A stretch of 64,000 nt of DNA from Nanobdellota archaeon. GTDB taxonomy: Archaea > Nanobdellota > Nanobdellia > Parvarchaeales > Parvarchaeaceae. A model generated the notes under the pieces. It saw only the letters and a list, made by a program, of their open reading frames with translations, ran no database searches and was not told where the DNA came from. The stretch is taken from contig JAJYWD010000001.1 of assembly GCA_021791655.1 (NCBI GenBank), positions 98,856 to 162,855 of the forward strand. Direction: 5' to 3'. This document shows, piece by piece, positions 1-64,000 of this stretch. A program made the position numbers and the translations under genes. Numbering within the stretch: the first letter of the stretch is position 1; each line of letters opens with the position of its first letter.

Positions 1-8
1 ACAGTTAC

Positions 9-1556
9 ATGTCCACGTCTTCAGGAAACGGCAACTACACCGTCGTGACTTCATCTCCTTTATCAGTCACGATAACCCAGGCTGCTCCTGTTATAACACT
101 GACGTCGACTCCATCAGCCAACTTCACTCAGAACGGCACGGACCTGGTCTTCCACTTCTCCATATCGTCAATAAACAGCCAGCTTGGAGGAAACTTCTAC
201 ATCAATGGCAGCCTGAAGAACTCTTCGATAACCACCAACGGCACATACAACGCAGGCGATCTTCCGAATATCTTCGTAGGCGTCTTCAACACCAGCGGTG
301 ACCACAACTACTCTTCGAGTTCGCTCACTCTATCAAGGCAGATCTACAGGGTCATCCTGCAGCTTTACCTCAACGGAGCACTGGATTCGAATAAAAACAT
401 AACCCAAGGCACAGAGTCAAACTTCACCGCGATGATATCGCCGTCAACGGACTACGTTGGTATCTATGAAAACGGCAATCTTGTTGCTTCCTCGAAAGGC
501 AACTTAACCTACTTAAAGACGCTGTCTCCTGGAGTATACAAGGTCGTAGCTGCCTCCAACATAACAGGGGTATCAAACATCACTTATTATGAGAGAATAA
601 TAGGAAACTACGATGGGGCGGGGATTCCGATATTCCCTAAGATTTCAAATAAGATTTCTCTGGGGATAGGCAGATTTGATGCTTCAACCAATTACCTAAG
701 TATTTTTCCATCTGTCTACCTCAGCTCTTCAGATTTCAATAAAATCAACATACTATTCACGCCAATCGCCGCTAATATATCATTCTCCCTTGGCATGGAA
801 GTAAACCCAAATTCAAGCCAGTGCGACGTCAACAGCGTTAAAGACCCGGTCCAGGGCATCAACCTGCTGCCGTCGATAAGCGAAAACGGCGTAATAAGAG
901 GAGCTAACTTTGTATTTTCCCTTAAATTGGACAGCGAAGGCATGATACCTAAATACAACATGTCCCCTTACGACGTAGTACTGTACAAATGCGACGAGCA
1001 GAATTCCAGCTGGATTGAGCTACCGACTAATACATCCGTTTCGCAAACAGGGATTGCGACTTACTCAGCAAATTCAAATTCGCTTTCCACTTATGAAATA
1101 GGCGCATTTACGCCAGCAAAACCGAGCGTTATAAACACAACAATATCCGAGTCAGGACTCCCTTCCGGATACACGTGGAATGTAACCTATGACGGAATCA
1201 CCAAGTCCAGTATAACTCCGAATAATATAATCTTTAGTACAGCACCGGGTAACTACTCCTTTACAGCGTATAATTTCACTTTTTCCCCGTCTCCCTCGAA
1301 CACGGGGTGCGCTATTACCTATTATCCGAGTAATTTTAAAGCAGGCTTACCGCAGTCTATTGCCGCCGGCTCGTATGTTTCAGTTATGTACTCTGCGAAT
1401 GGTACGATATGTTCGTCTGCGCCCGTACTCTCTGCCACGGAGTCATATTGTATTGTATACGCCATCGTGATTATAGCGGTAATAGCCCTTGCATATGCAC
1501 TCAGAAAGAAGCTTCAAAGAGACAGAAGCAGACAAAAGAAGAATAAACACAAGTAA
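9..1556 (+). CDS. Large membrane-anchored cell-surface protein, 3' part (5'-partial)
   Basis: Frame is open to the window edge (AGT TAC ATG from position 3). Ser/Thr/Asn-rich with many N-x-S/T sequons. PGF-pre-PGF-like segment (SWIELPTN...YSANSNSLSTYEIGA), ESGLPSGYTWNVT repeat, C-terminal TM helix and basic tail. Confidence 0.75.
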   Translation: MSTSSGNGNYTVVTSSPLSVTITQAAPVITLTSTPSANFTQNGTDLVFHFSISSINSQLGGNFYINGSLKNSSITTNGTYNAGDLPNIFVGVFNTSGDHNYSSSSLTLSRQIYRVILQLYLNGALDSNKNITQGTESNFTAMISPSTDYVGIYENGNLVASSKGNLTYLKTLSPGVYKVVAASNITGVSNITYYERIIGNYDGAGIPIFPKISNKISLGIGRFDASTNYLSIFPSVYLSSSDFNKINILFTPIAANISFSLGMEVNPNSSQCDVNSVKDPVQGINLLPSISENGVIRGANFVFSLKLDSEGMIPKYNMSPYDVVLYKCDEQNSSWIELPTNTSVSQTGIATYSANSNSLSTYEIGAFTPAKPSVINTTISESGLPSGYTWNVTYDGITKSSITPNNIIFSTAPGNYSFTAYNFTFSPSPSNTGCAITYYPSNFKAGLPQSIAAGSYVSVMYSANGTICSSAPVLSATESYCIVYAIVIIAVIALAYALRKKLQRDRSRQKKNKHK

Positions 1557-1708
1557 ATCCAGAAAACAGCCACGCTATCCAAACAATCATCTTTTTTTGC
1601 TCTTTCCGGCAGATAAAGAATTAGCAATTCAGCCAGATCAACGTGTTTCGCATGTCGCTATTATCACAATAAAAGCAGTTAAATATTAACGCATACTAAG
1701 AAATAACT

Positions 1709-2070
1709 ATGGATGAAGAACTTGAATTAAAGTGCACGATAGAGCTGATGGCCAAGCCAAAGGAGGTGGCCGTCGATACGGCAAAGAAAATAATCTCAAA
1801 CATAGAGGGGGCGGCAAGCATCTCGCAGTAAGCAACGTCGAATACGCCGAGCCAAAATTGATAAAAGACGATTTCTATTCGACTTATGCTGTTTTTAATA
1901 TAAAGGGCACGATACCCGAGATATTAGGCTTCGTGATGGACTATGCTCCGACAAGCATAGAGCTGATAAAGACAAAGGAGATAAAAATATCCCCTCCAGA
2001 CCTGCAGGCTCTACTAGTATATAAAAATATTGAAAAATTCCATTACTCCGGGACGTACGAGGGACTATAG
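1709..2070 (+). pseudogene. Frameshifted conserved small archaeal (DPANN-type) hypothetical protein
   Basis: ATG at 1709 gives MDEELELKCTIELMAKPKEVAVDTAKKIISNIEG and stops at 1829-1831. The -1 frame continues GGKHLAVSNVEYAEPKLIKDDFYSTYAVF...MDYAPTSIEL to 2070. The switch lies in the G5 run at 1807-1811. Confidence 0.65.
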
Positions 2071-2147
2071 AAAGACTTAAATATTAAACTAATGAATATA
2101 ACTACTTATCGCACTGCTTAGCTGTGCGGTCCATAGGACGACAAATA

Positions 2148-2154
2148 GGAGGTG
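2148..2154 (+). promoter_or_regulatory. Shine-Dalgarno site of the thermosome gene
   Basis: GGAGGTG ends 4 nt before the ATG at 2159. Confidence 0.75.
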
Positions 2155-2158
2155 TATT

Positions 2159-3796
2159 ATGGCAGAGGGACTTCAACCAATTTTCATATTACCGGAGGGC
2201 TACTCACGTACTAGTGGGAAGGACGCCCAAAGGAACAATATCGCTGCAGCGAGGGCTATAGCCAGCACTGTGAAATCCACACTGGGGCCAAGGGGTATGG
2301 ACAAGATGCTCGTTGACAATATAGGCGACATAACGATAACAAACGATGGGGTAACCGTACTGAAGAACATGGAGGTAGAGAACCCAGCGGCGAAAATGAT
2401 AGTGGAAGTCGCTAAGACGCAGGAGGAAGAGGTGGGCGATGGAACTACGACGGCAGTAATAATCGTTGGTGAGCTGCTAAAAAATGCAGAGGCACTTCTT
2501 GATCAGGGGATACATCCGACGCTAATAGCTAGAGGCTACAGGATAGCAACTAACAAAGCCGAGGAGATATTGGACAAGCTTAAATTGAATTTGGACGTCG
2601 CAAGTAAGGAAGAGTTGAGCAGAATAGTAAAGACGGCGACAATAGGCAAGAGTACCGGTGCAGACGCGCACATAATATCGCTTATAGTAGACGCAGTGCA
2701 GCATGTCAAGTCGCACTCCGGGAAGGATGAGAGGGTCGACCAGGAAGACATAAAAGTAGAGAAGAAGATCGGCGGCGGTCTTGAGGATTCAAGGCTCGTA
2801 AGAGGAGTCATAATAGATAAGGAAAAAGTTCATCCGGACATGCCGGATGTAATAAGAGATGCCAAGATAGCACTCCTTAACGTGGCACTAGAAATAGAAA
2901 AGACGAACATAGACGCTCAGATAAGAATAGAAAAGCCAGAGCAACTCGAAGCGTTTCTGAACGAAGAAGAAAGAATGTTGAAGGACATGGTGACCAAGAT
3001 AAAGAATTCAGGCGCGAACGTGGTTATAGTACAGAAGGGGATAGACGACTCCGCACAACACTTCCTTGCTAAATCCGGTATTCTGGCATTCAGAAGAGTG
3101 TCAGAGAGCGATATGAAAAAGATTGGAAAGGCGACCGGTGCAAAAGTGGCGTCCACGCTAGATGAACTTGACGGTTCAGCCCTGGGTGCCGCAGGATTTG
3201 TACATGTCGAAAAGATGGCTGGGGAAACTCTCGCGTTCATAGAAGAGTGCAAGAATCCCAAAGCTGTTACAATACTTATACGCGGCGGTACAGAACACGT
3301 CATCGATGAAGTTCAGCGTGCTATTGACGACAGCATAGGGGACCTGAAATCGGTCATAGAAGACAATGGTGCGGTCGTTGCTGGGGGCGGTGCCTGCGAG
3401 ATGGAAGTAGCAAAACAGCTAAGGGACTTCGCAAAGGAACTCGAAGGTAGGGAGCAGCTCGCCGTGAATTCGTTTTCCGACGCGCTGGAAGTGGTTCCAA
3501 AGACCCTGGCAGAAAATGCTGGCATGGATCCTATCGATATAGTCGTTGAACTTAGGGCAGAGCACCAGAAAGGCAGTACCTGGGCCGGCGTTAACCTACT
3601 GGATGTATACAAGCCGAAAGTTTCGGACATGGAAAAAGAGGGCGTAATAGAGCCTCTTAGGATCAAGAAACAGGCGATAAAGAGTGCGGGTGAGACTGCA
3701 ATAATGATACTTAGAATAGACGACATAATCGCGGCCGGCAAGTCCGCAAATCAGGCGCAAAGGCCCCCGATGCCGGGCGGACCTTACGGCGAGTAG
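2159..3796 (+). CDS. ths: Thermosome subunit (group II chaperonin)
   Basis: [36 protein letters not shown] and LRIDDII motifs; 545 aa. Confidence 0.98.
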
Positions 3797-3804
3797 ATAA
3801 CTGC

Positions 3805-4035
3805 ATGAATGCGAATTCTAGGCCTTTGGACCTTTTGAACAGTGCCAAGGGTAAAACTGTCCTTGTAGAGCTTAAGAACGGCCATTCGATAACCGGTACC
3901 TTGATGGCATTCGATGTTCACATAAACATACACCTAGAGAATGCAGATGAGCGGGACAATTCCACGGTCGTACGCAAAATAGGTAGCGTGTTCGTTAGGG
4001 GCGACACGATAATACTCATCTCCCCCGCATTATGA
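3805..4035 (+). CDS. Sm-like (Lsm/SmAP) RNA-binding protein
   Basis: Sm1 (GTLMAFDVHINIHLENA) and Sm2 (VFVRGDTI) motifs; next to rpl37e as is typical in archaea. Confidence 0.95.
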   Translation: MNANSRPLDLLNSAKGKTVLVELKNGHSITGTLMAFDVHINIHLENADERDNSTVVRKIGSVFVRGDTIILISPAL

Positions 4036-4214
4036 GCACCGCTTCGATGGGGTTGCACAACAGGAAGACTCCTCACATAAGATGTAGAAGGTGCGGTAGC
4101 ATGTCATACAACAAGAGGAAGCACCACTGCTCTCACTGCGGCTACGGGATCTCCTCGAAGTTGCGAGCTTATTCTTGGGTTAGCAAAAAGGTCAACGGTA
4201 CGAGAAAGTATTAA
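4032..4214 (+). CDS. rpl37e: 50S ribosomal protein L37e
   Basis: HIRCRRCG..SY......CSHCGYG zinc finger; 4-bp overlap with the Sm gene. Confidence 0.95.
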   Translation: MSTASMGLHNRKTPHIRCRRCGSMSYNKRKHHCSHCGYGISSKLRAYSWVSKKVNGTRKY

Positions 4215-4241
4215 TTTCAGTATAAATCTTATAGTGATTCT

Positions 4242-4943
4242 ATGGGTAATACACTCCTCGACGCAGTCGTTTTTGATTTCGATAATACGCTTGTAGACAC
4301 AAAGAGCACAATAGAACACGCTTACAGCAGAATCTTTTTGCACATGTCAGAGGAGTATAACGTGTCCCTAGAGGCAATAAGGCGCGAGTTGGCGGCGGTA
4401 TCCACGGACTTTGAAGCTGTAGGCAACTACGACAGAATGCAATGGTTTGACGCGATTCTTACTAATCTACATGTTAACTTTAAACAGGTCGAAGTCGAGA
4501 AGTACGTGAACGATTTTTACTCGATGATAGAGTCGCCAAAATACGACCCGGCAGTCGAAAGTGTTCTTGTCAGTATCAAGAAACTTAATAAGAAGCTGGG
4601 GCTATTAACCGATTCCGATTACAAGCCGGGTACAAAGATGAAGAGGATAAGCAAACTGCCGTTCGCAAGGCTGTTCGATAAGATCGAAGTGGCGGGTGAT
4701 ACTATCCCGTACAAGAAAAGAACAGAATCGCCGTTCGTGATAATCGCAAAGGATCTAGGCGTTGCGCCCGACAAGACGATTTACATAGGCGACAGGATGG
4801 ATTTCGATATTAAAAATTCGAAGAAGGCTGGTATGAAGGCCGCTTTGATTACAACGTACAACGATACCCGCGGTCTAGAGGACGTCGTGGAGCCCGACTG
4901 GGTCGTAAGCAATATACGGGAAGTCCTTAATATAATAAAATGA
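4242..4943 (+). CDS. HAD-superfamily hydrolase
   Basis: Motif I FDFDNTL and motif IV IGDRMDFDI...GM. Confidence 0.9.
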   Translation: MGNTLLDAVVFDFDNTLVDTKSTIEHAYSRIFLHMSEEYNVSLEAIRRELAAVSTDFEAVGNYDRMQWFDAILTNLHVNFKQVEVEKYVNDFYSMIESPKYDPAVESVLVSIKKLNKKLGLLTDSDYKPGTKMKRISKLPFARLFDKIEVAGDTIPYKKRTESPFVIIAKDLGVAPDKTIYIGDRMDFDIKNSKKAGMKAALITTYNDTRGLEDVVEPDWVVSNIREVLNIIK

Positions 4944-4997
4944 GCCTTAAACGTGCTAAACTTTATAATATTCGTATAGTTTTACTAGGAGTGAAAT

Positions 4998-5441
4998 ATG
5001 GATGAGAACACCGAAAAGCCAGTAACAGACGAGAACAATGATAAGGCTGAAGAAGACTACAAGTCCAAATACCTTTATTTACTGGCTGAGGTCGAAAACT
5101 ATAAAAGGACCAAGGAAAAAGAAATTGGTAACTATGTGACCGTTTCAAATATCGCGATGATGACGGATATCCTGAAGGTTCTCGACGATTTCGAGAGCGT
5201 GTTGAAGGCAAAGGACGATGAGACCGTACGTCGTCTCTTTGACTCGTTGTTGAGCGTTCTCAAGATGCACGGCCTCAGCAGGGTAGGCGTTGTAGGGCAG
5301 AAATACTCGGAGGACATCGCAGAGGCGGTGGCTACCGAGAAGGGGCAAGTTGAGCCCGGTATAATATTGGAGGAGGTGCAACCAGGGTACAAGCTGAATG
5401 ACAGAATTATAAGGTACCCGAAGGTTAAAGTAAGTATATGA
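4998..5441 (+). CDS. grpE: Nucleotide exchange factor GrpE
   Basis: [10 protein letters not shown] and [21 protein letters not shown]; directly upstream of dnaK. Confidence 0.93.
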
Positions 5442-7240
5442 CAGACAAAGAAAAGATAATAGGGATAGACCTAGGAACTTCAAACTCGCAAGCAGCAGTG
5501 GTTATAGCGAGCAAGCCCACCATAATACCGAGTGCAGAGGGCAATACCATCGCGGGAAAGATGTTCCCGTCGATAGTAGCCTTCACAAAGGACGGAAACG
5601 TCATAGTCGGTGAGCCTGCAAGGAGGCAGGCTATATCCAACCCGGAGAACACAATATTCGCTGCGAAAAGGAAGATGGGCAGCGAGTTTAAATATCACGT
5701 AAACGAAAAAGACTACACTCCACAGCAGATATCCGCGTTCATACTGCAGAAGATAAAGACCGATTCGGAATCGTTTCTTGGCACGAAAGTTAACAAAGCG
5801 GTAATAACAGTGCCCGCCTATTTCAACGACAATCAAAGACAGGCAACGAAGGACGCAGGAGTAATAGCCGGCCTTGATGTGGTGAGGATAATAAATGAGC
5901 CTACTGCTGCTGCGATGGCTTATGGTTTGGACAAGGATCAGGACACGAAGATACTTGTTTTCGATTTGGGAGGGGGCACTTTGGATGTGACCTTGATGGA
6001 AATAAGCAACGGCACCTTCGAAGTGTTGGCTACTTCGGGTGACGTAGAATTGGGCGGAGTCGACATGGACAGCGCGCTCATAGATTTCATAATAAAAGGT
6101 TTCGTTTCAAAATGGGGGCTAGATTTAAGAAATGATAAAACCGCGTACCAGCGGGTGAGGGACGCCGCGGAGAAAGCAAAGATAGAGCTTTCCACGGTAT
6201 TGGAAACGGACATAAACCTTCCTTATATTACTGTGACCAAGGACGGGCCTAAAAACCTGGAATTGAAGGTAACGCGTGCTACGCTGGAGCAGTTGGTAAG
6301 GCCCATAATAGAAAGAGCTAGGGAACCGATAGATAACGTGCTTAGAGACGCCAACACGTCAAAGGACGACATCGCGAAGATAATACTGGTGGGTGGGCCA
6401 ACCAGGATGCCGATGGTGCAGAAGTTTTTGGTTGACATCTTCGGGAATAAAATTGAGAAGGGCGTAGACCCGATGGAGGCAGTCGCGCTCGGTGCCGCCA
6501 TCCAAGGCGCTGTTCTCGCAGGCGACATAAAGGACATTGTCCTGCTAGACGTTACGCCCCTAACGCTAAGCATAGAAACACTGGGAGGTGTATCGACCCC
6601 GATAATCGAAAGGAACACGACGATCCCGATAAAGACAAGCAAGACGTTCTCCACGGCAGCGGACTACCAGCCCGCAGTAACCATAAACGTTTTGCAGGGG
6701 GAGAGACCGATGGCGAAGGACAATATCAGCCTAGGCTCGTTTAATCTGGAGGGGATACCGCCAGCGCCGCGCGGCGTCCCGCAGATAGAAGTTACGTTTG
6801 ACATAGACGCCAATGGAATACTCAGTGTATCCGCCAAAGATTTAGGAACAGGAAAGAGCCAAAAAATAACCGTAACCGCACCGAACAAGTTATCCAAGGA
6901 CCAGATAAACAAGATGATGGACGAAGCTAAGGAACACGAAGAAGAAGACAAGAAAAAGAAGGCGTTCATAGAACTCAAGAATGAGACCTCGGCGCTCGTT
7001 TTCTCCCTTGAGAAGACGCTTGTGGATTACAAGGAAAAGATAAGCGAAACCGATAGAAAGGAAGCTGAGGAGGCTATGGCTCTCGTGAAAAAGGATTTGG
7101 AAGGGGATGATGAATCTCAACTTAAGTCAGACAGGGAGAAGTTGCTGGCCATAGTAAACAGGATCGGGTCGCAGATATACAAAGACGTAAAGAAACCCGA
7201 TACGACGACACAGAGTGAAAATGGAGAAAACGGCGCATAA
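5438..7240 (+). CDS. dnaK: Hsp70 chaperone DnaK
   Basis: [25 protein letters not shown] and DLGGGTLDV. Confidence 0.98.
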
Positions 7241-7275
7241 GATGCACTCGTACGCTGTTTCGATTTGTGCAGAAG

Positions 7276-8283
7276 ATGGAAAGAGACCCCTACGATGTTC
7301 TTGGAATCAGTCGTGAAGCTTCAGAAGAAGAGATAAAGAAAGCCTTCAAGTCTCTCGCCAAGAAATACCATCCCGACCTGAACCCTAACGATAAGAACGC
7401 TGAAGCCAAATTCAAGGAAATAAACGAAGCATACAGGACGCTAATGAACAAGGGGGGAGGAACAGGTCCTGTGGGTAGGGATGCCGGCTTCGAAGGGTTC
7501 GAAGACCTGTTTAACTTCAATATATTTGGTGACGTATTCAGGGATTTTGGATTCGAAAGGAAAGGCGCAGATCTTAGGTACGACCTTGACTTGAGCGTGG
7601 AAGAGCTTTTCTCTGAGCATAGTAAACAGATAAACATAACAAGAAAGGGCTCGTGCAATGTATGCGGTGGCAGTGGTGCGAAGCAAAAACACGTCTGTTC
7701 CAAATGCAATGGCAGCGGTAAGATACGGACTATCTCGAGGCAGCTCGGTTCTACCTTCATAACAATGAATACCTGTTCTTCCTGTAGGGGGGCTGGTTAT
7801 ATAATCGATGTGAAGTGTTCAGCGTGCTCGGGCACAGGACACACAAGAAAGAATGAGGAAATCCGAGTGCCGGTAAATAAGTACATAAGAGAAGGGGAGT
7901 ACGCTGTTATAGAAGGAAAAGGTGAACTGTCCGATGGCAGCGTAGCCGGAGATCTTTATGTGGTGTTTCACATAAAGTCTAGCGATAAGTTCTCTATCTC
8001 CAGAAACGACATAAAGACCAAACTGCATCTAGATATAAGAGACCTTCTAAAGGGAGCATCCATGAAACTTGATATGCCATGGGGACAGGAAAAGTTGGCG
8101 GTTCCCAAAGGACAGATGCGCATTGTTTTGGAAGGAAAAGGCCTAAGAAGCAGAGAAGGTCAAATCGGCGATTTTATAGTCGATATAATCCCGATTGTGC
8201 CGGACAACCTAAGCAACTATGAAATAGACAAGCTGGACGCGATTCTCGGAGAAAGGAAGGCGCCCTTTATGAGCGCCAAATAG
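7276..8283 (+). CDS. dnaJ: Chaperone DnaJ
   Basis: J domain with HPD, four CxxCxGxG repeats and a C-terminal domain. ATG at 7276 preferred over the GTG at 7267. Confidence 0.95.
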
Positions 8284-8323
8284 AGCGTTTTATGCTTAAA
8301 TAGACAAATTTTATTATTAATCT

Positions 8324-9757
8324 ATGCGTCCGTACACACTGATTTTATTTGCAGTTTTATCACTATTGGGCATTAGTACGGTTTTTGGTTCGTCTTTGGG
8401 TCCCATACGGATATCACCCACGAGCATAACCATCCCTACGGGCGTAACCTCATTCTACAACATAACATTTACTGACAACCAGACGGCACCGGTCAATTTG
8501 ACGCTTTTATTGAGTTTTGCGAGGATAGAATACTCCGGTATCTTTTCCAACATAGGCGCTACACCAGCTTCCTTTTACCTGCAACCAAACCAATCGAAAA
8601 CAATTTTGTTTTCTTTTGTTACGAACAGCGGCGTGTACTTTTCTACGCCAAGAAACTTCGTTATAAACTATACAGAGAACGGCCTGTCCGAGGAGTTTGT
8701 ACTCAGCGCCCCCATAGTCAACAATCCGGTGTATATATATAGTCTTTCAGCACCCGGCAGCTTTGTGCCGTCGCAGCCACTTTCTGTGTCATTGGACATT
8801 CTAAACGGCGTCGGACAGGTACCTGTGACCGTGCCGGTCACTTTCTCGCTTATTAACAGTATAGGCGCATCTGTTTTCTCTTACACGCACAATTTGGAAT
8901 TATCGAACAGCGGTCTTAATACTTTTGTAGAACCCGTGGTAATAAACAACACTGTTTCTCCCGGCAATTACACCCTTTACGTTTCGTTATCATACACATC
9001 GACTCCTTCCGCGTTGTCAAAGCGCATAGACGTATTGCCTTATTACAAGATTGACTCCGCTTATTCTTCAAACACAGGTGTTCTGGGCGGTACCGTTTCG
9101 AAAACCGTGGAAAACGTTGGCAACGAACCGTATCCAGTTTCTAATCTTTCCCTGGGCATAAACGGTTTCCTTAGGCTTTTTGTTAGCTCGCTTTCTTCTT
9201 CCATGGGCAACGCTGTGCTTTCTGGAGGAGCCGTTTCGTCCTCCGTACCATTTCTGTTGCCGGGCCAAACGATCTCTTTGTCGTATAATTTCGTATTCTA
9301 TCCAATCTACATAATAATTTTAGCTGTCGCCGTAGCGGTGCTTGTCTATCTTTTCTTCAATAGAAAGGTAGTCCTTTCAAAGGAGATTGTAGAGCACAAA
9401 GCCTCTGGAGGAGTAATCGACGTTAAGGTAGCGGTAAGGATAAAAAATATATCTAAGAAGACCGTACGCGACTTGATAATACATGATTTGATTCCTCCGA
9501 ACTCATTGAAAATAACCCCGATAGGACCGAAACAGGGCCGTATATACAAAGCATATGATGGGATGCGCATAACGTGGCGCGAGAGCGTACTCGAGCCCAG
9601 CGATGAGATAATCCTGATGTACGAGATAAAGAGTAAGATAGGGATCGTGGGCGGAATAGACTTGAAGTCTGCATACTGCACTTTCACATACGAAGGAAAA
9701 GAACACAAAAGGAAATCCAATCCTCTGGTTCTGCGCCTGCAAAAGACCGGGAAGTAG
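8324..9757 (+). CDS. Membrane-anchored surface/envelope protein, unknown function
   Basis: Signal peptide, N-x-S/T-rich beta-type ectodomain, TM at IYIIILAVAVAVLVYLFF and a cytoplasmic C-terminal domain. Confidence 0.7.
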   Translation: MRPYTLILFAVLSLLGISTVFGSSLGPIRISPTSITIPTGVTSFYNITFTDNQTAPVNLTLLLSFARIEYSGIFSNIGATPASFYLQPNQSKTILFSFVTNSGVYFSTPRNFVINYTENGLSEEFVLSAPIVNNPVYIYSLSAPGSFVPSQPLSVSLDILNGVGQVPVTVPVTFSLINSIGASVFSYTHNLELSNSGLNTFVEPVVINNTVSPGNYTLYVSLSYTSTPSALSKRIDVLPYYKIDSAYSSNTGVLGGTVSKTVENVGNEPYPVSNLSLGINGFLRLFVSSLSSSMGNAVLSGGAVSSSVPFLLPGQTISLSYNFVFYPIYIIILAVAVAVLVYLFFNRKVVLSKEIVEHKASGGVIDVKVAVRIKNISKKTVRDLIIHDLIPPNSLKITPIGPKQGRIYKAYDGMRITWRESVLEPSDEIILMYEIKSKIGIVGGIDLKSAYCTFTYEGKEHKRKSNPLVLRLQKTGK

Positions 9758-9830
9758 GTGGTTAGAGCATCTTTCCCGAGGAAAGGAAAGCTTAATAACA
9801 TTATTAAACAGTTATAAAAATATCCTGGCT

Positions 9831-9903
9831 GCCCCAGTAGTCTAGTGGTCTAGGATAGTGCCCTGTCACGGCATTGACGCGCGTCCGAATCGCGCCTGGG
9901 GCG
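9831..9903 (+). tRNA. tRNA-Asp(GTC)
   Basis: Acceptor GCCCCAG/CTGGGGC; anticodon arm GTGCC-CTGTCAC-GGCAT; T arm GCGCG-TCCGAAT-CGCGC. No intron and no encoded CCA. Confidence 0.93.
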
Positions 9904-9963
9904 TTCGCTATCGATTCTTACGTTAATGTTTATGGTTAAATATAAGTAAATTTATTTTACTCT

Positions 9964-11112
9964 ATGGAATTTGACACGCAGACTGTGCACGTCGGTGAAG
10001 ATCCTAAGCTAGAGCCTAACGGGGATGTTACAGTGCCCATAAGTCTGTCAGCCACCTTTGCAAGGAAAGATCTGGGGGACATAACGAAGGGTTTCGCTTA
10101 TTCTAGGTTAAGTAACCCAACAAGAGAGGCACTAGAGCGGCGTTTGGCCGCTTTAGAAGGGGCTAAGTTTGGTCTAGCCTTTTCTGCCGGCATGGCCGCG
10201 GAAGCAGCGATTGCTATGTCTTTGTTGAAGTCAGGCGATCACGTCGTAGCTTTTGAGGATCTCTATAGCGGCACAAAGGAACTTTTCACCGCCGTAATGG
10301 ATGAGAGATTCAATGTAAAGGTAACGTATGTAGACGCTACAGATACAGATAACGTCAAGAGAGCGATTAAGCCGAATACAAAGATGGTATGGATGGAGAC
10401 GCCGTCCAATCCTCTGCTTAAGCTTTGCGACGTAAGAGCGATAGCCGAAGTTACTAAAAGTAGGGATATCCCCTTCGTTGTCGACAACACGTTCGCAAGC
10501 CCTTACTCTCAGAATCCCATAAAGCTTGGGGCTGACCTTGTTATACACAGTACTACAAAGTACATAAATGGACACAGCGACTCCATAGGCGGTGCCGTAC
10601 TGACGTCCAATGATGAGTTCTACAACAAGATTTTCTTCACTAGGATGGCTACTGGCGGCGTCCTTTCACCCTTTGACAGTTTTCTGGTTTTGAGGGGCCT
10701 AAAGACTTTGGCGGTTAGGATGAAACGGCACGAAGAAAATGCAATGAAAGTTGCTAAGTTTCTAAGTGAACACAAAGCAGTGAAAAAAGTCGTGTACCCT
10801 GGATTGGTGAGCCATCCCCAGTATGCGCTTGCAAGGGAACAGATGCGCGGGTTCGGAGGTATGGTCTCCTTCTTCATTAACGGGGGGGTAAAGGAAGTAA
10901 AGTCCTTTGTGACTAGGTTGAAACTTATAACTCTGGCGGTAAGCCTAGGTGGGGTAGAATCCCTTATAGAGCATCCCGCTTCTATGACGCATGGACTGCT
11001 ACCGCAGAAAGAAAAGGCAGGGGTTGAGGATTCTCTTCTCAGGTTATCCGTCGGTATAGAAAACGTTAACGATATAATCTCTGACTTGGATCAGGCGCTG
11101 TCGCCTAAATGA
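9964..11112 (+). CDS. metB: Cystathionine gamma-synthase/gamma-lyase family PLP enzyme
   Basis: YSRLSNPT, METPSNP, VDNTFASP, HSTTKYINGHSD (PLP Lys) and SLGGVESL. Exact reaction not resolved. Confidence 0.88.
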   Translation: MEFDTQTVHVGEDPKLEPNGDVTVPISLSATFARKDLGDITKGFAYSRLSNPTREALERRLAALEGAKFGLAFSAGMAAEAAIAMSLLKSGDHVVAFEDLYSGTKELFTAVMDERFNVKVTYVDATDTDNVKRAIKPNTKMVWMETPSNPLLKLCDVRAIAEVTKSRDIPFVVDNTFASPYSQNPIKLGADLVIHSTTKYINGHSDSIGGAVLTSNDEFYNKIFFTRMATGGVLSPFDSFLVLRGLKTLAVRMKRHEENAMKVAKFLSEHKAVKKVVYPGLVSHPQYALAREQMRGFGGMVSFFINGGVKEVKSFVTRLKLITLAVSLGGVESLIEHPASMTHGLLPQKEKAGVEDSLLRLSVGIENVNDIISDLDQALSPK

Positions 11113-12028
11113 CTTTTCTGAACGCAGCCGCCAGTTTGTCTGGATCATGCTGATAGGGCACAGTCTCGTCTATCAAATCAGCGTTCATGGCATCCTCCTT
11201 CTTGAGGTCGTTTTCAATGAAGCCGTATAGTTTACCATATTTGCCCTGTGCGATAGTATCTACTTTGCGAGGTACCTTTGAATTTACTATGATTGTGTTG
11301 AAAGAGACCCCGTAACGTTCGAATAGGCCAATAAAGTCGGAAGCTCTGTAATCCTCAGTCTCATTAATCTTATTCATGATGTTAAGTACAAGGACCTTCT
11401 TTGCTCTGCTCTTTATTATTGCTTCCTTCATACCTCCTACCAGCATGTTCGGTAGCACGGAAGAATAAACATCTCCTGGACCGAACACTATTGTATCGGC
11501 GCTTACTACCGCTTTTTTGGCGTCACGACTGATATTCTCTTTCGCTTCTAGCGCGATGCCCTTCACTTTAATGTCCTCTAAGCTGTCAAGATTATGTTCA
11601 CCTACTATCCTTTCAGATGTCATAGTCATTACAACAAGGTTCGTTTTTGAATATACATTATCTGTAACCGGGATTACCTCTACGCGTTCTGGTAGTTGCA
11701 GTGTAGCTCTAACCGTTGCCATATACGCTTTACCATATTCATTGATAGCAGACAGTAGGAACAAGTTGCCCAAACTGTGCGAAACACCTCCCAATTCGAC
11801 CCTTTTGCTTAAAACCTCAACCATGCTTCTGTTCTGCGAAGCGGCTAGCAGATGATCCCTTATGTCACCAAGTGCGTAAACACCAAATTCCTTTCTCAGG
11901 ATTCCGGTGGACCCTCCAGAGTCAAACACGGTTACTATACTGCTTATTTCTATGTCATTTATTCTCAGCAGTGCTGAAAGGGAAGTCTTCGCTCCGCCCC
12001 CTCCGATTATGCAGACTCTCTTTACCAT
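11105..12028 (-). CDS. yvcK: YvcK/GlmR (CofD-like, UPF0052) uridine-diphosphosugar-binding protein
   Basis: IIGGGG, VTVFDSGGSTGILR, GDIR, HSLGNL, FGPGDVYSSVLPN and HDPDKLA. ATG at 12028 preferred. Confidence 0.88.
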   Translation of the reverse strand: MVKRVCIIGGGGAKTSLSALLRINDIEISSIVTVFDSGGSTGILRKEFGVYALGDIRDHLLAASQNRSMVEVLSKRVELGGVSHSLGNLFLLSAINEYGKAYMATVRATLQLPERVEVIPVTDNVYSKTNLVVMTMTSERIVGEHNLDSLEDIKVKGIALEAKENISRDAKKAVVSADTIVFGPGDVYSSVLPNMLVGGMKEAIIKSRAKKVLVLNIMNKINETEDYRASDFIGLFERYGVSFNTIIVNSKVPRKVDTIAQGKYGKLYGFIENDLKKEDAMNADLIDETVPYQHDPDKLAAAFRKVI

Positions 12029-12047
12029 ATAGTTGTGATGCAAGTCG

Positions 12048-13277
12048 TTAGCCTAACTTCTTTATCTCATTTACCGCTTTGGAATAAACCAGGTGTTTTG
12101 ATTCTATAGTTCCTATGAGCTGGGTGTTCGCACCCACTACGCACGAGTTTCCTATGAGCGTGCCGGGCATTGTGGAAGCATTTATTCCTGTGTGCACATC
12201 GTCCCCCATAACGAAGCCGAAGCTTGTACGCTTTGTATCGACCTTTTTGCCCCTTAGAATGATATTTATCGTCTTCCGATCGACTCTCCTATTGGCACTT
12301 ATAAAGTTTGCACCTACTCTGCAATTCTCCCCTATAACGCTGTCGCCTATAAAGCCGGAATGTACGTGTGTATTTCTGCCTATTATGCTTCTTGCCACTT
12401 CTGTGTTGAAGCCGATTTTCGAACCCTCCTCAAGAAAACTGTCTCTAACAAGACAATTGTCTCCTATGACAACGCAGCAGCCGATGAACGTGTTACCCTT
12501 TATAGAAACGTTATTGCCTATTTTTACATCATCCGACATCACAACGCTTTTGTCTATAAAGACATTGCTTCCGCTTTCCGCATTTCGTTTGTAGTTGCTA
12601 AGTGTTCCAAATATTTTGTCTTTATATACCAATAAGTCATGAACGTACTTTAAAGTTGGTGTATCTTTTTCGTATTCCACATAGCTGAGGGTTCCGCTCT
12701 TTGCATACCCGTTCAGGATCCTCTCGAATACGTATTCGTCGCCTTCCTTGTCTTTTTCTATATCGGTGAATATCCTGGCGCTTAATTTATACACACCTAT
12801 TACAGAGTGCGTTGCGCCCTTGTACAACTGCTTTTCCCTTATCTCTGTGACCGAACCGTTGCTTACGGCTGCTATACCTTTAGATTCCTCGTCCCCGTCA
12901 CGGTACTTTCTTACGACTACCGCGGGTGCATTTTTGCCGGACAGCTCTTCGATTATATCTTTTACCCAAAAGTGGTGAGGGAGCATAAGTATAAAATCGC
13001 CTTTTAGAACGCTCTTTGCGGAGACTAGGGCGTCGTACATGCCCTTTGGTTCCATTTGTGTTACTATAGTTACATTGTTAAATGCGCGCAGCGTTTCCTT
13101 AGCTGCGCTGTTTTCCTTCGTCACGACGATTATGTTGCTGCTCTGTGGGAGGTTTTTTATCGTGTGCTCAAGTATCGTATTGCCACCGACTATGAATTCT
13201 GACTTGTGTTTTCTTTCGGAGAACGGCCAGAAGCGCGAAGATGCGCCTCCTGCCAATATAACTATGTTCATAGGCAT
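12048..13277 (-). CDS. glmU: Bifunctional sugar-1-phosphate nucleotidylyltransferase/acetyltransferase (archaeal GlmU type)
   Basis: ILAGGASSRFWP N-terminus plus a left-handed beta-helix of hexapeptide repeats (GDSVIGENCRVGAN, GDDVHTGIN). Confidence 0.85.
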   Translation of the reverse strand: MPMNIVILAGGASSRFWPFSERKHKSEFIVGGNTILEHTIKNLPQSSNIIVVTKENSAAKETLRAFNNVTIVTQMEPKGMYDALVSAKSVLKGDFILMLPHHFWVKDIIEELSGKNAPAVVVRKYRDGDEESKGIAAVSNGSVTEIREKQLYKGATHSVIGVYKLSARIFTDIEKDKEGDEYVFERILNGYAKSGTLSYVEYEKDTPTLKYVHDLLVYKDKIFGTLSNYKRNAESGSNVFIDKSVVMSDDVKIGNNVSIKGNTFIGCCVVIGDNCLVRDSFLEEGSKIGFNTEVARSIIGRNTHVHSGFIGDSVIGENCRVGANFISANRRVDRKTINIILRGKKVDTKRTSFGFVMGDDVHTGINASTMPGTLIGNSCVVGANTQLIGTIESKHLVYSKAVNEIKKLG

Positions 13278-13357
13278 ATTCAGAAGCCAACGAATATAAG
13301 TGCTTTAACACGATTACTGCGGAATTTGACCCGGAATTACGACGTACTCTATAAATT

Positions 13358-13377
13358 ATAAAAATTACAATTTTTAT
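13358..13377. repeat. Inverted repeat in the divergent glmU/prkA promoter region
   Basis: ATAAAAATT-AC-AATTTTTAT, perfect 9-bp arms in an AT-rich intergenic region. Confidence 0.45.
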
Positions 13378-13484
13378 TATATCTAACCTGTAAATTTATT
13401 TTTGTTAAAGCTATTTAAATAAGTTAGTGTCTTAGTTTCTTATTCAAAAGTATTCCGAGACTTTTGATATTGGAGGGTTTGAAT

Positions 13485-15683
13485 ATGGGTAAGGGGTCAA
13501 TGAAGCTTGACGAATTTTTGGCTTTGAGCGAAAAGCAGACCACTGCGTTGTTTAACGCACCGCAGAGGCTTTTTGCGTCCATCCTTAGATATGGCAAGAA
13601 AGACGGTAAGTGGCAATTTATATATCGTCAACAGGATGAAGACAGATCTGTCAATACTCTTTATGGATTAGATGATGCTGCAGATGAGTTTGTTACTCAA
13701 CTCACGAGAGCAACCCAAAACACTGCAGAAAGAAGCAAGGTTACAATAGCGGTAGGCCCCGCCGGCTCTGGAAAGAATGAGTTCATAAAGACGCTAGAAG
13801 AGACCCTTAAGAGCTACTCCAGGACGGAAGAAGGCACGCTGTACAAGGTGAGAGTTTATCTAGACCGCTTAGACGATCCGGAATTCGGCGAGTTCTTTGA
13901 AACCAAAGCACAGCAGAAGAAATTTGTATCTAACCTAAGAAGCAAATTCGGTGAGATGGATAATGTATTACTGTCGCTTGGCAACAACATACAGACTGTC
14001 TTGTATCTATTCCTGAAGCGTGAGGACAATAAGAAAGTCCCGACAAAGATAGAAGAAACGGTAGGCAGAGTAAACACGTCTACTACTGAATACTGGAAAA
14101 GAATAAATATAGACAAGGATGCCGACAGCTCCACTGTTGATTTCGTGAAAAGCTCTATGCTGTCTTCTCTTGAGAGCACGATAAAGGACAGTGACAGGAT
14201 GTACGAGTTCTTGGAGAAGGTCATAACCATAGAAAAAGCCGATGGGCAGAACGCCATAGCTGCGTCCAGACCCCCGGTCTCTCCTAGCAACAAAGACCTT
14301 GATTTTCAGGCCATATTCGGGGGCAAGCTCGACTATAGTGCTCTTAGGAAGCTTGGCGGAAACAACTCCAGCGCAATAGCATTCAACTATGGTATTGCGG
14401 GTGGACAGAGCCTACCTTCTCCGAGCGGTGGCTTACTTGTTTTGAGTGAGATGCTTAAGGCGGACAGCTCTTTCATAAACACATCTCTTGACTTTATACA
14501 GGATCGCAGGGTGACTTTCCCTCCGGCTTTCAAGGAGTCGTTTGATGTCGTGACGCTAGGTTCTGGTAACTTAGATGAGCTTCCAACGCTTCAGGCGAAA
14601 GTAAAATCTTACCTGATGAGTAGGTTGAATGTGATAGCGTTCCCTTACCCGACAAAAAAGACGGACATAAAGAAGGACCTAGAAAATATATACGGTGCAG
14701 CAAAATTGGAGCTGGACACGCACTATTCGCCCAGATTCCTTGATATGTTGTCGCGCGTTATTGTCGAGGCCGCCATAGCAGACTATCCTAACATACCGCT
14801 TAAGGTAAACGCAGATATGCACAACGGAGCGCCTGCACCGGAAGAGATAAAAGTCAACCTGGATGAAATATTAAGGGTTGCGAATTCGAAACCCATACTC
14901 GAGAGAACGGAAGGCATGAAACTAGGATTGCCGCACCGTGAGATAAGCAGCTCTCCTGACTCGTTCTCGAGATACTCTAGAACAATACTTGAGAAGAGGA
15001 AAGATAAACTTCCGTATAAGCCGTGCCTTGATGAGGTGTTCAGCGACAACACCGCGCATGTGCTTGAAGACTTCTTGAACGCACTCGGAGATGTGACTCC
15101 CGAGACCGCCGCGCGCCTGAGAACTAAGATAGATCCTTCGCAGGGCGAGAGCGGGAATATAATAGTCCAGGACGCATTTGAGGACTACAAAAGACTCATG
15201 ACATCGGATGTTATGGGTGCGTACGCCGGCAGTGAAGCCATAAAGAATAGACTTTCCAACTACGTTAGGCAGGTCTTCTACCTTCAGAAGGGCATGGATA
15301 AATACATTGACGACGATGGCCGAAGCAAGCCTATCAGCGAAGAATCGATAATAGAGCTTGAAAAGGGGGCCAAAGTCAAGAGCAATGCAATAAGGAGCTC
15401 TATTTACACCGTCGTAAACGTGGGCCTTCAGACTACGAATAAGGAAAGCGGGCTAACGCAGGACCTCATAAATAACGCGATAAGTTTCGTGCTCGACTCT
15501 TATCCCCTTATACAATATGCTGCAGTGGAGTCTATAAGACCGAAGTCGGGAGTGGTAATGAAGGACGAGCATAACGTCGTCATAAACCGCCTGAAGGAAA
15601 AAGGATACTGTGACAGGTGTGCAAGAATCGCTATAAACTTATCTGAGCAATATCAGGTTCGCAGCAAGCCCAAAGAGCAATGA
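13485..15683 (+). CDS. PrkA/YeaG-family AAA+ ATPase, copy 1 (diverged)
   Basis: Walker A GPAGSGKN, Walker-B region LLVLSEMLK, SRLNVIAFPY and C-terminal GYCDRCA. GGAGG upstream of ATG 13485. Confidence 0.8.
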   Translation: MGKGSMKLDEFLALSEKQTTALFNAPQRLFASILRYGKKDGKWQFIYRQQDEDRSVNTLYGLDDAADEFVTQLTRATQNTAERSKVTIAVGPAGSGKNEFIKTLEETLKSYSRTEEGTLYKVRVYLDRLDDPEFGEFFETKAQQKKFVSNLRSKFGEMDNVLLSLGNNIQTVLYLFLKREDNKKVPTKIEETVGRVNTSTTEYWKRINIDKDADSSTVDFVKSSMLSSLESTIKDSDRMYEFLEKVITIEKADGQNAIAASRPPVSPSNKDLDFQAIFGGKLDYSALRKLGGNNSSAIAFNYGIAGGQSLPSPSGGLLVLSEMLKADSSFINTSLDFIQDRRVTFPPAFKESFDVVTLGSGNLDELPTLQAKVKSYLMSRLNVIAFPYPTKKTDIKKDLENIYGAAKLELDTHYSPRFLDMLSRVIVEAAIADYPNIPLKVNADMHNGAPAPEEIKVNLDEILRVANSKPILERTEGMKLGLPHREISSSPDSFSRYSRTILEKRKDKLPYKPCLDEVFSDNTAHVLEDFLNALGDVTPETAARLRTKIDPSQGESGNIIVQDAFEDYKRLMTSDVMGAYAGSEAIKNRLSNYVRQVFYLQKGMDKYIDDDGRSKPISEESIIELEKGAKVKSNAIRSSIYTVVNVGLQTTNKESGLTQDLINNAISFVLDSYPLIQYAAVESIRPKSGVVMKDEHNVVINRLKEKGYCDRCARIAINLSEQYQVRSKPKEQ

Positions 15684-17666
15684 GTGACCTCTGATATGGT
15701 TTTGCAGAAGAGGAGAACGCTGGATTTAGAAGATGTTCTAAAAAATCCAAGCGATGATAAGAACGTAAGTGAGTTGATTAGGAATGGTCTTTCCGTAGAC
15801 CATCTGGACATAACTATACGCGGTCTGCGCGAAGTGAAGAAGAACTTCGTAGAAGCCATATCAAAGGCGGAATTCATTTCTAAACAGGGCTACATACCCA
15901 TGATATTGCTGATTGGCCCGACCAGTAGCGGTAAGACGGTTATCGCCGAAACTTTAAGAGGGTTTTACTACACAAAACTGCAGGAAAACGCTTCTGTGTA
16001 CACACTTAGTATAAACAATAAAGTGTGCCCATACAAAGAAAGCCCTTACGATATTTTCAGATCGATGTTACCGTTCGATATAGAAGAAGTGGGGCTTAGC
16101 CAGCTGGATCGTAGTATACCTAGTGACGAGGGGGTTGCCGATATCAAGACTTACTCCGTACCGGAAGAGCAAAAGATAGGCATACCGGTTACCAGAAAAG
16201 GGCCGGAGCTGTGTGCTACGTGCAGGCATAATCTGGAGGACGCAATAAGAGAACGCAGAGAGGCTGACAAGGCAGGACAAGACACCAAGGAGAATAAAAC
16301 GAATATAGGCATAGTGGAAGCGTTCCCGCAAACTGCAACGGTCCAACTTAATGATGAGAAGCTACCAGACAAGTTCTATCAGATAATAACGAATGCGAAC
16401 AGAGGTTTCCTTCTTATAGGCGCAGACAAGAGCAGACTCAGTTCGATAAATCCTAGAACCTATCAGTTTTTGGTGGGTCTTTACGATAATACTCTATCGG
16501 ACCAGAACGGTAACAGGGTTCCACTTGACATGCTGGTTATAATAAATGCTAACGAGGACTTTTTTGCAGTGGGCGAGCACAAGAAGGAATTAGAGATCGA
16601 ATCCGCGACACCGTTGAAAGAAAGAATGATAATGGTAAAAGTCAGAAGAAACCTTTCGTACTCTGAAGAGGAGAAGATGTACCGGGATGCAAAGATACCT
16701 ATATCCAAAATGTTTCCAAGGGGACTCAAGTATCTCGCGATGACAAGCATCCTTTCAAGGATAGGTGAATCGGTGCTGTCCAGCGAAAGTGCTAGAGAAA
16801 ATTCGCTACTAAATGAGTTCAACAGAAATGTGTACGGGCGTGGCTCATCTTCTGACTCAGAAAGCAGAAATAATGACCAAATAGAGACAGTATTGACGGC
16901 CCTGAATCTTTATGACAGCGGTACGCTAAACAGGAGTAAAATAACCAAGCGACTTTCACAGCTCATAGGTAGCGGTGATTTGTATGAACAGATAGAGAGT
17001 TTGATATTTGAGGACGGGGAGTACAACAGCGGCTGGGATGAGGGCATCTCCTCGCGCTTTGTGATGAACCAGCTTACAACTAGAAAAACCGGCGAGTTTA
17101 ACTTCTCCGATTTGTACGCCTTTATGGAGGAAAACGGAGATAGCGGTTTATCCAGTAAGAAAGCTGAATTTATACGAAATGCATTGCGGGCCGATATCCG
17201 CTCGGATATAGACAAATCCCTGCTTTCATTTCTTTTCAAGACAATCGATCCTGACACGAGGAAATACGTCTCAATGCTGGAAAGAAGACTGGATTATATA
17301 GAACACGAAAAGGATCCCAATTCCAAAAAATTTGAGGACCCTGAAGATAACCTTGGTACGTTGTCGCGATTTATTGATACAGACGCGTTAAGAGGCTACA
17401 TTAATCAGTACAAAGAGATGAACGCGCCGATTGAGACATCGTTCAGCACAAATTTCGACTCTTTGCTCACGTTCGTATACAAGCGGCAGAAATCTTCTCT
17501 GCTGAAGAATTACGAGCTGATAACACGCGACCTTTTCGACAAGAACTCTGAAATGCACAAGTACATCAAGAAAGACCTAATAGACAATCATGGATACTGG
17601 GAAGAATCGTTCAAGGAAGCACTATCAATATATAAGAGTGGAGGTCTGGACGAGTATGACCAGTGA
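15684..17666 (+). CDS. PrkA/YeaG-family AAA+ ATPase, copy 2 (diverged)
   Basis: Walker A GPTSSGKT, CPYKESP, ANRG, LKERMIMVKVRRNLSYSEEEKMY, GISSRF and C-terminal HGYWEES. GTG start abuts the previous stop; alternative ATG at 15696. Confidence 0.8.
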   Translation: MTSDMVLQKRRTLDLEDVLKNPSDDKNVSELIRNGLSVDHLDITIRGLREVKKNFVEAISKAEFISKQGYIPMILLIGPTSSGKTVIAETLRGFYYTKLQENASVYTLSINNKVCPYKESPYDIFRSMLPFDIEEVGLSQLDRSIPSDEGVADIKTYSVPEEQKIGIPVTRKGPELCATCRHNLEDAIRERREADKAGQDTKENKTNIGIVEAFPQTATVQLNDEKLPDKFYQIITNANRGFLLIGADKSRLSSINPRTYQFLVGLYDNTLSDQNGNRVPLDMLVIINANEDFFAVGEHKKELEIESATPLKERMIMVKVRRNLSYSEEEKMYRDAKIPISKMFPRGLKYLAMTSILSRIGESVLSSESARENSLLNEFNRNVYGRGSSSDSESRNNDQIETVLTALNLYDSGTLNRSKITKRLSQLIGSGDLYEQIESLIFEDGEYNSGWDEGISSRFVMNQLTTRKTGEFNFSDLYAFMEENGDSGLSSKKAEFIRNALRADIRSDIDKSLLSFLFKTIDPDTRKYVSMLERRLDYIEHEKDPNSKKFEDPEDNLGTLSRFIDTDALRGYINQYKEMNAPIETSFSTNFDSLLTFVYKRQKSSLLKNYELITRDLFDKNSEMHKYIKKDLIDNHGYWEESFKEALSIYKSGGLDEYDQ

Positions 17667-18690
17667 AATAGGCGACGCCGGAGAAAAATACCGTGACAAG
17701 ATACGAGATGAGGACGACCTAGATGTTAGCTGGCAGGATCTGTATGACATTGTAAACGGAAAACCGGTTTATAGGAGCGTACCGGTCAAGTCAAACCCTA
17801 ACATAACGTTCGGCTCTGACACGTACGGCAACGGAGGTTCTGGTTCCGGTAATGGCGGGGGCCGGGGGGACAGCGGATGGACTGTTCTTGATCGCAGTGA
17901 TATTCTAGGCGTGGAAAAGAACTGGGGCATTAAGTTCACCAAGCGCGGTAAAAAAGAGAAAGTAACACTGGAGTTCTTGGTGGGTAAGAGAGGTTATCAG
18001 GAGAATCAGGACGAGACTCTGAAAGCGATGCTTGAGCGCCAGATAGCGACCGGCGAATACGATAAAAAAGGTTTTCACATAGACGTTCAGGAGGATGATG
18101 TAAGATACAACACCGTCGAAGAGAAAGCAAATCCCGAAGAGAGCGCACACTTCATAATAGTGCGGGATGTCAGCGGTTCTATGAGTACCACAGAAGAGCT
18201 CTCGTATAAGGCCGCCCTTTACATAGCTATAGGCTTGCAAGAAATGTACAAGGATAAGGTAACGCGCGTGTACGTAAGGCATGAGGATAGCGCCGAGGAG
18301 GTAAGCGAAGAGGACTTCTTTAAGACCGGCCCGGGTGGCGGCACTGCGTTCGGCCCGGCTTATAGGACCGTTCTTGCCATGCTTGAGGGAACAGAGTACA
18401 CCACGAAACTTAATTACCCTAGGAAGATAGATCACGAAGCCGAAGACGTTTACGTTCTGCACATAAGTGACGGTGGAAACTGGGGGGAACAGGACACCAG
18501 CGAGGCGGTGGACGCACTCGGAAAGATATTACCGAAGGTAACGCGATTCATGTACATGCAGATAGGCAATGAAAGCAATTTCGCAAACACTATGCGAGGC
18601 ATAACCAATGAAAAATTGAAAGTTATAACTACTGACAATGAACCGAGCATAGAGAATGTTAAAAAGGCGGTGACCGCACTGTTTAATTGA
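17656..18690 (+). CDS. DUF444 (YeaH/YhbH) family protein with VWA domain
   Basis: Gly-rich GNGGSGSGNGGGRG segment, EDDVRY, MIDAS DVSGSMS, GGTAFGPAY and HISDGGNW. GGAGG at 17640-17644. Confidence 0.85.
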   Translation: MTSEIGDAGEKYRDKIRDEDDLDVSWQDLYDIVNGKPVYRSVPVKSNPNITFGSDTYGNGGSGSGNGGGRGDSGWTVLDRSDILGVEKNWGIKFTKRGKKEKVTLEFLVGKRGYQENQDETLKAMLERQIATGEYDKKGFHIDVQEDDVRYNTVEEKANPEESAHFIIVRDVSGSMSTTEELSYKAALYIAIGLQEMYKDKVTRVYVRHEDSAEEVSEEDFFKTGPGGGTAFGPAYRTVLAMLEGTEYTTKLNYPRKIDHEAEDVYVLHISDGGNWGEQDTSEAVDALGKILPKVTRFMYMQIGNESNFANTMRGITNEKLKVITTDNEPSIENVKKAVTALFN

Positions 18691-18691
18691 C

Positions 18692-20263
18692 ATGGAAAAA
18701 GAATTGCCAGACATTATAGTAAAGGATGGTTCGCTTGAGGACGAGCGCTACACTAAGATTGCGCGGGATATCGCTGGTTTCGCCCTCAACAAGCTTAATC
18801 TATCATTCGGTAACGTTGAGTTTCGCCTGGTCGACAACGATACAATGGCAGAGCAGATGGCGCTTTATTCGGATCCCCTGCCAACCTGGTACACCGGCCA
18901 GGAATACGTTATGTCTAGACGTTCCTTGTTAGGTGTGCACTCCAGTCTTTACGAGATGGTGGGCCATACACAGTATAAGGCTTTGAACGATAAGGTGTAT
19001 ACGGTGGTTTACCTGAACAAAAACGACGAAGAGCACGAGATACGCGGCGTAATCGCCCACGTTTACGGGCACCTTCATGCCAACGCTAATAATTTCATAT
19101 GCAAGCAGTACTCGCAGGACCTCGGTCAACACGCAGCTTACAGAAGGAGATATAGGGCCCTTGAAGAGCTGGTGGGCAGGAAGGAGGTAGAGCGCGTTTT
19201 TGACTTGGGACAGACTTTGTCATCCCTAGTGGACCTGTACCCGGATTTCAGGGTAAAAAAAGAAGACAAGTATTACTCCAAAGACGAGAAGCTGCCAGAT
19301 AAGGACGAGTACGATGTATTCGGTTTCCTCATGAAGACCACACCAATGAGAGAGTGGGAGCGTGAGACACTTGAGATGGTGCGCGACATATACGCGCCAA
19401 TACGAGAAGTGAGAGTCCACATAATGCACGAAGGCTTCGCTACTTTCGTACAGGAAAAATACGCTTTGGAAGCAGCAAAGACCGACCCGGTAATGAGCAT
19501 GAAGATGGAGAAGCTAATCTATGACATAGCAACTCCGCTGAGCGAGGGACAATTGCCATACGCGATGGGGTTCAGATTGTTCAAAGACATAGAAAATCGA
19601 TGGAACAAGGGCAAACACGGCATAGAGTTTGAACTTCTTCCGGAAGAAGAGAAGAAAAATTTTGACAGTCACGAAAATAAGGGTCTTGAGAAGATATTGG
19701 AAGTTATGAAGTTCGGCACAGACTGGGACTTCCTGTTTTCATTCGCCGATGAAACTTTTATAAATAGTTATGTTAAGGAGGCTGTAGAGGAGGCAGAGGG
19801 CTACATGAGAAGAGAGATGGCCGGGGAGTATACTCCCGATCAGATAGAGGGTATACTGCCGTCCCAGCTTGAAATGTACAGGGAAAGCATGGACCCCGAT
19901 GAACTAAGATTTGAGCTCCTTCACCAGACGGAGAGTTATATGCCAACTCTTTACATACCGCGTGGCGGCGCCAACTATAAGGACGGTGTACTGATTAAGG
20001 AAGACCTCTCAGTGCTTGAGAGATACGTAACAGAAACAGACAGGGAAAAGCGCAAAGAGGAATTGGAGGAAATAAAATCCGGATTCGCGCCGTTCCTTAC
20101 ATTGAACAATGAGACCACCTATAAGGCGGTGAACAGGATTTCGAAATGGATTAATAAGCCAGTTTACCTAAAGACAATCGATGAAGATGGGTCTGACATA
20201 ACGATTTTTAGCAATGGCGAAGACGTGGACTTTGAATACGATGATGACGACGATTCCCACTAA
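18692..20263 (+). CDS. SpoVR (YcgB) family protein
   Basis: LYEMV, VIAHVYGH, IMHEGFATF, PYAMGFRLFKDIENRW and TDWDFL motifs; acidic tail. Confidence 0.85.
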   Translation: MEKELPDIIVKDGSLEDERYTKIARDIAGFALNKLNLSFGNVEFRLVDNDTMAEQMALYSDPLPTWYTGQEYVMSRRSLLGVHSSLYEMVGHTQYKALNDKVYTVVYLNKNDEEHEIRGVIAHVYGHLHANANNFICKQYSQDLGQHAAYRRRYRALEELVGRKEVERVFDLGQTLSSLVDLYPDFRVKKEDKYYSKDEKLPDKDEYDVFGFLMKTTPMREWERETLEMVRDIYAPIREVRVHIMHEGFATFVQEKYALEAAKTDPVMSMKMEKLIYDIATPLSEGQLPYAMGFRLFKDIENRWNKGKHGIEFELLPEEEKKNFDSHENKGLEKILEVMKFGTDWDFLFSFADETFINSYVKEAVEEAEGYMRREMAGEYTPDQIEGILPSQLEMYRESMDPDELRFELLHQTESYMPTLYIPRGGANYKDGVLIKEDLSVLERYVTETDREKRKEELEEIKSGFAPFLTLNNETTYKAVNRISKWINKPVYLKTIDEDGSDITIFSNGEDVDFEYDDDDDSH

Positions 20264-20265
20264 AC

Positions 20266-22674
20266 TTACAGTCTTCTGAATTCCGGCACTTTACTGTAAA
20301 GGGACAACTTTACCCCGTCTAGCACGAATAGAAACGCGAAAGACACGGCGAGAATGCTGAGTGCCGCAATCGCACTGATTGGAGTCATAAACAGGCCGAA
20401 TGTGGACATTAGCACGCCGATGCTTATGCCTATGAGCGCAGAAGCGATCAGTGGTTTGCTTGGTGCCGACGACCAGAACGAACGTCTTTCCCTTATACTG
20501 AATATGCTGAGCAGAATAGTTACGTTTGAAGTCAGAAACAAGAAAGTCTGGAATTGCTGTTCTGTTAGCCTGAACATATACAGGCCCAGGAGTGACAGTA
20601 CTGTGGTCACGCCCAGAAGCGCGATACCGAGAACAACTGACATCTTTATCAGTGATTTAACGCTCCAGAAGTCCGGTCTTGACGAGTACTGTTCGTTGTC
20701 GGTCGCCAGCGTTATGCTTGCTATGTCGTTTAGAAATATTAGTAGGATCAACTGGAACGGACGTATCGGCAGGAAACCTAGAGCTAAGAAACCGAATGAG
20801 AGAAAAAACACCATCTGTACTATCTTAACGATTTTTATTATCGTGTAAGTTACCATCCTCTCGAATATTTTTCTGCTCTCCTTTATTGCGGAGATTATCA
20901 CCCCGAGGCCGCTGCTCGTCAATACTATGTCTGAGGACGCCTTGGCCACGTCGGTTGCGGAAGACACAGCGATGCCGAGATCGGCCTCCTTTAGAGCAGG
21001 CGCATCGTTTACACCGTCACCTGTCATTCCCACCGTTAGGTCCTTGCTCTGAAGTGCCTTCACTATGGCGTACTTGTCCTCAGGGTATATCTCAGCTATT
21101 CCATCCGCTTTCTCTATAATGGATGCGATGCTCCCGGTTTTTTCGCCCCTTATGGAATTCGCATTAAGTATGTCTGTTCCAAGTCCGACTTCTCTTGACA
21201 CCTCTGTCGCAATCTCGGGATTGTCACCGGTCAGTATCTTTACACGCACGCCCAAGTCTGCAATCTTCTTTACTAGACCGTTTATCCCAGCCCGCGGCCT
21301 GTCGTATATTGGAATCACGCCCAAGAACCTTTTCCTTCCACCAGCCTTGCTTGCAACTCCGATTGTGCGGAATCCCCTCCTCGAAAGGTCCGTTATACTT
21401 TTTTCCACGCCGGCCCTGTCCTTGTTTTTCATCTTGGTGAGTTGCATTATTGTGTGGGGGTTTCCCTTGTAAAATTCTTCCTCTTTTCCGTTTATGTTGA
21501 CTATGGCTTCGGATCTCTTTGTCGCCGGATCAAATGGCAGAAAACGTATCACTCTGAATTTTGGCAGTTTTATGCCAAACTTTCGCAAACTGCTTATAAC
21601 TGCGAGATCTATCGGGTCTTTGTCCTCGCGCCTAGAAGCAAGCGCCGCCGCTCTTATAACCTCCCTATAATCTACATTGTGGTACGTAACAGGTTTGTAC
21701 ACCGACAATTTGTTTTCGGTTATCGTACCGGTTTTGTCCATACACAGGATATTCATTGTAGATGCTTCTTCTATCGCGGAGAGTTTGGTCACTATCACGC
21801 CCTTATCAGAGATGGATTTGGTACCAACCGCCATGGCCACCGTGAAAGCGGCAGGAAGGGCCACCGGAACCGAAGCTATCAATATAACTAAATCAAAAGG
21901 CAGTATGCTTAGAAAATCTATTTTGATGGCTATAGCGTACGTCGTTATCAAGGCGATCAATACTATGTCTATGGCTACGAGATATTTTGCCAGCGATAAT
22001 ATTACAGTCTGAAGCCGCGTGTGTGGTTTTGCGTTTTCCACCAGTTTTGCGGTCTTTCCGTAATATGTGTCTTTTCCTGTAGTTACCACAAGGGCCGTGG
22101 CCTCGCCTTTCTTGACTATCGAGCCGGAGTACAACAGACTATCCCTGTGTTTCCGTATCGGAAACGATTCGCCCGTGAGTGTCGACTGGTCTATTTCGAA
22201 TTCGGAGCTTTCAATCACCTCAGAGTCCGCCGGTATTATGTCCCCTGCCCTGACCCTTATTATGTCGCCGGGCACTAGGTATTTAGCATCCAGAGTCGCC
22301 CATTTCTCGCCTCGCAGCACCCTCGAACTTACGTACAGGTGCTTCTTTAGGAGTTCCACCGCCCTCTGCGCATTGTCTTCCTCTCTGAATCCGGCCACCG
22401 CATTGAACAACAGAAGTGCGAGGACTATGTAAACGTCTAGCAAGTGCGACAGCCAGAACGATATAATCACTATTATCTCCAGCATTAGTGGTATCGGTCC
22501 CCAGAATCTTTTGAGTAGTGACAGGACCCGGCTCTCCTTCTTCTCGTTTATTTCGTTTAAGCCGTATCGTCTTAGTCTGCGCCTAGCCTCCCCGTCCGTT
22601 AAACCGTCTATACTGCTTTCTAGCTTCCTTAACGCCTCTTCAACAGCGATCCCTCTGAAGGCTTTTACGTTCAT
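20266..22674 (-). CDS. Plasma-membrane-type H+-transporting P-type ATPase (P3A)
   Basis: TGES, ASVPVALPAAF, DKTGT (phospho-Asp), TGDN, MTGDGVNDAPALK and IFLND. Confidence 0.92.
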   Translation of the reverse strand: MNVKAFRGIAVEEALRKLESSIDGLTDGEARRRLRRYGLNEINEKKESRVLSLLKRFWGPIPLMLEIIVIISFWLSHLLDVYIVLALLLFNAVAGFREEDNAQRAVELLKKHLYVSSRVLRGEKWATLDAKYLVPGDIIRVRAGDIIPADSEVIESSEFEIDQSTLTGESFPIRKHRDSLLYSGSIVKKGEATALVVTTGKDTYYGKTAKLVENAKPHTRLQTVILSLAKYLVAIDIVLIALITTYAIAIKIDFLSILPFDLVILIASVPVALPAAFTVAMAVGTKSISDKGVIVTKLSAIEEASTMNILCMDKTGTITENKLSVYKPVTYHNVDYREVIRAAALASRREDKDPIDLAVISSLRKFGIKLPKFRVIRFLPFDPATKRSEAIVNINGKEEEFYKGNPHTIMQLTKMKNKDRAGVEKSITDLSRRGFRTIGVASKAGGRKRFLGVIPIYDRPRAGINGLVKKIADLGVRVKILTGDNPEIATEVSREVGLGTDILNANSIRGEKTGSIASIIEKADGIAEIYPEDKYAIVKALQSKDLTVGMTGDGVNDAPALKEADLGIAVSSATDVAKASSDIVLTSSGLGVIISAIKESRKIFERMVTYTIIKIVKIVQMVFFLSFGFLALGFLPIRPFQLILLIFLNDIASITLATDNEQYSSRPDFWSVKSLIKMSVVLGIALLGVTTVLSLLGLYMFRLTEQQFQTFLFLTSNVTILLSIFSIRERRSFWSSAPSKPLIASALIGISIGVLMSTFGLFMTPISAIAALSILAVSFAFLFVLDGVKLSLYSKVPEFRRL

Positions 22675-22773
22675 AGAATAGAATAATTTGCTGGTGGGTT
22701 AAATATTATTATGGGCGACAGGAATGTCATATTCTGCACAAAGTATTATAATACTTAGCTGGCTAATACACGT

Positions 22774-23973
22774 ATGGCTGCCAGCAAGGTAAAAGGCGTG
22801 AGGGGTTTCATGGGAGAAGAAGCCTTGGTGAGGGAAGACGCCATAAATAAGATAAGAGAGACTTACAAGCTGTTCGGATTTGAGCCGGTTGAGACACCGG
22901 CATTGGAACCTCTGTCACTGTTCACCGGCAAGTCCGGCAAGGAGATAGAAGAGCAGCTGTATCTTCTCGAGGACAAAAAGGGCGAAAAACTCGCGCTACG
23001 GCCCGAGCACACCATTTCCAAATTTAAGATTATCGCTGACAACAAGTCTATAATGAAGCCCTTTAAGACCTACAGCATAGGCAACGTGTGGAGGTACGAA
23101 AACCCGTCAAGCACGCACTTCAGGGAGTTCACGCAGTGCGATATTGATATATACTATGCCAAGGACATAGCATACGATGCGGAGATAATCGCCTGTCTTG
23201 ATTTCGCACTTAAGCGTCTCGGGATATCCGCGTACAAGATACATCTCAACAACAGAAAAATACTAAATAAACTGCTTCAGGATGTGGCTGTCCCCGTGGA
23301 ATCCGCAATGCAGGTTCTTAGGGAGATGGATAAAATAGATAAAGCGGGTATGGATACTGTGATTGGTAGAATTTCGGCGCTTATAGGTGCAGAGAAGGCA
23401 GCAGCAATCAAGGATTACATGGACGGCAAGCTGAAAATAGGGGGGGAAGGAGCTGAGGAACTTAACGGCCTGATAAGATACCTAAAAGCCTATAAAATAG
23501 ACAATTTTGTTGTGGACAACGCTTTGGTCAGAGGTCTCGATTACTATGACGGTAACGTGTTCGAATTCGTCTCGGAATTCGCCAAGGCTTCTATAGCCAG
23601 TGGTGGCAGGTATAATAAACTGGGAGAAAAACTGAGTGTGGTAATCCCAATGGTGGGCGGAAGCATAGGATTTGACAGAGTAGTGTCGGAAATGATTGCA
23701 AGCACAGCTGAAAAGGTGTTTGCAGGCAGATACTGCGTGATAAGCATCGGTGCGGATGAAAAAGCGATAGAAGTTGCTTCCAAGCTAAGGAACGAGGGCA
23801 TGGCGTGCGAACTACTGATGGGCGTTTTCCTGTCAAAGGCACTGGATTACTGCAATGCAAAGAAGATAAGGTACGCGGTAATGGTGGGCAAGAAAGAAGT
23901 GGAGAACGCAGAGGTTACGCTTAGGGACCTACAGCTCTCGTCCGATAGAAGGGTAAAAGAGAGCGAACTTTAA
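22774..23973 (+). CDS. hisS: Histidine--tRNA ligase
   Basis: LALRPEHT, WRYENP...FREFTQCD, VRGLDYY, GGRY and GSIGFDR; anticodon-binding domain. Confidence 0.95.
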   Translation: MAASKVKGVRGFMGEEALVREDAINKIRETYKLFGFEPVETPALEPLSLFTGKSGKEIEEQLYLLEDKKGEKLALRPEHTISKFKIIADNKSIMKPFKTYSIGNVWRYENPSSTHFREFTQCDIDIYYAKDIAYDAEIIACLDFALKRLGISAYKIHLNNRKILNKLLQDVAVPVESAMQVLREMDKIDKAGMDTVIGRISALIGAEKAAAIKDYMDGKLKIGGEGAEELNGLIRYLKAYKIDNFVVDNALVRGLDYYDGNVFEFVSEFAKASIASGGRYNKLGEKLSVVIPMVGGSIGFDRVVSEMIASTAEKVFAGRYCVISIGADEKAIEVASKLRNEGMACELLMGVFLSKALDYCNAKKIRYAVMVGKKEVENAEVTLRDLQLSSDRRVKESEL

Positions 23974-24019
23974 AGATTTTTAAATATTATAAAGGGGAAA
24001 GGGTCTAATTATTCTAGGT

Positions 24020-25048
24020 ATGAATAAATCCAACTGGACCATAAGGTCAAGGGCTCCTTTGAGAGTCAGCTTCGCCGGCGGAGGCACCGATATAAAGGAG
24101 TACTATGAGAAATACGGCGGCGTTGTAATCTCTTCGTCTATATCAAAATACGCGTACGCTACTCTTAGGCCGTTGAAAGACGGTAAATTCCGGATAAGGC
24201 AGGAGAATCTAGGCATAGACTACTCTGGTAAGATAAACGAGAAACTTACCGATACTCAGGAGCTCGGCTTCCTTAACGCTATAGTAAGACACTTTTCGCC
24301 AAAGGACGGCTTCGATCTCATAACGCACAGTGATGTAAACTATGGTTCTGGACTGGGCGCGTCGTCCACAATGATAGTTGCCATAGTAGGCGCGTTTAAC
24401 AAGTGGCTGAATTTAGATCTTGATCACTACGAGATTGCAGAGACCGCTTATAAAATAGAACGGGAGGATTTGGGGATTAAGGGCGGAGCACAGGATCAGT
24501 ACGCGGCTTCATTCGGAGGATTTAACTTCATAGAGTTCATGCGGGACGCAATAATAGTCAATCAGATGAGGCTCAAGCCGAGCACTATATACGATTTGCA
24601 GTTCAGACTCCTGATGGTGCACACGGGGTCTTCTCACTCGTCAAGCAGAATACTATCCACGCAGATAAACAAGCTCTCCGACAGTCAGCTGTTGGAACAC
24701 TACGATAGGTTGAAGCGCTTGGCAGTTGACGTAAAGGGCGCCCTCTACAAGGACGATCTTGATACTATTGGACCGTTACTAAAGCAGGAATGGGAAGAGA
24801 AGAAGCTGCTATCCCCTGGCATCAGCACAAAGGAAATCGAAAAGATAATAAACGTTGCTTATGAGAATGGTGCAAGCGGAGCCAAAGTGCTTGGAGCCGG
24901 TGGCGGTGGCTACGCACTTTTATTCACGGATGAGGACAACCGCTTCAGACTGGCTAACGCTATGCAGAAGCTTGGCGTAGAAGCGAATTATCCCGAATTC
25001 GATTATGGCGGGCTTGAGACATGGAGCCTCTATAAGAAGGGCCGTTAG
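24020..25048 (+). CDS. hddA: GHMP kinase, D-glycero-D-manno-heptose 7-phosphate kinase (HddA)-like
   Basis: APLRVSFAGGGTD, GSGLGASS, GGAQDQYAASFGGFNFIEF and GAGGGG. Confidence 0.82.
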   Translation: MNKSNWTIRSRAPLRVSFAGGGTDIKEYYEKYGGVVISSSISKYAYATLRPLKDGKFRIRQENLGIDYSGKINEKLTDTQELGFLNAIVRHFSPKDGFDLITHSDVNYGSGLGASSTMIVAIVGAFNKWLNLDLDHYEIAETAYKIEREDLGIKGGAQDQYAASFGGFNFIEFMRDAIIVNQMRLKPSTIYDLQFRLLMVHTGSSHSSSRILSTQINKLSDSQLLEHYDRLKRLAVDVKGALYKDDLDTIGPLLKQEWEEKKLLSPGISTKEIEKIINVAYENGASGAKVLGAGGGGYALLFTDEDNRFRLANAMQKLGVEANYPEFDYGGLETWSLYKKGR

Positions 25049-25932
25049 AGGCCGTAAAATTCTATCAGTTCGTCCATTCCTTTTTCCATGGGCATTTTGG
25101 GCGCTAGCCCTAAACTCTTTATCTTTTTGATGTCCGCGCGTGTGAACAGCTGGTAGCTCTTCAACGGATTTGGAACGTTTTCCACGCCGAATTTCAGCCC
25201 CTTTTTCTTAAATATCGCAAGTATCTCATTCCACGATATGGGGCTCCCAGTGCCGACGTTGAAAAGACCGTCGTACTCCTCGGCCAGCCTTAGTGTTATT
25301 TCTGCAGCGTCGGTTACATGTATGAAGTCCCGTCTTTGCGAGCCGTCCCCATACACCTTTACGCCGCCGTCACGCTTTATTGCCTCCAAGAACAAGGATA
25401 TTATGCTCTTGTAATCCCCTTTGTCATTCTCACCCACGCCATAAACGTTGAAGTATCTGATTACCGGCCCCTTTATGTACCCGTTAGCCACGTAACTGTT
25501 AAAAATCCTTTCGCCTACTATCTTTGACGTCGCGTACATGTTCCCCGTGTCTTTTATGATTTCATCCTCTCTGGATGCGCCGGTCGTATCCCCGTACACC
25601 GAAGACGAAGAAATGAAGACCACTCTTTTGACGTTCGATTTCCTGCAGGCTTCCAGGACATTTACAAGACCTATGCAGTTCACCTTAAAGCATCTGACCG
25701 GGTCTCTGAGGAATTCTACGTTCGAGGTTATTGCTGCCTCCAGTATCACTATATCGTACTTTCTGAAGTCTTGATCGGCCATGTCCCGGTCTGTTATGTC
25801 CTTTATTATGGTGTCAACGCCCAAGCTATTGCCGTTTATGTCAAGGACGGTGACGCGATGTCCTTTTTTATTCGCGGCCTTAACGACCCAGGAACCTATA
25901 AATCCAGAGCCTCCCACAACCAGTAAATTCAT
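25045..25932 (-). CDS. NAD-dependent sugar-nucleotide epimerase/dehydratase (HldD/GmhD-like)
   Basis: GGSGFIGS, SSSSVYG, YATSK, RYFNVYG and YQLFTRADI. GGAGG 6 nt upstream of ATG 25932. Confidence 0.85.
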   Translation of the reverse strand: MNLLVVGGSGFIGSWVVKAANKKGHRVTVLDINGNSLGVDTIIKDITDRDMADQDFRKYDIVILEAAITSNVEFLRDPVRCFKVNCIGLVNVLEACRKSNVKRVVFISSSSVYGDTTGASREDEIIKDTGNMYATSKIVGERIFNSYVANGYIKGPVIRYFNVYGVGENDKGDYKSIISLFLEAIKRDGGVKVYGDGSQRRDFIHVTDAAEITLRLAEEYDGLFNVGTGSPISWNEILAIFKKKGLKFGVENVPNPLKSYQLFTRADIKKIKSLGLAPKMPMEKGMDELIEFYGL

Positions 25933-26071
25933 ATCTTGCCTCCACTGCCCATGTTTTGTGTAAGTCAACGGTGCTAATATACTTTTTCGTAACACATCAT
26001 CCCGTGCAACCAATTAACAGTATACAGTTTAAATACGCCGGATGCACAGATTTCTAAATATTGCATAGTGT

Positions 26072-27085
26072 ATGGACATAACGTTGATAGTGGAGGATAC
26101 TGACCCCATAAAGCCCGGAAGTTCCAGGTATAATTTCGAGTTGTCAAAGATTGGAGCGCTAAGGAATGTTTTGAGCTTCTCCTCGGAGCTGAGCAATAAG
26201 GGAATAAATAACAAGCTTCTGAATAAACTGTATAGAAGGAAGGCATTCCTGAACAAGCATGCAAGCGAATTGGGTAGGGTTCTGCACTTCACCGAACCTG
26301 AAATAATGTTCAAGTCCAAACAGCTAAATGGCAGGAAAATAGTACTTACGGTTCACGATTTGGCAGTATTCGGTACGACAGAGTACACGAATCTGTATTG
26401 GAGACTGCGGGCTGCAGCATTCAGAAGGCAATTTGTGTATGACACAAAGAGGGCGGACTTAATCCTCGTCAACAGTTCACAGACCAAGAACGAGCTGATT
26501 GATAGACTGGGAACCGACGCCGGGAAAATACTTGTTACCAATCTAGGCGTGAGCTCCGATTTTAAGCCACTCCGGCGCCAGGTAAACCGCGTAATAGGCT
26601 ATTTCGGTGGCTTCAACCCCAGAAAGCGCGTGGGTAGACTTATAGAGGAATTTCGTAGTTCAAAGTTTTACCGCGATTATGAGCTTTGGCTTGCGGGCAG
26701 GGAAGATGGCGAATACTCGAGATTGCACAGGATGTACGGTAACGACAGCAAGATAAAGTTTATAGGTGGGGTAGCGGAAGCGAAGCTGCCATCCCTTATC
26801 TGCTCGTTCAAGTATCTGGTGATTCCATCCAAGTATGAGGGATTCGGGCTGCCGATAATAGAGAGTGTCGCCTGCGGCGTGCCGACTTTTATATACCGAG
26901 ACGCAGCGATACCAGAAGAGGTCGCGCACTACTCCGAAAAGATCTCTTCGCTGGAAGACATTGACCGTATTGATTATAGCGAACTCAGGGGCAGGTTCCT
27001 GCGGAAGTCTAAGAGAGTAAGGGAGGAATTCTCATGGGAAAGGCTTAGGACTCTAACTCTGAAGGCCTACAAGACCCTTCTCTAA
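26072..27085 (+). CDS. Glycosyltransferase, GT-B fold (GT4)
   Basis: TVHDL, RKRV and PSKYEGFGLPIIESVACGVP. Confidence 0.9.
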   Translation: MDITLIVEDTDPIKPGSSRYNFELSKIGALRNVLSFSSELSNKGINNKLLNKLYRRKAFLNKHASELGRVLHFTEPEIMFKSKQLNGRKIVLTVHDLAVFGTTEYTNLYWRLRAAAFRRQFVYDTKRADLILVNSSQTKNELIDRLGTDAGKILVTNLGVSSDFKPLRRQVNRVIGYFGGFNPRKRVGRLIEEFRSSKFYRDYELWLAGREDGEYSRLHRMYGNDSKIKFIGGVAEAKLPSLICSFKYLVIPSKYEGFGLPIIESVACGVPTFIYRDAAIPEEVAHYSEKISSLEDIDRIDYSELRGRFLRKSKRVREEFSWERLRTLTLKAYKTLL

Positions 27086-27095
27086 CCGCTCTCGG

Positions 27096-28427
27096 TCATT
27101 TCGTTATATCCGGAATCAAGAACCGTTCGTTTCCCTTGAATATGTCGATTTCCTGTAGGAGGTCTTCTGCGCCGGTTTTGTTGTCTTTTATTGGCACGTC
27201 TTTATTCCCCTTCATGAACTCTTCTATCGTCCCGTCCGTCCCGTTTACGGTCATTTTGAAGCCATTTTTATAAACGGTTTTTCGGACTTTCTCGTACGTA
27301 TTTTTAACGTAGTTCTTGCGGCGCTCGTAGCCACCTGGTAGTTCTATCACCGCACCGAAAGCCTCTGAGAACGTCGCCTCGTTCGTGAGCGGGGAATCGT
27401 CCCCGCCCTCTATAATGTTTTTTATTAACTTTGGTATACTAGTAAGGTTTTGGTAGCCTTTCTTTGTCTCGTAGCGCTTTCCGTGTGGGTACTTTACTAT
27501 CATCGGTATCCTGGTGAGTTCGTCGTAGAGGTACGTGCTGTGCAGCATGTACCCGTGCTCGTTCATGGCCTGTCCATGGTCGGAAGTTATTATTATCAGC
27601 GTGTCATCGTATAGGTCTTTGCTCTTCAGCGTCTTTACTAACCTACTCAGTGCACTGTCAAGGTACTCGATCTCGGCCATGTATTGGCTTTTTATCTCGC
27701 GTATGGACTTATCCCGCATCTTCCTTATGCCCGTTACGTTGTCCCACACTTCTTTAGATTTATAATGCTCATACGGTTCGTGCACCTCCATCAGGTTTAT
27801 GAATTTGAAAAATTTGCTTTCCCAGTTTCCGTTCGCTAATATCTTGTTTGTGAGGGCGGAGCCCTTATCCAGAGGGAAATTCAGTGCCCGCTCCATGCTT
27901 TTGTTCCTAAGCCAGAACTGGGCGAATTTTATAAGCTTGTCAACCTGTCCTTTCTTTAGTAGCGCCTTAGCTATTGCGCCGGGGCTAGCGCCGAGCTGTC
28001 TTGCTTCCTCAAAAGTCTTGTCCTTTTTACTTATGGGAAATGGGTCCAACGAAAAGAAAAAATCGAAGCCCACATCAAAGTACGTAACCGGTCCGACCAT
28101 TGGGTTGTTCGATATGCCTAGTGTGTTGTAGCCATTTCGCTTGAGGTATTCCGATATACGTTCCGCCCTTAATTCCACATTGAATTTTGTGAGCTTCAGC
28201 AGCTTCTCCGTCTTTGTCTCGTGTACCTTGTGCTCCCCCGGATAGAGACCGGTTAGAAGTGACACATGCGACGGAAATGTCCAAGATGACGGCGCTATTG
28301 CGTTCCTGTATACGACGGTCTCTTTTGAGAAGGCATTTAGAAACGGCGTCTTTGCGGAACCGCCGTACAAGCCCATAAGGTCCTGTCTGAGGGTGTCACA
28401 TACCACGAGCAATACGTTGGGCTCCAT
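27096..28427 (-). CDS. Alkaline-phosphatase/sulfatase-superfamily enzyme with Thr nucleophile
   Basis: CDTLR, WTFPSHVSLLTG, EVHEPY and TSDHG. Confidence 0.85.
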   Translation of the reverse strand: MEPNVLLVVCDTLRQDLMGLYGGSAKTPFLNAFSKETVVYRNAIAPSSWTFPSHVSLLTGLYPGEHKVHETKTEKLLKLTKFNVELRAERISEYLKRNGYNTLGISNNPMVGPVTYFDVGFDFFFSLDPFPISKKDKTFEEARQLGASPGAIAKALLKKGQVDKLIKFAQFWLRNKSMERALNFPLDKGSALTNKILANGNWESKFFKFINLMEVHEPYEHYKSKEVWDNVTGIRKMRDKSIREIKSQYMAEIEYLDSALSRLVKTLKSKDLYDDTLIIITSDHGQAMNEHGYMLHSTYLYDELTRIPMIVKYPHGKRYETKKGYQNLTSIPKLIKNIIEGGDDSPLTNEATFSEAFGAVIELPGGYERRKNYVKNTYEKVRKTVYKNGFKMTVNGTDGTIEEFMKGNKDVPIKDNKTGAEDLLQEIDIFKGNERFLIPDITK

Positions 28428-28554
28428 CTACGATTTAGCGTATTCCTTTCTTTTAAGCCTTAACTTTGCATTCGCTACTTGTACGGTAAACCGGTGCATA
28501 AAAAATCGCTTGTTTTGCACTATCTATTTATAATAGTTGTCGCCTTTTTTACAT

Positions 28555-29427
28555 ATGCAAAAACCGACTTCAAAGCCTACGACACATAATGCGCTTTCTG
28601 CGACGGAACTTAAGACACTGCGCCTCAAGGCGAATGAGATAAGACGGTGGGTCATAGAGATGGTTTTCAGTGCAAAATCAGGACACATAGGCGGTGCATT
28701 ATCGATTGCGGATGTCCTCTCTGTCTTATACTTCAAGGAGTTGAACGTAGATCCCAAAAACCCGAACTGGGATGGCAGAGACCGCTTGGCGCTTAGCAAG
28801 GGGCATGCATCCGCTGCTTATTATGCTGCGCTGGCTCTTAGAGGGTTTTTTCCCAAAGAGGAGCTTCTAACATTCAGGAAAATAAACTCTAAGCTCCAGG
28901 GTCACGCATACAAGGGGGTTCCGGGCGTGGATGTCAGTACTGGTTCTCTAGGACAAGGGATATGTGTCTCATTGGGCATGGCACTGGCCGCAAAGATGGA
29001 TGGAAAAAAGCACAGAGTTTACGCAATCATAGGTGATGGTGAATGTGATGAAGGGAGTGTGTGGGAAGCGGCATTAAACGCACCGTTTAGGAAACTTGAT
29101 AACCTTACGGTCATACTGGATAGGAACGAGTTCCAAAACGACGGTTCTATGTACAATATATTGGATACTGGAAGCATGGAGGACAAGTTTTCGTCATTCG
29201 GCTGGAATGTTATTTCAATAGACGGTCATGACATGCAGCAGATAGTAGACGCGATAGAGGAAGCGAGGGAAGCAAAGAGCAAACCCTCGGTGATAGTCGC
29301 ACACACGATAAAAGGGAAAGGTGTATCCTTCATGGAGAACAACGGCTCATTTCACGGCAAGCCTCCAACGGAAGACGAGTTCGAGAAGGCGATAGCCGAG
29401 CTCGATGAAGCGAGGTCAAAGATATGA
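28555..29427 (+). CDS. tktA: Transketolase, N-terminal (ThDP-binding) subunit
   Basis: SGHIGGALS, LSKGH, STGSLGQG and GDGECDEG. ATG at 28555 preferred. Confidence 0.95.
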   Translation: MQKPTSKPTTHNALSATELKTLRLKANEIRRWVIEMVFSAKSGHIGGALSIADVLSVLYFKELNVDPKNPNWDGRDRLALSKGHASAAYYAALALRGFFPKEELLTFRKINSKLQGHAYKGVPGVDVSTGSLGQGICVSLGMALAAKMDGKKHRVYAIIGDGECDEGSVWEAALNAPFRKLDNLTVILDRNEFQNDGSMYNILDTGSMEDKFSSFGWNVISIDGHDMQQIVDAIEEAREAKSKPSVIVAHTIKGKGVSFMENNGSFHGKPPTEDEFEKAIAELDEARSKI

Positions 29428-30350
29428 ACGTAGAAAGTCAGCGCGTGGCGTACGGCGAAGAACTTGCAAAGCTGGGTGAAAAGTACAAAGATCTTGTAGT
29501 TTTAGACGCCGATTTGTCGACTTCAACACATACGTACATGTTCGGCAACAAGTATCCAGACAGGTTCTTCAATCTCGGCATAGACGAACAGAATATGATG
29601 GGGATGGCTGCCGGTTTGGCGCTCTCAGGAAAGCTGGTTTTCGCGAGTACGTTCGCAATATTCGCTACTGGCAGGGCTTACGACCTTGTTAGGCAGAGTA
29701 TCGCTTACAATCGCGCCAATGTTAAGATCGTAGTAACACACGCAGGTCTCACCCTCGGAGAGGACGGTGCTACCCATCAGATGCTTGAGGACATCAGTCT
29801 TATGTGCGGTCTGCCGGGAATGACGGTTATAGCGCCTGCGGATGCGCCAGAGACAAGACGCGTTATACACGCGGTGACTGAAATGGACGGGCCGTGTTAT
29901 GTCAGACTTAGTAGGGAGAAAGTCCCTTCCATACTGGAAGACCGGCAATTCAAGATAGGCAAAGGAATCATTGTGGAAGACGGGGCCGATGTTTCAATAT
30001 TCTCTACAGGTATAACGCTCAATATCGCGCTGCAAGCTAGAGAAGAGCTAAAGAAGACGGGCGTCAGCGCAGCAGTACTACACATGCCTACAATAAAACC
30101 CATAGACAAGGAAATGATAATAACCTCCGCAAAGAAAACCGGAAGAGTCATAACAGTAGAAGAGCACAGTATATACGGCGGATTGGGCTCGCGCATAGCT
30201 GAGGTACTCGGGGAGAATTATCCTGCGAGGTTGCAAAGAATTGCTGTGAGAGACAAGTTCGGCGAATCTGGGAAAGGCTGGGAACTCCTGGAAAAATACG
30301 GCATAAGTTCGAATGAAATAGTAAGACACGCGAATGAGATGATGGGGTGA
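29424..30350 (+). CDS. tktB: Transketolase, C-terminal subunit
   Basis: [15 protein letters not shown] and TVEEHS; 4-bp overlap with tktA. Confidence 0.95.
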
Positions 30351-30355
30351 AATGT

Positions 30356-31006
30356 ATGAAGATATTTTTAGACACTGCGAATGTGGATGATATACGAGAA
30401 GGGGTCAGCTGGGGGATTGTTGACGGAGTAACGACCAATCCTACGCTCGCGTCTAAAGAAGCCGGAAATCGTACCTTCTGGGACATAGCCAAAGAGATAA
30501 TAAACATAGTGCAGGGACCGGTCAATCTGGAGGTTACGGCACTCGATGCGGATGGCATGGTGAAGGAAGGAAAGAAACTGGCCGCTATGGGAAAGAACGT
30601 CGTTGTAAAAATCCCCATGACCGTAGAGGGATTGAAGGCTATCGTCAGGTTAAAGAAGCTAGGCATAAAGACGAACACCACGCTCATCTTCAACAGTAAC
30701 CAGGCTCTGCTGGCCGCCAAAGCGGGCACAGACTACGTGTCTCCTTTTGTGGGCAGACTGGACGACATAGGAGAGAGTGGCATGCAAATCGTCAAGGATA
30801 TCCTGCAGATCTTCCTTAATTACGGAATAAAGACCGAAATAATAGTTGCGAGCGTTAGGCACCCAGTGCACGTACAGGAAGCGGCATTACTGGGAGCCGA
30901 TATTGCAACGGTGCCCTTTTCTATCCTGAAAATGCTGGTAAAGCACCCCAAGACCGACGAGGGACTTGCCAAATTCTTGGAAGACTGGAAGAAAGTCAAA
31001 GTATAA
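30356..31006 (+). CDS. tal: Transaldolase (TalC/FSA type)
   Basis: [19 protein letters not shown] and [11 protein letters not shown]. Confidence 0.93.
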
Positions 31007-31010
31007 CCCT

Positions 31011-31472
31011 ATGTCTAGAAAAGCGGTGTTTGTAGACCGTGACGGTACCATAAATCGCGACTGTCCGTACTGCCATGATCCGAAAGATTTAAAGATATAC
31101 GAAGACACGGCTAACATACTTAAGCGCTATCAGGAGGAGGGATACCTGATAATAATAGTGACGAACCAATCCGGCATAAATCGGGGCTATCTCTCGGAGG
31201 AAGAATTCAACAGGTTCCAGAAAGCAGTGCTTGGTGAACTGGATAAGAGGGGCGTGCACGTTGTGGCCACTTATCACTGTCCCCATACACCGTGGGAAGG
31301 TTGCAGTTGCCGAAAACCGAATATAGGACTAATTGAGCAAGCACGCAAGGACTTTGACATCGATCTTAGGGGCTCGGTAATGATAGGCGATAACGACGCC
31401 ACGGACGGCGAACTGGCCAAGAAATTGGGCATAAAGTGCATAATCCTAGATAAGAACCGACAAGGAAATTAA
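31011..31472 (+). CDS. gmhB: D-glycero-D-manno-heptose 1,7-bisphosphate phosphatase (GmhB)-like HAD
   Basis: DRDGTIN, VTNQSGI, CPH....CSCRKP zinc site and MIGD. ATG at 31011. Confidence 0.85.
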   Translation: MSRKAVFVDRDGTINRDCPYCHDPKDLKIYEDTANILKRYQEEGYLIIIVTNQSGINRGYLSEEEFNRFQKAVLGELDKRGVHVVATYHCPHTPWEGCSCRKPNIGLIEQARKDFDIDLRGSVMIGDNDATDGELAKKLGIKCIILDKNRQGN

Positions 31473-31540
31473 TAGTCGAGCATGAGGAATACCTCGGAAC
31501 TACAAAATTTGGGCGATTTTATGCATTTCTTGCCAGAATA

Positions 31541-31563
31541 TTATTCCTTAATATAAGGAATAA
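31541..31563. repeat. Perfect inverted repeat in the gmhB-sua5 spacer
   Basis: TTATTCCTTA-ATA-TAAGGAATAA, 10-bp arms. Confidence 0.6.
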
Positions 31564-31719
31564 CAAAATTACGAAATACACTACCGCCACTCCCGCTATT
31601 ATTCCCATACTCTACACCTTCCACATTGATTATATGATACTAACTTACATAAATAATTTTCCATGCGTTATGTTTCCTTACATTTAACGTTTTTATACAC
31701 GGAATCCGAGATTTCACCA

Positions 31720-32760
31720 ATGATATTGAAGACTAATCCGTTAGATCCGAACCCAGAAAACATAGCCGTGGCCGCCGATGCAATAAAGAGGGGCGAGCTG
31801 GTTGCATTTCCTACTGAAACCGTGTACGGGCTTGGTGCGGATGCAACCAACTCAGTCGCGTGTTCAAAAATATTCGAAGCAAAGGGTCGTCCGAATGATA
31901 ATCCTCTGATAGTCCATGTTTGTTCTCTCGAAATGGCGGATAAGTTCGCTCATATCCCCGAAGAGTTCCGCCACGTAATAGAGAGAATTTGGCCGTCTCC
32001 CATAACCTTCATAGTGAATAAAAAAAGAGGATTATCCGACCTAGCTACGGCCGGACTCGACACCGTGGGACTAAGAATGCCGGCGCACAAAATTGCCCTC
32101 AAACTAATAGAAGAGGCAGGAGTTCCGCTAGCTGCGCCGAGCGCCAACAAATCCGGGAGACCATCACCTACAACGGCCGGCGATGTAATCGAGGATTTGG
32201 ATGATAGCATCGGCGTGGTGTTAGATGGTGGTCCCTCATTTTTCGGCGTAGAATCTACGATAATAGACCTTCGCAGTTTTACCGTAGTAAGACCTGGGCC
32301 ATTTACACCAGAAGAGATAGCCGAGAAGTTCGGCCGTACGCCGCTGATGTTAAAGGACACCGAATCACTGGTTAAGCCGATAAGCCCCGGTCTAAAGTAC
32401 AGGCACTACGCACCGGTCACACCCCTTTTCCTGTTCGCTGGAGATGTTAGTAGACTAAAGCAGATGTCGGGCGGAGAAAAGAGGATTGCATTCTTGGGTT
32501 CTGAAGAGAGCTGTTCACGCATAGATAGCACTAGCATAGAAAAGATCGCGATGGGCAGCGATAAGGATTTGTATAGCATAGCTAGAAACCTGTTCGGTTC
32601 GCTGAGAAAGCTGGACGAGCTGCACGTTAATCTCGGTCTGATAGAGCCTTTCGAGGAGGGAGGTATAGGATTTGCGATAATGAACAGGGTGCGGAAAGCC
32701 GCAGGCGGACGGACCATCTCGGACTCCGCAGAACTGGCGTCTTTATCTTTGGAGACATAA
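31720..32760 (+). CDS. sua5: L-threonylcarbamoyladenylate synthase (Sua5 type)
   Basis: AFPTETVYGLGA, KGRPNDNPLIVH, APSANKSG and PGLKYRHYAP; Sua5 C-terminal domain. ATG at 31720. Confidence 0.95.
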   Translation: MILKTNPLDPNPENIAVAADAIKRGELVAFPTETVYGLGADATNSVACSKIFEAKGRPNDNPLIVHVCSLEMADKFAHIPEEFRHVIERIWPSPITFIVNKKRGLSDLATAGLDTVGLRMPAHKIALKLIEEAGVPLAAPSANKSGRPSPTTAGDVIEDLDDSIGVVLDGGPSFFGVESTIIDLRSFTVVRPGPFTPEEIAEKFGRTPLMLKDTESLVKPISPGLKYRHYAPVTPLFLFAGDVSRLKQMSGGEKRIAFLGSEESCSRIDSTSIEKIAMGSDKDLYSIARNLFGSLRKLDELHVNLGLIEPFEEGGIGFAIMNRVRKAAGGRTISDSAELASLSLET

Positions 32761-32770
32761 TTAGGAGTGT

Positions 32771-33325
32771 ATGGACAAGGAACTGATATTCGTAAGCACC
32801 AATGCACACAAAGCCGAAGAGATTATCAGTCTCGGCAGAAAACACGGCATAAAAATAAACCCTGTCTTGGGAGAAAAACTGGAGATACAAGCTATTGATA
32901 CGAGAGACGTAGCGAGGACCGCTGCAATAATGCTTTTTAACAGCATAAGGAAGCCCATGTTCGTGGACGATTCAGGCCTGTTTATAGATGCCCTTGATGG
33001 GTTCCCCGGTGCGATTGCACACTTTGTCAGCAAATCCTCCGTGCTTAATATGCTCAGCGGCGTGAAGAACAGGGATGCGCACTTCAAGACTTCGATTTGC
33101 TATGTGGACGAGGACGTGGCGAAAATATTCGAGGGCACCGTAAGCGGCAGAATTGCGTCCGAGCCCCAGGGCGATAGGGCATTCGGGTTCGACTCCCTAT
33201 TTATCCCGATTGGAGAAGAAAAGACATTCGCACAGATGAGCATAGAAGAGAAAAGCAAATACTCGCACAGGGCGAGGGCGTTCGAAAAACTTGCAAAATA
33301 CGTTTTGGACGGTAAAGTCTTATAA
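32771..33325 (+). CDS. rdgB: Non-canonical purine NTP pyrophosphatase (Ham1/RdgB)
   Basis: STNAHK, DDSGL, GFPG, FGFDSLF and KYSHRARA. Confidence 0.93.
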   Translation: MDKELIFVSTNAHKAEEIISLGRKHGIKINPVLGEKLEIQAIDTRDVARTAAIMLFNSIRKPMFVDDSGLFIDALDGFPGAIAHFVSKSSVLNMLSGVKNRDAHFKTSICYVDEDVAKIFEGTVSGRIASEPQGDRAFGFDSLFIPIGEEKTFAQMSIEEKSKYSHRARAFEKLAKYVLDGKVL

Positions 33326-33354
33326 TTGCTGGCGTTGTTATAAACTTGTAATTT

Positions 33355-33948
33355 ATGATAGTTGTAGACATAGAAACTAGCGGGCTAGATCCTACAAAGA
33401 ACTCAATCCTGAGCATAGGTGCTATCGAATTCGAAAGGCCTTCAAACCAGTTCTATGACGAGTGTCGTGCGCGAGAGGGGTCGGAGATAGAGGCGTCGGC
33501 ACTAGCTATAAATGGTTTCACGCGAGATGGGGCTCTCTCCAATAAGAAGAGCGTTAAGGAACTGTTGCTGGGATTTCAGGCGTGGCTACAGACCACTGGC
33601 GATAGGACTATTGCGGGACACAATGTCTCGTTCGACGTGTCATTCCTAGAATTCTCTTCTAAATTGTACGGAATTAATCTCGGCTTGGGACATAGGAATG
33701 TTGATACGCACGCCTTAACATACGCAAGTTACATGAAGCGCGGTATGAAACCACCGACGAAGTCGAGTAAGTCGGACATAAACTCCGATGCGGTTCTCGC
33801 ATATTGCGGCCTGCCAGCAGAGCCAAAGCCGCACAATGGCCTTGTCGGTGCGAAAATGGAAGCCGAAGCGCTCTCGCGACTGATTCTCGGCAGACTGCTG
33901 TTTAAAGAGTACTCTGGTTTTGGAGTCCCAGACTACCTGCTCTTATAA
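33355..33948 (+). CDS. DnaQ-like 3'-5' exonuclease (DEDDh-like)
   Basis: ExoI DIETSG, ExoII GHNVSFD and ExoIII-like PHNG. Confidence 0.85.
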   Translation: MIVVDIETSGLDPTKNSILSIGAIEFERPSNQFYDECRAREGSEIEASALAINGFTRDGALSNKKSVKELLLGFQAWLQTTGDRTIAGHNVSFDVSFLEFSSKLYGINLGLGHRNVDTHALTYASYMKRGMKPPTKSSKSDINSDAVLAYCGLPAEPKPHNGLVGAKMEAEALSRLILGRLLFKEYSGFGVPDYLLL

Positions 33949-34006
33949 TAAGTCCCCCAATTCCTCGGCGGCTTAGCCTTTTAAAGTTGGTTTAACAGTA
34001 AATATT

Positions 34007-34774
34007 ATGGGTCTGCTCGAATTTTTTGCTATTGCGATAATCGGTTTTTTGGTTTTCATTGGGCTGGTAATCGGGGGCGTGTATCTGCTGTTGAGGATTT
34101 ACTTCCCAGCGGCGGCTAATGCCATAGGTAGCTTCGTGTCAGCGTTTTTCAGTGGCGCTTCGAGTAACAGTTCGTTTTCCTCAGCCGACCTTAATTTCAC
34201 CTACAGTGGCAACTGGATACAATTCGCGCCTAGCACACTTATGGACTTTTTCGGGTCCAACAATAGCATTCTGCATACGAATCTTACACAAAACGCGTCA
34301 ATGCCGGTTGCACTAGTCCCGTCTTCCTTAATCAGCTATGCGATTCTTAACCTACCTTCGGTAATATCGTCCATCAGAAACGGGAGTCTTAGCTACACAC
34401 TCGGATCGTTTCTGAACCAATTCTCAATAATAGTTGTCTATAGGGCCGTGTCAGAAAACGCTTCCATTCCGTTGCTCTCAAACATATCGCTGTCGAATAG
34501 CGCCTCATTTTCCGGCTTATCAATGAAAGTAAGTTCGCGCTTTCCCAGCGCCGTAATAAAAATGATAAATCTATCGGGAGCGCCCGGCGTGCTTTTCGTG
34601 ATTAGAAACTATACTTTATCCGCCCTACAGAACATTAGTCTGATAGAAACCGCCGTCTCAAGGATTAACGATACGCTCTGTCTTGTGGTGGGCGTTTCTG
34701 TTTCGGAGCTTCAGGTGCATCAGGAGAACTCCACATTTGCACGCGTAATAGACAGTGTGACTTGCAAGGGCTAA
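34007..34774 (+). CDS. N-terminally membrane-anchored extracellular protein, unknown function
   Basis: Hydrophobic N-terminal helix; Ser/Asn-rich with many sequons. Confidence 0.65.
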   Translation: MGLLEFFAIAIIGFLVFIGLVIGGVYLLLRIYFPAAANAIGSFVSAFFSGASSNSSFSSADLNFTYSGNWIQFAPSTLMDFFGSNNSILHTNLTQNASMPVALVPSSLISYAILNLPSVISSIRNGSLSYTLGSFLNQFSIIVVYRAVSENASIPLLSNISLSNSASFSGLSMKVSSRFPSAVIKMINLSGAPGVLFVIRNYTLSALQNISLIETAVSRINDTLCLVVGVSVSELQVHQENSTFARVIDSVTCKG

Positions 34775-34795
34775 TCCTATAGTGAATTGTGGGCC

Positions 34796-35146
34796 TTATT
34801 TATTAGAGGGTTTTCCATCCCTCCACTTTTTTGATATTATGACGGCCAGGCCCAGGATAAATATTATGGCGCCCATATCGTACACCACTATACCCAATTG
34901 GTCACCGTCGTAGAAGATACCGGATGCGCTTAAGCCCATCCCTATAGCGAAGAAGAAATTAAGCGACATCACAAGTACGAACAGGAACACGCTCTTCTTG
35001 CTCAGGACTATCCTCTGTATCGATACGCCGATATTCTTGTAAAATGGGCGTACGAACTTTTGTATACTATATATAGCAAATACCGAGAGTATCGCCATCA
35101 CAATAGTTATCCCTATACTAGACGTCGCGTTCGAAGACAGAACCAT
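34796..35146 (-). CDS. Small 3-TM membrane protein, type B copy 2
   Basis: IYSIQKFVRPFY matches IYSIQRFIRSFY in 35572..35892. Confidence 0.75.
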   Translation of the reverse strand: MVLSSNATSSIGITIVMAILSVFAIYSIQKFVRPFYKNIGVSIQRIVLSKKSVFLFVLVMSLNFFFAIGMGLSASGIFYDGDQLGIVVYDMGAIIFILGLAVIISKKWRDGKPSNK

Positions 35147-35148
35147 AA

Positions 35149-35493
35149 TCAGGCAAACCTCCCGAATCTAAGCGCCCACATAGTAGTTACTATAGACACC
35201 ATAAGATAATCGCCACTTCCCATAAGTTCTGCCACTATCTTCAGCGTATCATTTGACACGTAAAGTGCGTAAGCGAATATAGCACTAAGTACGATGACTA
35301 TTACGGATGCGATTATAAGTGCGGAGAACTCCCATTTTGACTCTCCCTCCCTTAATGACCAGAATCTTATCGGTGCATTGTCACGACGGTGCTTTATCAA
35401 GGCGTAGATTGCAACCGTTGAAAAGCCGGATGCGACTATGCCGTTTATCATTTCGAAAATGGCCCAATAAAAGTGGAATTGGTCGTATGTCAT
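35149..35493 (-). CDS. Small 3-TM membrane protein, type A copy 2
   Basis: MTYDQFHFYW...APIRFWSLRE...DYLMVSIV matches 35889..36233. Alternative upstream start at 35532. Confidence 0.75.
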   Translation of the reverse strand: MTYDQFHFYWAIFEMINGIVASGFSTVAIYALIKHRRDNAPIRFWSLREGESKWEFSALIIASVIVIVLSAIFAYALYVSNDTLKIVAELMGSGDYLMVSIVTTMWALRFGRFA

Positions 35494-35571
35494 AGTTGGA
35501 TTATGGTTATGTTCCCATATTAATCTAATCATTTTTGTGGCAGTGTTATACGTAGTGTAACGAATTCGCCT

Positions 35572-35892
35572 CTATTTTTCTCGCCATTTACGTGCTATAT
35601 CAAGTGAAAAAAGAAGCATAAATAAAGATATCCCTACAAGATATATGATTATCGCAAAGTTATCTGCCTGTGCCACAATTCCTGTGATTCTCAGCCAAAA
35701 GCCTATGGTAAATACCACGTTTAATAGCATCACCATAGCGAAGAGACGCGTGCCTTTATTACTAAGCACCATCTTCTGGACCGCCAGACTCGTATTTGTG
35801 TAGAAGCTCCTAATAAATCTCTGTATGCTGTAGATTGTAAACAAACCTAATACGCCTATTATTGCAACCGTAGTTATGACTGTCTGGCTCAT
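35572..35892 (-). CDS. Small 3-TM membrane protein, type B copy 1
   Basis: ATG at 35892 overlaps the stop of the upstream type A gene (ATGA); paralog of 34796..35146. Confidence 0.75.
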   Translation of the reverse strand: MSQTVITTVAIIGVLGLFTIYSIQRFIRSFYTNTSLAVQKMVLSNKGTRLFAMVMLLNVVFTIGFWLRITGIVAQADNFAIIIYLVGISLFMLLFSLDIARKWREK

Positions 35893-36233
35893 ATAAACCT
35901 GATGAACTCCCTCGCCCATATCACTATAACAACCGAAACCATAAGATAATCGACTGTGCCTATAAGCTCTCCAAGCATCTCCAAAGTGTAAGACGATACA
36001 TACGTTCCGTATGCGAAGACCACGCTTAGCACCACCATGAGCATGGCGGCTATCGACAGAACTATGAATTCATTTCTTGACGCGCTTTCTCTGAGCGCCC
36101 AAAAGCGTATAGGAGCCTTATCTTTTCTATGCTTTGCAAGCCCGTAAACGGCTATAACGGCAGGGATTGAGACTACCGCTCCATTAAGAAGCTCGAACAA
36201 CGACCAGTAAAAGTAAAATTCCTGGTATGTCAT
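35889..36233 (-). CDS. Small 3-TM membrane protein, type A copy 1
   Basis: MTYQEFYFYW...APIRFWALRE...DYLMVSVV; three hydrophobic segments. Confidence 0.75.
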   Translation of the reverse strand: MTYQEFYFYWSLFELLNGAVVSIPAVIAVYGLAKHRKDKAPIRFWALRESASRNEFIVLSIAAMLMVVLSVVFAYGTYVSSYTLEMLGELIGTVDYLMVSVVIVIWAREFIRFI

Positions 36234-36319
36234 CTAAGCCTGACTCCACGCGTATATAAAAAAGCACCTTCTAAATACCGATCTCGTAAGCTTTTATCCA
36301 ATTAGTAATAGGTAACTCT

Positions 36320-36979
36320 GTGGAAAAGATTCGTCTGCTGGACAGTGCTAAAGCCGAGCTAGCGATTCGTAAGTTAAAGGAAGCGTACCCCAACGCCAAG
36401 TACTATCTCAATTTTAAGACCCCCATCGATTTGCTGGTAGCAGCGATACTCTCCGCTCAGACAAGGGATGTCATTGTAAATAAAATAACACCGGCATTGT
36501 TCGCAAAATACAGGACCGCAAGCGGCTATGCAGATGCAGACGAGTCAGAACTGCTGAGTATGATCAATAACGTCACCTTTGCCGCCAACAAAGCAAAGAA
36601 TATAATAAAGACGTGCAGGATTCTCATAGAGCAGCACGGCGGAAAGGTTCCCGAAACCATGGAGGAGCTTACAGCACTACCTGGCATCGGCAGGAAAACT
36701 GCCAACACGATTCTTATAAACGCGTACGATAAGGTAGAAGGAATTCCAGTCGATACGTGGGTGATAAAAGTCGCTTTTAGGACGGGTCTTACCAGTGAAA
36801 AGAACCCAGATAAGATAGAGAGTGATTTAACGCGGACCGTCGACAAGAATGATTGGGGGCGTATATCCTATGTCCTTAAGGCGCACGGACACGCCATATG
36901 CCACTCGACCCTACCATTGTGCAGCAAGTGCGTCATTAATAATCTGTGCCCGAGAAACGGCGTGGAAAAGTCCTTGTAA
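36320..36979 (+). CDS. nth: Endonuclease III
   Basis: LLVAAILSAQ, HhH LPGIGRKTA, PVDT and the 4Fe-4S motif C-x6-C-x2-C-x5-C. Confidence 0.93.
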   Translation: MEKIRLLDSAKAELAIRKLKEAYPNAKYYLNFKTPIDLLVAAILSAQTRDVIVNKITPALFAKYRTASGYADADESELLSMINNVTFAANKAKNIIKTCRILIEQHGGKVPETMEELTALPGIGRKTANTILINAYDKVEGIPVDTWVIKVAFRTGLTSEKNPDKIESDLTRTVDKNDWGRISYVLKAHGHAICHSTLPLCSKCVINNLCPRNGVEKSL

Positions 36980-36986
36980 CTCTTAC

Positions 36987-37736
36987 TCAGACCTCCAGAG
37001 TTACCGGTACGTGGTCAGAACCCTTTGTTTCATCCATTATTCCGACTGACCTTACGCGCGGGCAGAGCTCGTTGGATACGAGGAAATAGTCTATACGCCA
37101 TCCTATGTTATTTTCTCTGGCTCCCGCTCTGTAAGTCCACCACGTGTAGTGACCCCCATCGCTCACAAATAGCCTGAACGTATCGGTGTAACCGTGTTTT
37201 ATAAGTTCTGACATCCATGCCCTCTCCTCCCCTGTGAAGCCTGCATTGCCCCGGTTTGCCTTCGGTCGTGCTATGTCCCTTTCTTCATGTGCTACGTTGA
37301 AATCCCCACCGACTATAACGGGTTTGTTTTTCCTAAGCATCTCTAGGTAAGTCAAGAACCTATCATCGAATTCCAGTTTAAAATTCAGCCTGGACAAGTC
37401 TCTCCGTGAATTAGGAAAGTAGGCATTAACGACATAGAAGTCATCTAATTCCACCGTGAGCACCCTTCCTTCATTATCAAATTTTTCTTCTCCTACACCG
37501 TAAATCACTGCAGACGGTTTTGATTTTGTGAGAGTCAGCGTCCCACTGTACCCCTTTTTCGTTGTAGCTGGCTGCATAAAGGCGTGGTAATCCTCGGATC
37601 TCAATTCTAATGGCATTACCTCTGTCTTTATCTCCTGCAACATTACTACGTCAAAATAGCCGGATAGGAGTGTTTGAAGAGCGCACCTCTTAATCACGTT
37701 TCTCAACCCATTTACATTCCACGAGACCAGTCTCAT
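36987..37736 (-). CDS. xth: Exodeoxyribonuclease III / AP endonuclease
   Basis: SWNVNG, LQEIK, YFPN, GDFNVAH, GWRIDY and SDHVP. Confidence 0.95.
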   Translation of the reverse strand: MRLVSWNVNGLRNVIKRCALQTLLSGYFDVVMLQEIKTEVMPLELRSEDYHAFMQPATTKKGYSGTLTLTKSKPSAVIYGVGEEKFDNEGRVLTVELDDFYVVNAYFPNSRRDLSRLNFKLEFDDRFLTYLEMLRKNKPVIVGGDFNVAHEERDIARPKANRGNAGFTGEERAWMSELIKHGYTDTFRLFVSDGGHYTWWTYRAGARENNIGWRIDYFLVSNELCPRVRSVGIMDETKGSDHVPVTLEV

Positions 37737-37817
37737 ATTATAGCATGCCCACCGCGATTTATAACTCGCAGCGAAACTATAAGTAGCATGAGGACTAGGT
37801 TATAAGAAGGACGAGCT

Positions 37818-38438
37818 ATGGCTGAAAATGGAGAGAAACCTGCAGCACCGGGTCAATATTACATAAAGAACTGGATAATCTATGCCGTACTCGGTGCTCC
37901 GCGCGTTCCTTTGGCTTCTTGGAGGCTGGTGGTTGACGGGCTCGTAAAACGCCCCATAGAACTTAGTTTCAAGGACATCACATCAAGGAAAGCTAAAGAA
38001 CTCAGAAGCGATTTCGATTGCGTTACCCACTGGAGTATAAAGGACGTTTCGTGGAAAGGCACACCGCTCAAAGATTTGATACGAGAAGCGGGACCGCTAC
38101 CGGAAGCCGCATGGGTCATGTTCGGGTGCTGGGACGGGTACACTACTCCAGTAGCGCTTGAAGACGCGCTGTCGGACGACGCGATAATAGCCTATGAGAT
38201 AAACGGCAAGCCACTCAGAACGGAACAGGGTTTCCCTGTCAGGCCTTACATAGAACACCTGTACGGCTGGAAGAGCGCCAAATGGCTGAACAAGATATCC
38301 CTAATAAGTGAGTACAAGGATGGTTATTGGGAAGCTTACGGTTACCATGAGCGCGGTAATAAGTGGAAAGAAGAAAGGTTTATCAGCAATAAATGGCAGA
38401 GGGTTAAGAAAACAGTGGTTGGCATGCTTAAGGTGTGA
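37818..38438 (+). CDS. Sulfite-oxidase-like molybdopterin oxidoreductase (MsrP/YedY-like, no signal peptide)
   Basis: DFDCVTHWS (Mo-Cys), GFPVR, YGWKSAKWL and GYWE..GYH. Confidence 0.88.
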   Translation: MAENGEKPAAPGQYYIKNWIIYAVLGAPRVPLASWRLVVDGLVKRPIELSFKDITSRKAKELRSDFDCVTHWSIKDVSWKGTPLKDLIREAGPLPEAAWVMFGCWDGYTTPVALEDALSDDAIIAYEINGKPLRTEQGFPVRPYIEHLYGWKSAKWLNKISLISEYKDGYWEAYGYHERGNKWKEERFISNKWQRVKKTVVGMLKV

Positions 38439-38479
38439 AATAAGCATGTTTTTAATAATGGCTGTTTTTAATTTACCTT

Positions 38480-40984
38480 ATGCTCAGTGAAAACGTCAAG
38501 CCGTCAAGATATAACATACGAATAGAACCGGACCTGAAAACGTTCGCCTTCTCGGGCGTTGAGTCCATAGATCTAAGCATAGAAAAGTCCGTAAGTAAAA
38601 TAACCTTGAACTCGAAAGGACTCAAGATAACGCGTGCTTACGCTAAATTTGGTCAGATTACACAAGAAGCTAAGTTATCACTCAGAGAAGAGAAGGAGGA
38701 AATAGACTTTATATTCGCTGGTAAGTTCCGCGGCGATGCCACTCTTTTCATAGAGTTCAGTGGCAAGGCTAGCGACAATCTTATGGGCTTGTATAAGAGC
38801 CGATACACGCATCGCGGAAAAGAGGGATACATCCTAACCACGCAATTCGAGCCTACCGACGCTAGGACCGCCTTTCCATGTTTTGACGAACCTATGATGA
38901 AAGCGGAATTCGCGCTTTCCCTGCTTATTGACAAGAATCTGGACGCCGTTTCAAACACACCCATGGAGAGCACTACCGCGCTCGGTAACAAAAAGATGGT
39001 AAAATTCATAAGGACTCCTCGTATGGCGTCTTATTTACTATATATAGGAGTTGGAAAGTTCGAGCACATGGAGGATAAGCTAGGTGACCTGCCAATACGG
39101 TTCGTTTCTACTCCTGGTAAGAAGAAACTCGGTAAACTGGCCATCGAGTGCGCAAAGAGCACAATAGATTTCCTACAGAAATATACTGGAATAAAATACC
39201 CAATGCCAAAAGTGGATTTGATATCAATTCCAGATTTCGCTGTCGGGGCGATGGAAAATTGGGGAGCCGTGACTTTCAATGAAAACCTGGTCCTGGCGGG
39301 CCCCGATTCATCGGTAGCTGCGAAGTTCCGCGTTCTGGAAGTGGTTGCGCACGAACTTGTGCATCAGTACTTCGGGGATTTAGTAACAATGAAATGGTGG
39401 CACGACCTCTGGCTTAACGAAAGCTTCGCGACTTTCATGTCCTACAAAATATTGATGAGCACATATCCTGAATTTGAGCCGCGAGCATTTTTCTTCAATA
39501 TGGAGAGAGATCCCGCGCTAATCGCCGACGGCAGGATGCAAACGCACCCAATACACCAGCGCGTGCACGATCCGGCTGAGATAGCCAGCCTTTTCGATAG
39601 TATCTCGTACGAGAAGGGCGCTAATGTAATCGCGATGATAGAAGATTTCGTAGGGCAGGATTATTTCAGAGAAAGCATAAGCAGATACCTAAATAGATAT
39701 TCGCTGTCTAACGCCAGCGAGAAGGACCTATGGCGGTCTATGGAAGAGGTCCTGCGCAGGCACGGGAAGGCAATGAAAATATATGAGACTATGTCAAGCT
39801 GGCTGAAGAGGCCCGGGTATCCAGTGGTTTACGTCACGAAAAAGAAAAGGTTTAAACTAACGCAGAAACGTTTTGTGCTCGCGGGTGACAGGCGAGAGAA
39901 ACCGTGGCCCATACCTCTGTCTTTCTTCGTTACGAGGGGAAAAGTTAATGTGATGTTTGATGGGCAGAGTACCCACATAGTCGATAACAGCGACTGGATA
40001 AAACTAAACTACAACGAGACCGGATTTTACCGTACGATGTATTCGCCCGAGCTACTCCAGAAACTGGGACATTTGATATCGACAGGGAAACTGGGTGCTT
40101 TCGACGCATGGGGCGTGGAAAACGATCTTTTCGCCTTGTTACGTAGCGGAAGAACCGGCTTTGATGCGTATTTCGACTTCGTTTCAAAACACTTGATAAC
40201 AACAGAGCAGCCGCTGGCGACTTCGGTGGTATCGCATATGGCATGGATTGCAATGATGTATGAAGCAAACGGTCGGCTAGGAATGATTTCCAAAAACCTC
40301 ACAGACGCCTTTCTACCCCTCTTTTTAAGGTTGGGATGGACGAAGAAGAGCGGTGAGAATGTACTCGATTCTGTTTTACGTGCTAATCTAGTTTTGCTAC
40401 TAGGCATTCTCGGGGAGAGGAGCGTCCTTGAGAAGGCGAATTCTATACTCGAGGCATTCCTCCGTAGCGGAAAGATTGCAGACATGAGCGTTCTCGGTGC
40501 GGCGTTCCAAATCGTACCTTACGGTTATGGCGGAAAAACGCTCATGGCTAAGCTGAAAAAGCTTTACAAGAAAGCCGACTTGCCAGAGATTAGACTGTTC
40601 GCACTAAAAGCGCTAGGAATGTTCAAAGAAAAGGATGCTCTAAAGAAAGCACTCGCTTTCGCTATCTCCAAGGAAGTTCCGTTAAAAGACTTCCTTTACT
40701 TACCCACCTATGTGGCGATTAATCCGCATGGTAGAGAATTGTTTTGGCCGTTTGTACACAGCAACTGGAGTAGGTTTTTCAGTAGTCTTACCCCCGGTTC
40801 ACTTATCTTGAGGAAGCTGTTGGAGGGGCTGGACTTTGTATCCGACGATAAAACACTTAAGACCGTGACAAAATTCTTTTCAGAGTCTAAAAACATGAGG
40901 GGGGACCTAGACCTTGGTGTGCGCAGCTCATTGGAAACCATAAAAGCCAATATAGCTTTTGTAAAGAAGAATCTGACGGATTAA
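38480..40984 (+). CDS. M1 family aminopeptidase (tricorn-interacting factor F2/F3-like)
   Basis: TQFEPTDAR.AFPCFDEP, GAMENWG, HELVH-x18-E and YEKG. Confidence 0.95.
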   Translation: MLSENVKPSRYNIRIEPDLKTFAFSGVESIDLSIEKSVSKITLNSKGLKITRAYAKFGQITQEAKLSLREEKEEIDFIFAGKFRGDATLFIEFSGKASDNLMGLYKSRYTHRGKEGYILTTQFEPTDARTAFPCFDEPMMKAEFALSLLIDKNLDAVSNTPMESTTALGNKKMVKFIRTPRMASYLLYIGVGKFEHMEDKLGDLPIRFVSTPGKKKLGKLAIECAKSTIDFLQKYTGIKYPMPKVDLISIPDFAVGAMENWGAVTFNENLVLAGPDSSVAAKFRVLEVVAHELVHQYFGDLVTMKWWHDLWLNESFATFMSYKILMSTYPEFEPRAFFFNMERDPALIADGRMQTHPIHQRVHDPAEIASLFDSISYEKGANVIAMIEDFVGQDYFRESISRYLNRYSLSNASEKDLWRSMEEVLRRHGKAMKIYETMSSWLKRPGYPVVYVTKKKRFKLTQKRFVLAGDRREKPWPIPLSFFVTRGKVNVMFDGQSTHIVDNSDWIKLNYNETGFYRTMYSPELLQKLGHLISTGKLGAFDAWGVENDLFALLRSGRTGFDAYFDFVSKHLITTEQPLATSVVSHMAWIAMMYEANGRLGMISKNLTDAFLPLFLRLGWTKKSGENVLDSVLRANLVLLLGILGERSVLEKANSILEAFLRSGKIADMSVLGAAFQIVPYGYGGKTLMAKLKKLYKKADLPEIRLFALKALGMFKEKDALKKALAFAISKEVPLKDFLYLPTYVAINPHGRELFWPFVHSNWSRFFSSLTPGSLILRKLLEGLDFVSDDKTLKTVTKFFSESKNMRGDLDLGVRSSLETIKANIAFVKKNLTD

Positions 40985-41040
40985 ACGCCTATTGTGTAGT
41001 GTTTGTAATGTTTTATAACGACACGCCGACTTAGTAATAA

Positions 41041-41757
41041 ATGGATATAAAACCGGAACACATAAAACTAAAAAAAGGACAGATTGCAGAGAGGCTGTTG
41101 GTTGCTGGTGATACCCAGAGAATACATGTCCTGTCCAGCATTTTAGAGGATGCAAAGCTGCTCAATGAATACAGGTATATCGTGTACACTGGAAAGTACA
41201 AAGGAAAGCCGGTGAGCCTGATGTCGCATGGGATAGGCGCCCCTTCGGCCGCAATAGCCATCGAAGAGGCACACGCTCTGGGTGCTAATAAGATAATACG
41301 GTTGGGTACAACCGGTGGATTGTTAAAAGAGATGAAATACGGCGACCTAATAGTGCCTACAGCCGCCGGATTTGACAAGGGTGGCGTGATAGGCGCTTAC
41401 ATAAAAGGTGTCAATATCGCGCCTGCGCCGGATTTGCAGTTGACGAATGCAATAGTAAATGAGCTTGGCAGTAGAAAAGATACCTATTTCGTCGGGCCTG
41501 TTTATTCCGCTGATGGCTTTTATCGGGAAGATGGCCTTGTGAAAAAACTTAGCAGCCTCGGTTTTGTATCTGTTGAAATGGAATGCGCAACACTTTTCAT
41601 GCTTGGTCAATTACGCGGTTTCAAAAGTGCTTCCATACTCATAATGGTGGACAATAGGGTAAATCCTGCGATGCAAGAATTTTTGGCAGTTAAGGAAATG
41701 AACCGGTTCGCAAAAATCGCCGCAGAGACCGCCCTTAATGCACTGGTAAGCGATTGA
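41041..41757 (+). CDS. Purine/uridine nucleoside phosphorylase (NP-I family)
   Basis: GDTQR, HGIGAPSA, IRLGTTG and VEMECA. Confidence 0.9.
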   Translation: MDIKPEHIKLKKGQIAERLLVAGDTQRIHVLSSILEDAKLLNEYRYIVYTGKYKGKPVSLMSHGIGAPSAAIAIEEAHALGANKIIRLGTTGGLLKEMKYGDLIVPTAAGFDKGGVIGAYIKGVNIAPAPDLQLTNAIVNELGSRKDTYFVGPVYSADGFYREDGLVKKLSSLGFVSVEMECATLFMLGQLRGFKSASILIMVDNRVNPAMQEFLAVKEMNRFAKIAAETALNALVSD

Positions 41758-41858
41758 GTCTAGTCTGTACACCGCGATATTGACACAAACGTTATTTTTC
41801 CTAGTTCAGCAAGCGCCGTAATATCATGTTATTTATATGGGTGGCGTTCATATCTTTT

Positions 41859-42944
41859 ATGTCACTAGAACGCGTCTTAGGACATAAAGACAAGCAGATC
41901 AAGCGTTCCCTTCATAAGGTACTTTCGTCGCAGCGTGCTCTCAGTCAGAGACGCATTTACCAAGTACAGAATTTTATCGCGGGATATGCACGGGACCGTT
42001 TGGAAAAGATTGTCAGCGGCGAAATCAAGGTGCCGCCCGAAGAGCGGGCTGGTCTCATCAGTAGACTTGGAAAGATAGACGAATGGATGAAAAAAGGAAA
42101 GAGAATGTCAGACAAAAAGCTGTACCAAGACGAAACAAAGTCAGAATACGGGACGTATAGCTATGACCGCACGCTGGACAGCGATACCGACCTTACTAAA
42201 GCCCACCTTTGCGTTATTTTCAACCGCTCTTATAAAGCATGTTCCGTGTCTTTCTATAAACCAAAGGATTCTTACAAGAAAATAAGAAGAATGGCGGAAG
42301 AAGCCGACATATGCTGGGATAACGAGGCCGATAAAGAGCTTTACAGCAAGGGCCTAGCGCGCGATTGCACCAAAAACGGGGGATCTATAGTTTATCTGGT
42401 AAGAACAAAACGCGGGAAAAGGCACACACGGCACGTGTCTGCGTTCGTTAGGTGCTTTTTGGGCGTTGATAACAAGAGCAGGCCATATCTGTTCATAGAC
42501 CTTATAGAGGGGAGATTTGGAAGCGAGTCCTTTATACACCGCCTTGACTATTGGGGAGACCCCAAATACAAGCCGCTGGCCGGCATTTTTAAGACCGCCC
42601 TATTCACAGCTATTGCGATCGCTAAAGACATAGACGCCGAGTACGTTGTCACCGAAGACGAAGGTATAGAAGATCTGTTTTCGGGCATAGGCGCCGGCAG
42701 GATAAGGACCGATGGCGAGTACTCTCATAAAATAGGCTCGCCTGCAAGTGAGACACCGGAAAACAAAGACGAGGTAAAATCGTATTTCTTCGGTCATAAT
42801 GGAAGAGAATACGGGTTGTATCTGCAATCATTGAGTCAGAAAAAGGCCGCGGTAGGTGATGAGAAGATATACGCGTTGCAGTCCAGAAAATCAGCAGAGA
42901 AACCTAGTATAGAACTGGAAACGGGTGAGAAAAGCCGGGCATAA
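41859..42944 (+). CDS. Hypothetical protein
   Basis: Long ORF with no competing gene; TTTATA 21 nt upstream of ATG 41859. Confidence 0.7.
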   Translation: MSLERVLGHKDKQIKRSLHKVLSSQRALSQRRIYQVQNFIAGYARDRLEKIVSGEIKVPPEERAGLISRLGKIDEWMKKGKRMSDKKLYQDETKSEYGTYSYDRTLDSDTDLTKAHLCVIFNRSYKACSVSFYKPKDSYKKIRRMAEEADICWDNEADKELYSKGLARDCTKNGGSIVYLVRTKRGKRHTRHVSAFVRCFLGVDNKSRPYLFIDLIEGRFGSESFIHRLDYWGDPKYKPLAGIFKTALFTAIAIAKDIDAEYVVTEDEGIEDLFSGIGAGRIRTDGEYSHKIGSPASETPENKDEVKSYFFGHNGREYGLYLQSLSQKKAAVGDEKIYALQSRKSAEKPSIELETGEKSRA

Positions 42945-43042
42945 GGTGCTGTCGATTCGATAGAGAACAGTAAGCGCAATCCCAAAGATTCCTTTACAAT
43001 ACCGGATATCGCGGCGTAACTGGCTGTGCGAACTCGTAGTTT

Positions 43043-43597
43043 TCAGCTTTCATGGTTCTCCAGCAAACAGTTTATTATCCTGTACGTTATGCCCCACACC
43101 GTGTAATCCTTGTACACGTAGGCATCTTCGATCCTTTCTTTTACGCCATCAGAAAACCTATATCTCTGTTTTGCGGAGTCGGTTTTCAAATAATCCAAAG
43201 GAACGAGCTTGAAAGAGTTCACTTCATTTCTGTTGACTACTACGGTCGGCTTGTCGTCTACTAAAAATACCCCTGGAATCACGCACAAGTCCGCAACGTT
43301 TGTTTTGAACGCCGGCATATAACCTACAAATTCCTCTTTGTGCAACTCGACTCCTATCTCCTCCCTGCTCTCTCTGATAGCGGTATCCAAAGAAGTGGCA
43401 TCACCCACCTCCCTGCGCCCTCCAGGCAGAGCTATCTGTCCGGACCACTTATCTTCGTCTCTTTTCGCGCGTTCTATAAACAGAATAGAGGGAACTGGTT
43501 TTTGCACTATTATCACCGAAACGCTTGCGGTCTTATCTGCGCTTGGTTTAGGCTCTTCCGCGCTTAGAACGTAGTCTATCCCGCTTATCGCTTTCAT
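43043..43597 (-). CDS. Nudix hydrolase, CoA pyrophosphatase-like
   Basis: WSGQIALPGG...TAIRESREEIG and VWGIT. Confidence 0.9.
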   Translation of the reverse strand: MKAISGIDYVLSAEEPKPSADKTASVSVIIVQKPVPSILFIERAKRDEDKWSGQIALPGGRREVGDATSLDTAIRESREEIGVELHKEEFVGYMPAFKTNVADLCVIPGVFLVDDKPTVVVNRNEVNSFKLVPLDYLKTDSAKQRYRFSDGVKERIEDAYVYKDYTVWGITYRIINCLLENHES

Positions 43598-44337
43598 GCC
43601 TTTTGCGCCATCATAACCGCGCGCTTCTTTATGAACGAGTCTTCTGCTTCGTTGTATCTTATCGCTCTGCGTAATTCTTCGGATTCTTTGAGAATATCTC
43701 TTACCGCCTTAGCTTCTTTACCATTGTTTTTGATCGGGTAAAGCCAGTCATCCACCTTTTCCTTGGTTTCCATTATGTGCAAATCCGTCACTGCGAAACC
43801 ATTCTCTCTTAGGATCTGGGTCCACCCGTTCGTGCTTTCGGCCCCAGCATGTGTACTGTCTCTAGCCCTTTCCATCCGATTGAAAAGGTCCTTGTTATCG
43901 CCGTCAGGCCTAAGCATGTCGGATATAATGAAGTAACCCCCGTTCTTCAACACGCGATTCACCTCTCTCAACACACCCGCTTTGTCTTTAATGTGGTGCA
44001 GAGCCTTCCTGCAAGTTACTATATCAAAGTACCCATCGGGGAACTCCAAATGAGCGGCATCCATTTCGAGTAACCTTACATTTTTTATCCCAATTTTGTC
44101 TATGTTCAGTTTCGCTTCTTCGAGCATTTTGTCCGCGATATCTATGCCAACTACTTCCTTTATGGTATTTGCGAGTTCTATTGCCACGAAGCCCGGGCCC
44201 GTAGCTATATCGAGTGCCCTTTCAGCGGGTATTTTGCCCGCGAAATTTATTATCGTAGGTAAATCGTAATAATGCGCCCTTTTGTCTCCATGCGCATACT
44301 CCTTTGCGTGCTCGTTGAAAAAATCCTTTACGTCCAT
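43594..44337 (-). CDS. Class I SAM-dependent methyltransferase
   Basis: LDIATGPG, GIDIA, FDIVTC..ALHH and RVLKNGG. Confidence 0.9.
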   Translation of the reverse strand: MDVKDFFNEHAKEYAHGDKRAHYYDLPTIINFAGKIPAERALDIATGPGFVAIELANTIKEVVGIDIADKMLEEAKLNIDKIGIKNVRLLEMDAAHLEFPDGYFDIVTCRKALHHIKDKAGVLREVNRVLKNGGYFIISDMLRPDGDNKDLFNRMERARDSTHAGAESTNGWTQILRENGFAVTDLHIMETKEKVDDWLYPIKNNGKEAKAVRDILKESEELRRAIRYNEAEDSFIKKRAVMMAQKA

Positions 44338-44465
44338 AAGTCTTAATTGTACACCCGCCGATTAATAACTTTATGACCAGAATCTGTTTAATATGCCGAT
44401 GTTTTCTTATTTTCGATTTTCTAGCCAGAGACGTCTATTTTAATTACAAACTGTAATAATTTGAC

Positions 44466-45707
44466 ATGCTGACAAAATCCCACAGGAAAGCCTGGCTCGT
44501 GCTGATTGGCGCAATGCTGGTCCTGACGATAGTGTATGCTAACTGGTTCGTGCTGCCGTACGAGCTGCTGATAAACAATTCATACAATTACGGAGAAGTC
44601 GGGTTTATAACCAGCATAGCACCGATTGTGGAGACCGTTTTGGCCCTGGTCTTTGGCGAGGTTAGTGGGTGGCGCGTGCCAAAGTGGACCATACTTGTTG
44701 GTGCGCTACTTGCTATACTTGCAACGATACTTATAGCGTCCGCGGGAGTTTATACCGAGATAGGTGGCATACTATCACTAGTTGTTGCGGATTTTCTTAT
44801 CAATGCGGGCGCGCTCGTTATATTATTCAAGTTGCTGAATAAAAATGATTCTGTGTACGTGTCATTCGATCAGGTAATGATAGGCTTAGAGTATATGAGC
44901 GGGCCCGTATTCGGCGGGTTTCTTTTGCAGAATCTCAAAGTTACCGGGTTGCTTGTAGGAAACGCTGCGCTTGCAGCTGTCGGTCTGTTCATGGTTTATG
45001 CGGCGTTGGGAATCGATTTAAAACGGATTGGCATATATCTCGCGACCAAAAAGGGCGAGTTTGTACTAAGGCTTCATAAGGGTAGGGGTAGGAGACTACA
45101 CAAAGTGGTGCACGAAGTCGAGAGGCTACCATCAAAAGCAAAGAAGCTGGGCATTAGGATTTCCTTCCTTTTCCTGTTCTTTTCCGCCATATTTGCGATG
45201 ATAGGATATGGATACTGGGATGCACTGCCGTTACTGGTGGGTCTGGGCAAATCAACGCTATCGCTGAGCGGCCTGATGCTGGCATTGCTTGAGGTGCCGT
45301 TTACAGCAGGTGCGCTTGCAGCTGGCATTTTCCTAAAGCGACTTAGGTCGTTCGGCGTGCGGAGGATATTCATTTACTTTTTGATTATAGCGATGTTGCC
45401 GATTTTCCTGCTTTTGTTCACGATATCAGCGAATCTCTATCTTATCTTCCTGTCTGTCATCCCTTTTTTCTTCCTGTCAATAAGCGAAGTTCTTCTTTGG
45501 ACCAATATCCTTAGGAACTATAAGGAGGACGTAGTGAGACCATTCGTGTATGCTACCGCGGGAAGCGGCATCGGCGGCGCGTTCGGTGACGTAATAGTCG
45601 GGAACACGATAAGTGCGCACGGGTTTCAGATTCTGTTCATTTCGTTCTTAGTTACTTCCGTGGGTCTGCTGTTGTATACGCGATTCGTCGTCGGGAAGCT
45701 AGACTGA
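44466..45707 (+). CDS. MFS-like transporter
   Basis: About 12 hydrophobic helices in two halves with a central basic loop; GPVFGG motif. Confidence 0.7.
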   Translation: MLTKSHRKAWLVLIGAMLVLTIVYANWFVLPYELLINNSYNYGEVGFITSIAPIVETVLALVFGEVSGWRVPKWTILVGALLAILATILIASAGVYTEIGGILSLVVADFLINAGALVILFKLLNKNDSVYVSFDQVMIGLEYMSGPVFGGFLLQNLKVTGLLVGNAALAAVGLFMVYAALGIDLKRIGIYLATKKGEFVLRLHKGRGRRLHKVVHEVERLPSKAKKLGIRISFLFLFFSAIFAMIGYGYWDALPLLVGLGKSTLSLSGLMLALLEVPFTAGALAAGIFLKRLRSFGVRRIFIYFLIIAMLPIFLLLFTISANLYLIFLSVIPFFFLSISEVLLWTNILRNYKEDVVRPFVYATAGSGIGGAFGDVIVGNTISAHGFQILFISFLVTSVGLLLYTRFVVGKLD

Positions 45708-45742
45708 TCCAGCTTCGTCGCAGAAGCCTGTCGTTTGAATGC

Positions 45743-46351
45743 TCAGACTATCACTTTACCGAGCCTAGAATCTATGTCAGACCAATTTATTATGTTCCAG
45801 AAGTTATCAACGTACTTGCCTTTGTCCGTTTTGTACTGCAGGTAATACGCGTGTTCCCATACATCCAATCCAAGAAGTATCTGCATTCCGGCCAGATGCA
45901 TAAGGTTTTGTTTCTCTATTTGGGTTAATACCAGCTGGTTCGCTTCGGGATCATACAGAAGTAGAGCCCATCCTGAACCTTCTACGGTCTTAGCGGCATC
46001 GCTGAACTGTTTCTTGAATATGTCGAAACTTCCGAACGATTCATTTATCTTATCAACGACCTTCCCGCCGGGAGCTCCGCCCCCCTTACCGGCCGGGGCC
46101 ATATTCATCCAGAACATAGAGTGCAGCTTGTGCCCGTCAACATTGAAACTATAATCTCTTAGCACCGCTCTCAGATCGACCTGAAGAGCGCCGCTCCTAG
46201 CTTTCTCAAGTTTTTCCAGCGCAGAATTCGCTCCCGTAACGTAAGCCGCATGATGCTTGTCGTGATGCAATTGCATTATCTCCGTAGATATGTACGGTTC
46301 CAGCGCATCATAGTTGTAGGGTAACGCCGGTAAAACATATTTATTCGCCAT
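45743..46351 (-). CDS. sod: Fe/Mn superoxide dismutase
   Basis: LHHDKHH, HKLH, GSGWA and DVWEHAYY. GGAGGTG upstream of ATG 46351. Confidence 0.96.
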   Translation of the reverse strand: MANKYVLPALPYNYDALEPYISTEIMQLHHDKHHAAYVTGANSALEKLEKARSGALQVDLRAVLRDYSFNVDGHKLHSMFWMNMAPAGKGGGAPGGKVVDKINESFGSFDIFKKQFSDAAKTVEGSGWALLLYDPEANQLVLTQIEKQNLMHLAGMQILLGLDVWEHAYYLQYKTDKGKYVDNFWNIINWSDIDSRLGKVIV

Positions 46352-46432
46352 AAAACACCTCCTTTGTCCTCTTTTCATATTTAGAAGCTGCAACTATTTA
46401 TACGTATCTCGTCGGCAGCGCACTAGGAAGAG

Positions 46433-47524
46433 TTATCTACCGTACGCGCTAGCTAATTTTTGGAACTCATAAAAAACCGGCGTTCTCATCTGATAGTTTT
46501 GAAGTATCGCCGATGTAGTGTCATTCCACGTGTAAGAAGAAAAAATGTTCGTGAAGAAAGGTATCACGAAACTGGCGTTTATCTTCTGTGCGAAATAGTA
46601 AAGTGCTAGCATCCACTCTTTGTCCAACTGCGCCCTTGAGGAATTGTACGCTACACGTCCGGTGCCGGACCACGCTTCTGCTATCCAAACCGACTTATTT
46701 CCTCTGCCGTACTCCGAGAGGTAGTCCTGGGTCTGATTGAAAGCATTTGTGGTGTATATGTCGAAGCCGAGAAAATCTACTGTACCGATTCTCTTAAGTC
46801 CTTGTAAAAATGGAATGTAAAACTCTGATTGGCTGTTAAGGCCATCCGAGCTTATGGAAACGCCCACGCTTGTGTTTGGCGACACGCTTTTTACGGTCTC
46901 ACTAAGGTTAGCTGCAAGTTGTAACCAGTCGGAGGCGTTAGAGAACTGCGGATTGGTGTATGCATCGGAGACCATCGGCACATACCAGCCGGGCTCCTTT
47001 ATGATAATGTAATAATTTGGGCGGTACAGTGCTGCGATTGTCCTTACCCGCTGCACCCACGCCGTTTTAAACTCCTGCCATGTAAGTTCATTTCCGGGTC
47101 CTCTGTAGCTTTCAGACGCTGCATCGGCTATTATTAGGCACATGCCATCATTTCTTACGTCTCGTATAAGTGCCGTATCCTCAGCTATCTGCGTGGAATT
47201 TTTGGATAGCCAAGGAGCATATCCTAGGTCAATCCGCAGGCACGATGCATTGCTGGATGCTAGCATATTCAGATCAGCCTCCTGTACCTGTAGAGTGTTG
47301 TATGGCGCGCCTATACCGCCGTAACTCGGTCTTAGGTACATTGCAGCAAAGGATAGAGACGCATTTTGTTGTGGTGCCCATTCTATCATGCTCCGGTTTA
47401 GCCAGGCTATGGTTATTGGTGGATAACCGGTCCCCGCCCCCCCAAGTTTATCGATTAATGCAAGAATCAATATTGCCACAAGCACGGTCAGCAGTATGGT
47501 AACGTAAAATTTTCTCTTGGTCAT
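46433..47524 (-). CDS. Secreted/anchored TIM-barrel glycoside-hydrolase-like protein
   Basis: N-terminal TM, LRIDLGY, IIKEPGW, LGFDIY and VWIAEAW pattern resembling clan GH-A. Confidence 0.6.
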   Translation of the reverse strand: MTKRKFYVTILLTVLVAILILALIDKLGGAGTGYPPITIAWLNRSMIEWAPQQNASLSFAAMYLRPSYGGIGAPYNTLQVQEADLNMLASSNASCLRIDLGYAPWLSKNSTQIAEDTALIRDVRNDGMCLIIADAASESYRGPGNELTWQEFKTAWVQRVRTIAALYRPNYYIIIKEPGWYVPMVSDAYTNPQFSNASDWLQLAANLSETVKSVSPNTSVGVSISSDGLNSQSEFYIPFLQGLKRIGTVDFLGFDIYTTNAFNQTQDYLSEYGRGNKSVWIAEAWSGTGRVAYNSSRAQLDKEWMLALYYFAQKINASFVIPFFTNIFSSYTWNDTTSAILQNYQMRTPVFYEFQKLASAYGR

Positions 47525-47604
47525 CCTCTTGATATCACCGCACATTTTAAATAAGTTCCTGATAAATACGCATAATTTATATTTGTATGACAACATAACT
47601 TAAT

Positions 47605-48465
47605 ATGTTCAATGTAACATCGAAAACTAGTAAGCCGTTTGATTTCATAACCACTTCAAAGCCGTCTCCGAAGCCCAGAAAGAACGGAATAATTGAGGTA
47701 CGCGGGCCATATTATTCCGCGGTTACACTCGACTACCTGAAGGGGCTGCTGGACGACTGGGGAGAATACATAGACGGTCTTAAATTCGCAGGGGGCTCTT
47801 TCAGTCTTCTTTCTGAGGCACGGCTAACTGAGTACATAAAAATATGCCATAACCATGACGTTTTCGTTGATACCGGTGGCTGGATAGAAAGGGTGCTTGT
47901 CGACGGGAAAGAGGTCGTTGACAAGTATATTTCAACTTGCAAGAAGGTCGGTTTTGATATAGTAGAAGTGTCCAGTGGTATGGCCCCAGAAATTATGAAC
48001 ATGTCTGTGGGGGACAAGGTCGCGATCGTGAAAAAAATAAGCCAGATGGGAATGAAACCGAAGCCGGAAGTCTCAATAATGGTCGGTGCCGGTGCAGGCA
48101 CGCACGTGGGTGGTTATGAAGAAGCGATGAAATACAGGAACATAGAAGATTTCGTAAAGGAGACGAGAGCATATCTAGATGCTGGCGCAGAGTTGATAAT
48201 GGTGGAATCGGAAGGCATAACGGAGGATTTGCCTCAGGAAAAATGGCGCGTGGACGTTATCCAAAGGCTTCTTAAGGAGTTCGGCTACGAGAAACTTATG
48301 TTTGAGTCCTCTGATCCGCCGGTTTTCAAGTGGTATCTTAAGAACGTGGGCAGGGACGTAAATTTGTTCATAGACCACTCGCAGACAGTCGAGTTCACAG
48401 CGTGGAAGTACGGTCTGTGGGGCGATAAAGAAATCTGGAAGGGCAAAACAATAGAGTACAAGTGA
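47605..48465 (+). CDS. comA: Phosphosulfolactate synthase (ComA) family protein
   Basis: KPRKNGI, GLKFAGG, GGWIE, EVSSG, MVESEG, MFES and VNLF. Confidence 0.85.
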   Translation: MFNVTSKTSKPFDFITTSKPSPKPRKNGIIEVRGPYYSAVTLDYLKGLLDDWGEYIDGLKFAGGSFSLLSEARLTEYIKICHNHDVFVDTGGWIERVLVDGKEVVDKYISTCKKVGFDIVEVSSGMAPEIMNMSVGDKVAIVKKISQMGMKPKPEVSIMVGAGAGTHVGGYEEAMKYRNIEDFVKETRAYLDAGAELIMVESEGITEDLPQEKWRVDVIQRLLKEFGYEKLMFESSDPPVFKWYLKNVGRDVNLFIDHSQTVEFTAWKYGLWGDKEIWKGKTIEYK

Positions 48466-48517
48466 TGAGTGGCGCTTTTGATGTGCGCCGCTTGAATACA
48501 GCTATAGGAGGTTGGCG

Positions 48518-49261
48518 ATGATGGAATACAGCGTTGAGACTATAATGGGTCTAATTGATCATACGGTGCTAGGAGCATTCGCTCCTGAATCTGACGTGAA
48601 GCGCTTGATAGACGAAGCCCACGAATTCGGTAACGCGGCAGTCTGCATAGAACCGGTTCATCTTGATTTTGCAAGAGACTACATAAATAGAAGCGGCTTC
48701 AGGACAAAAGTGGCCGTAGTCCTTGATTTTCCTCTTGGTGCCAGCTTTAGCAGGGCCAGAAAACTGCTGATAGACGCATACTCCGGGATGTCGGATGAAA
48801 TTGACATAGTCGCGCCGATTGCACTGGTGAAATCTGATAGATTCGATCTGGTTGAAAATGACATAAACGAACTTGTACAGGTGACTCACAAAAACAACAG
48901 GACGATAAAAGTCATAGTCGAGGATGCTTACACGACTCTGGATGAGAAGAAAAAGCTGTACGAGATAGTCTGCAGATCTGGTGCCGATTTCATAAAGACT
49001 GGTACGGGATTTGAAGACAAAAAGTACGCCGAATCCATAGGAAATAAAACTGGTGCACAGACAGAGAACGTGAAGCTTATGGCGGACATTGCCGACAAAT
49101 ACAACCCGAACATCGGCATAAAAGCAGCAGGTGGCATACACACATATGCTGATATAATTGCCCTCTTGGGAGCGTCAAGACGGGAAGCAAATCCGAATAA
49201 ATTCAGGATAGGTGCGAGCGGAACTAGGCAGATAAGAGAGGAGATGCTAGTTCGGAAATAA
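48518..49261 (+). CDS. deoC: Deoxyribose-phosphate aldolase
   Basis: IDHTVL, DFPLGA, KVIVE, DFIKTGTG and IKAAGGI. Confidence 0.9.
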   Translation: MMEYSVETIMGLIDHTVLGAFAPESDVKRLIDEAHEFGNAAVCIEPVHLDFARDYINRSGFRTKVAVVLDFPLGASFSRARKLLIDAYSGMSDEIDIVAPIALVKSDRFDLVENDINELVQVTHKNNRTIKVIVEDAYTTLDEKKKLYEIVCRSGADFIKTGTGFEDKKYAESIGNKTGAQTENVKLMADIADKYNPNIGIKAAGGIHTYADIIALLGASRREANPNKFRIGASGTRQIREEMLVRK

Positions 49262-49306
49262 AACAATTAACCGCGCATCCGTTTTTATAAATACGCCTAT
49301 AAGCTG

Positions 49307-50263
49307 CTATTGAAGTCTTAAAGTGATCCCAAGTCTTTTGGAAAGATTTTCTAAATCATTTACGACGTAGAAAAACGCGTACCAGCTCCAGAGTCCCCAG
49401 CGCTTGACGCCCTCCTTTTTTATCCGCTTTATCTCCTTCCTGCCGTTTTTCGGCTCTTTGCCGTAGAATAACTTTCCAAACACGTCGGCAGACCATACGT
49501 CTATGGGAAACCCTCCGCCGGGGTTTATTATGTCCGCCGAGTAATCTCCTATCCCGGGTAGGGTCATTATTTTATTCTTTGCTTCGTCCTGGCCTAGACA
49601 TCGTAACTCTTCCAACGATGGGAAACCTCTACTTATAACAGCGGCCAATTTTACTATGTAACGCGCTCGGTAACCGAGCTTGCAGCGCGACTTGAGCTCT
49701 TTAGCGGAGATATTTGCTAGCGTCTGTGGCAGCGGCGGGACGCCGACTTTCCTGTCGTCGAATTCTGCCACTTCACCATAATTCCTGATCAGCGAGTCTA
49801 GCATCTCTTCGCTTCTCTTGAGAGGCGCCATTTGGAGCGTTATAGCAAGCAGCGCTATGGAGAACAAGTCGGCATCTTCCGTGCTGTGCATGCCGTACAG
49901 ATCCTTTAGCGTGTTGGTCAGTATCTTATCCCGTTTGGCTAGCGAATAGAAATCCTTAAGGTCCTCATCCGCGGATAGTTTAGCGCGCAGTGTACCTCTT
50001 ACTAGATTTACGAATACTTTACCGGGCTTTTTCTCGGTGAAGGCATCTATAACTATGTCCCGTGCGTTTCGTCTGCCAGAGGCGTGCAACTTGAGCCCGA
50101 CCAGTCTATTTCCTATGTGGAGCGCAGTCCACAGCTTTCCGTTTTCGTACACTTCAAAAGAGGAGAAGAGGCTCCAGCCCGCCGGTTTGTGCACTGTAAG
50201 TCCAAAATCGTACGGTCTTTTCGGATTTAGCACTATCCGGAATCTGCTGTTTAATTTTGTCAT
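49307..50263 (-). CDS. HhH-GPD DNA glycosylase (AlkA/Ogg-like)
   Basis: LGYRARYI, HhH LPGIGDYSA and PIDVW. Confidence 0.82.
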   Translation of the reverse strand: MTKLNSRFRIVLNPKRPYDFGLTVHKPAGWSLFSSFEVYENGKLWTALHIGNRLVGLKLHASGRRNARDIVIDAFTEKKPGKVFVNLVRGTLRAKLSADEDLKDFYSLAKRDKILTNTLKDLYGMHSTEDADLFSIALLAITLQMAPLKRSEEMLDSLIRNYGEVAEFDDRKVGVPPLPQTLANISAKELKSRCKLGYRARYIVKLAAVISRGFPSLEELRCLGQDEAKNKIMTLPGIGDYSADIINPGGGFPIDVWSADVFGKLFYGKEPKNGRKEIKRIKKEGVKRWGLWSWYAFFYVVNDLENLSKRLGITLRLQ

Positions 50264-50313
50264 ACCAAGTAAATATTTTGCATTCTGATTTTAAATGTCA
50301 ATAGCAGCGCATG

Positions 50314-50619
50314 TCAGGGCAAAGAGCTCAGCTTATTAGTTCTTAGCTTTACCCTGTGCTCAGCGTTAATGAAAAATTCTTCAACAATGAACATAAGTGT
50401 GGGCTCTATTACCGCTAGCATGCCAGTTATCACGAAGAAGTCAATCGTGCTTGTTATAGTCAGAAAACCGGCATAAACAAGTGCGAACTCCTCTGTTAAT
50501 GACACAGCTACATCAGAAGCGATCAGCTCTGCGATTATCTTCCTGAGCCTTCGCTGAAAAATATATGCTAATACAAGTAAAACAAGATTATTTATGGTGA
50601 CGCTAACTGATATGACTAA
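50314..50619 (-). pseudogene. Start-less membrane-protein reading frame
   Basis: The frame stays open 38 codons upstream of the GTG at 50505 (LVISVSVTINNLVLLVLAYIFQRRLRK...) and ends at an in-frame TAG at 50620-50622. Confidence 0.4.
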
Positions 50620-50711
50620 CTAAGGGCACTTACACTGCCGAAGTTTTAAACGGGGCGGATGCGCTAAAATCACGGTTGCAGGTGCTTTGCCTCCGTTGAG
50701 AATCTGTTAAC

Positions 50712-51317
50712 CTACGCGCTTGATATATTTATTCCTCTTGTAAAGTTTATCAGGTCTGCAGAAAAGTTTTTTCCGCCCCACAACGCTATTGTGTAACTAC
50801 CGGCAGGTTCCGTTACGTTGAAGTTAGTTACCGTGGAATTAACTACTACGAATTTAGATACATTGTTCGTTATTCCATTGACGTAATCAGACATTTCAGA
50901 TACAGGACCTATAGCCACGGAAGTGGTAACGTTTGCCGAGAATCCGCCATATACATAAACTCTATAGTACGCAGGCACCGTAAAATTATACGCGTAGTAA
51001 TAACCGCTCTGAAGCAGTATCGTAGAATTCGGAGCTGGCAGTAGATTTGTGGCGACCGATCCGGTACTGAGGAAAAAGTATGCAATTGCCGCTATTATCG
51101 CCAGTATCGCTATTATTATAAGATACCCCCATTTATTGCCAAGAGTAGAGAGATTAGCCGTGTTTTTCGTTGTAACAGATTTCCGCTCAGCGTCTGTATC
51201 GGCGATTTTATTACCTGACGCAGCTCCTTTTAATTTAGCACCACAGAACTCGCAGAAATTTGAGCTCATCTTGTTTCTTGATCCGCATTTGGAGCAGTAT
51301 CGATATCTGTTTTGCAT
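50712..51317 (-). CDS. Zinc-ribbon / TM / extracellular beta-domain protein
   Basis: CSKCG...FCEFCG, one TM helix and a sequon-rich C-terminus. Confidence 0.8.
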   Translation of the reverse strand: MQNRYRYCSKCGSRNKMSSNFCEFCGAKLKGAASGNKIADTDAERKSVTTKNTANLSTLGNKWGYLIIIAILAIIAAIAYFFLSTGSVATNLLPAPNSTILLQSGYYYAYNFTVPAYYRVYVYGGFSANVTTSVAIGPVSEMSDYVNGITNNVSKFVVVNSTVTNFNVTEPAGSYTIALWGGKNFSADLINFTRGINISSA

Positions 51318-52029
51318 TCTTAGTCTAATGTCTAGCCGTTTATATACATTTGAACGTTCATCCTCTTTCGATTCATCGAGCGTTCGGAGTCAGCCCACGA
51401 TAAGCCTTGCTAAGAACATTATCGTTAACAGCAAGTCTATCTGTGCGGGTTCGGCAAATTCCGTCCTTTCTGCGGCTTTTGCGACTACGACGCTAACGGT
51501 CAGCGCTATCAGTGTCGCAAGCGGCGGAATTAATCCGGTCTGAAACGCACACACCAGTGCCCGCAAAACAGAATTGTCCTGAATAGCGAATAACCCGCTT
51601 GCCGCCTGCGGCGCCCCATTCCACGTAGCAGAGCCGATCGAAGAAGCGGCGATTTAACGGCTCCGTGTTTATCTGCCGCTGCGGGCGTGTCATCTCCCGC
51701 CGTCTACTCCCTTCAATTCTTCCGTTCCTTTCCATTTTCTTACCCCCATTACCCGATTTGCCGGAAAAACGCAAAAAAAATCCCAAAGAAGCACGACTGT
51801 GACTCAGCCTTCGAAATCCCGTCCCACCGATTAATTTTTACAGCGGTTTAAGACAGATACGAGTAGGCCTTACGCTTAGAAAACCAATCATCCAAACCCA
51901 CTCTCATACTTAGTAAAAGATTGCCCAAAGTTTATAAGTGTTATTCTTGATTGTATAGATTGTACCATTCCTAAATGGCAAAGCTTTAAATAAACGATAT
52001 AATCTCTACGTCTATAGAGCCTTGGTGCT

Positions 52030-52542
52030 ATGAAAAATTTCGGAATAAGGTATGACGCACTGTACAAAGAGTGCATGCAGCTTGCAACAAATTCCCGCAG
52101 CACAATTGTCCGTTTCGGTAGCGTGGTCGTAAAAGACGGAAAGATAATCGGGAGGGGCTGGAACGTATTTGCAAATCAGAAAAAACTGGGAAAACTTCCG
52201 ATAGTTATGGGATACGCAAACCACGCCGAGGTATCGGCCATGAACGACGCGCTGAACAACGGGTACAGCTTGGAAGGGGCCGACGTTTACGTGGCGGGTT
52301 ATTTCCCCAATGACAACAGTCTTTACATACCGCGTGATGCGTATTTCACGTGTACGCGATGCCCTACATACTTCGATAGATACAAAATAAATTCTGTATC
52401 CGTACCTTTATACCAGCGCTGGTCTAGGCTAGACGTATCAGAGGCGAAAGAAAGTGCTAAGACCTTCATGGGCAGAAGCCAGGAGCGAAGGATTGCCGTG
52501 GGCAAGACGCACTTTAGCTTGGACGATGTGCTCTCCGCATAG
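52030..52542 (+). CDS. Zinc-dependent cytidine/dCMP-deaminase-fold protein
   Basis: GSVVVKDGKIIGRGWN, HAE and CTRC. Confidence 0.82.
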   Translation: MKNFGIRYDALYKECMQLATNSRSTIVRFGSVVVKDGKIIGRGWNVFANQKKLGKLPIVMGYANHAEVSAMNDALNNGYSLEGADVYVAGYFPNDNSLYIPRDAYFTCTRCPTYFDRYKINSVSVPLYQRWSRLDVSEAKESAKTFMGRSQERRIAVGKTHFSLDDVLSA

Positions 52543-52600
52543 CCAATGTGTCCTGAACAACCGCACACGCATAAATACTCACCACGCCTTCTGAGTTAGC

Positions 52601-53926
52601 ATGAAAGAGTTTGAAGCAATGAATCTAAGGCAGGAAGTATTATCCGCTCTTAAGCGCATAAATTTCGAAACCCCTACAGAGGTGCAGGAGGCCGTTATAC
52701 CGCTGATTCTCTCGGGGAAAGATCTGATGGTAAGAGCGAAGACTGGCACGGGCAAAACCGGCGCATTTTTGATACCAATAATCAGTATGGTGAATAAAGA
52801 TGAGCGCAACTCGGCTATGATAATCGTGCCAACGAGGGAACTGGCCTTGCAAGTGTCTGAAGTGGCTATGCAGCTCTCCAAAGAGTCTGGCCTCGGCGTG
52901 GTCACGGTTTACGGGGGCGCTTCCATAAACTATCAGATAAATCGGCTTAGGCGCGGCACAAATATAATAATAGGTACGCCCGGGCGCATAATAGACCTCA
53001 TCAAACAGCGGGAACTTAAAACGGAAGGCATAAAGTTCCTCGTGCTGGACGAGGCTGATATAATGTTCGATATGGGCTTCATAGAGGACGTGGGGTACAT
53101 AATTTCCCTGCTGCCCCAGCGCAGACAGACCATGCTATTCTCGGCCACTCTGCCGGTCAGCCTGCTTTCCATCGTAAAGAAGCATATGCATGAGCCGGAA
53201 AGGCTAACCATCGGAAAAGAGGAGGAAGTTACGGTGAGCACTATCTCACACTTTTACACGCTTGCCGACGGAAAGGAAAAATTTTCGGCGCTTCTGGCTT
53301 ACATAGACCAGTACAAGCCACAAAAAGCAATAATATTCTCGCAGACACAACGGGGGGCGGATCTTGTTTACGATGTTCTTATGAACCGTGGTTTTCAGGT
53401 AACCCTACTGCACGGGGGACTCACCCAAGCGAAAAGGGAGCACTCCTTGTCAAACTTCAGGGAAGGTATGCAGTTTATGATCGCCACCAATGTAGCATCA
53501 AGAGGGTTAGACATAACCGGCATATCGGATATAATAAATTTTGACGTCAGCGAGGAAGTTTCTGTGTACGTACACCGTGTTGGTAGGTCAGCGAGGATGG
53601 GAGCAGAAGGTCGTGCATTCAGCATTTTTCACCATCGGGACAGATATCTTATAGGGGAGATTGAAAATTTTGCGCATATCAAGATGCAGCCGATAGAACT
53701 GGACTTGGCCCCGTACAGGGATGTGGAGACCTATATTAAGTCTTCTTATAGCCAGTCCCTGCGATTTGGAGATAGGGAAGGCTATCGCGGGCATCCGCGC
53801 CGTCCGATGCACGGCGGCGGTAGCATGCACGGGAGAAGTCACGGCTTCCGTGGCGGACGTGAAAACAGCGCGCAGGGCGGCAGGTTCAAGCGCAGAGGTC
53901 GCTTCCACAGCCGTCAGCACTTTTAG
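52601..53926 (+). CDS. DEAD-box RNA helicase
   Basis: Q motif, AKTGTGKT, PTRELA, DEAD, SAT, SRGLD, HRVGRSAR and an RG-rich tail. Confidence 0.96.
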   Translation: MKEFEAMNLRQEVLSALKRINFETPTEVQEAVIPLILSGKDLMVRAKTGTGKTGAFLIPIISMVNKDERNSAMIIVPTRELALQVSEVAMQLSKESGLGVVTVYGGASINYQINRLRRGTNIIIGTPGRIIDLIKQRELKTEGIKFLVLDEADIMFDMGFIEDVGYIISLLPQRRQTMLFSATLPVSLLSIVKKHMHEPERLTIGKEEEVTVSTISHFYTLADGKEKFSALLAYIDQYKPQKAIIFSQTQRGADLVYDVLMNRGFQVTLLHGGLTQAKREHSLSNFREGMQFMIATNVASRGLDITGISDIINFDVSEEVSVYVHRVGRSARMGAEGRAFSIFHHRDRYLIGEIENFAHIKMQPIELDLAPYRDVETYIKSSYSQSLRFGDREGYRGHPRRPMHGGGSMHGRSHGFRGGRENSAQGGRFKRRGRFHSRQHF

Positions 53927-54000
53927 CTAGTAATCATCGAGTTTCTAAGTGGCCGTCATAGCGGCTAAAACTTAATTAGCATGCAACCGCATCAATAACT

Positions 54001-54309
54001 ATGGAAAGATTGAGGGAATCTCTCTCAACTATACTCTGTGATGTATACTTTGATGAGCTGGTACTAAAGGCCGGTAGAAACGGCACCAAAATAAAAGAGG
54101 ATCTCCCGGGAAAAGCTATATATTACCGGGTAAAGGAATACCGGGAATCCGACATGTCAGTAAGGTATGAAATAACTGACCATGTTATCCGTGACGACGA
54201 TGGCCCACTCTCGCAGTTTCTCCTAATAAAATACAATGAGGGGCCGAAGATGATTGCTGTTGCTGCGATGAGACGCCAGAATGGCAAGTGGCTTTATGAT
54301 ATTTATTAG
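54001..54309 (+). CDS. Hypothetical protein
   Basis: 102-aa ORF in a gap with protein-like composition. Confidence 0.55.
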   Translation: MERLRESLSTILCDVYFDELVLKAGRNGTKIKEDLPGKAIYYRVKEYRESDMSVRYEITDHVIRDDDGPLSQFLLIKYNEGPKMIAVAAMRRQNGKWLYDIY

Positions 54310-54406
54310 TAGAATAACGGCCGATAGCTCCCTTATTCTGGAAAACAGCCACCGTGGTGCCTTTTCATCGTGCAGGGATAAGTAAGCGGTACCCGTTCTC
54401 ATACCG

Positions 54407-55132
54407 TTATGCGCCGGACTGTATAAGCGCTATCAATTTTCTGTAAGGTTCGTTTGAAATCTCATCCTCGAAGTCTCCCATAGAGTCCAGCTCGTATATC
54501 ACAACTAATACCAGAAGAATTGCAGACATCATAAGGGCCGTTATGGTTATCGATACTGCATTGTAAGGCAGAATGACCAGCGTGAGTATGAACACCAGGA
54601 GCACGGACAGGAATACTTCGAACAGCCACTGTGCTATCGGTAGCCTATCCCTGGCCAGCGCTATCTGACGGTCGCGTGCTTCCGATGCCTTTCTCGCCTC
54701 ATCTACCACCGCATCGAATAGGACGCCGTCCCTGCTGCCGTTTACCTTTACGGAGGAAAGCAGCGCCAGAAGGGAATGGAACTTCTTGTGCGCCTCGTTT
54801 CCCTTTGCGTAAGCCGACAGCTCTAATGCCATCGTCTCGTTGCAGTATTCCAGAAGCGCACTCGCTATCCTTTTGAAAGCTTTACTATCAGAAAGCCTTT
54901 TTGACAGCAGATAAATCGATTTCAATGCACTTACTTCAATGTTGAAAGCGTCGCGGAGCTGGTCCAGTGCTGTGTCCACGTCGCTTATCGCGAATGCGGA
55001 CATTACGCCGTACGTAACGCCTATAACTATGAAGAACAGGCTGGCCTCCGTTAGTGGTAGGAGTTTTACCGGGTTAAGCGCGAGTACTAGTGAGATTACT
55101 ACCATCAGAGTCGCGAGCTTAACGGTATTCAT
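54407..55132 (-). CDS. DUF4239-like membrane protein
   Basis: Two N-terminal TMs, a helical cytoplasmic domain and two C-terminal TMs; GV.YGV..AF pattern. Confidence 0.6.
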   Translation of the reverse strand: MNTVKLATLMVVISLVLALNPVKLLPLTEASLFFIVIGVTYGVMSAFAISDVDTALDQLRDAFNIEVSALKSIYLLSKRLSDSKAFKRIASALLEYCNETMALELSAYAKGNEAHKKFHSLLALLSSVKVNGSRDGVLFDAVVDEARKASEARDRQIALARDRLPIAQWLFEVFLSVLLVFILTLVILPYNAVSITITALMMSAILLVLVVIYELDSMGDFEDEISNEPYRKLIALIQSGA

Positions 55133-55218
55133 TATCCGATTATGAGTGCAGCCGAATAAATATGTTTAACTGCATTAGTGGGTTTAACGCTTTTAAGCGC
55201 GGGTTAGATATACCACAT

Positions 55219-56151
55219 ATGGCCAACGTGAGGGTGTTCGACGGCGACGCGAAGGGCATGATTTTTGTAGTATTGATACCCGCAGTGATAGGGTATGTAA
55301 CGGCCGTTTTGATTGGTCTTTATACCGGTGTTGGTACCGGCATATTTCTTTTTCTTATATTTCTAGTGGCGGCTATCCGCGTCGTCAACCAATGGAACAG
55401 AAAGGCGGTATTGTCGCTTGGTAAGTACGTCGGGATAATGGGTCCCGGCATACACGTGATAATCCCCTTCGTGCAGACCACTCCCATAACGCTAGACCTT
55501 AGAGTGATAAACACCATATTTAAGGCGGAGAAGACGCTAACTAAGGATAATGTACCAGTGGATGTAGACGCCCTCCTTTTCTGGAAGATAACCAATCCTG
55601 AGAACGCGGTCCTGAACGTACAAATATACAGGGATTCCGTACAGCTTGCGGCGCAGACTTCTCTAAGGGACGTCATAGGAAAGACAGAGCTGTCAGAGAT
55701 GCTGGCGGGCAGGGACATAATAGGCAAGGATGTCAAGGGCTTGATAGAGGAGAGGATAGGAGAATGGGGCATAGAGGCAATCTCAGTGGAGATAAGGGAC
55801 GTTAGTATACCCGCGGACCTACAGGACGCTATGGCGAAGGTAGCGGTGGCAGATAGGGAGAAGCAAGCAAGGGTAAAATTGGCGGAGAGCGAGTCCCTGG
55901 CTGCGGACAAGATGCTCGAGGCGAGCGGGAAGTACAAGAAGGATATCTTCGCAATGCAGCTGAGATCTTTGAACATGATGTACGAGATGAGTCTTAATGG
56001 GAAGAATATGATGGTTTTCATCCCCACGGACAGTAAAGGGTTTAGTATCCCCACCCCTTTCGGTGTCGAAGGACTGAGGGACTTCCTGGAAAAGAAGAAA
56101 AAGGAAGAGCCGAAAAAGAACGCGAACGACGAGAAAAAGAAGCCACAGTGA
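55219..56151 (+). CDS. SPFH/band 7 (stomatin-like) membrane protein
   Basis: GPGIHVIIPF, TKDNVPVDVDA, AQTSLRDVIG, VEIRDV and AMAKVA.A.RE. ATG at 55219. Confidence 0.93.
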   Translation: MANVRVFDGDAKGMIFVVLIPAVIGYVTAVLIGLYTGVGTGIFLFLIFLVAAIRVVNQWNRKAVLSLGKYVGIMGPGIHVIIPFVQTTPITLDLRVINTIFKAEKTLTKDNVPVDVDALLFWKITNPENAVLNVQIYRDSVQLAAQTSLRDVIGKTELSEMLAGRDIIGKDVKGLIEERIGEWGIEAISVEIRDVSIPADLQDAMAKVAVADREKQARVKLAESESLAADKMLEASGKYKKDIFAMQLRSLNMMYEMSLNGKNMMVFIPTDSKGFSIPTPFGVEGLRDFLEKKKKEEPKKNANDEKKKPQ

Positions 56152-56177
56152 CAGTTTTTGTAGGTCTGGTTTTTATT

Positions 56178-56648
56178 ATGGGGGTGCAAGAGGGTCTAAA
56201 GTGGTCGGTTAGGCTTTTGCGTAAATTAAAGATTCCTTTCTTGGTATCGGGAGGAATGGCGGTAAAGCTTTACGGGGTAAGGCGTCATGTAAGTGATATC
56301 GACATTGAAGTCTCAAATACAGATTTAAGTAAGGTGGCTACCGAAGTCAGAAAATATATCAAATTTGGCCCAGCAAGAGATGTCGGAAAGTATTTTGATG
56401 AATCACTAATAAAACTTGTGTATAAAGGGCAAGAGATAGAGTTTGGTGGCTGCGATAGTAGAAAGATATTTAATACTAAAGAGAATAGATGGCAGGCTGA
56501 TAGAATAGACTTGAATGACGCTACCATCAAGAAGTTTTATGGACTTTCTATTCCAGTTATCAAAAAAGAGCACCTCATAGCGTACAAAAAAATCGTTGCA
56601 AGGGAAAAAGATCTAATTGATGCGAGAGCCCTAGAAAAAGTCAGATAA
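56178..56648 (+). CDS. Pol-beta-superfamily minimal nucleotidyltransferase
   Basis: GGMAVKLYG..R.VSDIDI and C-terminal K....REKDLID. ATG at 56178 (or GTG at 56148). Confidence 0.72.
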   Translation: MGVQEGLKWSVRLLRKLKIPFLVSGGMAVKLYGVRRHVSDIDIEVSNTDLSKVATEVRKYIKFGPARDVGKYFDESLIKLVYKGQEIEFGGCDSRKIFNTKENRWQADRIDLNDATIKKFYGLSIPVIKKEHLIAYKKIVAREKDLIDARALEKVR

Positions 56649-56852
56649 TGTATATCGTTCAATAGCATCAGATATAAATTTTCCAAACCTAACCGAAAAA
56701 GGCTTGCCATGTGTCCCCATAAATCGCTACCTTTATACGAAAATTTACTAGGGTTCGATTCCCTTAAAGGGAGCCAAATCTGTGAAGTTTTATTCCCCTA
56801 CTATTTTTAAGCTTAAACGCAAGATTTTATACGTTAGAGGCCATAATTAAGA

Positions 56853-57800
56853 ATGCAGAAATTTTCAATAGAAGCAGTTAATCTGACCAAGAGATACGGC
56901 GCATTCACCGCCCTTTCAGATCTTAATCTGAGGCTGGAGGGTACTAAGTGCGTAGGTTTTCTAGGGCCAAACGGCGCTGGAAAGACGACGACGCTCAAAA
57001 TTTTTACTGACATGATTCACGCTAGTTCTGGAGAAGCGCGCATAAACGGTGTAGACTCGCACAGAAACAAAAAGGCCGCACTGGCCTCGTGCGGCACGCT
57101 TATAGAGACTCCCGAGATATACCCCTCACTTACGCCTATGGAAGCGCTGTCTATGGTTGCTGAGATAAAAGGAGTTCCTGCGCCGGAGCGTGCGACCGAT
57201 ATAAGACATGCAGTCGAAACCGTCAAGATGAACGAGTGGATAGACCGGAAGATCGGCAAGTTCTCAAAGGGAATGAAGCAGAGGATTAACATAGCCGCAG
57301 CACTAATAGGCAACCCGTCCATTCTCCTTCTTGATGAACCCACCAGCGGCTTGGACCCGCGTGGCATGAGCGAGGTAAGGGACATAATAAAGAACCTAAA
57401 AAGGGAGAACCGACTGATATTCATGAGCTCCCACATACTATCAGAGGTATCCGAAGTGTGCGATGAAGTTGCCATGATAAACCACGGCATCCTTCTCACG
57501 TACGGTAAACTTAGAGATGTGATCGCAAGGTTCTCGGGCAAGAGCGGCAGTATAATAGAAGTAGAAACGCTGCGAGAGGCTAGTGGTGTTTTATTGCGCA
57601 GGGTAGCACGCCTTGGGGGTGTAGAGTCTGTGGATAGGCTCGCGTCGAGGAAATTCAACATAAAGTTCTCCGGCAGCATCATAGAGCAGGGAAAGCTGTT
57701 AGAGCGGCTAGTTAGACTCAGGATAGGCATGGTAAGTTTCAAGCAGTCTTCATCAGCGCTAGAGGACGCGTATCTTAACCTCTTCAAGGAAACGGTGTGA
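56853..57800 (+). CDS. ABC transporter ATP-binding protein (exporter type)
   Basis: GPNGAGKTT, FSKGMKQR, LLLDEP and SSH. Confidence 0.95.
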   Translation: MQKFSIEAVNLTKRYGAFTALSDLNLRLEGTKCVGFLGPNGAGKTTTLKIFTDMIHASSGEARINGVDSHRNKKAALASCGTLIETPEIYPSLTPMEALSMVAEIKGVPAPERATDIRHAVETVKMNEWIDRKIGKFSKGMKQRINIAAALIGNPSILLLDEPTSGLDPRGMSEVRDIIKNLKRENRLIFMSSHILSEVSEVCDEVAMINHGILLTYGKLRDVIARFSGKSGSIIEVETLREASGVLLRRVARLGGVESVDRLASRKFNIKFSGSIIEQGKLLERLVRLRIGMVSFKQSSSALEDAYLNLFKETV

Positions 57801-57804
57801 TTAC

Positions 57805-58668
57805 ATGAAAGAAATCACCGAATTCGGAAGCAGGAACATGGTTCCCGGCAGCCTCGTACAGATGCTTACGCTCGCGAAGTACGTGTTTTTAGATTTCTTC
57901 AGGTCAAGAAGATTCTTTATACTCCTGACAATAGCCCTAGCCGTAGGTGCTCTTCTTACCGGGATAGTGGATTATTACAGACCCGGGGGATTCCTCTCTT
58001 CTGTTCTCCAATTCTATTACAATTGGTGGGGACAGACCGCCCCCCTGATAATAGTGCTGTCAGCGGTTTTCTTCGGCGGGGACGCAATCTCGGGCGAATT
58101 CCAGAACAAGACTGGGTACTTTTTAGTGGGCAATCCAATCCGCAGGTCGGTGATATATCTCGGCAAATGGATAGCCGCATTCTGCGCGTCATTAATAGTG
58201 CTGCTCATCTTTGCGCTGGTCGCTGTAAGCAATGGCGTTTATTACTTCGGTGCCACAGTACCAATCGAGTTCTGGGAGGCGCTGGCGTTTTCCGTTCTGT
58301 ATCTCGCCTCTGCTATGGGGCTGACATTTTTCTTCAGTTCGGTATTCAAGAGCAATTCCATGTCAATACTGGTCACGGTTATACTGCTGATTTTCGTTTT
58401 CAGCGTGGTGCAGACTTTCGTAGCTAGCTTGGCAAAGACAGAACCGTGGTTCATCCTCACGTACGGCGCGCAGATAATAAGCAACGTGCTGCAATCCCCG
58501 TATCCTTCTCCAGTGCAAACCGGAGTGCAAAGTATAGGGGCTGCGCGCGGCTTTAGCATTACGTCATACAGTGCAAGCATACCGGAGGGTATAGCTATAA
58601 TGCTGATTTATTTCTTGGTTGCTACTGTGGGCGGCCTGCTTCTGTTTGAACGCAAAGAATTTTCGTAA
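57805..58668 (+). CDS. ABC-2 type permease
   Basis: Six TM helices with the EAA-like ISGEFQNKT...NPIRR..IYLGK motif. Confidence 0.88.
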   Translation: MKEITEFGSRNMVPGSLVQMLTLAKYVFLDFFRSRRFFILLTIALAVGALLTGIVDYYRPGGFLSSVLQFYYNWWGQTAPLIIVLSAVFFGGDAISGEFQNKTGYFLVGNPIRRSVIYLGKWIAAFCASLIVLLIFALVAVSNGVYYFGATVPIEFWEALAFSVLYLASAMGLTFFFSSVFKSNSMSILVTVILLIFVFSVVQTFVASLAKTEPWFILTYGAQIISNVLQSPYPSPVQTGVQSIGAARGFSITSYSASIPEGIAIMLIYFLVATVGGLLLFERKEFS

Positions 58669-58762
58669 AGTGTGGTGTTTAGTCTTGGGTATCCAATTTG
58701 TTCTATGTCGTAATTCCTCCGGTTTAAAAATTATTTAAGGCACATGCTTTCTTATCGGTTCT

Positions 58763-59686
58763 ATGGTAAAAACTCTCACAGAGCTCATAGAATCTCTGCC
58801 GTTCGAAAATGTCGAAAAATTGGAATTGGCACTGATTTACTTGGGGCGCAAGCCAGCTACGCTCATCGACGTAGTTCCAGCTAACCCTGTAATAAACTAC
58901 GGACGTCATAAAGGGATCGTAAGACTTGAAGACGGTAAGCGCGAAGAGATTAAAGACACATTTGACAGGCTGGGCCTTAGTTACAACATTACTCCAAAAA
59001 GAACTGTACGATACCTGAGCTTGAACGGTGGGAAATCTTGGATAAAGCACGAACGTATAAGGGTTTATGTAGGGAGGACGCAAAAGGACGTGAGTAAACT
59101 CCACAACGCCGCTTCTGCGTGGGACGAGAAACGGCAAGGGGAGGCTTACGGTTTCCCAAAGACTGCAATAGCAGCATTCTGTGGCAAGACTGCGCTTTTG
59201 CACGGAGAACCGGTGATAGGTTATTTTGATGTGTACGCGGCTTTCCGGACTTCTATGGGATTTAGACTGTCTCAGAAACACTACAAAAAGGAATTAAACG
59301 AGAAAATCGGAGGCGATCTGCGGGCGCTGAAAAAGGAGAATTTCAAGCTCTATCTGGGGGCCATAAAGTATAAGTCTAGGATTGGCCGGCAAAGCATAGT
59401 GGAAGATTTTCTTAACAGTAATAAATCGAGATTCGATCCGCACGCAGACGGTCTGCTGGAAAGCGTGGACGAGGAGTCGCCAGTTCATCTCCACTTCGCA
59501 CTTGAAGTCATGAAATCTCTCGGAGAATATTCCTACAAAAAATCAGAGAAACTTAAAGCGTACATACTCGAACAGGCCAGAGAGGAGACGCGTGCCATTG
59601 TCAGATACGGGCATCGCAATCGTTTTGTTGCGGACATTGCTGATGATGCAGACGAGATTTTGAAGGGCGGAGATTGTATAGAGTAA
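58763..59686 (+). CDS. Hypothetical protein
   Basis: 307-aa ORF; G.KPA and G.AYGFP..AI.AF motifs. Confidence 0.7.
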   Translation: MVKTLTELIESLPFENVEKLELALIYLGRKPATLIDVVPANPVINYGRHKGIVRLEDGKREEIKDTFDRLGLSYNITPKRTVRYLSLNGGKSWIKHERIRVYVGRTQKDVSKLHNAASAWDEKRQGEAYGFPKTAIAAFCGKTALLHGEPVIGYFDVYAAFRTSMGFRLSQKHYKKELNEKIGGDLRALKKENFKLYLGAIKYKSRIGRQSIVEDFLNSNKSRFDPHADGLLESVDEESPVHLHFALEVMKSLGEYSYKKSEKLKAYILEQAREETRAIVRYGHRNRFVADIADDADEILKGGDCIE

Positions 59687-59752
59687 TGCCTGCATATAAG
59701 ATTTTATACCTACTTCCTACTTATATTTAAATCGAGGCCGTTTCCCAATGCT

Positions 59753-61582
59753 ATGGGTTTAACCGAGTATCTCCTGATGAGCATAGCCGTAGTGGTGATT
59801 GTCGCCGTTGGAGGATACCTTCTAATAGCGAACGTCCTTTATCCATCTACTCAGAGCGCCTCAGCGCAGAAGAACTTCTTCCTGAGCCTTACGGATCCCG
59901 CTACGACACCGACGGGGACAACAGCACTTTATGTTACTTACTCAGCTCTTCAGATATCCGTTTCGCACAGTGGTAGCGTCAGCGTGGAAGCCCTGCCAGG
60001 GAGCGGGACAGTGAACGTGTTTGATTTGCAAAATGCAACTATTATCTTGGCCGCGACAAACGTTCCGAATGGTTCAAAGGTGACACAAGTTAAAATCAAT
60101 ATTTCGAACGCCATAATAACTATCGGCGGCAAAAACAGCACTGTAGTTATAGGCGAAGGAACGATAACAGCGAACATAAGCAGTAACGGTTCCGGCTCCG
60201 GCAAGCAGAACGCTCTGGTAGATCTTATCCCTTCAGTGACGGCTATAGAGACTGTGGATAAGACGGTGTACGTTTTGACATCTAGTGTTAGGGCAGTGAT
60301 AACCCCGACGAACGTATTCACAGGGCAGTCTTCTAATGTTTCTGTACCTCCGTCACCGCAGGTTGGCGAAGAATTTAACTTCGCCCCGAACACAAACGTG
60401 TCACAGATATTCCAGTCAGTGACACCCACAATCAAGATAGTATCTGCATCGATAACTGTGAATGGCAATGATACTGATTTCAGCATGACGGTGCGGAACA
60501 CCGGAAATGTGAGCGTCGAGTTGAACGGTATAATGCTGAATGGCTCTAAGAACGTCTATTTTCCTATGCCACCCGTGAGCGCACTTTTCTTCATGCCCGC
60601 TATGGTTTTTCCACTGCCGATAACGCCTCCGCCAGGCATTCCTCTTCCCCAGGGTGTTAGCGCACCGCCAAAGTTCGTAATAACCTTCCCTAATGGGACG
60701 GTTATGAACACTACGTCTGTGTTTACTATTCCTACAATGCCTCCGAACGCTTCTACTACTACTTTCCCCATTCCGTCTCAGAACGGGTCTCTTCCGCCGC
60801 CAAACGCCACCCCGAGCAGTATGCCTCCACCGGGTTCGGTTCCTGGCACAGGGAGTATAACCGGTACATTTTACATACTGGATATCGTAAAGACTGCTCA
60901 CGCTATCTCGATTAATTCGAGTGGTATGGTTTTGGATGTCGGTGGTGATAGCATAGCAGTGACAACCACACCACCAATGATGCAGATGCCACCTACGCAG
61001 ACCCAGCAGGGCACTGCCAATGGACAGCCTTCTCAGCCGCAGAATTTCACCATTCCTGCAGGTTCTACGCAGATACAGTTGCCTTCCGGTACTACTCTAT
61101 ATATGCAATTTCCGCCTGGCGCTCAACCACCCACAGCCGCCCCTCCCGTGCAAGTGACTTCACAGGCTAAGAATATGCCAATAGGCTGGATGATTTTCTC
61201 GAATGGTACTCTTGGATTCCCGCCTATGTCCCTATCCCAGGGACAGGCACCACCTGCTGGCGGTTCCATGCTTCCGGGTTCGGAAGGACAGAGCTCTATA
61301 AATTCTGCTAATAATGCAATATCCAATATAGCAGCTGGTGCAGCAAATGTGAGCGTTAAGATTCCCAACGGTATAAAACTGCCACCCGGGTATGATCTCG
61401 CGGCCGGCGCGAGCGTCACGTTTACTCTTAGTGGTCTTTTAACTATGGGGCCATCACCACAGACTCCTTCAGGTATTAGCATGCAACCACCGTTTTCAGT
61501 ACTTATCCCAGGCGATACCTATAATGTATGGATAATGGGTGCTAGCGGGGCGCATGCTCACGCAAAGATAACAGCGGGCTGA
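59753..61582 (+). CDS. DUF4382-like surface protein with a proline-rich C-terminal half
   Basis: N-terminal TM; LSLTDP...LYVTYS...GTVNVFDL pattern; extensive Pro/Thr/Gln-rich segments. Confidence 0.65.
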   Translation: MGLTEYLLMSIAVVVIVAVGGYLLIANVLYPSTQSASAQKNFFLSLTDPATTPTGTTALYVTYSALQISVSHSGSVSVEALPGSGTVNVFDLQNATIILAATNVPNGSKVTQVKINISNAIITIGGKNSTVVIGEGTITANISSNGSGSGKQNALVDLIPSVTAIETVDKTVYVLTSSVRAVITPTNVFTGQSSNVSVPPSPQVGEEFNFAPNTNVSQIFQSVTPTIKIVSASITVNGNDTDFSMTVRNTGNVSVELNGIMLNGSKNVYFPMPPVSALFFMPAMVFPLPITPPPGIPLPQGVSAPPKFVITFPNGTVMNTTSVFTIPTMPPNASTTTFPIPSQNGSLPPPNATPSSMPPPGSVPGTGSITGTFYILDIVKTAHAISINSSGMVLDVGGDSIAVTTTPPMMQMPPTQTQQGTANGQPSQPQNFTIPAGSTQIQLPSGTTLYMQFPPGAQPPTAAPPVQVTSQAKNMPIGWMIFSNGTLGFPPMSLSQGQAPPAGGSMLPGSEGQSSINSANNAISNIAAGAANVSVKIPNGIKLPPGYDLAAGASVTFTLSGLLTMGPSPQTPSGISMQPPFSVLIPGDTYNVWIMGASGAHAHAKITAG

Positions 61583-61609
61583 TCACTGTTGTTTAAGTAC
61601 CAGTTTATT

Positions 61610-62158
61610 CTATTTGTTGATGTTTGTCACCTTTATTTCGAATAACAGCGTGTGGCCCGCAAGTACGGGGTACACTTCAAGCGTGGCGTTGGTAGTATTA
61701 AAGCTTCTGACCGTGTACAGATAGCCGTTTCCAGGGTTAAATTGCTCCCCCACGCTCAAGTTTGATACGTTTCTCAAATAAGATATCGGCACCGTGTACG
61801 ATCGATTTGTCTGGTTTATGTAACCGTACGCCTGCTCTGGTAACAGCGATACGTTCTTTGTCTGGCCGACCCTCATGCCTATTACTGCGTTGTTTACGCC
61901 CGATATCATCTGCCCGCCACCAACCACGAAGCTTATCGGCTTGCTGCCGAAGTTAGAGCCGAATACCGTGCCGTTGGTGAAAGAGCCTGTATAGTATATG
62001 CTTACGTTATCGCCCACCGCTACGATTGCAGCCGGTTGGCCGTAAAAGACAAAATACGCCAATGCGGCAATGACTACAATTGGTACAGCTATCGCCAAAA
62101 TATGAACGAACTTCAGCCTAAAAGCCTTCTTCTCTTGTGTCGTGCCAGATTCCTGCAT
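61610..62158 (-). CDS. FKBP-type peptidyl-prolyl isomerase with N-terminal membrane anchor
   Basis: YTGSFTNGTVF, GQMISG...AVIGM..G, PEQAYG and LAGHTLLFEIKV. Confidence 0.9.
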   Translation of the reverse strand: MQESGTTQEKKAFRLKFVHILAIAVPIVVIAALAYFVFYGQPAAIVAVGDNVSIYYTGSFTNGTVFGSNFGSKPISFVVGGGQMISGVNNAVIGMRVGQTKNVSLLPEQAYGYINQTNRSYTVPISYLRNVSNLSVGEQFNPGNGYLYTVRSFNTTNATLEVYPVLAGHTLLFEIKVTNINK

Positions 62159-62216
62159 CCCGTTTTGAGGATGTCAGCATTTAAAATAGTTTTGGTTACC
62201 GTACACACCGTACAAT

Positions 62217-62786
62217 TCAGGTGTAGAAACCAGCTACTTCTCTCCCCATATCTTCCGGCGTGAACGATACCTCGCCACTTTTCATTCTCTGGAACATCAT
62301 ATAACCGTAGTCCCTCTGTCTCTCCTTGCCTGCCAGGCCTAAGTTTTCGACCACGGTGGCAACGGCTTTCTCCGTACCCTCTATCTCTATGAAGTCTCCG
62401 AGATGTTTGACCGCATCAAGCGTTACATAAATATCTTTCTTGGTGAATTCGTTCCTGATTTTCGATATTATCTTCGACGGTGCGAATCCTTTCAGCAGCA
62501 CGCGGAGGACAGCGTTTGGATCTTTTATTTTTAGGCTAGTTTCCATCCAGTGGCTTTCGTCCCTGCGCTCCTTAAGCTCCAGCAACGGGATAAGACCCCG
62601 TCTGAGCCTAAGCCTTACGACATAATACCCCTCAAGGCCGTTCTCCGGCCTCCATGACCTATCCTCGAATATCAGGTCGCTCATTTCGTAACCCCTGCCT
62701 TTTTTGAAACCGAGTCTGTTCAGTTTCTTTTCTATCCTTTTGATTTCGTCCTTGTCTAGTCTGAATCTCAATTCGTACTCCTCCAT
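62217..62786 (-). CDS. CYTH-domain protein (class IV adenylate cyclase-like)
   Basis: EYELRF, RLR, K.R.EF and LD.VKHLGDFIEIEG. Confidence 0.85.
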   Translation of the reverse strand: MEEYELRFRLDKDEIKRIEKKLNRLGFKKGRGYEMSDLIFEDRSWRPENGLEGYYVVRLRLRRGLIPLLELKERRDESHWMETSLKIKDPNAVLRVLLKGFAPSKIISKIRNEFTKKDIYVTLDAVKHLGDFIEIEGTEKAVATVVENLGLAGKERQRDYGYMMFQRMKSGEVSFTPEDMGREVAGFYT

Positions 62787-62919
62787 CGCATAGGAAGTGC
62801 ATCCAAAAATAAAAGCCTGTTTTCTCAGGCTCCGCTAAGGAAAAATCAAAATCGGGCTTATGAAGAAACCAATTTCAACTCTTTCCTCTTTTTGCGCTTT
62901 CATACGCTTACACATTGCT

Positions 62920-63122
62920 TTATAGCATCCATTTCCAAGCAGGTTTCGCTATTATGTGTTTCCCTTCAATCTTGAATTTGTCTTCTCGGTCAAATGTAAG
63001 TATTAATCCCCTGCCAAATCAAACTTTTGATAGCTTCAACAAGTCCGTCAAATTCTCTCTGTCGTTTCCTCGTTTAGCTCATACGAGACTTGTATTCCCA
63101 GTTTTATCTTGTTTTGCTCATC
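62920..63122 (-). pseudogene. 3' relic of an AAA+ ATPase with DUF4143-like C-terminus
   Basis: Joined frames read KIKLGIQVSYELNEETTER/EFDGLVEAIK/FDLAG/GLILTFDREDKFKIEGKHIIAKPAWKWML*, with three indels. Confidence 0.75.
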
Positions 63123-63130
63123 GGGTTCTA

Positions 63131-63144
63131 AGCGCCGCGGCGCT
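63131..63144. repeat. Perfect 14-bp GC-rich palindrome
   Basis: AGCGCCGCGGCGCT is its own reverse complement. Confidence 0.8.
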
Positions 63145-63213
63145 CATAAGTAACGTTTATTTATAATCCTTCTTCTCTATAAAAATTGGTACAATAGTAT
63201 TCAATCAATGCAT

Positions 63214-63675
63214 ATGGAAAAGTGGAGGGAGAGGTTCACTTACGAGAAAAACGAGCTTTTACGCCGGGAACTAGAGCTTGACCAGAGGGTAATGGACAAA
63301 TACGACGGCGTCATTTTCCAGGTACGGGGATGGGAAGTGTCCCTTTGGTCAGCACTTATAGTGATAATCTTCCAGTTCAATGAAAGGCCCATGATTTACG
63401 TCGCCCTACTTATCCCTCCGGTTTTCTGGGGATTGGATGCGATGTACAAGACGTACCGCGAGGGATACAAACTAAGAAGGAATAAGATCTCCGCTTTCAT
63501 GACTTCTAAAGAGTACGAAAACAGCTTCAGGAAGGGCGAAATGAAGTTTGCAACGCCGGTCTTTCCAGTGCACAAGAACCGTAACATGCTGAGAAACGCG
63601 CTTCGTCCGCACATATTCATGTTGCATGCCACTCTGCTTGCCCTTACTTTGGTGACGATTGCACTTATTTTCTGA
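63214..63675 (+). CDS. Small multi-TM hypothetical protein
   Basis: Q.V..K....FQVRGW.VSL.....P.FWGLDAMY pattern; 2-3 TMs. Confidence 0.75.
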   Translation: MEKWRERFTYEKNELLRRELELDQRVMDKYDGVIFQVRGWEVSLWSALIVIIFQFNERPMIYVALLIPPVFWGLDAMYKTYREGYKLRRNKISAFMTSKEYENSFRKGEMKFATPVFPVHKNRNMLRNALRPHIFMLHATLLALTLVTIALIF

Positions 63676-63773
63676 GCCTGATCGATCCTCCGGAAAAATA
63701 TAAGCGCAAACGAGTCGCTGTCAAGGTTGACTAGCCGAACAGTATTTTAATTGAAAAGGTGTAAATCGTTGTT

Positions 63774-64000
63774 ATGGACGGCACAAAAGTCAACATCGCC
63801 AAGAACGTGAACCTGCCAGCGCAGACCGTCATGACCGGTAGGGGCTGTATAATAGGACAGAGCGGTTCCGGCAAGTCCTACCTCGCCGGCGTGATCGCCG
63901 AGGAGCTCTGCAAGTTAAAGCTGCCTTTTTGCATCGTAGACCCAGAGGGAGAATATTACCCTCTGAGGAGCGCTTTTCAGGTCCTAATAGCGGGCGGGGA
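63774..64000 (+). CDS. HerA/DUF87-family P-loop ATPase (3'-partial)
   Basis: MDGTKVNIAKNVNLPAQTVMTGRGCIIGQSGSGKSY...CIVDPEGEY; not in the ORF track because it runs off the window. Confidence 0.85.
   Translation, partial: MDGTKVNIAKNVNLPAQTVMTGRGCIIGQSGSGKSYLAGVIAEELCKLKLPFCIVDPEGEYYPLRSAFQVLIAGG

Follow-up and report, generated by a model that had tools for sequence, protein, structure and literature searches.

Why does a DPANN archaeon encode two PrkA-type AAA+ proteins side by side with a DUF444 and a SpoVR protein, and what kind of machine might the four products form? The PrkA/YeaG-YeaH-YcgB module is widespread in bacteria and is needed for sporulation and starvation survival; it has no accepted biochemical mechanism, and whether it acts as a kinase, as a protease or simply as an AAA+ ATPase has been argued both ways. 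In the window (the whole stretch of 64,000 nucleotides that was analysed), four same-strand open reading frames (ORFs) span 13485-20263 (~6.8 kb) and encode PrkA1, PrkA2, DUF444 and SpoVR in turn. From the sequence patterns described below, we consider it probable that this cluster is a DPANN version of the PrkA-DUF444-SpoVR stress/starvation module with a duplicated PrkA, in which the two paralogues would sit in a mixed AAA+ ring together with an adaptor and SpoVR. The locus is laid out as follows:

13278-13484, plus strand: upstream intergenic region, AT-rich, common to the cluster and the divergent gene at 12048-13277
13414-13421, plus strand: TATA-like box TTTAAATA, read in the sequence
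13472-13477, plus strand: GGAGGG, 7 nt ahead of the PrkA1 ATG
13485-15683, plus strand: PrkA1, PrkA-type AAA+, 732 aa
15684-17666, plus strand: PrkA2, GTG start at 15684, 660 aa
17640-17645, plus strand: GGAGGT, upstream of DUF444 (gene 3)
17656-18690, plus strand: DUF444 (YeaH/YhbH family), 344 aa, short form with a VWA-type domain
18692-20263, plus strand: SpoVR (YcgB family), 523 aa
20266-22674, convergent to SpoVR: P-type ATPase gene, the two stop codons 2 bp apart

The initial annotation had described four tightly coupled genes, with 0-1 bp gaps or an overlap and with SD motifs before genes 1 and 3, and we found the ORFs where it placed them (0 bp between PrkA1 and PrkA2, an 11-bp overlap of PrkA2 with DUF444, and 1 bp between DUF444 and SpoVR), as well as the two GGAGG-type motifs listed above. 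An alternative PrkA2 start, the ATG at 15696, gives 656 aa and is the public call. The intergenic region at 13278-13484 would serve the cluster as promoter and 5' UTR, and a scan for bacterial-type promoters and terminators, a type of scan ill-suited to archaea, detected none above the shuffled expectation inside the cluster. The proposal of a streamlined genome agrees with a coding share of ~93% for the window, as estimated by a crude greedy ORF selection that erred at the DUF444 gene, where an overlapping antisense ORF was taken instead. A salt-in halophile origin was rejected on the pI of the PrkA-family proteins (~5.3-6.2, not ~4.4).

Profile searches place all four proteins above the Pfam gathering cut-offs and so bear out the families first assigned to them (PrkA twice, DUF444/VWA and SpoVR). 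PrkA1, the paralogue nearer to canonical PrkA, scores 51.8 bits against AAA_PrkA (PF08298; gathering cut-off 25) and passes marginally against PrkA_C (PF06798; 27.5 bits, cut-off 25); PrkA2, the strongly diverged paralogue, scores 36.6 bits against AAA_PrkA (cut-off 25) and gave no PrkA_C match in the Pfam search. DUF444 reaches 102 bits against PF04285, and SpoVR 114.8 bits against PF04293 (cut-off 27 in each case). Against the NCBIfam equivalog models the scores are 41.8 bits for PrkA1 and 26.6 bits for PrkA2 (PRK15455, YeaG; cut-off 576 for both), 117 bits for DUF444 (cut-off 388) and 34 bits for SpoVR (cut-off 679); PrkA1 and PrkA2 are members of the PrkA family and not YeaG equivalogs.

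The two PrkA paralogues differ in the features that they have kept. Motif comparisons, made on alignments of 18-27% identity, locate these as follows:

13755-13781, plus strand: PrkA1 Walker A, GPAGSGKNE, with Asn in place of Ser/Thr
From residue 315, plus strand: PrkA1 Walker-B-like stretch, GGLLVLSEMLK
From residue 359, plus strand: PrkA1 sensor-1 Asn, in GSGNLDE
From residue 377, plus strand: PrkA1 conserved Arg, in LMSRLN
15609-15620, plus strand: PrkA1 C-terminal CxxC, CDRC
15915-15941, plus strand: PrkA2 Walker A, strict form, GPTSSGKTV
16026-16028, plus strand: PrkA2 N-domain cysteine, C115
16212-16223, plus strand: PrkA2 N-domain CATC
From residue 237, plus strand: PrkA2 NANRGFLLIGADKS
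Residue 286, plus strand: PrkA2 sensor-1, IINANED
Residue 321, plus strand: PrkA2 RRNLSYSEEEK

PrkA2 appears to carry the full AAA+ signature (Walker A GxxxxGK[ST], acidic Walker B, sensor-1 Asn and conserved Arg); the ANRG motif and the Walker-B Asp are present, and the strict GPxxSGK[ST] Walker A occurs in 33/33 PrkA2 sequences checked. The signature of PrkA1 appears to be partial: the Lys, sensor-1 Asn and Arg are there, Walker A ends in GKN and ANRG is gone, and the canonical N-terminus and the pre-Walker-B insert are present. Across the window's subclade the PrkA1 Walker A reads GKN or SPPGAGKS, and in the GKN type the Asn might yet bind Mg-ATP. In this subclade PrkA1 has lost the Walker A Ser/Thr, ANRG and the N-domain cysteines, and PrkA2 has lost the pre-Walker-B insert and the C-terminal CxxC; the cysteines that are left are the C-terminal CxxC in PrkA1, and C1 with the N-domain CxxC in PrkA2. 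All five cysteines are found in the solved PrkA homologue 9xip and in most basal DPANN paralogues examined, the exceptions being a few without the C-terminal pair or, at locus L017, without the N-domain set. The complementary losses suggest that the two PrkA copies may function only as a pair.

Structural matches extend to both paralogues. PrkA1 matched 9xip in a PDB sequence search (E=1.6e-9), and the PrkA2 family profile matched it with E=2.7e-20 (chain residues 78-233 and 325-684) and also aligned with YeaG residues 297-628. An AlphaFold2 model of PrkA2 (pLDDT 75, pTM 0.71) has a predicted HCLR-like AAA+ fold; the hits of its ATPase half, in a fold library without 9xip/9xiq/9xir, are ClpB NBD2, Lon, ClpA and clamp loaders.

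Going by sequence patterns alone, we propose that PrkA1 and PrkA2 would assemble into one mixed AAA+ ring, in which PrkA2, with its strict Walker A, ANRG and Walker-B Asp, would be the main ATP-hydrolysing subunit, and PrkA1, with its canonical N-terminal domain, pre-Walker-B insert and weakened GKN Walker A, would be the partner- or substrate-binding subunit. The heteromeric AAA+ complex suggested by the initial annotation stays plausible, and the complementary retention of motifs and cysteines, together with the co-evolution of the genes, strengthens it indirectly. A sharper version is that the PrkA1 and PrkA2 of the window's subclade form an obligate alternating hetero-oligomer, held by a zinc site to which, in trans, PrkA2 gives its N-domain CxxC and PrkA1 its C-terminal CxxC, and in which PrkA2 does most of the ATP hydrolysis and PrkA1 binds partners or substrates; we offer this tentatively and hold it to be rather doubtful. 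The two proteins could instead be separate homo-oligomeric machines that act on different clients or in series and merely share an operon, and we judge this unlikely. Such rings are possible in principle, given that both paralogues retain the Walker A Lys, sensor-1 Asn and conserved Arg, and most basal-subclade DPANN paralogues examined have the full cysteine set; however, in the window's subclade the ancestral features missing from one paralogue are a different half from those missing from the other, which a single complex explains more easily, and the PrkA1 and PrkA2 genes are adjacent in every locus and co-evolve.

Another reading is that the PrkA proteins are Ser/Thr kinases and the module a phosphorylation signalling cascade. 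The family is annotated as 'serine protein kinase', the 27.5-bit match of PrkA1 is to the 'PrkA serine protein kinase C-terminal domain', and bioRxiv 10.1101/072470 cites a report of in vitro phosphorylation by YeaG, both of itself and of casein. A crude regular-expression search of PrkA1, PrkA2 and YeaG, however, found no Hanks-type DxKxxN, DFG or Gly-loop, every fold match of PrkA2 is AAA+, and the PrkA of B. anthracis has been classed as AAA+ with undetectable autophosphorylation (PMC13001217). We regard a kinase cascade as very improbable.

Conserved residues of DUF444 and SpoVR lie as follows:

18166-18180, plus strand: DUF444 MIDAS, DVSGS (D171, S173, S175)
19058-19072, plus strand: SpoVR HVYGH (H123/H127), invariant in the alignment with YcgB
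19430-19435, plus strand: SpoVR HEGFA (E247-G248), invariant in the alignment with YcgB

The DUF444 MIDAS is completed by T230 (GGGT) and D272 (SDG), and all five residues (D171, S173, S175, T230 and D272) are invariant in the DUF444 alignment. [quoted passage not shown] In SpoVR the family motifs AHVxGH...NN and (N/H)EG(W/F)A align with E. coli YcgB, the invariant residues of this alignment including E88, H123/H127, N134 and E247-G248. A Pfam search did not find the SpoVR_C domain in the window SpoVR, and it is seen in L013 and L016. PDB sequence and profile searches with SpoVR and DUF444 matched nothing meaningful, and a single-sequence structure prediction of SpoVR was too low in confidence for use (pLDDT 35.6, pTM 0.21). 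In the mixed-ring proposal DUF444, through its VWA/MIDAS domain, would be the adaptor and hold on to an acidic residue of a client or of SpoVR, as the VWA partners of MoxR-type AAA+ proteins do, and SpoVR, in which a His/Glu cluster is conserved, would be a co-factor or a client undergoing remodelling.

An ATP-dependent protease, in which the PrkA pair would be Lon-like or SpoVR would act as a peptidase, had also been proposed. The AAA+ domain of PrkA2 is similar to Lon and Clp ATPases both in its fold and in its sequence, weak ATP-dependent protease activity has been reported for B. subtilis PrkA, as cited in PMC13001217, and the invariant His/His/Glu cluster of SpoVR could bind a metal. On the other hand, we found no Lon_C or peptidase Pfam domain and no GPSAG-type Lon serine motif, the likeness to Lon is limited to the AAA+ module, and searches of solved structures detected no relative of SpoVR. 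The peptidase role is further weakened by the negligible protease activity reported for a PrkA in PMC13001217, in which highly purified B. anthracis PrkA cleaved no substrates and the earlier activity was ascribed to a contaminant, and we consider a protease quite unlikely, if slightly less so than a kinase cascade.

To return to the four-gene module, its gene order is conserved across distant DPANN lineages. The order PrkA1-PrkA2-DUF444-SpoVR recurs in ten more DPANN loci (L004-L012 and L017), from records labelled Parvarchaeota, Nanoarchaeota, Aenigmatarchaeota and 'archaeon CG10', and this recurrence shows that the arrangement is not due to chance. The labels on the closest relatives are what supports the DPANN-like host named at the outset. 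The phylogenetic check called for by the initial annotation gave 100/100 neighbour-joining (NJ) bootstrap support to the PrkA1 clade and to the PrkA2 clade, and the two subtrees contain identical pairs of major subclades; a set of 1.84 billion representatives holds only 32 clusters of the PrkA2 clade. When the four proteins are compared pairwise across nine genomes, their identities correlate (r=0.93-0.97), showing that the four genes co-evolve, and the cluster appears to be vertically co-inherited across DPANN lineages.

A last alternative is that the four genes serve in defence against viruses or in some other conflict. Combinations of AAA+ and VWA proteins are found in some defence systems, and there are phage families related to all three components (phrog_22605, phrog_19072/10856 and phrog_35217/35658). 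The best PADLOC matches, however, were partial and insignificant (DolB 17.2 bits, DrmMII 16.5 bits, E ~1e-3), so that the conflict system once suggested finds no backing there; moreover, the neighbours of the cluster are housekeeping genes, GC is uniform, the apparent co-inheritance is vertical, and the bacterial mutants give nutritional phenotypes (bioRxiv 10.1101/072470). We consider a defence role extremely unlikely.

By analogy with bacteria, the PrkA-DUF444-SpoVR module probably serves the cell in adapting to starvation or stress and not in growth. Its ~6.8 kb are spent in archaea whose genomes are small and reduced according to the literature, and are kept across several DPANN lineages; this outlay and conservation argue that the module is important for mostly host-dependent cells, plausibly in the control of dormancy or starvation. 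A duplicated ATPase with complementary losses is also a natural dissection of motor motifs from partner-binding motifs, and the split cysteines suggest a testable zinc-mediated contact between subunits. If the obligate hetero-oligomer is real, the split PrkA would show which parts of the PrkA/YeaG machine do what, and the module would be an old, vertically inherited part of reduced DPANN genomes and not a haloarchaeal peculiarity.

Compared with known systems, the cluster is closest in content to yeaG-yeaH/ycgB of E. coli and prkA-yhbH/spoVR of B. subtilis, in which the same three protein families are encoded by adjacent genes. The window proteins are 18-21% identical to their E. coli counterparts, and aligning them shows that the MIDAS and the His/Glu residues of SpoVR are retained, as the AAA+ signature appears to be, in PrkA1 only in part; the window differs in having two PrkA paralogues rather than one, in its DPANN archaeal host and in a short DUF444 without the helical insert. 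Mutants of yeaG, yeaH and ycgB show cofitness of r>0.7 in six bacterial species, and the nutritional phenotypes of the module mutants differ between species (bioRxiv 10.1101/072470). A haloarchaeal 'signature' cluster, prkA-prkA-DUF444-spoVR, was reported in 2011 and stated to be absent from other archaea (PMC3102087); it confirms the two-PrkA precedent cited in the initial annotation and likewise has two adjacent PrkA genes with DUF444 and SpoVR in an archaeon. To call the present cluster an undescribed system was an overstatement, given the known triad (bioRxiv 10.1101/072470) and the haloarchaeal cluster (PMC3102087); the DPANN loci nevertheless correct the older view that the archaeal cluster is restricted to haloarchaea. 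A literature search combining SpoVR or PrkA with DPANN terms found no description of the cluster, nor was a mention of PrkA found in the Parvarchaeales paper, and what appears to be new is the DPANN-specific version with its split features.

The halophile locus that we compared (L013) resembles the window in pairing a canonical-like first PrkA with a diverged second one; it differs in that DUF444-SpoVR precede the PrkA pair, that the proteins have no cysteine motifs, unlike the DPANN PrkAs, and that the second PrkA keeps a segment that is missing from DPANN PrkA2. With the DPANN PrkA1 profile, the halophile canonical-like PrkA reaches 155 bits and E. coli YeaG 92 bits; with the DPANN PrkA2 profile, the score is 38 bits for the halophile second PrkA, which grouped with PrkA2 in 5/100 and with PrkA1 in 5/100 NJ bootstraps; by these trees and profiles, and for this one halophile locus, no orthology of a DPANN PrkA to the halophile second PrkA was detectable. 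PDB 9xip/9xiq/9xir ('Serine protein kinase', 692 aa; 30 chains in 3 entries), on which a literature search found no paper, is homologous to both window PrkAs over most of its length and has CPxxExP, the N-domain CxxC and the C-terminal GYCxxC in common with them; its five cysteines lie on a single polypeptide, whereas in the window they are divided between two paralogues. Finally, MoxR-type AAA+/VWA pairs (RavA-ViaA, NorQ-NorD and CbbQ-CbbO; principles for NorQ/NorD are described in PMC9976466) follow the same logic of an AAA+ ring with a VWA/MIDAS partner encoded next to it. The window ATPases are not MoxR-like: no cluster protein has a MoxR-type Pfam match, and they are of the PrkA family with ClpB/Lon/ClpA-type folds; unlike the MoxR/VWA pairs, moreover, the PrkA module always includes a third partner, SpoVR.

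Four co-directional, tightly packed ORFs fill positions 13485-20263 of the plus strand, just where the initial annotation had placed a four-gene cluster, and encode two paralogous PrkA-type AAA+ proteins (PrkA1 and PrkA2), a VWA protein of the DUF444 (YeaH/YhbH) family and a SpoVR (YcgB-family) protein. The genes and their upstream signals are as follows:

13414-13421, TATA-like TTTAAATA in the 207-bp AT-rich spacer upstream of PrkA1
13472-13477, plus strand, GGAGGG, 7 nt upstream of the ATG of gene 1 (PrkA1)
13485-15683, plus strand, PrkA1, ORF of 732 aa
15684-17666, plus strand, PrkA2, 660 aa from the GTG immediately after the PrkA1 stop
17640-17645, plus strand, GGAGGT, 10 nt upstream of the ATG of gene 3 (DUF444)
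17656-18690, plus strand, DUF444, 344 aa, its start overlapping the PrkA2 end by 11 bp
18692-20263, plus strand, SpoVR, 523 aa, beginning 1 bp past the DUF444 stop

The public gene call uses an alternative PrkA2 start, the ATG at 15696 (656 aa). The Shine-Dalgarno-like motifs claimed earlier for genes 1 and 3 were both located. SpoVR faces a convergent P-type ATPase gene, and the two stops are 2 bp apart. Since a scan of the cluster for bacterial-type promoters and terminators gave nothing exceeding shuffled expectation, it is from the packing of the four genes that we infer their probable co-transcription.

The families originally proposed for the four products were also right, and all of them pass the Pfam gathering cut-offs: PrkA1 scores 51.8 bits for AAA_PrkA and 27.5 bits for the PrkA C-terminal domain (cut-off 25 bits for each), PrkA2 36.6 bits for AAA_PrkA (cut-off 25 bits), DUF444 102 bits for PF04285 and SpoVR 114.8 bits for PF04293 (cut-off 27 bits for each). 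The NCBIfam equivalog models were matched far below their cut-offs (e.g. YeaG, 42 vs. 576 bits), and the four proteins are therefore family members that have diverged strongly. PrkA1 matches a solved PrkA homologue in the PDB (9xip/9xiq/9xir; 692 aa, 30 chains in three entries) at E=1.6e-9, and a PrkA2-family profile matches the same protein at E=2.7e-20 over chain residues 78-233 and 325-684, so that PrkA2 is a full-length PrkA relative and more than a P-loop match. In a fold search with an AlphaFold2 model of PrkA2 (12 sequences; pLDDT 75, pTM 0.71), the ATPase half matched ClpB NBD2, Lon, ClpA, HslU and clamp-loader structures; nothing informative came up for the helical C-terminal half. 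Two Ser/Asp/Glu-rich insertions in the model (residues 139-172, 16098-16199; residues 368-390, 16785-16853) have pLDDT<50, are missing from most PrkA2 relatives, and are probably lineage-specific disordered loops.

The MIDAS of DUF444 is complete, and its residues D171, S173, S175, T230 and D272 do not vary in an alignment containing E. coli YeaH. The protein is a short form without YeaH's helical insert, and outside DPANN its nearest relatives sit in single-PrkA triads, such as that of the bacterial locus L016. SpoVR and E. coli YcgB share the invariant residues E88, H123, H127, N134, E247 and G248, a cluster compatible with metal binding, and sequence searches of the PDB found no solved relative of SpoVR.

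The cluster recurs among DPANN archaea. Close relatives of PrkA1 (n=7 proteins) and PrkA2 (n=12), where named, belong to 'Candidatus Parvarchaeum' and 'Nanoarchaeota archaeon', and scanning species-representative genomes yielded seven loci, each in an archaeal metagenome-assembled genome (six labelled Nanoarchaeota or Parvarchaeota, one 'uncultured archaeon') and each with the order PrkA1-PrkA2-DUF444-SpoVR (7/7). When the PrkA2-family profile was searched exhaustively against 1.84 billion representatives, only 32 clusters matched at E<=1e-30; their named members include Aenigmatarchaeota archaeon and 'archaeon CG10_big_fil_rev_8_21_14_0_10_43_11', whose loci have the same four-gene order as the window, as does the groundwater 'Nanoarchaeota' contig L017. 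For the PrkA2 orthologue of this contig (7001-8860) no Pfam match is recorded and the product is called 'hypothetical protein', so that routine annotation would see a single-PrkA triad and an unknown gene. Across nine genomes the pairwise identities of the four proteins correlate at r=0.93-0.97, consistent with a cluster that may have been inherited as a unit. The same profile search also picked up large proteins (P0179, P0191, P0208, P0212, P0217, P0219, P0256 and P0263); those of ~1000-1100 aa match in their C-terminal part only and those of ~2000 aa give several partial matches. Both groups look like PrkA-like proteins with a fused or multi-domain architecture.

PrkA1 and PrkA2 have in common the lysine of Walker A, the sensor-1 Asn (YeaG N304) and a conserved Arg (YeaG R323); beyond this core they retain complementary features. 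PrkA2 has a strict GPxxSGK[ST] Walker A in 33/33 sequences checked, the canonical ANRG followed by a hydrophobic strand with a terminal Asp, and an RRNLSYSEEEK motif resembling the canonical LRISEEIKIY. PrkA1 retains the canonical N-terminal region (NCBIfam positions 18-127) and the pre-Walker-B insert, and carries PSGG in place of ANRG; its Walker A reads GPAGSGKNE in the window's subclade, with Asn at the expected Ser/Thr position, and SPPGAGKSE in the clade of DPANN locus L009.

The cysteines are divided in the same manner. CPxxExP, an N-domain CxxC and a C-terminal GYCxxC (five cysteines) occur in 9xip and in most basal DPANN paralogues examined, except that the C-terminal pair is missing from the L010, P0147 and P0156 PrkA2 proteins and the N-domain set from both L017 paralogues; the bacterial L016 PrkA has both N-domain motifs but not the C-terminal CxxC. 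In this comparison, which drew on loci L004-L012, every examined PrkA1 of the window's subclade has the C-terminal CxxC only, and every examined PrkA2 of that subclade has C115 and the N-domain CxxC only. In the window these are:

15609-15620, plus strand, PrkA1 C-terminal CxxC (CDRC); three cysteines in the whole protein
16026-16028, plus strand, PrkA2 C115
16212-16223, plus strand, PrkA2 N-domain CxxC (CATC); three cysteines in the whole protein

Among all sequences examined, no PrkA1 has lost the C-terminal pair, and just one divergent PrkA2 has lost the N-domain set. This complementary retention suggests subfunctionalisation inside one hetero-oligomer, and we hypothesise from the sequences that the CxxC pairs of PrkA1 and PrkA2 could make a zinc site in trans.

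What was observed is which genes the cluster holds, how they are conserved and which motifs they keep. From this we infer that the most likely mechanism is a mixed AAA+ remodeller formed by PrkA1 and PrkA2, in which the labour would be divided, the DUF444 VWA/MIDAS protein would serve as adaptor, SpoVR would be a partner or client, and the module would act in stress or starvation adaptation. The biochemistry of PrkA is disputed; one study assigned B. anthracis PrkA to the AAA+ ATPases, saw negligible activity as a kinase or protease, and ascribed the protease activity reported earlier to a contaminant (PMC13001217). As for a kinase, a simple motif search for Hanks-type kinase motifs found none; as for a protease, a motif search found no Lon-type serine motif and Pfam no protease domain. 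A defence system could be suspected from the PHROGs matches of PrkA (phrog_22605), DUF444 (phrog_19072/10856) and SpoVR (phrog_35217/35658), as phage families related to all three components indicate that some phages carry the module; a paper on a jumbo Ralstonia phage mentions two of PrkA, SpoVR and DUF444 (PMC8504454). However, such homologues do not by themselves point to a defence role, PADLOC gave no significant match, and the uniform GC content and housekeeping neighbours argue against one.

The window was assigned to contig DAHWOI010000002.1 of assembly GCA_027335275.1 and has a coding density of ~93% (crude greedy ORF selection). Its genes include a thermosome gene, a GrpE-DnaK-DnaJ cluster and those of a split transketolase. 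A chaperone gene run (2159-8283) lies 5-11 kb upstream of the PrkA cluster; here a small genome carries a bacterial-type Hsp70 system beside its archaeal chaperonin. Two further genes are of families that normally go with the biosynthesis of F420 and coenzyme M, a surprise in a DPANN-like genome:

2159-3796, thermosome
4242-4943, HAD hydrolase
4998-5441, GrpE
5438-7240, DnaK
7267-8283, DnaJ
11105-12043, minus strand, CofD-family gene (2-phospho-L-lactate transferase family)
47605-48465, plus strand, ComA gene (phosphosulfolactate synthase)

Seven window ORFs of 307-609 aa matched no Pfam family at E<=1e-5 (9-1556, 8324-9757, 41826-42944, 58763-59686 and 59753-61582; 46433-47596 and 49307-50263 on the minus strand).

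Among the papers that our literature search covered, none connects PrkA or SpoVR with DPANN archaea. In bacteria, mutants of the three genes show cofitness of r>0.7 in six species, and their phenotypes vary among species (bioRxiv 10.1101/072470). We compared the DPANN clusters with one two-PrkA halophile locus, L013 (3482-11352), whose proteins are very acidic (pI about 4.4). Its gene order is unlike that of DPANN (DUF444-SpoVR, then an opposite-strand FUN14 gene, then PrkA-694 and PrkA-745), and neither of its PrkAs has the cysteine motifs. The DPANN PrkA1 profile scores PrkA-694 at 155 bits, E. coli YeaG at 92, PrkA-745 at 60 and PrkA2 at most 27; the DPANN PrkA2 profile scores them at 76, 63 and 38 bits, and PrkA1 at 16-43. 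Neighbour-joining on 529 columns with 100 bootstraps recovered DPANN PrkA1 and PrkA2 as monophyletic groups (bootstrap 100 for each), and the second halophile PrkA groups with either of them in only 5/100 replicates. The pre-Walker-B segment is kept in YeaG, both halophile PrkAs and PrkA1, but is absent from PrkA2. These scores, the 5/100 grouping and the missing segment lend no support to a duplication common to DPANN and the halophile, although one may still have occurred, as the branches are long and L013 is the one halophile locus compared. The two DPANN subtrees, one for each paralogue, divide into the same two major subclades, which places the duplication before the subclade split. The cluster is not the undescribed system first proposed; it is a strongly diverged new variant of the known yeaG-yeaH-ycgB / prkA-yhbH-spoVR triad.

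Follow-up and report, generated by a model that had tools for sequence, protein, structure and literature searches.

Whether an archaeon can couple the synthesis of a heptose-containing surface glycan to its own supply of sedoheptulose-7-phosphate (S7P) is the question raised by positions 24020-31472 of a 64-kb stretch of DNA (hereafter the window), for which an initial annotation, made from the sequence alone, had proposed such a link to the pentose-phosphate pathway's non-oxidative branch. Our analysis indicates that the region plausibly holds a partial NDP-heptose route with a lineage-specific pentose-phosphate link; the link itself is suggestive but incomplete at this locus. The source organism is a tiny Parvarchaeota (ARMAN-4-like, DPANN) archaeon, and the DPANN placement assumed beforehand was borne out by the thermosome, which shares 84-85% identity with its Parvarchaeota and ARMAN-4 counterparts. 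Its habitat is acid mine drainage.

ORF calls and domain searches confirmed all eight predicted genes as real and in place, and the ORFs and domains found correspond to the earlier gene list (Table 1). For the SDR the mechanical ORF extends to 26013, while gene callers give the shorter protein listed. The first four genes alternate in strand (+,-,+,-) and thus represent four separate transcription units that form no operon with the transketolase genes. The other four had been described as one tight unit, tktA-tktB-tal-gmhB, and are indeed co-directional with overlaps or gaps of 4-5 nt: tktN runs 4 nt (ATGA) into tktC, 5 nt lie between tktC and tal (with the GTG start of tal, these two would share 4 nt instead), and the HAD gene starts 4 nt downstream of the tal stop codon in the same orientation. 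An A/T-rich TATA-like box, TTTATAAT, lies ~25-30 nt upstream of the tktN ATG as a putative promoter element, and tktN-tktC-tal-HAD would be transcribed as a single operon.

Table 1. Features of the locus and the GlmU-like gene upstream of it
Feature	Position	Strand	Basis of assignment
HddA-family GHMP kinase	24020..25048	+	Pfam GHMP N and C domains; NCBIfam HddA; PDB heptokinases
Extended SDR, NDP-sugar epimerase/reductase type, 295 aa	25045..25932	-	Pfam Epimerase 171 bits; GxxGxxG and YxxxK read in translation
GT4 glycosyltransferase, 337 aa	26072..27085	+	Pfam Glycos_transf_1 and Glyco_transf_4
Soluble alkaline-phosphatase-superfamily (sulfatase-fold) enzyme	27096..28427	-	Pfam Sulfatase 125 bits, Phosphodiest 69 bits
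Divergent intergenic region, sulfatase-fold gene/tktN	28428..28554	.	Read directly from sequence
Transketolase N-terminal (thiamine-diphosphate-binding) subunit, tktN	28555..29427	+	Pfam Transketolase_N 200 bits; gene callers start at 28555
Transketolase C-terminal (pyrimidine-binding and C-terminal domain) subunit, tktC	29424..30350	+	Pfam Transket_pyr and Transketolase_C
Short TalC/subfamily-5 transaldolase, tal	30356..31006	+	TIGR00875 305 vs cut-off 246
HAD-IIIA phosphatase, GmhB/HisB-N type; candidate heptose-1,7-bisphosphate 7-phosphatase	31011..31472	+	TIGR01656 and TIGR01662 passed
Archaeal GlmU-like bifunctional sugar-1-phosphate nucleotidylyltransferase/acetyltransferase, outside main span	12048..13277	-	Pfam NTP_transferase and Hexapep

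The kinase and its glycan-gene neighbours

The kinase can be assigned solidly to the HddA/WcbL family of heptokinases, from which its substrate is predicted. Its four best solved structures are heptokinases (among them 4n3o, 3k85 and WcbL 4usk) at 209-246 bits, followed by fucokinase as the next family at 72 bits, and the earlier hddA-like label is well founded in this respect. HddA is also its best NCBIfam model and is matched over the full length; as the score of 277 bits stays below the equivalog cut-off of 600, membership applies at clade level only, that is, to a GHMP kinase of the heptose-7-phosphate kinase clade. In P0029, a relative with 46% identity, the kinase forms one protein with a GmhA SIS domain, and genes for a GmhB-like HAD and a GT4 come next. 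The GT4 neighbour has a 51% identical ortholog directly 3' of the kinase ortholog in L008/L009, and a 59% identical ortholog of the sulfatase-fold gene lies near a kinase relative in L015.

For the SDR, the description as HldD-like turned out not to be specific. HldD is its best NCBIfam model (heptose_epim, TIGR02197), with 148 bits against a cut-off of 275, compared to 110 for GalE and 97 (cut-off 452) for PRK11150, and in the PDB search GalE/PelX-type 4-epimerases (~103-107 bits) rank above HldD (~82-84 bits). The 64-kb window also lacks HldE, and a specific function as HldD (ADP-L-glycero-D-manno-heptose 6-epimerase) was rejected; by its scores the protein is equally GalE/4-epimerase-like as HldD-like. 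HldD belongs to the ADP-heptose route and not to the HddA route.

The sulfatase-fold enzyme resembles the formylglycine-dependent sulfatases (PF00884) in its overall fold and has their N-terminal metal-binding motif. The earlier designation by fold stands (Pfam Sulfatase 125 bits), but does not extend to sulfatase function: alignment to iduronate-2-sulfatase (C-A-P-S-R) places T-F-P-S-H at the sulfatase C-x-P-S-R, so that the formylglycine motif C/S-x-P-x-R is missing, and with Thr at the position of the formylglycine Cys the protein is not a sulfatase. With this motif the enzyme should resemble Thr-nucleophile phosphoesterases or phosphotransferases of the alkaline-phosphatase superfamily, and a role as phospho(di)esterase or phosphotransferase is probable. 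Together, the four separately transcribed genes may serve the synthesis of a surface or glyco-conjugate sugar.

The transketolase-transaldolase operon and its phosphatase

The transketolase is split: tktN covers positions 6-283 and tktC positions 320-624 of the 627 positions of NF004559, and the two adjacent subunits together span a full transketolase. The transaldolase shows the features of subfamily 5 and is 66% identical to the Thermoplasma acidophilum enzyme 3S0C, with LEV, VVKIP and SPFVGR aligned and the positions of the catalytic Glu, the Schiff-base Lys and Phe retained; we take Phe versus Tyr at this last position to be the residue that separates Tal from fructose-6-phosphate aldolase. 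Transaldolase interconverts S7P and GAP with E4P and F6P. While split transketolase and Tal are thus much like those of T. acidophilum, the locus differs from the non-oxidative pentose-phosphate genes of that organism by the GmhB-like HAD gene after tal. The order tktN-tktC-tal is also present in related metagenomic loci, and the closest tkt-tal operons (L020/21, L023) stop at tal without a HAD gene; the tal-HAD arrangement is equally absent from the neighbourhoods of the Thermoplasmata HAD orthologs, which are mostly stand-alone genes. Three of the 59 Tal-relative loci with enough downstream sequence carry heptose genes after tal, namely tal-gmhA in L024 and tal-gmhA-gmhB in L059/L060 (archaeal by Gins51), so gmhA is linked in only two lineages and a gmhB-like HAD as well in one of them.

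The HAD protein is most likely a GmhB-type 7-phosphatase, with heptose-1,7-bisphosphate as predicted substrate and heptose-1-phosphate as product. It carries the DxD motif and a CxH-5-CxC zinc loop, features common to GmhB and HisB-N (PMC9798254), and the models it passes are domain-level only; against the GmhB equivalog and subfamily models it reaches 140 (cut-off 178), 115 (150) and 129 (250). With the HAD of L060 it shares 37% identity. Its identity to E. coli GmhB (33%) hardly differs from that to HisB-N (31%), and these two score 83 and 68.5 bits in the PDB search. That it is instead a HisB-N-type histidinol-phosphate phosphatase is very improbable. HisB-N trails GmhB by only ~15 bits, and the spacing of 5 residues between CxH and CxC is that of E. 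coli HisB-N, compared to 12 in E. coli GmhB (PMC9798254), but the HAD of L060 has the same 5 residues and the spacing consequently does not separate the two. The hisB_Nterm model TIGR01261 gives 84 against a cut-off of 140, HisB-N is limited to gamma-/epsilon-Proteobacteria and Bacteroidetes (PMC9798254), and the known archaeal histidinol-phosphate phosphatases are different, with a large helical cap (PMC10804674). Moreover, amino-acid biosynthesis is reported to be absent in Parvarchaeota (PMC5864196), and Pfam scans of the ORFs detected no his genes in the 64-kb window. The initial gmhB designation is plausible at type level, and the gene lies directly behind tal in the same orientation.

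The same position would also suit a sedoheptulose-1,7- or fructose-1,6-bisphosphatase of the pentose-phosphate or gluconeogenic network, which would belong functionally to tkt-tal and not to a heptose glycan. E. coli GmhB (YaeD) has a side activity on fructose-1,6-bisphosphate. Furthermore, gluconeogenesis is reported to be missing in Parvarchaeota (PMC5864196), a gap that an unrecognised FBPase would fill. We nevertheless consider this function improbable: no tal-HAD association is seen in the tkt-tal operons of the nearest Tal relatives or in the contigs of the HAD relatives (L010-L014), and in L060 the related HAD downstream of tal is separated from it by GmhA. For the favoured GmhB-type enzyme, Campylobacter jejuni offers a precedent of a phosphatase apart from its kinase, as GmhB is likewise unlinked from the hddA cluster there (PMC10680097).

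S7P supply and a proposed partial NDP-heptose route

We propose, with about even confidence, that the glycan-sugar genes and the tktN-tktC-tal-HAD operon act together, providing S7P and the second and third of the four steps of NDP-heptose synthesis. Transketolase and transaldolase would run a non-oxidative pentose-phosphate pathway with S7P among its intermediates, the kinase would form heptose-1,7-bisphosphate, and the HAD, presumably co-transcribed with tal, would dephosphorylate it to heptose-1-phosphate. In favour of this reading, transaldolase and HAD both show their greatest similarity to Thermoplasmata, the closest HAD homologs (55-65% identity) being those of Thermoplasma, Cuniculiplasma and other members of this group. 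The N-glycan of T. acidophilum contains D-glycero-D-galacto-heptose, and the pilin glycan density of Cuniculiplasma is in keeping with it (PMC11407970, PMC12448462). Step 1 (GmhA isomerase) and step 4 (nucleotidyltransferase) would have to be encoded elsewhere. In the 64-kb window, Pfam scans of all ORFs of at least 150 aa revealed no SIS/GmhA protein, tblastn queries with the P0029 SIS domain (E<=10) or the L060 GmhA (E<=1) retrieved no GmhA, and three short NTP-transferases from related loci, also used as tblastn queries, brought up no HddC-like short nucleotidyltransferase (~230 aa). PMM is missing from the window as well. Hence two of the four steps are represented, and the S7P-consuming one is among those missing. 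Alternatively, step 4 could be carried out by a promiscuous GlmU-like enzyme of 409 aa, the sole NTP_transferase in the window, encoded 11 kb upstream (TIGR03992 Arch_glmU, 214 vs cut-off 292); its use as a stand-in for HddC is speculative.

Compared to the GDP-heptose pathway (GmhA-HddA-GmhB-HddC), the locus has in common the HddA-family GHMP kinase and a candidate GmhB-type HAD-IIIA phosphatase, with an SDR tailoring enzyme and a glycosyltransferase nearby and the phosphatase set apart from the kinase as in C. jejuni (PMC10680097). It differs by the lack of GmhA and HddC in 64 kb, by a phosphatase that lies inside a transketolase/transaldolase operon, by its DPANN host, and by kinase, HAD and SDR all falling below the NCBIfam equivalog cut-offs. 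With the ADP-heptose (HldE/HldD) route it shares a phosphatase resembling GmhB and an SDR for which HldD is the top NCBIfam model, whereas HldE is missing, the kinase is of the GHMP (HddA) and not of the ribokinase type, and the SDR stays under the HldD cut-off, with 4-epimerases as its nearer matches in the PDB. The operons of L024 and L059/L060, contigs of uncultured archaea, also have heptose-pathway genes directly after tal, in overlapping or near-touching frames, and would likewise tie the supply of S7P to heptose formation; in contrast to the window they carry GmhA, no tkt is adjacent in the available sequence, and their HAD shares only the identity given above with that of the window.

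The coupling that had been postulated is thus supported by the heptokinase-family gene and its GmhA-fused relative, the GmhB-type HAD 4 nt after tal and the archaeal tal-gmhA(-gmhB) precedents, and weakened by the lack of gmhA and HddC in 64 kb, by a linkage that is not kept in relatives and by the ordinary central-carbon role of tkt/tal. Conservation of the tkt/tal-gmhB linkage, suggested earlier as a check, was not seen: tkt, tal and HAD genes are absent within 10 kb of the kinase relatives in four lineages (L006/7, L008/9, L015, L100/101), and tal is next to the HAD in none of five related contigs (L010-L014). This absence from all close relatives examined would be expected if the juxtaposition were coincidental, with tktN-tktC-tal as a plain non-oxidative pentose-phosphate pathway, the HAD as a housekeeping sugar-phosphate phosphatase and kinase, SDR and GT4 as parts of an unrelated glycan pathway. 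The pathway would then channel ribose-5-phosphate from scavenged nucleosides to glycolysis or bypass phosphofructokinase, and tkt/tal would also suit the breakdown of nucleosides and pentoses for which the window has genes, with a nucleoside phosphorylase, a cytidine deaminase and DeoC. DPANN tkt/tal have already been interpreted as central carbon metabolism (PMC8407392), between the alternating glycan genes and the tkt operon lies a gene of divergent orientation, and the mostly stand-alone HAD orthologs of Thermoplasmata fit a housekeeping role. We still regard coincidence as rather unlikely, since two genes of a four-step pathway would fall within 7 kb of a ~1 Mb genome with a chance of ~1-2% (an estimate and not a computed value), tal-gmhA(-gmhB) operons occur elsewhere in archaea, and the HAD has the specialised GmhB/HisB-N zinc loop instead of a generic HAD cap.

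A more far-reaching version of the coupled reading, which we consider quite improbable, is that this ARMAN-type Parvarchaeote gained tktN-tktC-tal-gmhB from the Thermoplasmatales it lives on and, with its own HddA-type kinase, SDR and GT4, makes a heptose surface glycan like the N-glycan, with heptose, of Thermoplasma and Cuniculiplasma; the role in host recognition that was suggested initially is speculation. If this version were true, the symbiont would carry its own S7P supply and could attach to its host, or mimic it, by presenting a sugar that resembles the host's.

Gene content and taxonomic position

The eight genes that the initial annotation described at 24020-31472 are all real, each with a strong family match (see table). 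The kinase, SDR, GT4 and sulfatase-fold genes switch strand gene by gene and therefore constitute four separate transcription units, with the divergent sulfatase-fold gene standing between the first glycan genes and the tkt operon. The tight tkt-tkt-tal-gmhB unit that had been described was borne out: on the sequence reading tktN, tktC, tal and the HAD gene are co-directional, tktN runs 4 nt into tktC, tal follows after 5 nt (a 4-nt overlap if it starts at its GTG) and the HAD gene starts 4 nt past the tal stop. Judging from this spacing, the four genes are probably co-transcribed; no contig matching 22700-33400 was found in three metatranscriptome runs of one mine-drainage study. The flanking genes have housekeeping functions (HisRS upstream; Sua5, Ham1 and an RNase T-like exonuclease downstream).

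Features of the locus and of the surrounding window
Feature	Position	Strand	Evidence
Thermosome	2159-3796		84-85% identity to Parvarchaeota proteins
YvcK-like gene with Arch_glmU-like gene	11105-13277	-	
Arch_glmU-like enzyme, 409 aa	12048-13277	-	
PrkA-PrkA-DUF444-SpoVR set	13464-20263	+	
GHMP kinase	24020-25048	+	strong family match
Extended SDR	25045-25932	-	strong family match
GT4 glycosyltransferase	26072-27085	+	strong family match
Sulfatase-fold protein	27096-28427	-	strong family match
Split transketolase, first half (tktN)	28555-29427	+	strong family match
Split transketolase, second half (tktC)	29424-30350	+	strong family match
Short transaldolase (tal)	30356-31006	+	strong family match
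HAD-IIIA phosphatase, 153 aa	31011-31472	+	strong family match
Nucleoside phosphorylase	41041-41757		
NUDIX hydrolase	43043-43597		
ComA-like gene	47605-48465	+	Pfam, 207 bits
Deoxyribose-phosphate aldolase	48512-49261		passes NCBIfam cut-off
Cytidine deaminase	52030-52542		

The assumption of a DPANN origin was correct, since the thermosome matches proteins annotated as Candidatus Parvarchaeota and as Parvarchaeum acidiphilum ARMAN-4 at 84-85% identity, and the nearest relatives of the kinase are labelled Parvarchaeota or Nanoarchaeota. A genome-collection scan with the kinase returned three loci, a number too small for a phyletic survey. Contigs of GCA_027335275.1 carry a kinase of identical sequence, as do several metagenome contigs from mine drainage and sediment. 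An affiliation with Thermoplasmata or Nitrososphaeria, considered because of the HAD matches and of PrkA/CofD-like genes, is ruled out by the thermosome. The Pfam 'CofD' gene is YvcK-like (a UDP-GlcNAc-binding family), is paired with an Arch_glmU-like nucleotidylyltransferase/acetyltransferase and does not represent F420 biosynthesis.

The kinase and the adjacent glycan genes

The best solved relatives of the kinase are 4n3o, 3k85 and the Burkholderia heptokinase WcbL, with 209-246 bits, while fucokinase as the next family in the PDB reaches only 72 bits. Against the strict NCBI equivalog model the score is 277 with a cut-off of 600. The structural matches place the kinase firmly in the heptose-7-phosphate kinase clade, and its hddA-like label holds at clade level. 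P0029, a protein 46% identical to the kinase, is a kinase-GmhA fusion in a bacterial cluster and is directly followed by a GmhB-like HAD and then a GT4, an arrangement that connects this kinase clade with GmhA as well as with GmhB. This cluster (L018/L019:8001-11467, bacterial contig with 62% GC, P0029 of 573 aa) lies among CotS/YutH-like spore-coat kinase genes, suggesting a heptose-modified spore surface.

Parts of the arrangement recur elsewhere. A GT4 with 51% identity stands directly behind the kinase in contigs L008/L009, and kinase and sulfatase-fold gene occur together again in L015, where the sulfatase-fold ortholog shows 59% identity. Four other lineages (L006/7, L008/9, L015, L100/101) have a kinase relative but no tkt, tal or HAD gene within 10 kb of it. 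In two of these contigs (L015:11064-12041, L100:8950-9924) a second GHMP kinase, ∼30% identical and missing from the window, stands in tandem with the HddA-like kinase. A PrkA-PrkA-DUF444-SpoVR set adjoins HisRS and the HddA-like kinase in the window, in L015:12067-18682 and in L100:11188-17999, a neighbourhood conserved in three Parvarchaeota-type lineages.

The SDR had been labelled HldD-like, an assignment that is not specific, as it stays below the HldD cut-offs and is nearer to GalE/PelX-type 4-epimerases in the PDB. HldD is part of the ADP-heptose route, not of the HddA route. For the putative sulfatase only the fold match stood. At the site of the formylglycine motif C-x-P-S-R the protein carries T-F-P-S-H, with Thr in place of Cys, so that a sulfatase acting on sulfated glycans is ruled out; it should instead work as a phosphoesterase or phosphotransferase with Thr as nucleophile. 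An N-terminal membrane segment is absent.

The phosphatase and its linkage to transaldolase

The HAD protein has both defining features of the GmhB/HisB-N branch, a DxD motif and a CxH...CxC zinc loop (PMC9798254). It passes domain-level models only, and its identity to E. coli GmhB (33%) hardly differs from that to HisB-N (31%). Spacing of the CxH-CxC loop was dropped as a discriminator between the two, because the operon-linked GmhB of contig L060 has a HisB-N-like spacing of five residues. A HisB-N-type histidinol-phosphate phosphatase is nevertheless very improbable, since HisB-N occurs only in a few groups of bacteria (PMC9798254), known histidinol-phosphate phosphatases of archaea have a different cap (PMC10804674) and amino-acid biosynthesis is reported absent from Parvarchaeota (PMC5864196). 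A function as bisphosphatase of the pentose-phosphate pathway appears unlikely, less likely also than a coincidental gene neighbourhood.

Thermoplasma, Cuniculiplasma and further Thermoplasmata provide the closest relatives of the HAD protein (55-65% identity). None of the HAD relatives in contigs L010-L014 adjoins tal; they are stand-alone in L010-12, and in L013/14 they lie beside GT4, PIG-L deacetylase and GlmS/GlmM/GlmU genes. The latter regions (L013:10001-18687, L014:9561-18289) also hold a kinase ortholog, with the HAD ortholog beside an APH-like kinase as well, and their layout is reminiscent of pathways for GlcN-containing glycoconjugates.

Judged from its sequence, the transaldolase is genuine: it scores above the cut-off of its family, shares 66% identity with the Thermoplasma acidophilum enzyme of known structure and has the catalytic residues in place. 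Among 80 metagenomic loci encoding Tal relatives (54-66% identity), tktN-tktC-tal was present in about 7, and the closest of these operons (L020/21, L023) stop at tal. In 59 loci the sequence 3' of tal was long enough to judge, and in 3 of these, on uncultured archaeal contigs, gmhA lies immediately behind tal: once as tal-gmhA beside a Dpm1-like GT2 and two small 4-TM proteins (L024:2435-3686), and in L059/L060 as tal-gmhA-gmhB-like HAD (L060:2009-3785), on a contig whose Gins51 gene marks it as archaeal. Transaldolase-heptose coupling therefore occurs independently in archaea. The search of the open-access literature found no described tal-gmhA/gmhB operon. The proposed coupling of tal to heptose synthesis has precedent; the window's own tkt-tal-HAD/kinase arrangement is lineage-specific and is not repeated among the kinase or HAD relatives.

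Few pentose-phosphate genes were found in a survey of Parvarchaeota (PMC5864196). Tal and HAD are Thermoplasmata-like at 66% and 55-65% identity, in contrast to the thermosome; the tkt-tal-HAD block was presumably gained horizontally, and this contrast suggests the host lineage as donor.

Missing steps and heptose glycans in the community

GmhA is the step that actually uses up sedoheptulose-7-phosphate (S7P). No SIS domain was present in any ORF of ≥150 aa in the 64-kb window, and tblastn of the window with two GmhA queries gave no match. An HddC-type short nucleotidyltransferase was likewise absent from these 64 kb, where the Arch_glmU-like enzyme is the sole candidate for sugar-1-phosphate activation. 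Exact matching of the products of the ORFs at the two window edges (9-1556, 63208-63675), meant to extend the sequence towards gmhA and hddC, gave no match, probably owing to the choice of start codon. The claim that S7P supply is coupled to a heptose glycan is partly supported: by the kinase clade and by the GmhB/HisB-N-type HAD gene next to tal, but not by GmhA or HddC. The likeliest reading, at about even odds, is that the locus encodes a partial NDP-heptose route. Its kinase would be of the HddA type and its phosphatase of the GmhB type, the latter in a tkt/tal operon beside a small patch of glycan genes, with isomerase and nucleotidyltransferase encoded elsewhere. The kind of pathway is known; its possible link to precursor supply would be unusual.

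The main rival, in which genes of central metabolism and of glycosylation are neighbours by chance, is less probable but has to be taken seriously. For DPANN, tkt/tal have been read as part of central carbon metabolism (PMC8407392), and the window also encodes nucleoside phosphorylase, cytidine deaminase, deoxyribose-phosphate aldolase and a NUDIX hydrolase. Together these form a set for nucleoside scavenging, from which pentose phosphates would reach tkt/tal. Under a chance juxtaposition, ordinary central metabolism would simply adjoin an ordinary glycosylation patch. If kinase and phosphatase do make heptose-1-phosphate, a DPANN archaeon would be spending scarce genome space on a heptose glycan and would have bound one enzyme of the pathway to the operon supplying its precursor.

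Thermoplasmatales are known partners of acid-mine nano-archaea. The N-glycan of T. acidophilum contains D-glycero-D-galacto-heptose, in agreement with the pilin glycan density of Cuniculiplasma (PMC11407970, PMC12448462), and a full ADP-heptose cluster is present in Iplasma, an AMD archaeon (PMC3750248). Glycans with heptose are thus established for this organism's own community. Due to the heptose in the Thermoplasmatales N-glycan, the locus is a concrete, testable handle on the surface relation of symbiont and host, via two easily assayed enzymes. That host-derived genes serve the display of a host-like heptose glycan is quite unlikely. The window also holds a ComA-like gene (phosphosulfolactate synthase family) that scores far under the archaeal ComA equivalog cut-off and is curious given the C-sulfonated sugar on the Thermoplasma N-glycan.
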